Origin: Lingula anatina
Taxonomy: Eukaryota > Animalia > Brachiopoda
Reading direction: 5' to 3'
DNA length: 64,000 nt
NCBI GenBank assembly: GCA_051362555.1
Contig: CM120640.1
Span: 13,206,001-13,270,000, forward strand
Positions within the stretch are counted from its first letter, which is position 1. Each line of letters opens with the position of its first letter. Under the pieces are notes generated by a model. The model saw only the letters and a program-made list of their open reading frames with translations. It was not told where the DNA came from and did no database searches. Positions 1-64,000 of the stretch are shown in pieces. The position numbers were made by a program, and so were the translations under genes.

Positions 1-1295
1 TCATAAAATAATTTAGCTTCATTAAGTATTTCCTTTTGATCAAAAATAACAGTACCGTCTTGCAGTTCTAGATTTTGTATAGTTTTGTTCACGTAATGTC
101 TAGATTCTAGAAAACAGAAGTATTTTGTCGGCTTCTCACCTTCTTCCACCCACCTTGCTTTTGCTCGCAAAAGGATACCTTTTAGTTTCTTCTGTCTTAT
201 GTTTTTCAATTCTGTCTTTTTTGCTTCCAATAGATCTGAAATGTCTTGGAATTGAGGATTAGTTTCTAGTTCATTTATTGAGTTTTCCAAATCATTTTCG
301 AGTTTACAGGATTGCTTATTTCTGTAAGAGGAATATGATATAGTCGCGCCTCTAATTTCCATTAAAAGAGTTTCAAAAAATAGCGAGTCATCAATTATGA
401 AGGTAATAGACCTGTTCGGAATGTCCTCTATATGTTCCAAATTATATACGGGGATTGTATACTGTCTCTTAACTTTTAATATCGTTTCCTTAATTTTAGT
501 TACATATTCCACGTCATTTAAGAGAGTATTATTAAAGATCCAAGTCCCCCTGCCTTTGATGAATTTATTTAATTTTAGTTCTAGTATTATTGATGAGTGG
601 TCAGAACGGTAACCTGCATTTATAGAAATGTTGTTTACAGAATTTTGTAGGTTATCGGCAATCAAGAAAAAATCGAGCCTAGCTTGCCTCAACGGATTCC
701 TTCTTCTCCACGTAAACCTTCTTTCTCCTGGATACAATACTCTGAAAAAGTCAATTATATCAAGATCATTCATTATTTCAATTACTTTCTTCCTTGCTCT
801 GGGGTTATTTACATGACGGTAATTGCTTGAATCTAGCACCGGGTCTAAAACGAGATTAAAATCTCCACAGATGATAAAGTTTTCATTATTAAAATCGACA
901 ATAGTTTGTCGTATTTGTTCGTAGAAATCAGGGCTATCTCTATTAGGACCATATATGTTAATTAAAGTAAATCGGACTTTGTTTATACCAATATCCAACG
1001 CTAAGAGATTGCCATCATTTGTTTTTTGTTCTTTAAAAAATTCAAACTCGAAGTTATTATTAATTAGAATGGCCACCCCTCGGGCATTTGTAGAAAAGGA
1101 GTTAAAGTAACCCTTGTAACCCCATTCTAAAACTGCTCGTTTCTCATCTTCTGTGCTAAAATGCGTGTCTTGCAAACACAAAATATGGTAGTTTTTAGTT
1201 CTATAAAAATTTAGGACATCTCTTCTCTTCTCCGGGGTGCCCAGGCCTTGACAATTACAGGAGACTACCTTTATCGGGTTTATCGTGTCCTTCAT
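1..1295 (-). mobile_element. L1/Tx1-clade non-LTR retrotransposon ORF2, N-terminal APE endonuclease and linker; runs off the left edge of the window
   Basis: Manual translation from ATG 1295 is open to position 3 (~431 codons): MKDTINPIKVVSCNCQGL..ILCLQDTH..ARGVAILI..LINIYGPN..IICGDFNLVLD..FTW..QARLDFFL..YRSDHS..GTWIFNNTLL..RAKARWVEEGEKPTKYF. These are canonical APE and L1/Tx1 linker motifs. The ORF track misses it because no stop falls inside the window. Confidence 0.95.
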
Positions 1296-1338
1296 ACGGC
1301 TCTAAAAGTGAAAAGAAGTGTATAAATACATATGCTGG

Positions 1339-1370
<32 letters not shown>

Positions 1371-1374
1371 TATA
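1339..1374. repeat. (TA)n microsatellite upstream of LINE ORF2
   Basis: Seen directly. Confidence 0.9.
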
Positions 1375-1691
1375 TAATTATAAACCTGCATTCTACTGTG
1401 ATATACCAGGGTCTAGCATAATGTGACCCATGTGTAAAGACGCTTAATAGTCTAGGATAACCTAAAGAAAACACACTATAAGGGAATACATTGTGGCATT
1501 GTATAACCAAACAGCTAATTATCAACATCCACACACTCAGCCACACACTCACTGTCAAATGACTACCACACAGATGCATTGAGAAACAACATGCACATGC
1601 ACACGTATTAACTGTCATTGAACTACTAACTATATACAGTTCACGCTACAGTCCCCGCTCTTTATTAAGCTAACACGTTAAATTGTCATAA

Positions 1692-1724
<33 letters not shown>
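1692..1724. repeat. 33-nt poly-G (poly-C on the LINE strand), possible 5' boundary of the LINE copy
   Basis: The run is seen directly; the boundary role is inference. Confidence 0.8.
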
Positions 1725-1725
<1 letters not shown>

Positions 1726-2320
1726 ACAGTGTTTAGCAGTTAGACATGTAGAGATGTTCATCTTATACGTAGCTTAGACATTTTCTGGGTTGTGATCTAC
1801 GCTTAGTTTCTGAAAAAATACCTAAAATTAATATTTCAAAGTTGAATATTGAACACTTTTATTACAAAGGATGTTTTGTGCATTATTCAGCACTGAGGTT
1901 GTTGTACATTCACTACACCAACAAAGAATTGTGTATATTTCATCATTTTTTGTATAATGTAGTTTTATCTCAGTTTATATCTGATTGATAAAGAAAGTGC
2001 ACCAAAGTTCAATAAACTTTTTTTTATAATGAAAAAATTGTCAAAATATAATTTATAAACTATTTTAAAAACTCTTTATCATATCATGTCATGTTAATGG
2101 CCAAAACAAGTGATTGGAAACCCTGTATCAATCCCATTAATGGTTCTCAAAAATGCAAATATCCCTTACAGTTGCATCATAGGTCACATGATTATGTGAT
2201 TATGCTGTCACATTCAGAAAGGCCTTTAATTCCTGGTCTGCATATTAAAATCAGGGTCAGTATATCATTTTCTAATTCACTCAGCTGATTAACTTCTGTT
2301 ATTGTTTTTTTTTTCTTTAG

Positions 2321-5059
2321 ACAATCCAGGAGGCAGCTCCTCCACCTCCACCCCCAAATCTGGAAGAAATTTTTGGTATGTTGAAAATTCAGCCAAGGGT
2401 ACGACAGGATCATGGGCAGTCTATTTCATTAGAAGGTAGTGTTACCTCTCCTGCTCAGAGCCACAGGGATGTGGGCGTGTCTCCATTCAGTACACCCCCA
2501 GGGAGTGTGTCTGAGTTCTTCCAACCTACAATTGATGTGCTGCCTCCACAGGAACAGGAGGTGCACTTAACATTACAAACCCCAAGACCTGCAATAAGTG
2601 ACTCCCATGATAGTGGGCATGTATATGGACACTCCCACACTAGTGTAGCAAACAAAAGACAAAATGGGCATTTAAGAGCAAACACTTTGAATTCAGCCAC
2701 CTTGCCACACCCTGGACAGCAGAGCAGTGTCCACCAAGAGTATGGTAGTCCATTTGGGGCCAGGGTTTTGGACGCTGCAACTAGTTTGCCTGATATCTCT
2801 ATGAACAGAAATGGACACAGTCATATGGATTCTCCTGTACTTTCCATGGGTCACAGGAGTACCAAAAAGTCGCACACAAGATCTGGGTTAAGATCAAGCA
2901 ATACTCACAGTGACCATGACAGTAGACTTTCCAGTGAAGACTATGTTACACATGATGATGATACAGTTTACTTCAAGGATGAAGATTACTATTCGTCTGA
3001 CAATCATCTGGATGGCAGTTATGATGGAGACATTAGAAAGGTAACTTGGAACAAGGCTAATGTTGGATTTAGTGCCCATGCTGCTAGTGGTAGTGATCCT
3101 GTCAACTCTGTCATTCCTGAAGATCGACGTCTGCGATGGGAAGATTACAGAGATCTGGGTGCTCAGGTTTCTGGGGGTGAATCAGGTATTAATAACTTTT
3201 GTTTAATAAAATATTGACATCTGCTTTGTGAAAAAAGTGTTTCTTTTTAAATGATGAGTCATGAGTTTTTATGATTGTGTAAATCCTTTTACATGCCCCA
3301 GCTGACTTATATATATTAATCATAAAATGAATCTTATACTGTGCACTAAAAATTGTTGGAATAACCCACAAATGCCTGTGTAACTTTTTTAAAAGCAAAT
3401 TTTACTGCCTTGGTTGATATGCTTTGCTGTTAGGTATTTGTCTCTTTCTTATATAATATCTTAAAATAAATGTTAATTTCTTGATTAATGGTTGAAAGCA
3501 ACATTTGCTGTAATATTCCCAATTTTTTTTATGAAGTTGGCATCCTGAATCGGTTGTTGGCCTCCTCTGCCACTGAACTTGCCAGCCCCACAGATGTCAA
3601 GACAGGCAGCACTCAGAGTACACAGAAACATGTCAGAGAGGAAAGACAAGAGGATGAAGGATTCTATTCTCCAAGTCATCGTTCTAAAGATCATTCCAGG
3701 AGCAAGGTAATGCCCAGGGTTCAGTTTCAAATAATATACAGTCACACATATTTTTTTGTTTTTTTTTCCAGATATTTTTTCTGTTTGCTTAGTTTATGAA
3801 TCACTGGCCTTCAAAAACTGGTGCTTCAAAATGTTTGTTAAGACTGCAGTCTTTGGTGTTTTAATTAAAGCACAAATTATTATTTTAGATTTTAAGTCAC
3901 TGAACTAGTGTCTTGCATGTAAGATAATAAGAAAATGCCCCTTTGAATGAAAATGCAATTAAGTAAGGTGATTTAAAGTGGTACGTTTGTGGTCTGTTTT
4001 AAGGAATTTAAGTACAGATGTTCATTTAGTATTTGATGAATTTTGCTGCGCAAGAAAGATTATTGTCATGCCCATTTTTGTACCGTTTTTTTAGGTTTAT
4101 AGACAGTGATTTATTTATCCTAACTATTTCAGATGTATCTCCCCTCAGAGCCAAGAATGGTTGAGTTGTTTAAGGGTGATCAGGGGTTTGGGTTCAGTCT
4201 TGTAGGCTCCACAGAGACAGGGTCCTATGTCACTGGCATCCTGCCAGGTGGGCCCTGTGATGGTGTCCTGTACAGAGGAGACCAGATTATTATGGTCAAT
4301 AATATGAAGATAGGTAATTCTCAAACTTTGCAACTGAGTGGTGTTAAAGCAAATAAGTGAAAGTTCTTCAAAGTTTCATTTTTGAAGACCAGTGGTGTCT
4401 CCCAGCCCTTTTGTTTTGTGTTCCAGAAATATACTGATGCAGTTTGTTTTTCTGCTGGTGCTTCAAATATGTGGTTAAGTAAAGTTGCCAGTTGATCTTG
4501 GAACATTTCTTTCTATTCTGCTGTTATCATGTTATGTTAATCATTGATGTTAACTTAAAGAAATTTTGTTTGGAATCATTCAGATGTATTGATTTATCAG
4601 TACATATCCTTTCATTTTAGACCGAATGTCCTATGTGAAGACAGCACAACTTTTCAAGGTGATATATTTTCTGTCTGTGATAATGTCATGTAATGTCATT
4701 TGTAAAGGAAAGTGAAAATAATTTTAATTAATCATTATTAATATTTGAAATGACTAACAAGTTATGTTAGCACTTATTTTTTCAGTCTTACATTTTCTTA
4801 AGATCAGATTCTTGTATTTTCCAGTCCATTCCTGCAGCATCTTCAGTAATGTTGATGGTAAAACACAATAGAAAAGGTATGCATTGCCATAAGGAAAACA
4901 TTCTTCAGTTTATCAGATGATTAATTTTTTTTAATTTAAAATGCCAGATTACATATATAACATTTTGTTTTGTCTGTCTGGGAAAAAGTTATATTATACT
5001 CATCTGGAACCTGTTTGTTTTAAGGTTTGGAGGAGTTGGAAGCTGTCCTTTCTGATTGA
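2321..5059 (+). CDS. 3' exons of a protein with a Pro/Ser/His-rich disordered region and a C-terminal PDZ domain; 5' exons lie outside the window
   Basis: Phase-consistent GT-AG exons 2321-3185, 3537-3706, 4133-4313, 4621-4658, 4825-4876, 5025-5059 (TGA 5057-5059). PDZ signature: VELFKGDQGFGFSLVG..SYVTGILPGGPCDGVLYRGDQIIMVNN..MSYVKTAQLFK..VMLMVK. Confidence 0.85.
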
Positions 5060-8000
5060 CCTTCCTATCACCGCACTAAGTCTTCCACAGATTTCCATGA
5101 CAGAAAGCTCATCTGAAGTAATAACCAGAGGATGCCTTGTTTACTGATGCCATTTGATAAAAGAAGTACTAAATTTTGCTTTGTTTATTATTATTATTTT
5201 GTTTTTTGGAAAAGTTATTTTTGAGGGGGTTTATGTTTAGGTGAATACCTTTGTGCAACTCTACTTTTTGGGTTGTTTGTTTACAATGTTTGCTTACCTA
5301 AGTGCTTTTGCATGCGCATTTTGCAAGGTACGATTGTATGTAATGGAGGTTCTATTTCTTTGATGGGACAGCTTTCAGAACTGTCTGATGCTTTTACTCA
5401 CTTATTAAGGAGTCCCCTCATTTTTGGACTTGGAATTTTTACATGTTGTTTAATATTATATTATATAGGGTTAAAAATTAGAACCTGTGCAAAGTAACTC
5501 TGTACATAAATCACGAAAAGATTTATTCTGTATGTGATCACTGTTTCCATCTTTATTTACTTGTGATTTTTATCAGAGGTGTCTTCGTTGTATTGCACTA
5601 ATTTGTAGTGGTAATATCATTTCATTAATGAAGTATAGGCCTTGCAATAAGATTTACTATAATTTCACCAGTGGCTTAAAATTATTTTACTGGGGTGGAA
5701 AAAGTGTTACTTATTATAAAATACTCCTTCAATCCCAATTCAATTTATACATCAGTTTGGTTTTTTATGATGGTATTAAATTTTAACAGCCTTGTCTTTC
5801 TTCAGTTTGGTATTTGACACCACTCTCCTTATATCTGTATATCATATTAGTTTTATTTCTTCATTTTTAACTAATTCTAATAATGAATCTATCATATATT
5901 ATTGAATTTAGTTATTATTAATTGCATTCCAAATACATGAAATAGCCATGTTTATGTTGATATTTTATAACAAGTAAAATCAGATTTTACATTTATTGTA
6001 TACTTCATTCAAATTGTATGAAATTCAGGTATATTTTGATTGAATTATGGTGGCATTCCATTATAACTTTTGCCAATCAGTTAAATCCATTGAAGGGGAA
6101 TGCTTACACCAGAAATAATATTTGTTAAGGTTTTTATTATTGTGATCAGTGTTATGTAAAAAGAGGGGATTGCATGTTTTTGTTTAGGTATAAGATATTA
6201 TTGGGATTTATTTTTGTTTAATTAAGTGTTCTGCCTTAAAGTGTACAAATGAAACAATCATCATTTATATTGTGCATTAGGCTTTCTCATCCCCTGGTTC
6301 TTTAGAAACAAAACAGAGAACTTGAGATCCAATATCACCTGAAATTGACTCAACTGTCATATATTCTAGCTGTCACCGGCACAAGACAGTTGAAGATCAG
6401 TAATTACAGCAAGTCATTTAGCACTATAATAGTTTGCAACCACGGGTTAATCATCTGTGTTGTTTGCAGAGGAATTACAAAGGTTGTTTTTCTGATTACA
6501 ATAAATAAGGTATCCCCAACAATTTAACATACAAGTCCTAGGTTTAAATTTGAACACAAGATGAACAGCCAGTATCATGGTGAAGCCTATCAGAAGTGTG
6601 GGTTTTTCTCGTCACTGTGAATGCTAGGAAGATGTAAATGATTACTTTATGATACTAGATGTTCAGGCCAGATATTCACTTTGTATTGTAACCAAAACAG
6701 CTCATTTTGTGTTATTATTTTTACTGGGTAGAGGGATTTAAAAAAAACATTTCCTTTTTTAAAATCATTTTACACTTTATACATGCCATCTGTTCTTGTT
6801 CAACATGATTCTTGTGCATCCAAGCAATATTGATTCCATCTTTATATTATTTTACTTTAGTTTGTAGGATGTTTATGCTTGATTTGTTGATTTTTGTCAA
6901 TATTTATTATCAAGTTAGTTTATGAGCAATAAGGAGCAAATAATAATGTTATTATTAAATTGATTTAAAATTTATTTCAAAACTATTGTTATACATATTA
7001 GTTTTTGCTGTTATTATGTTTTAAAGATGAATAATGTAGCACGTTGGATACAAAACAAATGGTGTTATGTGGAAATTTTGCAGATCTGACCTGTTATCAT
7101 TTACAAAACTACTGCAAATATTATGGTTCAATTCTTTATTATTATTGTAGTCAAATCAAAACCCTGAAAATGATTGAGTGATCATGTCAGGTTTTCACAT
7201 GTTAATACTCAAAGACTTGTATTGTCAAGAACCATTGACACTAATATTATACGCAAAGTAGCACACTTGATTCCCAAACAAGTAAAACGCCACTGGTTTA
7301 GGGTTCTTTTTCAGATATGGCTAATTTATTTAATTACAGATGTTAAGTAGTAGCATTTATAAAACCTACCATATGCAATTATTACGAATACTAAATTTAA
7401 AGATGGTTTTCTTATGCTTTCAAAACTCACTGCTGTTAGACATAATATGGTAAGCTTTTTTAGATTAAATTGAGTTTGAATTGTTTGGGGAAAGATAGTT
7501 TAGCTATTATCAATGTTAGTTGATTGTGATACTTATAACATATCAAATGCAAACTGATAGCAATAAAATGTTAGCAATATTATGAAGACTGAGGTGTTAT
7601 TTCTACTAATTTCAATGGCTGAAGTTGTCTGAGTTTTCACCTCAGGAGCTAGTAGTTGAATTGACCACTGGCCAGAGTATATCTTAGACTATCAAATGCC
7701 TTTTTGGAACAGGGTGCAGACAAACTGATTAAGGTGCCTCTTATCTTGTCAATATATTATTTTAATGTAGTACCAGTCACACAGCAGTCAGACTCTGTCA
7801 ACACTGTTTTCCTTGGGAAAATAGCAAATTTCTTAAAAACCATTGCTCAACCTTTGCCTGCACTTGGATTTGATGTTTTGTATGATTTCTAATTATATAA
7901 TTTTAGGAGGGTTTGTCAATTTCACAACACCTGATTGGTATCATGAATACCCCAGAGGCAAGTAAAGAAGGGATATCAGTTTTTATGTGGCAAAAGTGAC

Positions 8001-8908
8001 CCAAGATGTCACAATTAACCTTCATTAGTTTACAATAATGATAAACTGAAGCAACGTACCAGCATGACTATAGTGTTTGCTTTCAGCAACTTTCTTCAAA
8101 TTGACTTAGGTATATTAAAATAAATACCCAAACCAAGTATAGTGTAAATAATATGCAAACTATGGAATAAAATTCATGTATCATTTTAAAAGTATTCCTC
8201 CTTATGGAAGAAACCTTTATTGAAATGCATTACTTTGTTTTCTTATACTTAGTCTAAAAACTAAGACATTTTACTAAAAATGAAACTGAAAAATACAAAG
8301 CAGCTTCAATCTTATAGTATAAAGTAAAAACCACTAAAAGTTTTCTTACAACAGCTAACAGCAGTTTCCTAACTCTGCAAATAAGCTTACTGTAGTGTAT
8401 TATAACCATTTATTATATAATATTTATATCAAAATAAGACAACACTAGAACATTAAATTCCATTGTACTGTATAAGACTATGGAACTGGAAGCCTTCCAA
8501 TCACCGTCTATCATATCCACAGGTCCTGCCGATTTGGTTAATGTTTAAACTGCAAACATTAAAAGGCTTTATGACTAAAAAGTCTTGGATGAAATTTTCC
8601 AAAAAACAAGATTATTTTCAAACTTTAACTTATGTGGTAATATTATGAAATGGACAAAATATGAATAAATGTATATATTATGTAGTAAAAATATATAATG
8701 TAGTCAAATATATATAATGCATAAATATATAAACCAGATATCTTCTACATCAGTTTCTATTCTCTTGACAAAAAGGACACATTATTATACAATGCTGAAG
8801 TCCAATAAAGCAAACAAAGAAAAAGGGCAATTTCCTAAGCAAAGCAACAATAAAGGCAATAGAAATGTTACGCATTTAATAAAAATATTATGCATCTTTA
8901 TACCATAA

Positions 8909-8956
<48 letters not shown>
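8909..8956. repeat. Compound (CT)n(AT)n microsatellite
   Basis: Seen directly. Confidence 0.9.
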
Positions 8957-8957
<1 letters not shown>

Positions 8958-9251
8958 ATTTTGATATACACTAAATATAGACCCATTTGTTTTCGACTAA
9001 TAACAAATACCCAAGTTCACCAATCTAGGACTATGCAAGTAATTTTTTCTACTTTGCCCCATTAGTCTTATTCCAATAAAACGTTTTAAAAAATACTAAT
9101 TAAAAAAATAGCCATAATCAGGGAAAAGCTACATGTATATCACAAGTCTTTGCATGTTTTCTCACATTTAATCATTTCTGATTGAGGCCCAATCAAGAAC
9201 ACTGATAAAATACTTAACATTAACAAGGAGCATTAAAGATGACATATTTTA

Positions 9252-12200
9252 TCACTCTGCATGAACCCGCGACATTCGCAGCTGTCTTTGAGAGCGCCTT
9301 TCTTCGTGCCAGGTATACACAGTTTCTACTGCTTCAAAGTAATCTTCCTCCTTGACATTGAAACGAAGAAAGAGGTACAGGCTGAAAGTTACTGCCAAGA
9401 TGAATCTACTGTACGACATAACAGGATGAAGCCACAGTATCACAAGAAAACACGAGATTCCAGGATGACGCATGTGCTTGTACAGTCTTTGCATGCTGCG
9501 TGATGTGTGTTCCTCTGGAGGACCAGTTCCAACACTGTAGTAATAAACCTAAAAAGACAGGGTAAAAAGATTTTTTAAAAATTTTCATGCAAAAGTGTAT
9601 TTGTTTTTTTAATCTGATAATTTTGAAGAATTTGAGTGACAACTCTAAAAAATTTAAAGATCTGGATAAGCTCATAAAATGACATATGCTAGTAAACTAT
9701 ATTCATTAGATATATAGAACAACTAATGCAAGAAAAAAGTTATTTAATTAAACAAAAGAAAAATAAAGATGCCATATATAAATCATTAATTTATTGACAG
9801 CAAGAAAATATAATCCTACTCTGTAAGTCTTGGCAGACTGCAGGACAATGCCTTTACTAATACAACAAGAATGTTTTGTGACAAACATTCAACTGAACAT
9901 AGGAAAAACAACCCGCCCTTATCTTGCAAACTTGAAGTCAACTTCACTTTTTTGGCAGGAATTCTGTAACTATTCAGCAATCTTTTCCAAGTATTTTCTT
10001 AACCACCTGCAACATCTAAGACCATTTTTGTTTAACTGACTGACATGTCCTAGGGCAGCAATGCTAGGTGATCGCACACCTGCAGGAATGTGATACGTTT
10101 ATGTAACTTCTACGAATTGACATTGCTTAGCTTCTTGCGGTGACACAAAGCTTGAGGCAGTCAAAAAGATGGCTTTAAACATACCAGTAAACTAGCATAA
10201 CAGCAGTTCAGGCAAATGTTTGAAGGCCACATCATAAAAGCAACATTATGTCTTTTCTGAACTTAAATAAATATACAGTCACATGAACTCTGGCATGTGA
10301 TCATCTTTGTTTCTAAAGGTTTTAAGTGTTCCATGTTTCTATTTTCACCATCTAACTCTAGTTTCTATGCAGGAAGCCTTCAAGGCACAAGGGACAGAGA
10401 ACAGCTTAACAGAAAATAGTATTAGTTTTTTCTTTACGTTATCCACTGGAACACTGGGTAACTTTTCAAATGTTAGAGCAAATTTATTCATTAAGGTTTT
10501 CATGGTGAAAGCACACTACTCAAAGCAAAAAGGGTGAAAAAATCTTTTCAATATGATGCACCTGAAAGTTATATATCTTTCTAATTTAAAAATTGAAATC
10601 TCTTAAGACACTGTGACTAACAATGTATTACAATATATTTTAAATATATATTAAAATTATAAAAATCATAACTATAATTACAATGAAGAACATCAAATAA
10701 TTGTCCTGGAAGTTGGAGTTGGTACTTAGTAATAACAGCAAGGTTTTTAACACTACAAAACTGTCCACTTTCAAAAAAGTTACCTTAAAATTAAAAAAAA
10801 AGGTGAAGATAAAAAAGCAAAGGTTAGATCTAAACTATTTACACAGAAATTATTTCCTCAACTATGTATATAGCAGATCCAAAATGCTTAATCTGATGAT
10901 CAGCACTATTGATTTTATTGCACACCAGTCCATCAATGCTTACTATAATTGCAACTTTTGAAAGAAAGTTAAGGTTTTGCTTAAAACAGGGACAACCCAT
11001 AGTTGATCAAAATGCACTAGCTTGGACATAATAACAAATTCGTTATTATGTCCAAGACTAGGTACCAAGCACTTACTGTGCTGAATTTAATTAACCTTTA
11101 AATCAATTCTAATTTTAAAAAGAAACCACTTTTGACATCATCCATTCATATTTTCCCTTTAAATCATAGGGCAACTGAATACTTTATCTACACTACATAA
11201 CCTCTTGAGAGTATCCATGTCCAGGTTCTTCATTTTGCATTAAAGGAAACCAAAGACTGGGTTCTTATTAACCTATGGTACTAGCAGGATCGATCCCACT
11301 CCGAGGGTATTCTCACTAAATTGAATTCATCTTAAGCGGCTTAAATTTCTGTCACGGCCACTGAAGCTGCAAGGGGGAAATTAACTTTCTTGCATGCTTA
11401 AACTGAATCCAATTTAGCGAGAATCCCCTCAGAGACATTTTGATCCTGCTAGTACGATAGGGTTATTGGAATGGTCCCTAAGGGTTAGTGATGATTATGC
11501 ACAACTAATACATTTGGCATTACCTATTTACCTGGAAAATGTATGAAAAGGTGGAAGTGACCAGAGGCTGGCGCAATTAAATCAAGTCCACTAATACATC
11601 AAAACATTCAGACGCATGCATGCATACAAATTAGAAATCAAATAAAGGAAAATGGTTATAACCAAACTTAATTGCCAGCAGTATGTCTTTTTAATCTGGA
11701 ACATTTTTTTTTTTTTTTTGCTTATTTTGAGATTTTTTATGAAAAAGGAGGCAGGTGGGGAGTAGAGGGCAAGAAGCCTGTATTAACATTACTGACGATT
11801 TAATATATTTGTTAAAGGTTATTTCAGCAACATGGTACAAAGAGATGGGTTGCTTGGATTGCAGGTGTATGTGATAAGACAATGTTTAAGGACAGACCAA
11901 GTTAAATCTCTTGAGCACGTGTACTTATTAACCTTCATATTCATATTTTGATTAAAACATGTTTACTTGATTGCTCCACTGATCTACTTTATTCTCTTTC
12001 GTACATGTCCCGAACCTTCCAAGGACAACCTACAATTTTTGACTTATAGCCCCTCAATTTCTGAGGGAAGGACTATATAAGTAAAAGCAAACTCTTACAC
12101 TCACATTCATCTTAATTGCATTTCATATTCTCATTTCACAGACATTTCCTCTCTCACAGAATGCAAGTTGTGATAGATCATAGATGGGAGGCATCCACAG

Positions 12201-15200
12201 TTCTACACTAATTATAGCATCTCAAGAGAATAAAATTGTATGCAAATGTCACATCCTGTGAATAACATCAGTAAATATTTTAACTGATCACTGTGTATTT
12301 ATTAACATATCTTATTACAATCTTTAACTGCTATGAAATACTACTTTTCTGCCCTAATATGGGAAAGATAAAATCTGACCACACTGACTCAAATTATTTC
12401 CACAAACTATCTTTATCTACAAAGGAAAATGACAATTGAAAAAGGTTGCAAAATAATGAGAAATAATGACTTCCAAGTGAAAAATTATAATTGTGCCTGA
12501 ACAAAAGTTTTGCACCAGAAATAACTTAGATATTTACTGATGATTAAGACACAATTTATGGTAGGCATTTCCAGTATGGCTCAGTGTATTTCAATTAAAC
12601 GTAAACCTGCTTCTGCACACAAACTGTCATAAGTAATAAAATAAAAATAAGAAAAAAATAATAATAATGGCAATATACTTTAAAAAAAAAACTACCAGAA
12701 TTTTATTTTGGTATAAGAAAATAAAAATTAATTTTCTGTATTTCACACTGATAGATCTGCAAAAACCAATCACATTACAGAAAACATTTCATATATCTGC
12801 ATATACCAGTAAAAAGGCAGCCAATGAGCTGCCATGTGCCCACCTGGGGCTAGCACTGCTCCACACAGTTAACCTAGCTGAGTCAGATAGGGGAAAACCG
12901 TCACGACATTATGGCTGCGGGTGACTTGCCCTTTCAACTGACATCATTCTTAACCTCTGTCCACTACACTGACTCCTTGACCAATGGTATCTTTTTTTTA
13001 TAAACATGAAATACTTTTAATTAAGAGTGGTGTTTTCTTTTGTTGCACTATCAGTTTTTTTGTTAGGAAAGAATTTGAAAAAAGTCAGGTAGAACATGCA
13101 GCTACATGTAAATCATGTTGCAGTAGTACCATTGTTAAAATTACAATAAAGTATTCAATGGCTCAATATTTTTTGCTTGTCTGTGGATGTGATAGTGACA
13201 TCCATAAAACTTTGGCTACATGCTTATCAGGGAGCATATGTTCCATTTAAAAAGATAATACCTGAATATGATTTCAACTTTTAGTTATTTGACTTTGACA
13301 AAAATTGTGCTGGAGTAACTCCAGCTTCCGGTAGCAGTAAATGAAGTACATTTGGAAAAGCCATGTCTGCCTTGTTTTCACATAAAAATCCCCACTTATC
13401 ATATATACATGTTTTACATCAGATTCTAAAAATGCTTTGAGAACCCAAGTAAAAGAGAATTAGTATCTGCCTAGGATTTTTTCACATATAGCTATATTAA
13501 ATGACACATTCTCTCCAGTCAAATTCAGATAAAAAATAATCATAGTAAAATTCAAAATTCATTTCCTAAATTGTGGCTGAACATTCTGTCAATCATTTTT
13601 GGAAGTGGTGAACCCCTCACACAAAATTCATTTGGCAGATGAACATGCTCAGCCTCTTCCAGCCGGCTCAACATGTGTCATACCCTCCAACAGGCCAATC
13701 AGAGTTCAGATCATAAACAGTATGATTAACCCATCAACATGTGGCTATTTAAATAAGAAGGGGATTGCTGGTTTGTTCTTTAAACACCATTCACTGTTGA
13801 GATTCACAGAAGTTGCAGACAAATCTCAATGAAGATGGATTTATTGCAGGTAATTATATAGGCCAGTACAGGCCATTAATGACTTTATAATTAAATTTAA
13901 CAACTGAAATTAAGTGTAACAGCTGAGGAAAATGGGACCAGGTACTGTACATTTTTAATCAAAGGGGATATTTATAGTAGGGCAATGGTTTTGCTTTATT
14001 GCTTTGATTAACTAAATTGTATGTAGTCACACATAATTTATATCAAGTACAAGTTAGTAAATTTTTACCATAATTTGTCCACCCTTCATAGTAAATATGA
14101 TTTATTGGTTTTATAAATGGATTTTCCCCTTCAATTGTAATTTTTTATCATATAAAATATGAACGAACAAACAAGTTACAAGACTAAAACTATGTCAAAG
14201 TAATTCTCCTTTTGCTGCAAAGTAACCAAAAAGTATTGAATATACAAATGCAATTTTTCAAAAATCATTAGACACGATTTGCTCTAGCTGTAAATATTTT
14301 TTCAAACCTATTTTTTCTCAAAATATTCAGACCTGCAACATTCAGAATAACTGTGTTTCTTAATACAGGTATATCAATTGAAGACTTTTTTCACATTATG
14401 ATGTCAAAAACTGTAAAAGAAAACCCTCTTTTAAATCTCAGAAATATTCACATTTTCTGATTTCAGTATCATTTCATTGCTGCCATTACCATTATTACAT
14501 CAAATGGAGCAGTTCTGCCAGTTACAGAGAGGAAACACAAAGTAACCCTGGGCTTTAAATCTCTCCAAAAGTCTAAACCAGAGAGCATGTATGGACTTCC
14601 TAAAATTGTGGTGCCTGAGCTTGAAAAAACCCTTGCTACAAAATCCCAGAGCAACATGTCAAGTATAAAGGAAGATACCATTCTCCAAGGCGAATTTCCT
14701 GGACAGTTTTTCACCCCTAAAGAAATCAGGGCTATGAATAATGTGTTGAATAAAGCTAACCTGATTCAAAGTAACAGGAAGAAAAGAACATTGGACTCTG
14801 ACATTTGTTGTAGAACGTAAGTTGGCACATTTCATATAAATAGTAATTTATGAAAGAAAGATATCAGGCTGTCTAAGGGTTATTCAAAAGGTTGCCAATA
14901 TTCTGTGCCATACTATGTGAATTAAGCTAAAATAGGCTGATATGTAAAACTTGTGACACAGATCATCCTCTGACAACCCCATGACAGGCATTGTCCAAAT
15001 AATAAGTTAAAACTTCTTAACTTATGAAACATCAACATCAGATAACACAATTTAGTTTTGACCAAAAGTTTGGTGAACATTTTTGTAATGTTGCGAAATC
15101 TTTATTCACATCAAGAAGCTCAAAAGAGAGAAAAGTTTTGGATAGGTGCTATTTGATGGTTGGCATTTGCATATGTGATATATTTTTTTAAATTTCTTTA

Positions 15201-18200
15201 AGAAATCTGTGGTTTGGCTCTGCACCTGAAAGTATGAAGGATTGGAAGGGAGAGGGCCCATACACCTTTCTCAAGGGAGCACAGACCTTTCAAGCCTATG
15301 CCAGAGGAGACTGTGGGGCAGAGAATCCGCAACCACCGTAAGTTCCTTTTTACTCTCTGAAAAACTCTCCATAATTATTCTGGCTGGAATGTTTGTATTT
15401 ATTCCAAGCCAAACACTAATATACACTATATACAGTTAATTTTGATACAGCTACTTAGACTTTATAAACTCTGCTTGATAACATGTAATCATTAAGACTC
15501 AGGAGCATAAATCATTACTTTAGAAAATATCAAAATCATGACAAGGTAAAATATCTGCAGAGCAGTGGTACGGAATTTTCACTTTGTGACAGGTAAAAAT
15601 TTGTCAGATACCATTCTAACAAATTTTTCTTAAAGAAATTTAAATAAATACAAGACCTCTAGTCATCATTCAGAAACAAAATTAGTAAATATTTGAACTT
15701 CTTATTTGTTTGTTACTGTTATTATAAACCAACTTGATACATTTATCTTTCAATGGCAAAAGGTTAAGTCCTATAGAAAGCTATCAAAATTAACAATATG
15801 GAACTGACACAAAAAACCAGCAGCTATGAGCACTTTAGATGACACCCATGACCATAAGACAAAAGAACAATGCTGTTCATTTAAGTCTTTTCATGGATTT
15901 GATTACCAACATACTGTCACCAACAGCTGGCAGCCATGGTAATAACTAGGACCATTAAAACTACTGTCAAAAGAGATACAATTCCCATTGTGACTAATAT
16001 GACTAATCTTGTGGCTTTTTTCATCTTATTTCACAGCTGCCCCGAAGGAGGAACATGTCGACAGAAACAGCGCCTACACTTGCTCTGGGTGGAAAGCAAA
16101 ACTGAGCCTGGTAAAGCTGAGCTGAAGTACTTCTACATCAACAACCACTGTGCATATGAAAGTCTAACATACACGGCCTCCATAGGACAAAAGCCTGACA
16201 TCCGGCTACCTGTGGCTCAAGCACTGACCAGTGGTGACTCTGCAGGTCTTGACACTTTGCGGACACTGTATCCAAGTTACCCTGGTCTGCCTTGACTTAT
16301 GTGAGAGAACCTAAAAAGCCATTTTGTCTCAAGTTGGTATCTCCTTAAGTACTACTACTAGCCAGTTCATCTTTTGGGCTGCACCTTGTTAGATTTTGTA
16401 GATATCCAAAGATACATGTAGGCTGCGTTTCTAAAGTGAAGACAATTCAATGTTGAAAAAAATTGGATGTCTCAAAACTCTAACCATACAAAGCAGAAAG
16501 TATAATGTACAGCAGGTTTTATTTCAAGTTTAGGAAAACAGATTTAGTCCCAAATTATTTAAATTTTGTTACCCTTACCCTCTTCACAAAAAAGTTGCAT
16601 TATCCAAAAAAGAAAAAAACACATTAATTACTTTGTACGCAACTTGTTAAGTAGCCAATGAATAACACTTACCAAGAAATGTACATGGAATGTATTGGCG
16701 AGGGGTATAAATTCTTTCTTGAAAGCTTATCAGTGCTAGGGAAGAAGGGTTTAGGAAACGGATTTCATCTAAGTATGGTTAGATGCATCTCCTTCTCATC
16801 TAGACTCACTAACATTTCAAAAATTTAGCTATGTAGTACTCATTCATTCAAGTAATTACACTAGCATTATCTTTTCTGGTCATTAAGAACAGCACTGTAT
16901 AAGACTGTAAACACTTCCGTGTTCTGGATGTTGACTGCAGTGTCCACAGTCTAAAAACCTTGGCTGCACTCCATCCACTTCTTTGCCCAAAGCTAAGTTT
17001 CTTGCAGGTGGCAGTTATGACGCTATGAGAAATTGACAATCATGCCAAGACTCACTCCAGTAAAATTTTCTTTAGCCAAAAAGATGTACCTTACCTCAGC
17101 CAAATCAAATAATTTTGTTCATATCAATGACAGATGGACTTTAAAACATAAATAAAAGAATTGTTACATTCTTCATCAAAATCAATAGTGCCTAGCTAAC
17201 CCCCTGGAAATATCCCATTTATTTATTTCAACACAAGCCCAGAGCTGTGACCACAATGACCTATATACAGTGTCAACTTGACTTTAATCAATATAACAAT
17301 GCTCTTTAAAAACTTTTTAATGCATAATGAACTACCTCAGTCTGCCTTAAGGTAGCTAGCCCAGCCAATATATATCCTGGCAAATCATCTACATACAATA
17401 AGATGTGAATCCAGGGGTTTGCTTATTGTTTTATTGTCATTAGCTTTTTCATAGCAAATGATGTAGTTGACCTACATACAAAAACCCATGAAACCTGGGC
17501 TTCATTACAAGGGCTACTAGAAAGGAAAACAGTGTATTATCAACTTGAAAAAAAAATGTCACCTTTGGTCAAAAGGTGATTTAATCTGGTGTGAGCAAGC
17601 AGGCAAATAGTAAAACAAGAATAAGTATGGGTTTTGCAGGCCAGAGTTTAAAGACCTTTGCCTGACTGGCATAAATCTTAGGCTATGTTAGGCTATGTTA
17701 GGGTAAGTAAACGTCATCTTTATATGGGCTTGCCCAAAGCAGTAAAGACATTTTTTGTACATGCACATTATCTGAAATTATAGTAACCAAAGTGCCTTGT
17801 TTACCTTTGGTATTAAAGTAGATATGATGATGAACCTCCAATAAATTGACATAAGTTTCTAGTACAGGTTTACAAAATGTAGGGAAAACTAACATAATTA
17901 TTGTTTTTTTTTCTTAAGACATCTGTTATGCAACCCCATCTTGTTAATATATTGAGTAACCAGCAATCCCTGTAAGATTGCACAGAATAAAGCATATATG
18001 AGCTCTTTAATGTATTGTTTTTCAAATAATAACAAGTAAACATATACAAGTACATCCACATACACATATGGAGAGTCATAAACGCCACAATTGTCTAATC
18101 CCAAGGGACAGCTGGTCTCTTTTGCCACTCTCATTGTAGTAAGTGAGTAATATATATACAGTCATCTGGCAGGACCAGCACCTCATTATATCTACAACAA

Positions 18201-20974
18201 TCTTGTATGTTTTTTGTAAATAAATGTCTTCATGACTAAACAGTTAAAATGCCTCAGAGTATCATTTGCTTATGTACACTGAGCCCCAGTCATCAACGGG
18301 GAACACACCAAGGTATACTAAGTGCATACTAATAGGTCTTGTTGTGTTAATCACAAGCTTTACAGTAGTTATGAGCCTATTTACAATGCACTTTAGTACA
18401 GGTGGGTGGGTGTAACCAGCAGTAGGTTATTTTCATATTGCAGGTTGTGAGCAACAGTCAAATATTTTTATATTGTTTAATTTTACTTTTGATTTTTGTG
18501 GTATCTCCTCACCTTATCAAAAAATATTAAGGACAAAATGCTTTAAATTTCATATTGTTTTATATCGTTTTTAGAAAATTCCTAAATTTTTTAAATCTGA
18601 TAATCAGTTTCAAGTTATGTCACAAGAGGAGTCTATCTTAAACAATTAACAATTTTTTGTCATAAGAACATAATTGATTGCAGATCTTCAAACAGGTAGG
18701 TTGTACAGGCAGGTGAGTTATTATACACTTCCTCACAGAAAGAGCCCTTACCTGTCTGACACCAATTAATTCCAGAAAGTCCATGGTCAGTGTTGCACCA
18801 ATCAGGAGAGCCCATGCAACTAAATGAATCAGGAAGAAAAAAAGCCAGAGTGTGGGGCTTTCTGACGTATCTATGTACCACAGGGCATAGTTAGGGCTCT
18901 GCCAGAGGAGCATTAGGACCTGAAGTAAAAAGAAATCCAAATTATATCTCCTGACCCATTTTACCTTGAATCTGTTATTTTGTAATAAAACACCTCTGTA
19001 TTTAACTGTACATGCACCTGTAACGGAAATATTAGAGATGAAAACTTCCTGCCTCTATTTTTGACTTTGTTTTTTTTTTCCTTAATCTGGCACGTTATAT
19101 CTTGCACAGTATAGTACAGGATATATTCACTTTGCCAGATATACAGGAAACATCAAGCCAGTAACTAAGAAAAATTTAACTAAATGCACGCAATCTTGGA
19201 CATAGATGTTTATCTTCCAGGCTGCGTTGCAAAAAGACCTACATGGATGCACTCCATATTTCCTTTAAATTCCTTCTCTAGAGACTGATAACATGCAATC
19301 AAAATATCAAACTTCAGGCTCTATTTCTATAACTAATAAATTTAAAGGGTTAGAACAAACACACCCAAAATATAAAATACAAATAATTCATTCTATCATT
19401 GTAACTTGTACTTTAGAACCATCTCCAATAAAAAACTATACACTTATTTTGATATTAAACACAGATTCCTTATATTGATTGGAATGCTTAAATAATCATG
19501 TAGGAATTGAGTATTTTGCTACCAGAATAAGGGGGATGGGATATCAGTGAAAACGTTTTACAGGAACCATTAATTTTAATAAAGAACCTTGTTGTGTTTT
19601 TCCTTCCCTTATCATCACAAGTTTCTTTTTTTTCATCTTAACATTGCCATTTCTTTAACAGAGACTGAAACGTTAGAGGTAAAAAAGATATTTACATAAA
19701 CACTGTTCAATTTAGCAAAGTTATTGGGGGTGGAAGGGGGTGGAAGTGATTATACCATACTGTAGGCAAACAATTAACATTCTAAAGTTGACATTTAAAA
19801 AATACCACCAATGGGGTCAACAGGAAATCATTTTGTCAACCTATCATATTCGTGTGTATTTCACCTGTAGAGTAACTGCGGTCAGCACATTATAGATGGT
19901 TCTGTCTATCACAGCCAGACCCCAGCCATGCAACAATCCCTTCCACCACGACTGTGCCAGTAGTGTGTGCTGCCAGAAGAATAGGTTCATCAACAGGTTG
20001 TCCACAAGAAGGGGAAAGAAGATTGGCTCTTCCTCTGAAGTATAAACATTCAAGAATACTGTATCATGTACTTTACACCCAATTATCTTGCTGGTTTACA
20101 AACCTGGTGTGAGAGATACCCTTATGTTCTAACAGTCATTCATTTTATGAAAATCATGGATGTAGATAAAAAAAAAAACTTGTCCATACATGTACAGCAC
20201 CTGGTGGGTCTGTTACAGTAACTAAGGAAACAATCTTACATGGTCACAACTTTTCTTGCAGCTACAGTAGTGAACAAAATGTGTGTGTGTATGCCACTCA
20301 TATATTTTATTCAGTGTTGGTCTCTCTAGAGTCTATGACAGACAAAGGGAAAAATAAAATGTCCCATATTATCAGGGACAGCTGAGGACTTGGGACTCAT
20401 AAGTATCAATGACCGAAAATTGAAGATAAAAATAAAATGTTACTCATATATATATATATATATATTATTCCTTGAAAGCTGAGGGCAACACTAACTACAA
20501 ATGTACTTGTATATATTTCCTGAAATTCCATTTAGTTAATGCTGTTTTCATATTAATTGACCGATCAAGGTGTCAGCATAGCACAAAGATCTATGCCTTG
20601 ACACTAGCTCCTACAGGCATTCAAAGTTCCTGTCACCACATTATTTCCCAGAAAGGGTGCTGACACATTGAACTTCTTGCTCAGTTGCTGGATGACAGCC
20701 GAGCATGTATTAACCTGCTAATTCACCAACCATCAATTTTACCCTGTCGTGGCCTTTTTTACCTAGCGCACCTATTTGACCTGCTATATCGTGTTCCAGC
20801 GCTGGTAGACTTGTGATAGAATTTAGAAAAGCAGGTGCGTGTACCTTCGGTGAGGAGAATTCCCCTTTGCGTAGACAGGAAGGCGACGAATTGTGAAGTC
20901 AGAATGACGGTATAAGTAACGGCCAGAATGGAAATAAACCAAAAAGCAGCCATGCTGCCAAACTGCACCGTCAT
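9252..20974 (-). CDS. NRM: Nurim (nuclear envelope membrane protein), 4 exons, ~254 aa
   Basis: Exons 20974-20845, 20034-19865, 18919-18752 and 9548-9252 join in frame (765 nt). Nurim motifs: LFFWQHTLLA, DRTIYNVLTAVTLQVLMLLWQ, DFLELIGVRQ|VYY, RLYKHMRHP, LWLHPVMSYSRFILA. Confidence 0.93.
11021..11056. repeat. 36-bp palindrome (15-bp arms) flanked by ACTAG direct repeats; possible transposon footprint or micro-MITE
   Basis: actag|CTTGGACATAATAAC-aaattc-GTTATTATGTCCAAG|actag. Confidence 0.6.
11272..11462. mobile_element. piggyBac-like MITE (~190 bp, long imperfect TIRs)
   Basis: TTAA|CCTATGGTACTAGCAGGATC ... GATCCTGCTAGTACGATAGGG|TTAT. Inner arms GAGGGTATTCTCACTAAATTGAATTCA and TGAATCCAATTTAGCGAGAATCCCCTC also pair. 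A TTAA target and CCY termini are piggyBac hallmarks. Confidence 0.7.
12879..12899 (+). promoter_or_regulatory. Adjacent AP-1 (TGAGTCA) and kappaB-like (GGGGAAAACC) sites ~0.9 kb upstream of the nested cystine-knot gene
   Basis: Consensus matches inside a locally GC-richer block; function not shown. Confidence 0.35.
13695..13753 (+). promoter_or_regulatory. CCAAT box and TATA-like box (core promoter of the nested gene)
   Basis: GGCCAATCAG at 13693-13702 and TATTTAAA at 13746-13753, ~80 bp before ATG 13829. Confidence 0.55.
13829..16295 (+). CDS. Secreted prepro cystine-knot protein, Spaetzle/neurotrophin-like, ~254 aa, nested antisense in nurim intron 3
   Basis: Exons 13829-13849, 14467-14816, 15203-15337 and 16037-16295 are all GT-AG and phase-consistent (765 nt). 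Signal-like N-terminus MKMDLLQYHFIAAITIITSNGAV, a pro-domain, furin site RKKR, then the mature region TLDSDICCRTNLWFGSAPESMKDWKGEGPYTFLKGAQTFQAYARGDCGAENPQPPCPEGGTCRQKQRLHLLWVESKTEPGKAELKYFYINNHCAY. Confidence 0.8.
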
Positions 20975-21303
20975 TTTAGCCACTAAATCGTTATATTAAT
21001 CAGCTAACTCAGCAGTCAAAACAACGTCTGGCTTTGAGACGAACACCGGCAGGGAAGCCGACCTTTACCAAGACAAGACTCACTTTGTTATTCAAATTGT
21101 AAATATTCATCGGGCAGATGAATTGATAATCTCTCAAAATATTCATTTTTTTAGAAAATGTTTAATTTCTGCTTTTACGAATGTTATTTTTGGTTACTTT
21201 TCTTGGGTTTACCTAACCTTGAGAGAGGATCGTCTTGTTTAATAAAATGACCTTAGAACTTTAGTCTGTCACTGCCCTGTAGTAGTACGGCTGATTGTAT
21301 ACA
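20975..21303. promoter_or_regulatory. Bidirectional promoter region between NRM and PTGR3
   Basis: Only 329 bp separate the divergent ATGs (20974 on -, 21304 on +); CpG is locally more frequent. Confidence 0.7.
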
Positions 21304-24300
21304 ATGGCAACAGTTCGCATTCCAAGCCATTTGAGAAAACTGGTGGTGCACAACATTACAAACAAGTTTCGAGATGCTGTAAAGACGGTCTCCGTCCAGA
21401 TACCACAGTTAGGGCCTACTGACTTACTGGTCAAAACAAGGTACTATGCTGCTGGCTAATGTAAACAGTCACTTAATTGTTGGTTCAGTGTGAATTAAGA
21501 CACTATACTACTAGATACAAGAAGACAATAAGTGCATGAAGTCACATGTACCACAATGACTGGCAAATATATCTCTAGACTTCACCTAGTTAATGTTTAC
21601 AGCAGAGGTTTCTGAATCAATAAAAAAAATCATATGAAAAAAAATTAAACAATAATTAAAAAAAAAAAGATATACTACATTCATTGTATTCACAATAATT
21701 TCAGGTTTGTTGGAATCAATGCATCGGACATAAACTACACTGCTGGTAAATATGATCCCAAGAAAAAGCCACCATTTGATGCTGGATTTGAGGTAACGTA
21801 ATCTGTTACATGGTACAGTGCTACTGGTAGTATACATGTAGCTAGGTCACTGTTTTTAGTTGATTGATCTTTTTTTAAACATTTTTACAGGAACTTGTTT
21901 ATGGGACTTTTAGATTTTACAACAACGTACATAATTTGCAGAAAAATATGACTTTATGATTTTAATATGTTCACAAGTAATTTATTTTTAAAGTAAAATG
22001 AAAAGCCCTTTGATATATAAGTAATTTAAAGATGTGAAGTCATTGTACCAGTGATATAAAACTGAGTGAAATAGATTGTTATGCAAACTTTGATTTGCCA
22101 AAATGTTTTTGCATGTTCATTTCATCCTTGCAGGGTGTTGGAGTAGTTGTTGGCATGGGAGATGCCTGCAAAGGCTTCAGTCTTGGGCAGCCTGTAGGCT
22201 ACATGAAATATGGATCATTTGCTGATTATGTGGTTGGTGTGTGTTTGATGTTGAATGAAAACCCAGTGACTAATTAACCATTTTATGGCATAGAAAGTGA
22301 CCAGATTGCAATCTGTATTATGTGTTTTATTTCTGAATATTTGAATAGATTTGACATATAGTTATTCTATAGATATTCATGGATGATGGATCTTGGTGAA
22401 ACTTACAAATGAAATATTGTTATAGATTTTGAATATCTGATTGTGACTTAATTATTGAATGATTTTTACAATGAAAGGTCCTATCAGCCAAAACTGTCTT
22501 CCCACTGCCAGAAGCAAAAGCTGAGTATGTGCCATGTCTAGTTAGTGGGTTGACTGCTGCTGTCAGCCTGGATAAGGTTGGAGAAATAAAGTCGGGGGAG
22601 ACAGTTTTAGTGACAGGTAAGTCTATAGTAACAGACTCCAGATATTTATGTCTCTTTTGTCTGCCTTTCTATAAACTTTTGCCATTCTAGAAATTTTTTC
22701 TCCTCTCTTAAAATGTTTGTTAGAAAGAAATAAAGGCAGTTGAAATTATCATTAACTCTCCTGAATTTAAGTGATATTTAAATGAGTGTATTGAAAATTC
22801 TGGGGAATGGTTCTGTACAAGTATTTTATATATGTTTTAAACTTCATAATGCTGATGATATTAATTATGTTTTTGAACTTAAATATATTTCAGCTGCCGC
22901 TGGGGGCACAGGACAGTTTGCTGTATGTAACTTATTTATTATTTATTTTTTAATATACTAATAACAAATCAAACATTTTTAAAAGAAAAAAAAAGAAAAA
23001 TCTATTTTGCTAATTTTTTGCTTGCCTTAAAGATAAGTTTGAATATGTAAGGTTATTATGATTATATTTATCTCAACTAATTGGTTAACCTTTTCCTTTA
23101 GGTTCAGCTTGCCAAAAATGCTGGATGCCATGTTATTGGAACATGTTCTACAGATGACAAAGTGGACTTTCTTAAGGTGTTTTGTCATACATTGATTTAA
23201 TTGGAATTAATCTATAAGTACTTCTGTATTAAACTTATAGCATTATCAGTATTTTATTTCTGTCTTTTATTTCTTTCTTTTTAGTCAATATTGTTGTGGA
23301 CTGTGGACAAATGCAATTTAATTTATTGTTTATTTAATTAATTATTTTGCAGAGCATTGGTTGTGACAGGCCAGTCAATTACAAGAAGGAAAACCTGAAT
23401 GAGGTGCTAAAAAAAGAATATCCAGTAAGTATTTACAAAAATAAATTAGCATATAAACAGTCTTTGGTTAGTATTTTTTTTTTATGTCAGTAAAAATATC
23501 TCATTTACTTTGCATTGTTCACTGTTGGATTTGGCCCAGAGATGTACATAATTGTGTTGCATAATAAAAGAACAACAAAATAACAGAAATGAATAAATTT
23601 TCAAAAAATTGGGGAAAATATATTATGTAAGTAGAAAACAAGAAAATATTGTTGTAATATTTATTTTCAGAGGGGAATAGATGTTGTTTATGAATCTGTA
23701 GGAGGAGAAATGTTTAACATTGCATTAGGAAGGTAGGTTACAATAACATTCTGTAAAACGAAAACACTTGCAAATCCTGGCCTGTGTATAAATTAGTTGG
23801 AATTTTATGTAGAGATGTTTTAGTGTCAAGTTTAAGTAACATTCACATTAACATATTTTATAATTTTGTTGCTTACTTATTGATTAATTTTTGTAGGCTT
23901 GCGCTTCATGGACGTCTCATTGTTATTGGTTTCATATCTGGTTATGAAACAGATCTTGGTTTTATCCCCACAAACTTATCCACTCTGCCACAAAGGGTGA
24001 GTTTTGTCCTAGCAAACTCCATAACTAAGAAAAGTTGAAAAAAGATCTGATTGCCATTTTCAAAGAATTTTCAAAGTGTTTTTATGCTTCTGTTGCGACC
24101 ATTAACTAGCAATCTCTGTCAGTAGACAACAGTGAACAGTTTACTGTGAAACAAAATCTTTTGCTTCTCCATTTAGATCCTGCCCAAATCAGCCAGTGTG
24201 CGAGGATTTTTCCTGTTCCACCATTACCAGCATTTCAAGAACCATTTTCAACACATGATCAGTCTGATTTCAGCAGGGAAACTGAAGTCAGTAGTGGACA

Positions 24301-24699
24301 ATGGCAGACACTGGCAAACAGGACCTTTCAGGGGACTAGACTCTATACCAAACGCTGTTGATGTGAGTGAAAAAAGAGTTAAGAGATAACAATTAGTAGT
24401 TTTTTAAATAGTAACAAGTGTTCTTTTTCATTTCCAGTTAAAAAAGAAAGCTATCACTAATTTGTAGTAATGGAAGTAAGTTGAATGTGTTATCTTTACA
24501 AAAGGAGGTAATTTACAATAAATAGGTAACAAATTAAGATCTCACAATTAATAGAATATACAAAGATTAGAAATATTCAACAGATTTTTTTTTTTTTGGA
24601 TCAGAATTGCTTTCTCTTTTGTTTCAGTATTTATATTCAGGAAAAAGTGTGGGAAAAATAGTGGTGGAATTTCCTGATGAGGAGCAGAGCAAGCTTTGA
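21304..24699 (+). CDS. PTGR3: Prostaglandin reductase 3 / ZADH2 (MDR family), 11 exons, C-terminal PTS1 signal SKL
   Basis: Exons 21304-21440, 21705-21792, 22134-22232, 22478-22616, 22894-22922, ~23102-23176, ~23353-23424, ~23671-23732, ~23897-23996, ~24177-24362, 24628-24699. Motifs: [74 protein letters not shown]. Confidence 0.95.
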
Positions 24700-27225
24700 C
24701 ATCTTGTCTACATGAAATTAAAATCACAAATAACACTGTACTTGCGTTACAAGTCATCATGATGAACCAAAGATAAGACAGCAGGTTAATTTTGAATTGT
24801 TACCAGTGTAGTTCTTTGATGGCATCAGCATTTGATTTGTATTGAAGAATTTAAAGACATGTTTTACAAGGTATTTGGAAGGGTTACATTCTTTCCCTTG
24901 TCTGAACTGCCAGATATATTTCATCTTGTACCTTGTTATGTGCTCAATACATTGCTGATGTTGTACACAGAGATATATCATTAGACCCTGCAAATGACTG
25001 ATTGGGAATCAATAACATTAGCATATTAAATTTAAAAAAATTTAAATGATGCAATTTATGAAAGAAACTTTTAAGTACTCATTAAATTTGATAAATGATT
25101 TATTTTATTATATATCGGTGTTACAGTAATGAAATGGATGACAGCTTTAAAACTTGAGTAAAATGAAACACAAAAATAACATTTGAATCACTTTAGAGAA
25201 TAAGGAAAAAATAAATGAAACTTCTGTTTAAGATGGAAATTATTTTTGATACATATTTCACAATTTACTTATATCTTATGCATGTGTAATAGGAAAGTTT
25301 TTCCTTTTATAAAGCCTGAAAATGTAGTCAAGTGATATGAATAAATGTTCCCAGTTGACCTTTTGCTTTATTCATATTGCTTACTTGTAATATGTTATAA
25401 AATAAGCATCTTCCCTATAATTATTGTGAACAATCACATATCCCATTTTAGTTAAATGGCAACTCCATGGGATTTACCTGCCAAAATGAATTTTCCCAGG
25501 GAAAAAAAGCAATTTTTCTCGTACTCACGAGCTATGTATCTATCCCTCTCTGCACTTGGATTCCACCTTTAATTGTATTTATAAAGGAAGATTTAGTTCA
25601 AAATGCCTGGCCAGTCATTATAACCAGTGACCATCTACTGTACCTCAAGTCCAATGGAAATATCAACATCAGGTACTCTCCTGAAAAAGTTATTTAAAGG
25701 GTAAGGGTGTATGTAAAGCCATATAGGAGCTGTGGATGGCAAAAATAATGGCAAAAATAAGTATTTGATGGATTTTCAAACCCATGGAGTATACCTTTAA
25801 TGTAAAATTATAAGCTGCGTATTGACAGCAATTTACCCATAACATAGCAATATAAAAATTCACAGGAAAAGCAAGCTTGCTTTCTTTAAGGTGAAATCTC
25901 AAAATTGCCACATTTTGACCCTTTGATCACCAAATTAGTATTTTCAAATGTAAACACTTAACCCCTGCAAATATACATTGGAAGCCAAACAACACAGCAG
26001 TATGTAACAGTGCTGCCTACAGAGCCATCTTGAGACTAGAACAAAAAAAATGCCAAAAGACCTAATACTTCTAACTTGGAGGTGGATACTTGTGTAGAAA
26101 TCAAAACAATGATTTCATACTATACCCAATTTGACAGATGAAACTTTAACCTGAATACTCAAGGAAGATGCTAATAATTGCTCTGGAAGAAAATGTGGTG
26201 ATGCTGTACATGTAAGATTTTAAAAAGAATCAAAGTTTTAGTCCTACACTACAGCTTGCCAGTCTATAATTACAACATATAGATATAAACCAATAACAAG
26301 ATAATAAATACAGAATATATTGCAGATGTCAGACAATGATACATACTGATAATAGTGTCACATTCAGACTCTTGATTTAAATTATTTCCTTTATGCTAAA
26401 TATGTTAGATATATTTGGCACCAGCTGTCATGAATATCACATAATAAAATTTGTAAGTTTCTGCAAATATGACAATTCAAATATCCTCCTATTAATGTAT
26501 TATAAAATGGCACAAATTAATTAAATACAAGATAAAATGTATGCATATGTGTGAAATGCTCAAAATGTTTTATACAGTTTGAGTATTGCTTGCATTTACA
26601 AGTCTTGAACACAAAAGTAAAGACTTTGAAGTACACTACTTTAGAAGGCACCTTCTAAAATTGTTGCACATGAAAATTACAAAATTTACTAAATCGACCT
26701 TACAAGATTGTGCGTAGCAATAACTCTGTACAATAACTTTCTCAATTTACATAAAAAGCATTCTTTAAGGTAACAATGATATTTTCTGATAGTACTTTCC
26801 ATACATAAAAAATCAATTTTTTGTGATAAATCAAAAAATAAAAAGGAAATATTCTGCCATACAGATAATTCTATTATACAGCAGAGTTATTCATATTTAC
26901 ACATTTTTTTAAAAATTGCAACACTACAATTCCCTGATCAGTGAATAACCCTTCACAGAACTATAGCATCTGCTCAACTCTTCAGCTACCCAAAAAAAAA
27001 AAAAAAAAAAAAAACCAATTACCTGCTAAAACAAATCTAAAATAGAAGTGAACCAATAACACTTCTGCATTATGATCAAAAACCAAGTTGGATTTTACTA
27101 TCAGAACTTGTTTTGTTAAAAAAAAAAAAAAAAAAATTGAGATTGCGTCACATGTGTGCTAAAAATGGCCTTCAAACTACATTTCAGTTGTATTCTCCTA
27201 GCAGATATGCCAGGTCTTGCATGTG

Positions 27226-30200
27226 CTACCTCTTTTTATTGTATGTGAGCTTCATGTTTCTGAGCAGTGCAGGGCGTGACCTGGACATGGGACGGAATGT
27301 TCCTCCATACGGGACGTCCACTGTCTCCCTTTCATGACCTCTGGTCATCATCAGAGAAATCTTTGTGGGCGCTTGCTGGGCTGAAATATTTACACCTCAG
27401 TGTTTAGTCTATAGCTTAATGTCATAGAAAAAAATTTACAAAAAAGAAATTGCAAAGAGACAAAAAGAAAATGTTACTTACAAATCCAACAACACACGTA
27501 CACATAACAATATGGCTGTGTTAGATGTACCAAAGTTATGTCATCTCTACCACAATACCAATTAATCAATTTATCTACACTAGATATAATAGGTAAAATA
27601 CAAGTAAACTTACAATTCTGAGATTTTGTGGACAGATTCCAAAGTCTTGATCGGCACTTGGTGACCATCTGCAATACAAATACATGTTCACATTCATTTC
27701 CAAAAACTTTTTAACTGAATGACACCTAAAACTTATTTGTACATATACAGTTTGTATATCATATTCAATTATTAATTTTGTATAAATATGGTATTTTATA
27801 CATAAAAAAATTACCTTACATTCAATTTTACATATTATCTAACTTTAAAAAAAAACACATGGTAAAGAGAGAAAATACATGTGGAATGCCCCCAATTCAT
27901 ATGTGCGAGACCAAAATCACATTTCACAATGCTGAAATCAATTACATTAACTTTTGGCATTATTATCTTTCTAACCTGGCTGCTGTCTGTGCTGCTGAAC
28001 CTCCTCCTCTGCTGCCTTTCCTCATTATTACCACTTCCAAACCTTCCATTCAGATCTTCATCAGCTATCACATGGTATTCCTCTATCTCTACACTCCTAC
28101 TCTTATCTCCCATTCCCATGCCATTATTATTATGACTCCGTCCCTGTTGCATACTGTTGTTATTGTTTTCATTTTTTCCTTTTTCTACTGTCCCCACACT
28201 TTCTTCATCTTTGGAAAAGTACTGCCACTGTCTACTGTGTTTGCCTTGGGCTGTATGCACCATGGGCTGGACTGGAACAAACTCCCCCTTAACATACTCT
28301 CCTCCTTTCAGTGTCACTTCCACTGAGTCTTTATTTCTACTGAGTCTGTACTTCATGTCACTGGACACAGAGAACTCTCTTCTTTCTTGTTGAAAGTCTG
28401 ACTCCATTTGCTTTTCATACTTAAAGAAATTGAAACCAATGATTAACAAAATACGTAGCTATGATATTTGGTTCATGCCTATTTTCACAAAATTTTGGAA
28501 TGTATTACATGTGTACCCATATTTAAAAAGAGTGTTTTAGCATCTCAGTCATAAATTGGTTTAAAAAAATAACACAAGTAGTATCTTGTCTTATAACACA
28601 GATGTTGTAATGACAGACTTTAGATAGTGCTAGAGTACTCCAGTCTCCAACTAAAATCAAAACAGTTGCTGTTAATGTTTCACCTACAAGGAATTAAAAA
28701 TTTACAAAATAAGATTGTATATTTAGGACATTAACATGATATTCAGTCTTACCTCAGCTTCTCTCAGTTCTGCAGCTATTGTTTCCAGTTCTTTGTCTGT
28801 CTGATGCACAATGCGCTCTATGTAACGCCTGTAAGGAAGTCAAAACACATTTAAAATTTAATTAAATTATATAATCACTGATAAGAATTAACCAATGCTT
28901 CAAAATTAACCAAAACAAGGACTGTAATTCTGATTTTCTTTTGTTTAATGTAAAAGAGACCTCACATAAACATGCACATACATGCATGCACACACATGTA
29001 ACGACTGAAGCACGTGTATGCTTACCCTGTGGTTGGATTTAAGTTTGCTTTATGAGCAGATGTCAGGAGGGACTGCTTCAGCTCCTGTATAGACTCAATA
29101 GTGGAGGAAATGTCAGAGTTAGCAGACAGGGCCCTGTGCTTATGGTGACCATGTTTGTGAACAGCAGGAACACTGCTAGCTTTTTTCAACATGGCCAATG
29201 TATCCTCTGTCTCAATAACCACTGAAAATAAAAGTTCATATCATATAGAAAAAAATGTTACTTTTAGCTACAAGAAATACAAAAACTTATGAGAATTGTT
29301 TTTCTTTATCAAGAGAGTCTACAACCACTGATCAAATTCTGGCCCAACTTGGATACTCACAGGTGCATCTTTATTTCAGTAATATTAATATGTCCCATAG
29401 TGGCCTATTTCACCTCTATACTTACTTTTGTTAACTCTGCTCTCCCCAGAGAGACTGCCCCTCCTCAAAGCAACAGTGCCATTGTCCGCTGCATTTAAGA
29501 AACCTTGCCTAGGCTTATCTAGAATAGAAACCAAATTTTCAGTAAGCCCCTGTTAACTTAATAGTTTTGCACTTTAGAAAATAAAAATGGGCACCACCAA
29601 AATAATTTTGCAAGGAAACTGTAGATTGCAACTGCAACTCATGGGTTCATTGCAAATGAGTGCTTGTCTTTAAAACCATAATTTATTCTACAGGATATAT
29701 TTAAGCACTGACAATGGCAGTTTATTCTTAGTGGATTCTACCAAGGTGAACATCTTACTTTCAGCCTGCCTCGTGGCTCCCTCTCCATTGATCTGCTCTG
29801 AGCTGGAGGCCTCAGTGAGTCTCCTGTCAGTGGAGGCACTGCTAGACTGAGACTTGGCGTTTCTAGACTGGACAGATGATGCTGATGTAGGCTTGGACAG
29901 ACTTCCTTTAGTGGAGTAACCTGTGAATATACACACTTATTTTAACCACGATGCAATAGTTATAACTGTTACAGCCAATTGTTTTTAAAAGTGATATTCA
30001 TTAAAACCTTCCGTTTGTCATCATGTAAGCATTTGAGGTGATTGATTCAATCAGTTCAAATTGTCATCAAAAACAGAAAAAGGTAGACCCTTTTCAAGGT
30101 ACATATATTAAATTATATTATTGAATTTCAACAATTGCATCATTAATATGAATCATATAAAAAAAAGAGTTGTCATACCTCTCTTGGCTCCGCCATCAGC

Positions 30201-33200
30201 ATTATGATCGATGTTGGGGTCAAAGGGCGGGGGGTGGAATTTGATTGGTCCGTCTGGTGCCGGCTTGTCAGCATCATCTTGAGAGGTTAGGTATGGTGTA
30301 GACCTCTGAAAAGACCGATTGTAGGGTTAAGCATACAAAGTTCTTGAAATTGACATGACATATTAAGTTTATATTGGCCATATGAATTTTTCATTTTTTC
30401 AGAAAACATATCATGAGCTACAGTACTGCTGTTGATATGATGCTGGTCTTCCATGTAACTTACAGTCAAATCACTTACAAAAATTACATCATCACTGAAT
30501 CATAAAAATATCTAAGGTCATTACTGCTTTTCTCCCATGTTCACAGTGCTGCAGATCTTGTTGTCTCTTTTGACCAGCTGCCAGTTCTACAAGGTGTTTA
30601 TGTGAAGGCTTATACTCAGTCAGTCCATTCCCTCCAGTAACATGGCGACCACTGCCACCACCGCTAGCAGCAGCAGGGGCACCTGCTTGAGAAGACGGTT
30701 TGGCACCAGGTGGAGGACTGGGTCCCCACTGATAAAAACTGCTGACACTTTTGGCCCCAGTGGAGTCTCTGCCCCCAGTGCTACCACCGCCACTGTTACG
30801 ACCTCCACGACTTCCACCTCTATCTTCTATGGAGAAACAGGGAAGAAATTCTTATAAAATTTAAATGCTATAATATCAGGCAGACCTTATACTTAAAAAA
30901 AATTAATTTTTTTAAAGTTTGTAGATTATATTGAAATATAAGAGTGGGAAACAAGAAATTACATCATGAGGATTGAAAAAATAAATGTTTACAGAAAATA
31001 AATATTTGGAAAAAATATAAAATGGAAGAGAGAAAAGCTACTTACTAATATAGCAGTTTTAACTGGAAATCTATCATGTGCTTACTATACTACAGTAATC
31101 TGAAGCTGAACTGAGCTGGTCTGCACAATGTATAGCAAAAAAATAATCCGGAAGTTGTTTTTAATCAAAATTGCTTCTTTCAAGCTTAAAATAGTTTTTT
31201 CTTCTCACCTTTCAAATGTGAAATTATTTTTTTAATTTTCATCTTTCCTTTTTTCAGAATTTCATATACTAAATCTTCAACAGAAATATCTAAATTGCAA
31301 ATTTGTGTTCTGGCAGGATAGTAACATGTCAACAAAACACCTGCATGAATTTGGATCTAAAACTGCCAGTCTCATATTTTACATGCTATACAGAAACTGT
31401 AGCTGTATCAGTTTTGAATACCTTTTTTAATATGGTGCACAATCTTTTGTGCAGTGAGATCTCTGTACTTAGGATGCATCAGAACTTGGTGTGCTTCAAG
31501 CCAAGGAATAACATCATGCAAAGCTACAGATCAGGAAAACCCAAAACACAAAGTCAGTGAGAGCAAAACATGCAAGAGAAAGACAGATCAAAAACAAAAT
31601 TAAGTTATTGTGATGTTTTAAAAAGAGTTAGTTGCATGTGAAAACCAAAATAAAAAGCAGAATGTGCAAACACCTGATGATTCACAACAGGGGAGAAAAT
31701 TACTTCTATTTCTGATAGCATTAAATACTCTGTTATAAAATTGCACTACGATCACTTAGGCTTTTTGCAATATAGACTACTAAAATTAACCTAGAATCAG
31801 TTATATAATATGCATACATTTGTAAAAAAAAAAAAAACTGGTTAAACATTTCAATTGAATAAATATAGGCACAAAACTGTGATATAGTTTACAACTGACT
31901 TTTACAATGTAGGGATGGACAGACTGAACTGACACTGTAAGTAGATAGTGGTTAACATGATGTATCACATAGGGGCAACGTGATCATTTCCAAAAAGGTA
32001 TTCCTATTCAATGTAAATAATACTTGTATTCCACATAAGATACTTAGAAACACTTAACTGTTCCTACAGTATGAAGAAGTGCACTTTACAGCTTGAGTAG
32101 TTTGAGATTTGAAAACACTTGTGTTCTAAGACATTGTTATGGGTTCTTTTTATTGTGCATGTGCTACAAATATGTAGCAAAGCAAATTTGGTTATTCTAA
32201 AAAGTAATGTCTCAAATATTTATCTAAACATTCATAACAATAAGAATGTAAAAAAGGCATAAAATGAATAAAAGAAATCCAAATTAAAATAGACCTCTGT
32301 GTAACTACTGCTTGCAAATATTATATACAAATAATTGAAAATAATATATTTTAAAAAACAAATTTGTGTCAATAAAAAGAAGAATGTTTAAGAACAGTAT
32401 TATGGGATATACAATCTGCAAGAAACATTTGAGACAAATTTTCAAAATAAATAAGGGGGAAATTAGTACCAAATACAATATTTATGAAAAGCTCAAGGCT
32501 CTTATGCACGCTGAAAAATCGTGTATCAAAACCTGCAAGAACACTGTTACCATACATTAGTCCTAAAATGTTCTTTATAAAGCATGCACTGACATCTATG
32601 GTCTATAGGTTAAAGCAATACCATATGGTAGCAATGAGCTAAAAGCCAATTCATAACACTGCATAAAAGAACAGGCTTTTCAGATATACTTATCATCCAC
32701 CAATGAAAAACGGATTGATATTTTTACATATTTCAAAATTTTCACTCTGAAAATGATGTCACAGCACCAACACTACACACAACACAATAGCTGGGAGCTG
32801 TAAGTGCACAACATGGAGGCCCACCACAAAGCATATCAACATGCCGTGCAAGCACAATATCACCCACAAAGTACCTTCTCTAACAACAGAATGCAGTTGC
32901 TGGTTGTTCATTAAGTGTGCAGCATATGCTCTCTCATGGTGTTGGCTTAAGTGTTCAGAAGAAGGTGGGACACTGACTGCAGTGCTACTAGTATTACTCT
33001 CCAGGAAAAGGTTACTATAATTATTGTCTCCGCTTGCTGAGTAGCGGAGGTGCGGAGTGACTCCAGCAGCCCCATTGCCTACTGCTGACGGCAAAGAAGT
33101 AGCACTAGCAGTAGGTACTGTGCAAGAAAGAAACAATAAAAACAAATACATTCAACTAATACATAAAAACAAAACAGCTAGTCAAGTCTAGATTCTCTTG

Positions 33201-36200
33201 TTCTAACTACTAGTAAATACAAATTTTCAAAGGACTACTTACGTAGATTTTGAAGTTTTTATAAAAAGAAAGTACCAAACAGAGTTTCTATCTACCATAA
33301 AAAGAGCTTAATGAAAGTCAAAATCTAGACTCTAGCCACATTCACTTTGACCTTAAGTTGGCTGTTCTGAAATCATTCCAGAGACAAAAAGGGCTAAAGA
33401 ACCCAGAATGTTCCCTGGTAACAGACATATAGAGCACAGCAAGAGAACAGAGACACAAGCTAGCTAAAACTGCGACAAGGAAGGCATCTTTACCTTTGAA
33501 AGGTGTGGGATCTTGGGAAACTAGGACTCCACTTCTGAGGTAAGCTTGGGTCAAGGCATCAAGGTACTCAGTCTGAGGATAAAATATTTATCTCAAATGA
33601 AAACAAATAAAAATGTGTAAACAATACTACAAATTGACAGAATTTAAAAATCAGACTTCCATTGAAAACAGAATCTTTTAACTATTCAGAAAACACTTTA
33701 TTTCATACTGTACTGCAAATTGGAATTTCAAAATGGAAATCATTGGTTAATATCTGCAACTATTTTACCAATGCAAAGAATTTTTCCCAGCCCTCTAGTT
33801 AGCATTTTAAAAGCAAAACTCTAAAATTAAGAGATGCTCAGGAAGATTTTGATATTTTCATCTATGAGGCAAATGATCTTCTGTTTCACTAAAATAATAA
33901 CTGTCAGCAACTACTCCTGTTTAGTGACTTTTCTAAAACTAAGAAGCAACCTTTTTTTTAAATCTAAAAAAAAAATCATGATTTTCTAAGACATCTTAAT
34001 TATCATTATAAAATAATGCTTCTAATGTTTTCCTACTGCCAAAGCAGCATAAGGTCATCATACTTGCTACTTTGTTAAGTATAACTATGTCAAATTATCA
34101 CTTTAAGCTGATTCACTATTCCTTTAAGATATTAAAGTACTATCTAACTCATCTGCACTGGTCAATACTTTGACTGTAAAAACACCTTTAGACTTGGAAA
34201 ATATTGTGTTTGAGTGATACAATTTAAGAAGTTTTCATTTCTCTTTTTATATTATATTTCCAAATATTTTTTTTAAGTTTTTCAGTTCCAGTGCAGTAAG
34301 TTATAACATTGCATACATTTTCTGGGTACCTGACAATTTATGTTATAACCTGTATACAAGTACCTACAATGTACATGTTCTAATAATTTATAATAAGCCC
34401 CTCATCCAATGCAACAACAGCAATCACACAGTCTTTGTGAAATGAAGTGTCACAAGACAAATACCTGTAAGCTGAAGCCACACTATCTGATAATTTATAT
34501 GTACTTACAGCAACATTTCATAAATATTAGTGGCGATTCTTGTACATTTAGAGAATGACAAAGCCAGAATCTTTAACAACTCTAACTGCTTTGTTAAATT
34601 GAGTAAAATGATTTCAAAATGAAGTTTTCTGGTGTCAGTTATGTGTAAAAAGCAACAATAAAAGTAAAATTATTTTGTCAAATAAACAAATGCACATCCA
34701 GGTGTTAAAACATCAAACGTGAACAAAGTCAAAAGTTATTCAAAATATCAAAGTAAACATCTTTTCAAACTAGGTTAGAGATTAATACCATACAAATTAA
34801 ATCTACCTCCAACACCATACAAACCTTCTTTGCTAATTCTTTCAACAGCTAGGTAAGAAACAAAATATAGCGGATGCAAGTCAGACATAACAAATACACA
34901 GAAAGCAAATGTTATCCCATTATCTAATTTTTTTTTTCACCAAGAGGAAACCATGCAATTTATCCAAAATCCAAAACTAGCATCTCTTCATGCAGGTCTT
35001 ACAATCCAAATATCTGCTACTGATTTGATTTAATACAAAAGTATGGAATACTTCCAGTTTCAAAATCAGATAAATGATGCAGAAGTTCAAACATTTTGCA
35101 TAACAGCATAAAATTGTACTGACACAGACAAAAACAAGTGTTTTTACTTTATTAAAATCTACGACACAACTTTGGCAATAAGCAAGCTATAAGCTGCTGC
35201 GCTGCGACACTGCAAGGCCATATTGCTATGCTTTCGAACCATGGCTTCCTCTTTTAACTTGAAAATCCAATACACTATATCATGCATACTGTTAAACTGT
35301 CAAAAAAGATACATTTAATATGGTGCTAGTATTACTGAGTGCGAATTCTTTAAGCTATATGCAATTACATAATGTCAATTTTTTTTATTCATGCAGTTAA
35401 TATGTTACAAATAAAATGATATACTTTGACAAAATTATCATGCTTAACAAAAAGACAACTAAAAATTTAGTAAATGTGCTGATGAATGCATAGAACTACA
35501 CCCATTCTGGGTCAGCTCTATTTTCCAAGTGCAATATAAAATGTATTAATAAAATGTTTGGATTATAGTTATTTTGATATAAATTTCAATATTGAGGTCA
35601 CATATTTTCCCATCACCCTCTAAATGCCCATACCTTCTTAGTAGCTCTCTCTTCACACCTTTCCTGTACAAAGATAGGAATACCATTGTTGGTTCTGTCA
35701 TCCCGCGACTTGGTGCGCTGGGGAGGCACTGTGGTGTACTTGAGTGGGGGCTGGATCATGGCAGGCTACAGACAGAATAAAACCCTTAAGAACTGTTTTC
35801 ATTTAATACTGTAAAAAAATTGTTAAAAGCCCCTAAAGGCATTATTAATGATCAGTCTGAATGTCAGATTTTTTTGTCAAAATTTGTTTATCATTAATGG
35901 GATTTTTAAAAACTGAAATCACTACTAAATCTTTGCATCTTAAGCTGAACCACTGGATGTGTAAAAAAAGTTTTTCTTTTAATGGCATAATTCTAATCCT
36001 ATGGTCTGGGATGCTCATCCCTTCTGAGTGCAGCAGACTTTATATCATTTATTTTACCTGTGGTTTCTTCTTCTCTTCCTAAAAATAAACATTTCATAAT
36101 TACATATGAGCAGAGAAGTACATTATTATGTCAGACATGAGCCTTCATAAAATATATGTCAATTAACAAACTAGAAATAAATTGTGGTTTTATGACATTT

Positions 36201-39200
36201 AATAACTATGAAATTATGTGCTTATGTGCAGGTATATAGTATTTAATTCTTAATAAAAAAATAACTTTCAATGTGTTGTTTGAAGTAATGTATATGTATG
36301 TTGTCCCCTGTACCTTCACATAAACCACTTTAGTAACATACAAACATTTAGCATAAAACAATATGCACTAAAAACCCAATTTGTCTAAATATCTAGTTGT
36401 ACACCATATGAACTCCACAATAAGCAGATGTGTTTGCCACTGTAATATACACACTAAGCTTACACTGTCCAAGCTTTTATGGAACAGTGACTGTCCTGGC
36501 TTTTATGATGCATATGTACATGTCATATTTAATGCCATTATGTATTAAAACATAGCATTATGTATTCCTCAGAGCAGTGATCTTAAAGCTGCATGTGCAT
36601 TTCCATTAAAATGTATTATATATTTTTATTTTATTAGATCATTAAAAAAACTATTCTACATCTTGACCCACTTGGCAGTTAATAAAACTGAAAAAAGCTA
36701 AGCCACTGTAAGTAATGAGCATGCAATGGTACATATCAAAAGTTGTGTTTCTCATTGTCTGAAATGAAATAAAATGACCCCAATTAAGTCAACAGCCAGT
36801 TTGATATACTGTCCAGTGCAAAAAAATAGCTTTAGCAAATTATCAAAAACAAAGCGGTGGTTTGTATTTTGGCTGCTTCAAACCGTTCTGGTACCTTTGG
36901 CAGCACACTTTCCCTGGGTTTGACTTTAATACCAGTACTATTACTAGTATTAGCACTAGTGGCCTCAGATATAGATGGCACTGGCTGAAATTGGGAAGCA
37001 TGCATATATAGCAAACTAATGATGCTGAGAGGGTACACCATGTGGAAGACCCAATTACTGCGTTAAATCATTGAGAATGCAATCAAAGAAAAGTTATTTA
37101 CTATGATAAGTTAATAATGCAACATAGAAATATGTCACCTCTTATCCATCTCGGATCAGGAAACAGACTTGTCAAACTTATCTCCTTGTTATTCAATGGG
37201 CCACATTTCCTTGCTAGATTGGTGCTATTCTTAAGTTGAAATCTAACTTTAAGAGTAATGAATATTGATTATCTTAAAAGATAACAAATAGCTGCTTCCC
37301 TTACTTACCACTGATATTGGTGTGGCCTGTATTTTTGTTTTAGTGGCAATACACTGGTGTTTGTCTCTCTCCTTCTTAGTTTTTAGTTTTTTCTTTTTCT
37401 TTGGAAGCTGTGTTGGGAAATTACACATTGGTCATTGAAATATAAAAACTGTTTAGATTGATAAGAACTAATGACAAAAAGTCTGCATATGAAAACTTTA
37501 ACAATGCTTAATTGATACAGAACAATATCATCATTGTGAGCAAATGCCAAGAACTCACAGAAATTCAAGAGTGTCAATTTTCTTTCTTTTTATTTCAGTC
37601 TACTGAACAAAATCATGTCGTCACTCACCCTGTCAGCCAGGTACTGGAGATGTACAGGAAGCCCATCTGACACAGAGCTGTCTGAGCCACCATCACTGAA
37701 ATAACACATACAAAGTTGTACTGGTCTACAGGAGTGAGCCTGTCACATCATCTATCACACTTGCCAAATTTAAGTGCTACACTTAGTCAATTGTTCTTAT
37801 TTTCTTAATGGATTTCGATTTACAGGGACACCCATGTTCCATTAAAATAACGAATGCATCGATCATATGCCACAAATTAATCTAGACAAGTACGGATTCA
37901 GTACCTGGACTCCATTTCACTGGTGAAGTCATCCTCCAGGTTGATGACTTCTGCACCGCCATCTTTCTGCAACTTTTTCATAACCTCCTGCTTCAGACGG
38001 TCCTCCAGTTCAAGGAGAATGTTGTCACACTGAAACGATTCAATAAGATATGTATATTATTTTTTTGAAAGTATTACCTTATAGCAGAATTTTAGACATG
38101 AAAGACAGTAGCAACACTTTTATGGAGACAGCAAAATATATCTTAGGCTCTTGTAACCATGTAATACAAGTAAAGATATCCAAACGCATCACAGTGACAT
38201 ACCCTTGCATTATACTTACCCAATTTTCACCATTAAGGATACTGCTACTTTCATATATTTGTAATTACATCAATGATGAATCATACTTTCATATTTTGGT
38301 TATTCTATTCACATTTAAGTTTTTTAAAAAATTGATGAATTAATTTGCATTTTTAAAATCACATCGTGCTTTTCAAGTCATTAGTCAAATAATCATATAT
38401 TTAGAAACTTCAAATATGAAGAGTTGCAAAGAGACCAAAATTAATATAACCTCATCTTACTAAGAAAGGAGTATCAAATGGGTATCATAGAAATTCTAAG
38501 GAAACTAAAAAAAATTAAAAGTTTTTTCCTATGAAGATAAAGATAGATGTATCTGAAATCATTTCACATCTACATTATGTCACACATAAAAATAAATATT
38601 TTCAAATGGATTCCTAATTAAGAATCATGCATTGTTAGTGCTGGTAAGGTAGGGGTATTACAATGTGGCCATACATGCACATGCACTATCTACAAATCAA
38701 TAAATTCAGGCAATGCATTTTTGATAAGTACTGTCCAGATACTAAATATGCTAACATGCAAGTAAAACTAAATTAGCACAACAAAAATTGCTGAACACAT
38801 CTTAAATAAAAGCATGTACAAATTATTCAAAATAAAAATAACCAGTTTTATTTCTTATTTTTCTTATTTTCCTAAAAACAATACTTGCACTTGGTAACTG
38901 GCAGGGGTGCCAAAGTTCACATTATTCATTTAAGTACAGATCTGCACACAATATTGTTCATGTCCTTAACCCCAAAACTTACCGAAATTCTACTTATAGC
39001 AATCCCCTCCCTGACTTTATCAAGCCTATCCTCATAAACTGAGACATGTTTCAAAAGATTGTCTAAATCCTATTGATAAAAAGACCCAAAAATATATTCA
39101 AGAATGGTTGTAATAAAAAAGAACCAAACAAATTGTAAATTCAGTGTGCACCAAACCAAATAAAGAGGGAAAGTTTTACCATGATGTTGTATTGGAAGCA

Positions 39201-42200
39201 GCATCAAGAGTTTAAAAAGAACATATACAAAATTGTTAGAGGGTTGTCACACTTCTTGATTTCTCTTCACTTTCAACTAATAAGATCAATATTACTCAAA
39301 GCAGCATAGAATGCAGAATACAATCACACTTCAGGTTAATTTGGAACAACACAGTTGTTAGAGCTATTTACCAATCCTTTTTCAATTTGATTAATCTATA
39401 AAATTAAGCACTTAACATGTTATTACTCACAATGATCACAATACATGTTAGTATTATACATAAACATTCACTACTAGCACATTTAAGCAACTGCTATGTC
39501 ACAATATATGTAACTATTTACTTTGACATTTAATTCATTTCACATACAAATCTAGTTAAGCATACCACTATTATTATGGTAAAATGAAAAAATAATAAAA
39601 TATTACATACAAAGACACAGCTTTCTGCCATTAGGACCTGAAATTGCCAGAATGGTCTACCACATGGCCTACATGCATTCATATAAAAAAATTACATATA
39701 TGTTGAAAAGCTCTCAAATTAAATATAAACTACAGAGGTCATGTGGGCACTGACCTTGGTTTTATCTGGATCACAGTAGTCCAGCAGAGTATCACAGAAG
39801 TGGTAGCCCATGGCCTCAAAGTCAGCAGTACTAAAGTGGTACCCCTTCATCTTGCCAAGGGTAGAACCAGCAAATGTTGCCTAGAGTAGAGTATGTATAA
39901 CATTTTTTTCTTACATTTGTTTGTTTTCTGTACATGTCAATACATATACCTACTTACATGTGAACTTTACTAAGCTTCACACCCCTTTAAATGGTAACAA
40001 CATAATTTAAGATAATGGCCATGCCTTAATTCTCTTTAATTCATAATCAGATCAATATGCATAATCACTATAAGAGTAAACCAACCTCCATAGTGTAGCT
40101 GTTCATTATCCCCATGTTCCAGATCACTATGCGTCCTGTGCCCTCTTTGCTCTTTTGAACTTTGAACTTGCAGTACTCATAAGAAAACTAGAAACAAAAA
40201 CCATGAAATATTAAGACAGCAAGAGAAAATGGTAATTTACAGAAAAAAACAACTAATTCCTTGGTAACAGTAATGAAATACATGAAAAAAAAAATATTCA
40301 TCTTACATTGTGTGATTGTGCAGTTTGCAGTCTTTTTATTAAATGGTATACTTTCCTTACAGGTAAGGTATCAAATATGCAACATTATAATAACAATGTT
40401 TGTGGAAACAATGCAAACAACTCACTTTGTCTGAGGCATTCTTGCTGAGCATTACTGGGAAGACCCTCTCTCTAAATCTCTTGTCTGGATTGTACTTGTT
40501 TTCACAGCCGTAGATGAACACATTCATCTTCCTGCTGTGTCCATGGAGATCACAGTATGTGACAATCTCATGCTCATCTTTCAATCTAGAAAATAAGTTG
40601 AACACAAGTTGTTTTTATTTTCTAATGATCATGAAAACCCTTCATATGAACCACCTCTTGGCAATATGTATAAATTCACATACAGACTGTAAAGTCAATT
40701 TTATTTCTATTAAAATGTTAGTCAGTTTCATTTAATTTTTTTTTCTTATAATGATTATCATTTAAATCATTTTCTGAGTGTGAAAAAAATTTAATTTCAA
40801 TATTTTCTCACAAAGAAAATTTCACTCACAAGTATGGTAAATCAACATTTCAAAAAGTTGTTTAATTTTTTTATTATTTAACTTACTTTCTAATCATGGC
40901 CTTTGTGTGCCATATGGAGGGAAAAGAATCTTTTAGGATAGTTTTGTAATTTCTGTTGAGGTCTCGCCCAGAGAGGGAACAGCGATAGTTCCCCACTATC
41001 ACTCCATCTGGGTTCAACATTGGCACAACTTTGAAGATGAATGTGTCACGTAAGAGCTGGAAGAAAAATTACACTTTTTGGGATAAAGTTGCATATAAAA
41101 AAGAAACAAAATATAAAAGAATGAATTGGGCTCATTTGACTGAAAGTTCCTAGAGAAAACAAGTGGTTCAAATTTTTTAAAGTCAAATATCCATATGTTC
41201 AAAGTGACAGCTTATAAAACTCATCAAATAATCTTAATGTTTAAAAAATGTATTGAGATACTTGCAGTGATGATACTTTCCACAAAGATGTGATTGCCAG
41301 AGAATGACTACAGGTTTAATTCAAATATAAGAATTAATATACTCTTCTCTAACCTTGGCATCAGGTGAAGTCCCAGTAAGGAAGTCCAGGAAGCCTTTCA
41401 TCATCCAGCTAGCATTAGTTTCTCCAGGGTGGACCCTGCTAGTTAGCACCACTGCCTTCTTCAGCTACAGATAACCAACATAATAATAATATCAATTATC
41501 AAATAATGTCAGTATATATCATCTCCAATATTTTACAACAAGCACTAAAAGTCCATAGAGTATAACTGTATATAACTGACAATAGAAAAGTTTGACATAT
41601 AAGGCAGAATTCAACATTAAACTGAATATTTCAAGATAATCTGGAGAAGATGTCTGGGATTTCTTAACTCACCTTTCTTGCTTTACTATCATGTCCCTGG
41701 GTGGCTGACACAGGAGAAGTTATGGTGAGAACATAGACTAGATTTCCTGCCAAAGTACGACACAGCACCCTTTGTTTGCAGATCCGTGACTTGATTGGAT
41801 CATTTGCAATGTTCATAAGATATTCCTGCAATACAATTTATATAGGACAATAGCTTTAGTTTTGGTTTTCAAATAAACACAAAATCATTACATTATATCT
41901 AGGACTAAAACTACTCATTTTAGATATGAAAAAAACTCTTAGCCACCAATAGCATTATTTCACAAATTTTGGCAAAAGAAAAAATATCCCTAAGCAAACT
42001 TGAAAGATGTACAACTCCAATTCAATGCACCCTTCACTAGGTCACACCCACCTGTAAGTCTGAGTATGTATATGGATAGCAGTGAGCAAAGTAGCAAGTG
42101 TCATCCTTGTACTGAGCCTGCCATGTCCAGGTTAGACTGTAGTAATTCCTCTCACCTCCTTTGCCAAAATTATACCTATATAAACAAATTGCAACTTCAG

Positions 42201-45200
42201 AATTAATTCAGGACATTCCTAAAACTAATCAAAATATCAAAAGTCACCAAACAAATAAATTCATTTAACTGATTGAACAAGCACTTACTTTAGATTATTC
42301 CTGTAGTATTTGATTTCTGAGCCTGCCCTAACCCAGCCAATTTTGTTGTTGGCAGCATTCTTATCACTGTACATGCAGGGTTTCATGCCATTGTTGTACA
42401 GGCTGTCAGGCTGAAAGCAGACACAAAAATCTCACTGGAAACTTCTCAGCTACTGAAGAAATATTTTCAGATAATAACATGACATATTCAGTGTGATAAA
42501 ACAAAACATACACAGTTTTGTTTCATTCCCTTAAGTTTGCTTTGAGAATAATTAATTAAGCCACCAAAGAAAAGTTGTTATTGGAACTGTTTTAGGAGGC
42601 AGTGTCATGGAAATGTAGACTGTTGATGACGTTAATGCCAGCAAGCCTGACAGAACTTGATAATGGTAAAAATCTAAATAAAAGAATGGGTAATGCCACA
42701 CTTGCTATCACTTCGTAGATGTTTTATGATATGATTCAAATTACAGTGTTCTGACCTTCATGAAGTTGACAATGGTGAACCGGTATTTGACATTTGGTCT
42801 GGTGTTGGAGAGACGGAAGTAAAACCACTGTGTGTGCTTGTTAGTGTACAAGTCATTCCTCAACCACAGTTCATACTCATAGTCTCCACTGGAAAATAAA
42901 ACAACAGAATAATAAAATTACACAGAGAAATATGACACAGGTTTTTTAAATTCCACAATTCATCATTACACCTGCACCGTTTAGTGCCTAAAGTGAAAGT
43001 TTTGCCAAAATGGATTTATCACGTGTTGAACAAAAAAGTTAAAAGGTTCTTTACATATGAACAGACAATTAAATGATCACTGCTATTCATTCCATAATAT
43101 TATTCAAACATGCTAGAGCTGGCAGACAATTATTGATTACGTGCTATGGTTGCCACTAGAGGAAGGACAATATAATTTGAAACGTGATAACATTAACAAT
43201 TCCTAAAAACAAACTTACACTTTGTACACCTTGAAAAGGTTTCCACTTTCAAACCTGGACTCAAAGACTAGGGTGGTGTCATCTGGAGACTGAGGCTTGT
43301 GAGCATAGGCTGTACTGGAAAGAGGATTTCTCAACCCACCAACTCGAGACTTCATGAACTAAAATGAAACCAAGAAATATTCTGTGTATGAAATCTACTA
43401 CAACTATTTGTAACTGTGAGTTTACTGGTGCTAATGTATGTAGACACATCATCAGCATGGACAGACACACCTGTCAGAATCAATATACCACTTCTTCATG
43501 TACATTTATGAATAATAGCATACATGTACAGCTGCATAAAACAAATATCATTTTGTCTCATTTAATATTAATTTATTATGACAATATGAAACTTTTGAAC
43601 TTACTTTTTGCATATTTTCATTACTTCTTGCAATGTTGCAGCAATAAACTTTTATTAACTTATTATCTAAAATGCATGTTATATACTTTTAAATGTTACA
43701 GTATAAAATATCATCCCTGCTCAAACATGCAGATAATTCTTGTTGCCACTACTAAGAAACATGTATTAAGTACAATATAAGACTTACAAATGGTCCTGGT
43801 TGTGGATCATAGTAATAAACACAGAGGCCTTCATCCTCTCCCTTAGCAAGAGGCCTTAGTTCTGAGCCAGCTGAAAAAATAGGCAATCTGAATTATCATG
43901 TAATTCTTAAAATAATTTTCAATATTAGTCAAATCCTTCAAATTTATACAATTAAAAAACATTAAAAGCTAATCATTAATATGATCTGAAAACTGAAGTT
44001 TGACAGCAGTGCTACATTTACATGAAAAATTCTGTGTAGTAAGTATGCCTTCTATACTTACTTACATGTATGTATATCATAAAGACAACTAAAAATACAA
44101 TAAAAGCGCTAAATTGGAACCAAGCCACTTAACTACAGATTATACAAATATGAACCAGTTGGATCCTGGTAACTACAATACACATCTTTTAAATGATCTG
44201 ATGCAATTTTATTTTCATTTGTGCAAACACTTACTTGGACGGTAGAATTCTTCAGGTTCAGGTGGCACATAACTGATGTGTTTTATCAGTTCATCCAGCA
44301 CTTCAATTTCTGATGGCCTGCGAATAAAACCAAAAGTGAAGTAAAATCTGCCATTCATTTTATGAATAAAGATTAAGAACCAATTTGAAAGTCAACAGAC
44401 AATCAAATTTTAACTTAGAATTATGCACTGTTCAGCATTGCCACAGTCAAGCTTGTTTGAACTTCTCCATTACATATTGTCCCCCTTCAAATCTGCAACA
44501 CTGTCGAGAACAGACAGGTGAAAATGACTCCAAGTGACAACTGCAAGTTAAATTGTTCTCTGCCCTTGACAATCATCTATTCATCTGTTTGTTATTAACA
44601 ACAAAACTCCTGTTGTCACTGCTCAGTAAACATTTCATCCTCAATTACCTCCACCTTAACACATACGACATTGTGTTGGTTTTCTTCATTGTTTTTCTGA
44701 TCAATTTTACAACATTGCCATTGCCCATCAGAAAGGATTGAGATGGCTTGTTGAAGTCTTAAATTGTCTTCTAGAATCTTTATAACATACATAGATCTAC
44801 AGTGTACATGTACTTCAATCTTGTATTGCTAAACTAAAGTATAATCAATAAAATTAAAATAGTATGCTCTCCTATTGTATCCAGATTAAAAGAATTGCAC
44901 CAATATGATCCAACTCATCAATATATTCTTGTTTAAAACAGAATTTGGTCATTATAACATGAAAATCTTTTGAATAAGGACCCAGCACTGTTACTATGCC
45001 TCCAATTATTTTCGTAATTTTCACAGCACTAATGATAGAATACGTGCTATCTATCAATTAAATACAATGCACGACAATTACTTCATTTCCGTAGTATTGA
45101 GATGTTGGGGCTGTATATTAATGAATCCTTGCAGAGTATGACAGCTATTCTGAATAGACAATCCATAAAAATCTAACAAGTCCATTATAGACACCTGTGC

Positions 45201-48200
45201 TGGGCTTTCATGTGCATGGGTATTGATTTTCTAGGAGACATCAGTGAGGTGAAAAGACTGTGATAAATTGAACAAACCTAGTGGAAAGGGAAATTATATG
45301 TAACTGGGTGTTTTTACCATTGTATAAACATGTGCTTATAATAGCCATATGGTACAAAACTGCAAAACCATCCATCATTAAATTAATCCCTTTGTAAAAA
45401 AATCGTCAATGACCTGAAACCTCTATATAATAACGCTTTTCACAGTCAATTGCCTAGATTTCTCATCCTTCACTAATAATATAATTGAAGGACTGAACTT
45501 TTTAAAGCCAAATTTTGATAAAGTACATCATCAAAATCATCTTACCCTCAGACAAGATATTTGCCTACACTGTGTCTGATACTCTATACATGTAGGGAAG
45601 CACACCTGACACTGAAGATAAAGTTTGAGCTGATGAAACTGATAAAGGAAGTTAGTATTGTCTGATTTCTATTCACTGTCATATTTCAATTCATTTCCAT
45701 TACATGTGCTGCTATACCTGAGCCCTGTGGCATTAAGATGGTGGCTAACCACCCCCCTACAGTTAATTGGACTGGTAAGTCTCTGGGGGATTGAAACAAA
45801 ACATGCATTCAATATACATGTATGTGTTGAAATATTCATGTGGAAAAAAACTGACATGCATGCATACTTGACTTATGATACCTGTCATATGTATCATTTA
45901 TCACCTGCACTGTTGCAAATACCAAGAGCTATTTGCAAAAGTTTTTTTTATAAAAAAATGCATTGGACGGTGGACCACATTTTGAACTTTTTCCAAGCCA
46001 TTAAGTATAAATAAATAAACAAAAATATCAATAAATGAATTACGCGACTAAACCCACAGTCAAAATTTATATGTGAACAACATGTCACTTAGCTGGGGTT
46101 TCAAAGGTACCTAAAAAACTGTCACCTTGATATTCAAGTTATCATCTCTGTGTATATTTATATATAAAAATGCAGCATAGATCTATTTTGAAATAGAAGA
46201 TGGCAATATATCCAATAGGTTTTAGCACAAATAACAAAACATTTCTCAAGGGAGGGAGGTTGGAGGACTGTTTCCTCTCATTATCTAGGCACTTAGAACA
46301 CAACTCACCATCTTGCAGCCTGTTGTGGTCCAAACTCCATTGCATACAGCTGCCTGGGCTCCCGTAACCTGGGCACCTGGAACAGTTGATACAAATGTAA
46401 GATCCAATAATTCATCTTTTAATCAAGCGGCCAACATTCTTAAATAACAGCTGTCAAAGACACACTTTCCTTTTTTTTTGCCTCAGAGATATACCATTAT
46501 ATACAATAGGACTTCCATCATTTCTATACTAATACAGTACATTGTATATTCAACTTCAACTTTCTTTGTAAATTTATTTTAATGTTTTACTTTCTTTTAT
46601 TTCTTTTTTTCCCTTGTACATTTTTTAGCAATGTTTCTTGAATAATCAGGAAAGTAACTGAAAAGTTCAAGATCCCTACCATTTTCCCGGCCTGGTAACT
46701 GTATACCAACTGAGTTGTTCTTGTGAAATCATCCCGAAACAGGTCTAAAAAATGTTTTAAAATCTAAATTAAAATCAATATCAACATTCTGCCTAATATG
46801 TATAATTGATGTGTTTTTCAAGAATAGCAGATATTCTCAAAAAAAGAGCCTATCTTTTAATTTAAAAATTATAAAGAAAGGCGGTAAAATATTGAAGCAA
46901 GTAGGCAGCTGAATTGAAATAAAGCTAGAGCTGAAGCATAAAATTCTACCCAAAGCTTTCCAATTATCTGTGTCACAATACATATTTTGATCAAACAAAA
47001 AATCACAAGCATATAAAAAAAAGCCATAGCAATACCATGATAACAAGCATCTGACCAAAATAATAATAATAATAATAATAATAATATGAAATATAGTCAC
47101 CAGGTACTTTTTGCTTACTAGTAACCATAATCTTTTTTCATTTTAAAACAAAGGTGTTGCCTTTATAATAGTCATTATCAACATGTGTACAACACTGATG
47201 TTTAAATAGCAGTTTAAAAAGTATAAATCTGAGCTCATGCATGCTGGTTTTTTATGGCGAAATGTTGATGAACTTCAGCTAAACTGGTGAAATAAAATTT
47301 CAAAAACAATTGAGAAGATGCATTTGGATGTTTTGAATGAATAAAGAAAGCAAAGCCAACTCTTGGCATACAGTGAAAGTATTGAGGGCACAATCAAAAG
47401 TTGTTAAACAGAATAATTCTGAGTAATTATTGAGCCCCTGTATCTTTTAACTAGATTTTCACAATACATCAACTTCACAAAAGCATTTGGAAACATTTCA
47501 CACTTTTAATGCATAAGTGAAAAATATACAGTGTTTAAAATTCAACTTCTGCCACCATATTATAACCCCTGTCAATGCCATTACACCTTATTACTACCAT
47601 CTTTCTGAAGTGTTAGCCCTTGATTTTATCAGTTTCTTGTGAACTAGCAAATACTATGTATACATGACTAGAATAACTGCACAACCTGATATCTATGAGA
47701 ATCAAGCTTAGAGTCACTCCACAAAATATGTTTTTGTTTGTGCATAATTTAAAATTCTAAATGCGCATATCTATTATAAGCTTTACAAAAAAGGTCCCCT
47801 TCACAAGTCTGAAAAGTTACCACAACAATCGGGTTTTCTCAATTATATTATTATTGCAGACTTCATCAGAATGAAACTACCGGTCAGAGAGAATCAACCA
47901 TTATAACTGATTCCTTTCAGCAGCAAATTTGGAAATCTTAAGCCTGGATAAACATCAGAGAGCTTTCTGTGCGACAGTTAATGCAAATATTAGTTTGCTA
48001 TTCAGCTAACATGATCACAGTGGACCTGTGCTAAGCCAGTGAGCAAACAGTTGAAGTCAGGGTTACCCTTTGGGCATAACAAGCCACTAGTAACACTTGC
48101 TGCTCACCTCATAATGTTTCATAGAAGAGTTCTGGCAATAATAATACATCGACTTTTCAATCTACATGACATACAGAAGAAACATAACTATTTTCTTTTA

Positions 48201-51200
48201 AAGTAATCCATAATCAATGCATAATCAATCAAGGTAAAAATCTGCCCACCCCCCTTCCCCACCAACATGCACATAAATTTTATGTACATGTACATAGATC
48301 AAATTCATACAATATGAATGACCTCTAACCCAGGAAGGTAAGTGGTCTATCTTTTTTTTTATCAGAGGCTATACACTTTCCTACCTTACAATCAATCTTT
48401 CTAATGAGTCTTTGAGATAAGGAGAGTGTATTAAAAGTTCAAATATTTACTTTAAAATATTTTGTAATGGTTTATGCACCTGCCCTGTATATATGTACAG
48501 ATAAGGTAATACCTGTATTACATAGTGTGTCCTCATCTTCATCCTCATCATAACCATCGTCATTATCTTCACAATTACAATCAACATTATATATCAAAGG
48601 AAACCCAACAAATTCTCTGTACACATCCATTACAAGAACGGCATGTATCTCTCTTTCTTTAGACAGGTGATCTAATGGAAACAATACATTGTTTCCTTCC
48701 AGGATTTCCTTGATATTGAGTTGGTGTTGGAAGGGGGAGAGGGTAGATGAGAAACATTCAAACTAACAAACGATCAAAGTACATTCTATTTGAGTGGCCA
48801 TTTTTACATGTATCCTTGCCCGGAGGCCTGTTTGCTTAGCATTCCCTTTCAAACTATTGTCCTTTCTTCTTATGTTTTATTACAAAACAGTCAATGTGAT
48901 CTGTCAGTAGATACTAGATTTCCCATTGCCATCCCCTCCACTGGATAATAATATCATGCAATTGATTTTGGTTAAACCCTGGGTGAATCTTACACAGAAA
49001 CCACATGCTAAAGCCAGTGGATTAACCATGCACTTGCTGTACACTAAGATTTGACAGGGGAACTTGAAATCCCTCAGAAATCAATGTAAGCACTAGACTA
49101 ACCCTCATTGATCTTCTTATATATTGTTACAACACTGAAATCCCCTAAACCAACCTGTCCTTTACTGGAACTATCAGTAATTCATTGTTAATTCTTAGAA
49201 TAAGTTACAGACAGTACACTATTCAGAACCCTTCTTTATAAAATTCCACATCCATCAAACACACAATTCCCATGACTGAAATAATTTTCTCCTACGCCTC
49301 ACTCTTATAATTATAGGACATGTTGAAAATCAATAAGATTAGATCTAAGGAAAATAGTGTACAGTTAAAATTCAACCTATTTGATATTCAATTTACTGCC
49401 AATGAATGCACTTTCATGCAGTCTAAAAGGCAAAGCAATAATGTTTGTCAGACAAGACAAGGAGCACAAACCTCCCTATTTAGATACTATATAATGGCAT
49501 ACTACCACGTATAGCTAGCCAGAGCACCCAAGCACAGCTCCCAGGATTCTAAGCTGCAGCTCACAGCCACTTACTATTACAATCACTGCTGTTGGCAGAT
49601 TTTTCTTGAACACTGTTACTGTCGTCATCATTATCATCATCAGTTCCCTGCTCACTGGTACTGAGATAGAGTTCTGAGACAGAACTTCTGCCACTTTGTA
49701 CTATCTTTTCCCTATTTATGCCACCTTTTTGGTAGTGAAAGAACATTTTGCAAGGTTTCAAGCATGAAACTACAGGTTTTACACAAATTCACATGTATTA
49801 CTGGGTCAAATGTATCTAAAATATTAGGCAAGGCAAAACTTTTGCCACCAGGAGCTGCCTGTATGCTGTAAAGCTTTGGGTCAAAACACAAAAAAGGACT
49901 TTTTTGCAAAGCCTTCTATTTCCATCTGCTTTCACCAAACTAACAGGTATGTATTAACCCTCTTTTAATTTAACTTATTACTTAAATGGACAATTTAAAT
50001 ATGCAATAATTCAAACATAAAACTTAAGCATTGGTAACATCACTTAATAAAGAAAAAATTCTCTTCTTTGAAAATAAAAATAATTAGTAAGAGAGCAAGA
50101 AATCTGTTAGTGTTAAAAATACTATAATACAGAATGAATACATGTACTTACTGTCTTTATTTTCAGCCTCATCTTCAGAATCACTGGAATCACTGCTGCT
50201 GACATCGTAGCTATAGGTCTTATCCCACTCACGGAATGTTAGAAGGTTAGAGGAATAGCGCTCATTTCGACCTGCAAGAAAAAAGGTATAAGTGTGGTCA
50301 AATGATTATTAAATTTTAACTATTGTGCCTTAAATTTAATCTTAAATCAATTCAGAAATAACAAAACTGTTGAGTGATAAACCAAAAGTAAATATGATAA
50401 TACTTGTAAATTGTAAATTTCTCAGTCTAACTAAGCACATCTTGGTTGGTCAAATTATGGAATTATTAGTCAAACAATTAATCTGTAATTACCTATGAAG
50501 CACTACATTCTAAAATAGAAAATACAAGATTTGCCTTGTCTGAAATACCCTTTTAAGTGCATATTTACAATGAAGTTACCCCATCTCGATTCTGCCAAAA
50601 CAAAAATTGTTTCAGTGTTTTCACTAAAAAACTCACCCTTTTTGAAACTCAACTCTATCTCATGAAACCACATTTTAGCATTCTCAAATGGTTCAGTCCA
50701 TGTGTTATATGAACATCCAACCTCAGATCCTCAAACCGTATTCACCGGCCATGGGTCCGAGCCCTAGCTGTCTAACAAATCTAATGCTGCACTTGAACTG
50801 AGTCAATCGAACAACAAAATAAACACAGCCTATTCAGTAACTTGAGAGGCAGTCTTGCACCAATACTGAAGCAGTTTATGCTCAATCAAGATTCAAAGCA
50901 AAATTATTGCCAAATCAAATGACACTAACAGAAATTCTTCCCTCACTGCATGAGTTATATCACCCAAGTGGCACACTGATATAAAAGAGAAGAACATAGC
51001 GACAGAGGTAATAAGTAGTAAAATTGCTTTTCTAGGCACAGCAGTGAAAGGCTAACACTTCACCTGACTTTAATGTATGCAACGTCGGACTGAAGGATTT
51101 AATGGCCAACAAAAATAATCGAAGCATTGAAAACAACCTGAATAACTAAATGCCATTTTATTTGCTCAGAACTGTTAAGCCTAGTCTCCTGAGTAAATAG

Positions 51201-54200
51201 TGCACTTAATAAATGAATGTCTTTAAGAATAACGTATTCAACATTTGAAAAAAGAGAAAATGACATATAGCTACCTGAAAAACATCGTGTCAAATGGAAT
51301 TGATCATCACATAACAGAGCAGTTTCCTTTATTCTTATTTTAGTCACTTCACATTTGAAATCTAAGCTAACCCCGCTGTCAAGTTTCAGTAAGAAAAAAG
51401 ACATTGTTAAGAAAAACATATAAAAATAAAAAAAATGGTCTTTTCAATAACAAGGATTACAGACATCAAATTAACAAGTGCTATACCTTTTTAAGATTGA
51501 CATATTATGAATTTACATCAACACATAAACCAAATTATTATTAATTACATTTAGTAATGATAATGGTATGAATGTATTTTAATTATGTCCTCTCATACAG
51601 CTAGATAATTTGGGTAATTAATGAAATCGTAAACACCAGCCATATATATTTAACTCCATTCTTCAACTTGTACATATAATTGATCAATTCTACTGTCCAA
51701 ACTTGAATTTATGCTGAAAAGCTGAAAGTGCCAAAGGCAGATTTTTCTATTCTATGAAGAGTTTACCATTTATGCTGTGTAAACTGGCTTTTGAATTATA
51801 AGTTACATGCTTTGCTGTAGTTGAGTAAATCCTACTGGGCAGTCTTATGATTGTGTTGAAGCACACCTAACACACTGGACTTGCCCCAATGCAAATTCTC
51901 ATTCTCAACGCGCATTCTCAACGAATTAAGCCAGGCTTTACAAAGCCGGTGACCTAAAAATGGCCGACGTACATGAAAGAAAAACCGCCTAATCTTTTAA
52001 TAGTCTCTCCGTCTCCCCACACGTCGTCCCTGCGGGGTACAGTAATTAAATCGCATCTCCGTTCGCCATGCGGAAGCTACCTGAGAAATATTAAGTGCGC
52101 ATGCTCTTCTGTTCTATTATCTTTGAAAACAGAGACGAAAAAGGAATAATTTGGCCCGTAGAGCAGCAATGAATCGACTATCTACGGAGATAATATCACC
52201 AGAGATATTCACGGAAATATTAATGTTCGGAGCCGAGATTTAATTACTGTACCCTGCAGGGACGACGTGTGGGGAGGCGTGTGAGAGGCGGAGAGACTAT
52301 TAAAAGATTAGGCGGTTTTTCTTTCATGTACGTCCGACATTTTTAGGTCACCGGCTTTGTAAAGCCTGGCTTAATTCGTTGAGAATGCGCTCTTACTAAC
52401 AAGGTTCTAAATGTAAAAATATTAAAATTCAACACTAGTAAATGCAGTTTTTATGTTCAATTTGATGCAAAAAAAAATGTGTGTCCTTTGATGCAAAAAA
52501 ATATGTATCAATCAAACATATATATGTTTTTGAAGTTTAAGGCTATCCAAAACAAAATTCATATCTGCTGTAAAAATGACTGCCAAAAAATAATAAGAGT
52601 AGGTTTTGGAGGTGCCAGAAAATAGTCTTAGAGATAAAATAATGGCAATAAGCAGCAACTGAAGGCTGATAAGTCTAATGTTATTACATCCTTCTAGACC
52701 AAATGAATACTTAAATCCTCAGGATCAGGTAAGGTTCCTAGATGAGAGATAAGTCACCTAAAAACATCATATATCATCAAACTAATCCCATACTCGTACA
52801 TATTGATTATTTTTGTCTCCCTGAAGATCTAAGTCACTAGTTATGCAACCCTGAAAGTTCATTTACAGTAGGTACCAGTCAGTTAATCTATCAATTTGTA
52901 AGGTACATTTCACCACAATTTTAAAATGATTGTGCCCAAAAGTTACATATTAATAAACAGAGCTTATGACACTGTGCCTATGATTTCAGACAAAACTTAA
53001 AAGAATTCACTTTAATGATTCTGTTTGGTTTCTACATAAATGACTGTGCTAATATGTAGGAGGGTTTTTATCCTACTTTTGATTATGTACACAAAGCTAC
53101 ATTTGAAAAAAAAATCCAATATCTTTAAAATGCATAGGTTTATCCCTAATATTTTCCTAACACTGAACTCAATTAAGTTATCAGTGTATGGTTTATGATG
53201 CATAAAATTTCCTTATTTCAACTTCATAGTCTGTCTAAATACAAATGCATTCAGCTAGTACATGCAAACAAACCTTGAGAACCTTGTATTGTAATATATC
53301 ATAGCACAGCTATCCAAATACAATTACAGAAATGTATTAGTTGAATATAACATGCATATGATTATGCATTCATTTTTCTTTTATAAACTAGTTCGTCTAT
53401 TCTTTCATTCAATATAATGCAGCTTAGGTGTTTAAAGTGTCAGGTTATCAGAGTTCTATTCAGGGCAGTTTTATTCCCACCTACCAAAACATCTCCACAC
53501 AAAGATATCATAATCAAGTGGCTTATTATTGATCTAAGATTTTACTAGACACATACAGTGTAACTGGTGCTGCCACTCGATGAATAGTTCTGTGCATGTT
53601 CAATATTTGAATGTACAGAATGTTGGAAACACTGGAAAAAGTTGAACCTACATGTACTACCAAGGAATGGTGCAAAAAAAAGTTGAAAAGTAAAATTAAC
53701 TAAATTATGGCAAATTCCACCATTGCCTACGTTAAAAATTAGGGTTGATTTTCTTAGCAAGATTAATTTAAATTGTAATGTAATATCCTAGCTGCAGTTC
53801 TATGCATCCTTTCTAGAGACTGGTCTAGGCTCTTGCAGTCATAAACTGTAAGCCAGCAACTTAATGCAAAGTTTGCAAGAAATAAATTTTCCAGTACTTG
53901 TGATTGTTAGCACTACATTCTTGGGTGGGACTGTTAAGAATTAATCAAATGTTATTATATACCATGTAAACAAGATATAATTCTATGGTTGAGTAGTGCA
54001 CTAAATATGTTATGATCTAGTTATGAATTAAAGGAGAAAAATCAATGAAACAGTACTAGGTACATTAGCTCAATAATGCCTCCTACTTAAATGTACCACA
54101 GTTAAAGTGACAGCTTTAGTTTTATCTTTTACCCCATTTTATATCAACATATTAGATGATACCAAAGCATCAAGTAGGTTGCTAAAAGCTTTATGTTATC

Positions 54201-54534
54201 TTGAATTGGCATTATTTAACAATTTATACATTCGCAACAATTCATTTAATCAATATTGTGTCTCTGCATGTCATCTGCATTTCAGTATTTGTCCTTGGGC
54301 CATTATGTGAACAATACCAGATTCTGAAAAATACCAGGGTCTCCGTCTGATCTATATACCCACCAGAAGTTATGTGGATTTTTAATGTTCTGAAAGTTAC
54401 ACTCCTGACCTTAGCAAATATGTGCCTCAATGCCCAATCAATATATATTTCCTTCCTGCCATAGTAAAAACCAATATGCCTAATAAGTCTATATTTTACC
54501 TAAGGCACCTAGCTACCAATAACAGGCCAGGATT

Positions 54535-54602
<68 letters not shown>

Positions 54603-56195
54603 TGTACCTACTCGAGATTATTTGCCCTCCATAAATTGGATATTTTTACTAAATAAAATCATACTTTTTACCTGTATACTTCACATCAACATATTTCCAG
54701 AAGTTCATGCATCACATGAAAATGACAGTCCACATACACCAATACCCCAATAAGAACAAATTAACATCAGACAGGGTGTGGTAAGGCAAATCAGTTGTCA
54801 CAATTCATGCTCAGTTTACATGGGGTGGGGTTCAACTTGAAATGGGCCAAGGTTATGCATGCTAGAGATCTTTGACAACATCAATTTTATTTTATAGCTT
54901 AGTTGTGCTGTCATCTTGTATGAAGTCTATTGATAATAACAATATAATGTTTTGGCTATCTCAATAAAAGTGCTCTTTTATCCCAATTCTCATAATGTAG
55001 GCTCTATTTATTTTTTAAAAGATGTTTACTTCAAAATAATTTAATCTTGATGCCTGACCTCAGTAATTTTGATCAATGACTTTCTTATAGGTAGCCTGGG
55101 CATCAGTATGTATGTGTTGTGAAAATACTTAGTATTATCCCCATAAAACCAAATGGAAAAATTCTCTTCTTCCCATTCCAATGAAAAGATACACACATCC
55201 ATTTTAACAAGTATGGTATGTGACTGACAAACGTACATCCCACAGGTCTTCATATTTCCATCTCCTTTTGATCATATACTAGGATTTTCTCTTGCAAACA
55301 GTATAATGTAATCATTAACAAAAAAAGAATGGCACACTTTATTTATACCTGTGTAATATCCATAGTGTTCCAAATGTTTTCTCATGAAACTGTCATATGG
55401 ATTCTGAAATAAATAAAAAATAAATAAAAAAATAAAAAAGAGGTTTGATTTAGACACATTCAATTCAGTAAAATACTATCATAATATTAACAAAACATGC
55501 AGGGTACAACTTCTGACCATTGCAGCTAAAGAACTGCATGCTATGTTTATAAATATTACCATTTCTAATTAAGAAACAAGTAGATGTTTTAATGAACAAA
55601 TACTTACCTTGTAAATAATTATATTATGCTAAACATGCATTTAAAGGTAAAGTGAACATGTAGGGAATGCAACAACTAAGTGAAGAAAAATGTCTTAAAT
55701 TGCTGTGTATTTACAGGGTATTGCTGAATTCAGAACTTAATTGAATGATGATCAGCTGGTACTATATATTTACTGATATCCCCAAGCAACATCATAGGTT
55801 TTTTTTTAATTATAGTCCCATATATACAGTCAGTCAATTAAATGCAACATTTTGATTTTCTAAATATATATTAATATTCCACTTTAATGTTGTAGGAGTT
55901 GTGACAGAAATACTGCAGTATTTTCCACTACAGTTATCTGATAAATCCAAAACAAGAAACAATGTTTTTGGGTGGCATTGCTTGTATGGTATACAAAATG
56001 GCAATTTGAGCCACAGATTTATCAGTGGTAATAACAAGTGTCAACAATTAGCCACCAAAATATATTTACCAATGATAAAGCACACCAGCACTTGAACCTC
56101 TTGAGTTAAAAGTCCCAAAGCTCTTACCAAGCAGCTAAGTTAACCTTGACTGGCAAAACTTTACTTACCAAATCAAAACGAAATTCATCATCCAT
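27226..56195 (-). CDS. AGBL2: Cytosolic carboxypeptidase 2/3-like (M14D tubulin deglutamylase), >30 exons, long low-complexity C-terminal tail
   Basis: N-terminus MDDEFRFDL (56195-56169) + [18 protein letters not shown] (55403-55349) resembles AGBL2 PYEDFM.RHLQYYGY. Core motifs: [10 protein letters not shown] (~43240), HTQWFYF (~42830), FAHCYPYTY (~42075), [11 protein letters not shown] (~41420), [24 protein letters not shown] (~40950-41020), YCDLHGHS (~40540), NSYTME|ATFAGS (~40090/39870), [11 protein letters not shown] (~37670). The last exons 27668-27614 and ~27381-27226 and several N- and C-terminal exons are less certain. Confidence 0.9.
50637..50673 (-). CDS. Candidate alternative first coding exon of AGBL2 ([12 protein letters not shown])
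   Basis: ATG...AAG G|GTGAGT with a strong donor; phase 1 matches the next exon 50271-50152. Confidence 0.4.
51634..51808. repeat. Diverged copy B of a ~175-bp block also found at 56320-56495
   Basis: Shared ACCAGyCATATA, TAACTCCAT, TGTCCAAACTT, TATGCTGAAAAGyTGAAArTGCCAAAGGC, CTATTCTAT.AAGAGTTTACCrTTTATGCT..GTAAACTGGCT. Confidence 0.85.
51910..52392. mobile_element. Foldback MITE (~480 bp) with ~140-bp near-perfect TIRs; superfamily uncertain
   Basis: GCGCATTCTCAACGAATTAAGCCAGGCTTTACAAAGCCGGTGACC... is mirrored by ...GGTCACCGGCTTTGTAAAGCCTGGCTTAATTCGTTGAGAATGCGC; CpG-rich; no clean TSD. Confidence 0.85.
54537..54601. repeat. (AT)n microsatellite, ~32 units
   Basis: Seen directly. Confidence 0.95.
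56085..56140 (-). pseudogene. Degenerate tRNA-Lys(UUU)-like sequence (pseudo-tRNA or SINE head) in AGBL2 intron 1
   Basis: The minus strand reads TAGCTgcttGGTAAGAGCtttggGACTTTTAActcaaGAGGTTCAAGT. This resembles tRNA-Lys TAGCTCAGTCGGTAGAGC..GACTTTTAA..GGTTCAAGT; the acceptor stem is broken. Confidence 0.5.
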
Positions 56196-56319
56196 TTTAA
56201 AGTTCCATAAATTCTTCACTCTCAAAGAACTTCTTCAAGATTCAGATTTTTGCTTTTCGGTAATGAAATTCCATTGATAGAATTAAACATTCAAAATATT
56301 TCATCTAACCACCACAAAC

Positions 56320-56495
56320 ACCAGTCATATAACTCCATACTACAGTTAGTACGTATACATGTGCTTCACTTGTCCAAACTTCTACTATGCTGAAAAGTTG
56401 AAAATGCCAAAGGCGAAGTTTTCGGTGCTATTCTATTAAGAGTTTACCGTTTATGCTTAGTAAACTGGCTCTGTATAATAAATTGCAAGTAACAT
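56320..56495. repeat. Copy A of the duplicated block, just upstream of the AGBL2 start codon
   Basis: Aligned by eye to 51634-51808. Confidence 0.85.
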
Positions 56496-56992
56496 AAACT
56501 TAAATCGTTAAGTAAATAAGTAAACAAGCCTATTATATAAAAAGTGCTGTCAGTGCACCCTTCCATATAAGCGCCAGTATTTGTACAACTTTAGTGGAGC
56601 ACCTCACTTTCCGCCACACATCCCTCGCACTGAAAAGTAGTACAAAATACGTTTACATTCATATAATTGTAAATAGTTGTTCCAAACCAAAACCCTACAA
56701 AATTATTTAAATTTAATAATAAGTAGTCTTTAAAACATGCGGTTTCGTGGCTATTAAGTACGTTTTTATTATATTAGATAAGAAAAGCGGATTGATCTGC
56801 ATAGTTGCTACACGCTCAGTAAGACCGCACTTAATTATTTTTTGAGTAATTTATATGATATGGCCTGATTCATAAATATTTTTACCGTTAAATTTATTCT
56901 AATCTTTTTTATTTCTTTATATATACATATCTGAAACAAAAGTCACTTAATCTACAATCATGATTTGATGTGTGAATTTTAGCCCGATCCTA

Positions 56993-57002
56993 CTTCCTCT
57001 TT
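56993..57002 (+). promoter_or_regulatory. TCT/5'TOP initiator of RPL39
   Basis: CTTCCTCTTT ~50 nt before the ATG, followed by a YY1-like CCGCCAT at ~57012; typical of ribosomal protein genes. Confidence 0.8.
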
Positions 57003-57041
57003 GGCACCCATCCGCCATAGTGGTTTGACCACAAAAGGAAA

Positions 57042-59140
57042 ATGGTACGAATCAAACATCATATTCTGCTATTAGTTGGCCATATTTGTAATCATTGAAA
57101 CATGAAACTGACAAGCTATGTCTGATGTTATCGTGTACTTATATTTTGGCGTCTGATGCATAAAGATGTTTCAGATTGAAACTGATTTTTCTTGGGGGGG
57201 CCCGGGTGCGTGTCTATTTCACACAGCTTGTTATGATGCACCTTTTACATGTAGTTTTTGACAATTTTGCAGTATTCTCTCCACCCTGTAAGTCTTATAT
57301 TTCTCAACATCTTTGTTAAAAATGATGAGGTGGCTTTAAGCAATGTCTCTGCCATTTAATTAAGTCATATTGGCAATTCATTTACTAATTTAATGTATTT
57401 TACCAATACATTCATGCCCGTAAAATTTGGAGAGCAGAAGCCACCACAGAGTTGAAAATTTGCTATAATCTCATAGGTCAAACAGCTTGAAAAGTTAATA
57501 AAAATATTAATAGAGTAAAACATTTCTTAACTTATTTGAATAGCAGAGATATTGATCAAGTCACGCTCGGCTGTCACCTTGATTGGATAGTAAACGATTG
57601 TCGTAAAATCGCTAAATGATATTAAAACCGGGTTCATAAACTTGAAAACCACCTAGGACAACCTTAGACTGCCACATTAATCCAATACAATGCAAAAATA
57701 AACTATAACAAGTGGTTAAAGCCTTCAAACCGAATGTCGTAAAGTCCCCATATACCTCCATAGAGACATTAAAATAGAGTCAGCTTGTGACAGCCGAGCG
57801 TGGATCAAGTTCATTGCATAACCTCATTATGATGAATAAGCACTAGAGTTATGGGGGGGGGGGGGGGGTGCAAATGAATCCAATTTTGTTTGATGTTTTC
57901 AAAGGAGGTGGTGATTGAGCACTGACGAATTATTGATACTTATGTATGGCAGTCTTGGTTAACTTACATATTTTTATAAAATTTGTAAGCTGTACCATTG
58001 GACACTAGTCCAAGAAACTTGGACATCTAGAGGCACTGGGCTAGTTAAAAAATGAAAGTTTTGTATATCACCAGGTCACTGTTAGGTCTTGATTACCTGG
58101 GCTCCGTATCTCGAAAGGTTCGCTATGTTGCGCACGTGCGCAAGTGTCTCGATTCCATAACCAATTCTATTTCGAGATACGGGGCCATGGAATCGAGATG
58201 CTTGCGCACGTGCGCAACATAGCGAACCTTTCGAGATACGGAGCCCCTGAACTGCTATGAGTCTTTTTTTTTTAAGACTGAATAATAACTGATAAGGTTA
58301 ATTTTATTTTCCACTAAGATAATAAATTGCTGAATGCTCTTTTTTTTTACATTTTCTCACCAGCCTGCCCACAAGACATTTAGAATAAAGACCAAACTGG
58401 CTAAGGCTATGAAACAGAACCGCCCCATTCCACAGTGGGTTAGGATGAGAACTGGCAACACGATCAGGTAAAACTATTACTTTGTATAATGTAGGTATAC
58501 TCTGAAGCTAAACAATTAAATTTTGGTTTCATGGTTTATCATGGTTCATATTTATCATTAACTTTTCCTTTGGTCTCTGCACACTGGATTAAAACAAAAT
58601 TATATTAGTTGTCAGTGCTAAAAGTGATGGTTATTACCAGTAGGTTGTTGTCATGGTAACCTAAGGACGTCAATTTTTTTTCATGGTCTTTATTTAAATC
58701 ATGTTTCGGATGCATGTGTATACATGGGATAAAATCTTGGCCTTTTTAGTTCGTAAATCTGTGGAAAGACGTTTGCAGTAAATCATAGTAGATACAACTG
58801 TCATAATCATATAGACCAATTACATTTACTAATCAGATAGATTAGGTGGATCCTTCTGTAGAATTTTACTGTTGTGGGTGACGGTCTCAATGGTAGAGCA
58901 CGTCTTGTCACAGAATTGTACAAATAGGGCCACCTTTTTCAATTCACAAATATAATGAACATTTGTGTCATCTAATGTTAGCTTCTCTTAGATGAGCCAC
59001 CAGTTGTGTTCGTAACACCGGTGACAAAAGTTGCGTAGAAAATGTATTAAATTTTAATACAAATTGACTCTCTGTTCATTTGTTTATTCAGATACAATGC
59101 TAAGAGGCGTCACTGGAGAAGAACAAAGTTGAAGTTGTAA
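57042..59140 (+). CDS. RPL39: 60S ribosomal protein L39 (eL39), 51 aa
   Basis: Exons 57042-57044 (ATG only), 58364-58467, 59092-59140: [51 protein letters not shown]; AATAAA at ~59343. Confidence 0.98.
57562..57802. mobile_element. 241-bp MITE with 16-bp perfect TIRs and an 8-bp TSD (hAT- or P-like)
   Basis: GATCAAGT|CACGCTCGGCTGTCAC ... GTGACAGCCGAGCGTG|GATCAAGT. Confidence 0.92.
58099..58246. mobile_element. Palindromic PIF/Harbinger-like MITE (~148 bp)
   Basis: ~60-bp arms GGGCTCCGTATCTCGAAAGGTTCGCTATGTTGCGCACGTGCGCAAG.. and ..CTTGCGCACGTGCGCAACATAGCGAACCTTTCGAGATACGGAGCCC, with CTG/CCTG at both flanks. GGGC termini and a CWG target are Harbinger-like. Confidence 0.8.
58647..58660. promoter_or_regulatory. 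RFX X-box consensus match
   Basis: GTTGTCATGGTAAC fits GTHNYY-AT-RRNAAC exactly. Confidence 0.45.
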
Positions 59141-59938
59141 ACTGTCCAGTGCTGACCACATGATGATTGCAATGACACCAAGGCAACACTGTCCAATAGA
59201 CTTGAACTTTATTATTATTATGGTGGACATGAGTGGACTGTAAACAAACATTTCATACAAAGATATTTCTAAGCTTAAAAAATGTTGAAATTTCTCAAAA
59301 GGTGGTTCATTTACATCAGCATGAACAACTTTGCTGGTATTCAATAAAGGAAAAAAAACAACTGAAATAAAACATTGCGTTCTAACAACATGAGATATGA
59401 CTTGGGCCTTTGTTAGTTCTTTCTCTGAGCATCTGTAGTTCAGTATTCACAATTCATTATTTCTGCTCGTGATACATCTAAAATGACTAGAATTAATATT
59501 TCAAGCTTTTAAAAAAGTTACTTAAGGAATGGGTTTTAGAAGAGATGGTGGGATGTTGAGTTTAAAAAGGTGCTTTAGCAATGATACGGCCTTACCTTTG
59601 TGCTTCTCAATTTACTTCAACTGGTGTCAAACCCTAGGATATAAGCCTGTAGAAAAGATGATGGTTTAGAGCACGTAAAGGTCTTGTTAATGTTAGATGT
59701 TATTTCTGTATATCTTGTACAAAGGCTGCCCTTCAGGCAAAGAAGCGCTAAGTTCTTGAAACCCGAGTATTCCCATTCGTGTTGCGACCCTTTAAACCAC
59801 AAAATACAATGACAAAGGAAATAAATAAGAGATAGTATAACGTTTTCCGTGCGAATTATTGGCAGAAAAAAGACTGAAAATAGAAATATGATCAGAGGAA
59901 AGAAAAAGTGGTAATTGATTAGATAACGGATCATTTAA

Positions 59939-60194
59939 AGGGATAACTCTTCGTTTTGGCCAAAAAATGAATTTTCCTGGAGTAAACAACTATTTTCCCG
60001 CACTTACCAATTAAGAGATTATAACAAAGTATAGCCATCAATGGAGGTCATGTGGTCTAAAGACAAGCTCAGACATCAGAATAATAGCTATAACTGCCAC
60101 TTTTCTTGTACAACAGAATATATCATATTTCTATGAGTTTTTCTAAGTGTGTTTATTTTCAAATATAGATCTCATACGAAGAGTTATTATCCCT
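59939..60194. mobile_element. Kolobok-like MITE (256 bp, TTAA TSD)
   Basis: TTAA|AGGGATAACTCTTCGT ... ACGAAGAGTTATTATCCCT|TTAA; purine-purine termini with a TTAA target. Confidence 0.8.
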
Positions 60195-61137
60195 TTAATT
60201 TCTTTTATTCATAGCCAATAAGTGAAGGGAAGGGAAATAAAGTAAACAGATATAAAGCAACAACTTTATTGACTCACCAATTGCATCATAAAGGTCGAGT
60301 CCGGTGAAAAGAAGGAAGTAGTGTGGTTGCTCTTCTTCAGAAGATAAAAGACATTCAGTAACAAAAGCAGCTGACTTCCATTACGTTGATTAAAAAACTG
60401 TTCACACACACACCAAACAAAAAGAAATACGCCAAGGGTCGTTTTTAAAGTCATGCACTGCATGTTTGAGAACGCGACACGACGGATATCGTAAAAAAAC
60501 CCAGGTATAGCATATCTAGCCTGTGTGCATTCTACGTGTGCGCTTACTTTAATTTCATCAGTCGAGGTTAAATGTGTTACAGCTATCGCCATTTAAGGTG
60601 TACGTGACAAGCTCTCGCTTTCAACTCACTGCCTCATTCTCTACCAGGGGCTATATGTCAATGGAGTCAATGCTGAACACATTTACTGGGCACAGTGCAG
60701 AAATGTGCACAGAATTAGCCAGAGAAATATCTTTGACATTCTAGAGAAAAATCTCTCTGCGGCCCGGGTAAAGAGTATTACTGCCTCGCATTGCCTCTAC
60801 TACCTTTTCTTCATTTTTGAATTAGCTAGGTAAAGGGCAATTTATAACTATGATATGTTGCTAAAAACTTTTTTATGAAAGGTAAAAAATAATATGAAAA
60901 CAGACAAAGTCCGCGAAAACAGACAATTTGCCAAGTGACAACATTTAGAAACTCAGGCTTGATCGTCAGCAAATGCATCGATGAAAATCTTGTAAAGATC
61001 ACGACATGTTGATGGTGATGTAATAGTTAAGTATAATTTCTATTTTTTCATTATCATTTTTTTTATTTTATTTTTCTGCCTCTTGGCTAATCGAAAACCG
61101 GTCGATGTAAGCGAAACTTATGATGTTTGTTGGAAGA

Positions 61138-61236
61138 TGCATAACGTTTGCTACAGGGAAATATTCCAGTGCATGCAATATATATGCTGCATAACGTTTG
61201 CTACAGGGAAATATTCCAATGCATGCAATGTACATG
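61138..61236. repeat. Tandem duplication, two copies of a ~50-bp unit
   Basis: TGCATAACGTTTGCTACAGGGAAATATTCCArTGCATGCAAT occurs twice. Confidence 0.9.
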
Positions 61237-62151
61237 TATGAGCGTCGGTGCCGCAGTGGGTTAGGCTCTCAAATCGAAACCAAGCGACCCGGGCATGATG
61301 CCGACAGAGAAAGGAAGTAGTCTTGAAAGCAAATCGGGTCAGGTGAGTAAAGGTGACATCCTGGGAACAAGAAGAAGGAGACAGTGTGTAAGTAGACATG
61401 AAAATTTAAATTAAGAAATTGAAAAAAGATAGAACATTAGATGCTTCTACAGAGTGAGAATGCTCCAGAAGGTTTGCAAAATAATGATATAAAACGAAAT
61501 GTATGTTTGGAATCTTTGCGTTCAATGAAAAACATATTCAATGAATTTTTCGAAATTGTGTTTTTCTGTCATAAATATTGAAGAAAAGACAAGGCACCGC
61601 TTAGATCTGTTAGGAAATAAAAAAAATACAGAAATTAATGGTGGTACGATTTAAGTTAAGAGAATAAAATCTTCCTTTCCGTACCGGGGAACATCTTACC
61701 CACGGAAAATCGACGGGCATATTCCAAGTGACACCATTATTCTCATATAAAATAACGAGTCGATATAAATTCCTTAGAAAAAATAAGAAAGTCGTCGCAC
61801 TCTGGTGCCACGCGCAAGAGCTTGACAGTTTTTGATGCAGTCAAGATTCAGTCTTATTTCTGATACAAATATTTAAAAAACTATTTTAATTGGAATCATT
61901 GTGGAAGAAGAAAAGCGATTGAATGTATATGACACAATGGGCAGTGGGAAGAATGCAAATTATGGACCAAAATATACTGTATTTTCGACCGTAGTTAAGA
62001 ACAAATCGGCTTCCAGTCAGTATTACATGGACTGTCTGAGACGGTCACGATTTCAGCACGTATCGGAACTAGACAATGTTTTGAGACCGTGACACAGGCT
62101 TTCATTGTTGTTAAAATAATTTTATTCAAAATCTCAATTATTAACTAAAAC

Positions 62152-62185
62152 CAAGGACGTGAACTAAATTCAGTTAACGTCCTTG
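62152..62185. mobile_element. 34-bp palindrome with a 7-bp TSD; P-element-like excision footprint or micro-MITE
   Basis: CTAAAAC|CAAGGACGTGAACTAAA-TTCAGTTAACGTCCTTG|CTAAAAC. Confidence 0.7.
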
Positions 62186-64000
62186 CTAAAACATAAACAT
62201 ATATGCTTTTTCGTCATATAATCTGGTGAGTCCAAAGCCGGTCACAGCTAATGCAATTCCACTGTAAGTCCTTTTGAATGGACGGAGAGATGGAATAAGT
62301 TTGGTCAGACGTGACCTGTTTACATGAACTAATCAACAACATAAATAAACATCAAACATATTTAACATGTGATCTTTTCCTGGAAGTCACACTTTATGTT
62401 GTCTACGTATTGTTTGTCTACGGATTTTAAAAACTGATTTGCAATAGTTTTCTCCTTTTTGTCAACATTATTCAAAATGTTAACAATTCTTTGCTGAGCT
62501 CCCTTTGGCTGTTTGTTGAGTTGGTGCTTCAACACTATTCCACATTTGGATGAATAAGAATCCACTTTTTGCCCCCCTTAAACGACATTCGAACTTTAAG
62601 AAGAGTGAGAACACTTCTGCATAGGGTAAGGCTTTTGAAAACTAACCATATTTTACCTTCCGGTAAGGATATATCATTTGAAAAATTGACGAATGGACAA
62701 ATAAATCTGATCGTTACAGTTGTCAAAATACCTTGTGTAACTTACTCGAAAGGCATGGTGGGCGTAGATTACTGTATCCGGAAATACAAACTAAGAATAT
62801 TTCTAAGCAGCTGTATTGCTCGTCTTATTAACTTGATTTGATTTATGCTCGACTGATCCGCTAGGAATAAGCCGATGTTTCATTTCAGAAGTAACAAACA
62901 GCGAACCTATTTTGACTCTAATTAACACGGCAGCATTTATCCTAATCCAGTGTTGCCCAATCGCTCTGAAAGGAAAGGCAGCTTGTATATTTATTCATTA
63001 ATTTTACAGTACTTACTTTATCCATGTGATTATTTTGTTTTATTTTATTTATTCATCTATTTACTGCAGATATTTTTGAAGAAATGAGTACACCTTTGCA
63101 GGCAGACGGTCATGAATAACAAACTCAACGAGTCTAATATCGAAGACATTCATAATGGTTTTATGGCAAACAAATTGGTATACTAACGGCATATGAATGT
63201 ATATCTAATAGATTGCAGTGAAAGGGGACATGGCACCTTATGTAGTTACTTGTACTTGACGTCTGTTAGAAGTCAGGAGAGAAGAACTTAATGAACCAGC
63301 ACTCTGTTTGACAAGTGATGTATGCAGAAATCTTAGCCTTCTAAGTCTTCCGTTATACAATGTATTTTCCCTTTCATGTAGGTGATAAAAAGGTTTGCTA
63401 AATATAGTTAAAGCACCCCGCACTTCAAAGACATTTTCTTGACGATATTTGTTTCCCGGCTTTAATGTCTGTTGGAAACTATACGCTACTAGAGAGCTGG
63501 GTTTCCACCAATAAATACCAGGAAATTTTAGAGTAGAATTTGCCAAGACGTCATCAAAATTGTGGGTTAAACTAAGTCCTGCAGCGGTTAAATGTAGATG
63601 TACACTTTTAAAGAATTCTGTTCACCCTTAACTGGCATGCAGCATTTAGTTTATGCCAGTTTTTTTAATTAGAGCTTCAATGCGTTTCGTGCCTTTTTTT
63701 AAAGAAATTCATGTCAATAAACGTGATTCGCTCACATCGGAGGCGAATCATGCCCGGATCAGGCATGTTTATGCAGTTGTCAGGTATGCAATATCAGTTT
63801 GTAATTCCAGAATACAAAAAAAGAATGAATTGGCGAACAAAATTAATTTTACCTCAGAAATAAAGATAAAAACACACAAAAAACTTGTTTAACATTCGAT
63901 TTATGAAGTATTTAGCACAAATAATTCGCCCCTTTTTCTTGAAGAATTATTTATCAGACCAGTAAAGTGATAAACCATCTGAATATATCTCCCCAAGCTT

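Follow-up and report, generated by a model that had tools for sequence, protein, structure and literature searches.

Does the intron of a nurim-like gene in Lingula anatina harbour a growth-factor-like ligand, and does that ligand carry the cystine knot of the NGF/Spaetzle family? In the window, i.e. the whole 64-kb stretch of DNA that was analysed, four plus-strand exons with GT/AG borders splice into a 254-amino-acid protein. This product is 100% identical to RefSeq XP_013406734.1, the uncharacterized LOC106171122 of Lingula anatina (database protein P0001), and LOC106171122 is a real, spliced brachiopod (lamp-shell) gene. The sequence-only reading that drew attention to the locus was right about the four in-frame GT-AG exons and the 254 residues. 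It had also called the gene hidden and easily missed by automated annotation; the gene is in RefSeq, and annotation therefore did not miss it.

Coding exon 1 (13829..13849, plus strand, as are all features of this gene) encodes residues 1–7 and ends at a phase-0 GT donor, as indicated by the splice check and read depth. Exon 2 (14467..14816) encodes a hydrophobic signal-like segment (14473–14499), the pro-domain, a basic RKKR site (14776–14787) and a CC pair (14806–14811). The first half of the mature domain, with the invariant W127, P132, Q154 and C161, is encoded by exon 3 (15203..15337). Exon 4 (16037..16295) encodes C170, C176, C207 (codon 16149–16151), Tyr209 at the inferred Cys VI site (codon 16155–16157), a C-terminal 44-residue tail that has no match in relatives, and the stop. 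A candidate poly(A) signal at 17151..17156 (plus strand) is the sole AATAAA/ATTAAA within 16295–17400, and tblastn found no second copy of the gene within the 64-kb window.

The putative promoter of its own that had been ascribed to the gene retains a CCAAT box but no canonical TATA box. The CCAAT at 13695 lies in an NF-Y-type consensus match (13693..13701, plus strand), a candidate promoter element; counting both strands, the 64 kb contain 8 such matches. No TATAWAWR is present in 13600–13829, where only the non-canonical, TATA-like TATTTAA occurs (13746..13752, plus strand; 35 matches in the window). RNA evidence comes from four of the nine raw-read runs carrying the species label. These runs hold 17 reads in total, with none in run X4, and read coverage ends at the exon edges. 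Depth arithmetic fits six spliced reads over all three introns, i.e. over the previously proposed junctions 13849/14467, 14816/15203 and 15337/16037, although no splice joint is listed. In run X9 the depth of exon 1 is 0.89, compared to 0.888 expected for three spliced reads, and one X1 read pair seems to continue unspliced beyond the first donor.

The gene lies wholly within intron 9549–18751 of a minus-strand host gene, between the penultimate coding exon (18752..18919, minus strand; GT donor at 18751) and the last one (9252..9548, minus strand; AG acceptor at 9549). The proposed antisense nesting in the last intron of nurim thus stands as to position, strand and GT/AG borders, while the name nurim comes from the top ESM Atlas match of the last exon (‘Nurim’, 0.90, equal to the lead threshold; 188 of 256 features), Pfam giving no match for the three host exons. 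The edges of host exons 1 and 2 are compatible with 30 open models. Two nurim exons compared with L001, which at 3.6 kb is short for synteny, gave only E 0.21 and 0.41. Nested genes are common among animals; that this one sits in nurim is most likely a coincidence, and the nesting, like the existence of the gene, is ordinary.

The protein has the layout of a prepro-protein of the neurotrophin/Spaetzle type, as had been read from the sequence: a signal-like start, a pro-domain and a basic site before the mature domain. By hydropathy, its most hydrophobic 9-mer is residues 10–18 (mean 2.56), and the peak falls within the first 25 residues in all six proteins examined. RKKR occupies residues 111–114, and the six cysteines claimed for the mature domain are found at positions 121, 122, 161, 170, 176 and 207. 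A basic site (R-x-K/R-R or R-x-x-R) precedes the domain in 6/6 of the proteins P0001–P0006 that reach it, L001 has RVRR there, and the pro-domain carries a conserved D-x2-L-x3-FPG-x-F motif.

Six further database records match the protein; P0007 and P0008 align to roughly exon 3 alone. A relative in the annelid Owenia is 54% identical over 139 amino acids; the gene is therefore not Lingula-specific, and ‘lineage-specific’ in the narrow sense no longer applies. The basic site and the cysteine pattern are conserved in brachiopod, annelid and further records, and 35 columns are invariant across the five complete mature domains. Profile searches gave a divided answer: P0001 itself had no Pfam match at E ≤ 10, whereas three of the five mature domains match Pfam Spaetzle (PF16077) below the cut-off (best E 2.4e-4), and full-length relatives score 14 and 19.3 bits against a gathering score of 27. 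Sequence searches of the PDB recovered no cystine-knot protein. Among their matches, prion proteins (E ≥ 0.05, from a two-sequence profile in the pro-domain region) were rejected as chance, as were replication proteins and PBZ/APLF.

The mature domain is predicted to have an NGF/Spaetzle-branch fold. An alignment of five sequences gave one confident AF2 model out of five (pLDDT 83.9, pTM 0.68; the other four 49–59), and the single-sequence fold of the whole protein reached a pLDDT of 31.9. The best model shows the elongated beta-hairpin fold of the NGF/TGF-beta/PDGF type. In the VIA structure search of 48,161 chains, 34 of the 36 matches with Z of at least 2 are cystine-knot-fold proteins by title. 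The model aligns with IL-17A at Z 6.2 (rmsd 3.3, 80 aligned), and TGF-beta matches reach Z about 3.1–4.0, far below NGF; reading the N-terminal CC as a TGF-beta trait was rejected. The best Foldseek match had an E of 1.5e-3, none falling to 0.001 or below. In the ESM Atlas features the first cluster scored 0.90, with Spaetzle at 54% and NGF at 31%. Model, structure searches, Atlas features and the weak Pfam Spaetzle matches in relatives all favour the fold that the sequence-only reading had named. Two mollusc clusters (148 and 64 members) resemble the Atlas model most closely (TM 0.68 and 0.65); the likeness is one of structure, as none of our sequence searches reached them.

We give a probability of about 0.68 to the reading that LOC106171122 encodes a secreted precursor which would be cut at RKKR by a furin-type convertase, releasing a domain of predicted NGF/Spaetzle/coagulogen fold, likely without a true knot, that would act on a receptor at the cell surface, probably in dimeric form. 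Spaetzle (PF16077; Drosophila Spz and DNT1/DNT2, Aedes Spz1C) has in common with it the signal-like start, the pro-domain, the putative cleavage site and the predicted fold. One survey tells the two families apart by two sites: Spaetzle has an aromatic residue at 133 and lacks Trp at 130, whereas neurotrophins have Trp 130 and Ile/Val 133 (PMC2772990). Mapped from the text of that survey, all five mature domains have Phe (F201) at site 133 and Leu/Met at the other, as in Spaetzle and not as in neurotrophins, and Pro is found at inferred site 136 in 2/5. The invariant P132, 10–11 residues after CC, might or might not be the counterpart of the Pro13 that follows Cys I in Spaetzle. Differences from Spaetzle are the score below the Pfam cut-off, the Tyr at the Cys VI site, the extra N-terminal cysteine and the occurrence in a brachiopod and an annelid; some Spaetzle paralogues also have an extra interchain cysteine beside Cys V, giving a covalent dimer, where all five domains have His.

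A divergent neurotrophin paralogue acting via Trk/p75 is an unlikely alternative that draws on the best structural matches: against NGF the model reaches Z 8.9 (rmsd 3.3, 92 aligned; VIA) and up to Z 9.1 (rmsd 2.6, 91 aligned) in a further comparison, the neurotrophin matches as a group lying at Z 8–9 and those of Spaetzle at 4.2–6.4 (Z 4.8, rmsd 3.5, 69 aligned in VIA; Z 6.4, rmsd 2.8, 85 aligned in the further comparison). An invariant Gln stands seven residues ahead of Cys II, a spacing that we take NGF to have as well. The neurotrophins (PF00243; NGF, NT-3, BDNF, NT-4 and Platynereis NT) also use a basic convertase site, RKKR resembling the RSKR of Platynereis NT (PMC4812194), and lophotrochozoans possess Trk and p75 (PMC2772990). 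Against this, the neurotrophin consensus motif is absent from all eight proteins (three partial), Pfam NGF matches none of the five mature domains, identity to NGF chains is 11–17%, just five residues separate Cys III and IV, Cys VI is replaced by Tyr, and sites 130 and 133, as mapped above, lack Trp and Ile/Val in 5/5.

Horseshoe crab coagulogen (PDB 1aoc) has the closest geometry (Z 7.5, lowest rmsd of 1.7 over 89 residues, 18% identity) and, at 0.72, the top query TM-score among the matches listed. Cleavage could accordingly bare a self-assembly surface for clot, glue or matrix, no receptor being involved. Coagulogen has many extra cysteines; neither these and their disulfides nor its N-terminal chain are seen here, and the PDB gave no match to it at the sequence level. 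A clotting or matrix protein should moreover be abundant, whereas reads are few in these runs of unknown tissue, and processing at a furin-type site would be expected to take place during secretion. We consider such a receptor-free role quite improbable.

The cysteine spacing had been said to match the NGF/Spaetzle knot. The mature domain does have exactly six conserved cysteines, but they differ from the six knot cysteines, one of which appears to be missing in the family. A growth-factor knot requires two cysteines in the last strand; in the model this strand (residues 196–211) contains one, with Tyr two residues beyond it in 5/5. The NGF alignments, whose registers were taken from range ends, have a near-constant C-terminal offset of 15; C207 then coincides with NGF residue 108, and Y209 with residue 110, NGF positions that we take to be Cys V and Cys VI. 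No C-x-C occurs in any of the eight proteins examined (three partial), and an extra cysteine makes the N-terminal CC in all five complete mature domains. Offsets at CC are 7 to 9, and either C121 or C122 could be Cys I. In a canonical cystine knot, six invariant cysteines form a II–V and III–VI ring threaded by I–IV (PMC4079206). The registers, the choice of Cys I and the count of six leave some room for a wrong alignment and an ordinary threaded knot; given one cysteine in the last strand and no C-x-C in any member, we hold this very improbable. An annotation artefact or decaying gene, suggested by the few reads, the unlisted splice joints and a single-member protein cluster for LOC106171122, is barely tenable and largely refuted by the open spliced frame, the similarity to the annelid protein, the invariant Cys, Trp and Gln, and reads that stop at exon edges.

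The ligand-like precursor would thus likely keep its predicted fold without a true knot. C161–C207 may be the II–V bond, and C176 may pair with C121 or C122 as I–IV; because Cys VI is lost, C170 (III) would pair with the spare N-terminal cysteine or with a partner chain. Chordate IL-17, which the model matches at Z about 6.2–6.5, keeps the fold despite the loss of one knot bond but swaps both cysteines of that bond for Ser (PMC4517768), whereas here one cysteine is lost and another gained elsewhere. This conserved loss and gain would be an unusual route to keeping the fold. The protein falls outside strict Spaetzle and neurotrophin membership, yet probably works like them. If it is a ligand, our leading guess for the receptor is a Toll-type one (about 40%); we put about 30% on Trk/p75 or another kinase receptor, and the remaining 30% on other classes.

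Our literature queries, which did not include the accession or the umlaut spelling, returned no description of LOC106171122 or its family, whose absence from print is weakly shown. No Spaetzle gene came to light among lophotrochozoans in an early survey (PMC2772990). Work on a nemertean found none either and suggested that TLRs recognise pathogens directly, as in other spiralians (PMC9835746). A conserved precursor of Spaetzle/NGF fold with a score below the Pfam cut-off is of a sort that surveys like these would overlook. Lingula has 25 TLRs, 7 of them of the P/mcc type (PMC8609888), and the gene is a concrete candidate for Lingula TLRs and Trk. A tentative extension, with some chance of being right though more probably wrong, is that it founds a so far overlooked family of Spaetzle-like ligands in lophotrochozoans, with untied and rewired disulfides, and that these act as the animal's own activators of spiralian Toll receptors. 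Spiralian TLRs are now presumed to sense microbes directly.

The nested ligand gene is real and had previously been modelled. Splicing of 13829–13849, 14467–14816, 15203–15337 and 16037–16295 gives an open frame of 254 amino acids, with three introns that are all GT-AG (phases 0, 2 and 2). When exon 4 was used as the query, one of 84 candidates matched, 'uncharacterized protein LOC106171122 [Lingula anatina]' (254 aa), and this RefSeq record (XP_013406734.1) is identical to the splice product of the window. The four-exon structure proposed in the sequence-only reading therefore stands, but the gene is not hidden, as it is already annotated, without a function.

RNA reads were sampled from four of nine runs (6–30% of each) and mapped onto 13560–17300, giving 4, 0, 6 and 7 reads (17 in total; run X4 had none). 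No splice joint over this interval reached the listing threshold in the four partly sampled runs, and splicing was inferred arithmetically from binned read depth, observed against expected for spliced reads. In run X9 the exon 1 edge bin had a depth of 0.89 against 0.888 expected from three spliced reads, the end of exon 2 had 0.06 against 0.056, and exons 1 and 2 held 450 bases in total with zero in between. At the edges of intron 3, run X7 showed depths of 0.22 (0.224 expected) and 0.18 (0.184 expected), in both directions. By depth, then, six of the 17 reads are compatible with splicing across all three predicted introns, although no joint was listed. One pair in run X1 (226 bases) appears unspliced, extending a few bases beyond the first donor; three reads fit only partially, and read pairs near 16.4–16.6 and 16.9–17.1 kb could represent either 3′ UTR or host intron.

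The proposed antisense nesting in nurim fits a four-exon minus-strand gene that encloses the ligand gene, with donor 18751 and acceptor 9549 intact and 30 models possible for its exon 1/2 boundaries. 'Nurim' was the top ESM Atlas match of its last exon (0.90), but Pfam gave no match at all for three host exons. Nested genes are frequent, comprising almost 10% of Drosophila genes (PMC3814207). Of the proposed CCAAT/TATA promoter elements, the CCAAT box matches an NF-Y-type consensus that occurs eight times in 64 kb, and the 'TATA' is a non-canonical TATTTAA.

The nurim-like gene start at 20953/20974 (−) faces a plus-strand gene start at 21304, head-to-head across ~330–350 bp, and a common promoter is possible. 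The exons of this neighbour resemble a zinc-binding dehydrogenase (weak Pfam ADH_zinc_N_2 match, E 0.082 for 24177–24386), which we take to be PTGR3/ZADH2-like. At 40886–43358 (−) lie M14 zinc carboxypeptidase exons (PF00246, E 2.9e-6 for 40886–41068), of a gene resembling cytosolic carboxypeptidases, and at 58334–58468 (+) a ribosomal protein L39 exon (PF00832, E 2.2e-13). Immediately upstream of the latter, ~58085–58297 encodes a near-identical peptide on both strands, which implies an inverted repeat or hairpin element. A repeated peptide stretch common to two minus-strand frames at 61071–61405 suggests a local direct repeat.

Searching 1.84 billion representatives with phmmer returned seven matches at E ≤ 0.001, four of them at E ≤ 1e-30; five are unnamed or 'hypothetical' records. 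Another of the seven, Owenia fusiformis CAH1786757.1, is 54% identical to the Lingula protein across 139 aa. A metagenome scan added one locus with an uninterrupted frame (one of 187 pattern matches). This locus runs from pro-domain to stop without introns (its positions 3–596), as an intronless gene or a transcript, and is followed at ~1900–2280 by tandem units of ~40 bp, judged by eye. Since a profile search of 1756 candidates recovered only its own four members, the family as seen here is small. Two partial relatives, P0007 and P0008, match only over about exon 3, which suggests that intron positions are shared with the Lingula gene.

Three partial proteins (P0006, P0007 and P0008) were excluded from the mature-domain count. 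In P0006 similarity ends sharply past a conserved Gln-Ala-Phe (residues 176–187), as though by frameshift or assembly error. The five complete mature domains have 35 invariant columns and the cysteine spacing CC-x37/38-C-x8/9-C-x5-C-x27/30-C, followed by A/S-Y-E. The pro-domain motif D-x2-L-x3-FPG-x-F is present in six of six proteins and may clamp the mature domain. In the window it lies at 14674–14712 (residues ~77–88), followed in all six by a likely helix, the remaining pro-domain not being conserved. The 44-residue C-terminal tail of the Lingula protein is unmatched among the relatives.

An NGF/Spaetzle-type fold is predicted, which bears out the fold assignment of the sequence-only reading. 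Of five AlphaFold2 models built from five sequences for residues 115–216, one was confident (pLDDT 83.9, pTM 0.68). In a VIA-align search of 48,161 chains, 34 of the 36 rows at Z ≥ 2 were cystine-knot-fold proteins, judged by title, and the model aligned best to NGF (Z 8.9, rmsd 3.3, 92 aligned), coagulogen (7.5, 1.7, 89), IL-17A (6.2, 3.3, 80) and Spaetzle (4.8, 3.5, 69). A second structure comparison gave NGF (9.1, 2.6, 91) and Aedes Spz1C (6.4, 2.8, 85). Foldseek found nothing at E ≤ 0.001; neurotrophins ranked top at 1.5e-3, and coagulogen had the highest query TM-score among the listed rows (0.72). The Lingula protein had no Pfam match, but three of five mature domains matched the Spaetzle profile PF16077 (best E 2.4e-4), while full-length relatives scored 14 and 19.3 bits, below the cut-off of 27. 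Spaetzle/NGF clusters ranked first in the Atlas by features at 0.90, a level attained by shuffled proteins 4–10 times per 100; by structure, two unnamed mollusc clusters and the Spaetzle and NGF clusters were retrieved at TM 0.59–0.70.

The canonical cystine-knot spacing, however, was not upheld. A growth-factor knot has six invariant cysteines, with a ring of two bonds threaded by I–IV (PMC4079206), and all six are common to Spaetzles and neurotrophins (PMC2772990). The last strand of the model (residues 196–211) has a single cysteine. In the NGF rows the C-terminal offset is mostly 15, placing C207 on NGF 108 and Y209 on NGF 110, which we take to be Cys V and Cys VI. The Cys VI site therefore appears to be Tyr, in five of five mature domains. 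Cys I is C121 or C122 (alignment offsets 7–9); C170 appears to be left without its usual partner, and the sixth cysteine to adjoin Cys I. The simplest inference is that C170 bonds the spare N-terminal cysteine, or that the bond is interchain. Chordate IL-17 keeps the fold despite one missing knot bond (PMC4517768), and Spaetzles differ in their interchain bonds (PMC9427763).

At diagnostic sites 130, 133 and 136 from PMC2772990, tentatively mapped from that paper's text, the family reads as Spaetzle-like, with Phe at 133 and non-Trp at 130 in all five and Pro at 136 in two of five. Where some Spaetzles have an interchain Cys beside Cys V, the family has His (5/5). The structure score of the predicted model would place the family closer to neurotrophins, yet their consensus motif occurs in none of the eight proteins. 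The family should be placed under neither.

The precursor would most likely be secreted and cleaved at RKKR (residues 111–114), and the released domain would bind a surface receptor, by analogy with cleaved Spz/DNT and neurotrophins (PMC3790821, PMC4812194). A Toll-type receptor is the leading guess, at less than even odds, and a Trk/p75 or other kinase receptor is somewhat less likely; Lingula has 25 TLRs, including seven of P/mcc type (PMC8609888). In earlier surveys, Spz was not recovered from lophotrochozoans in 2009, the author warning of limited data (PMC2772990), nor from Lineus ruber (PMC9835746), and further bilaterian neurotrophins were not found (PMC7535936); the terms sought were absent from the main text of PMC13121700. 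The novelty lies in a small brachiopod-annelid family whose cysteine set is apparently rewired.
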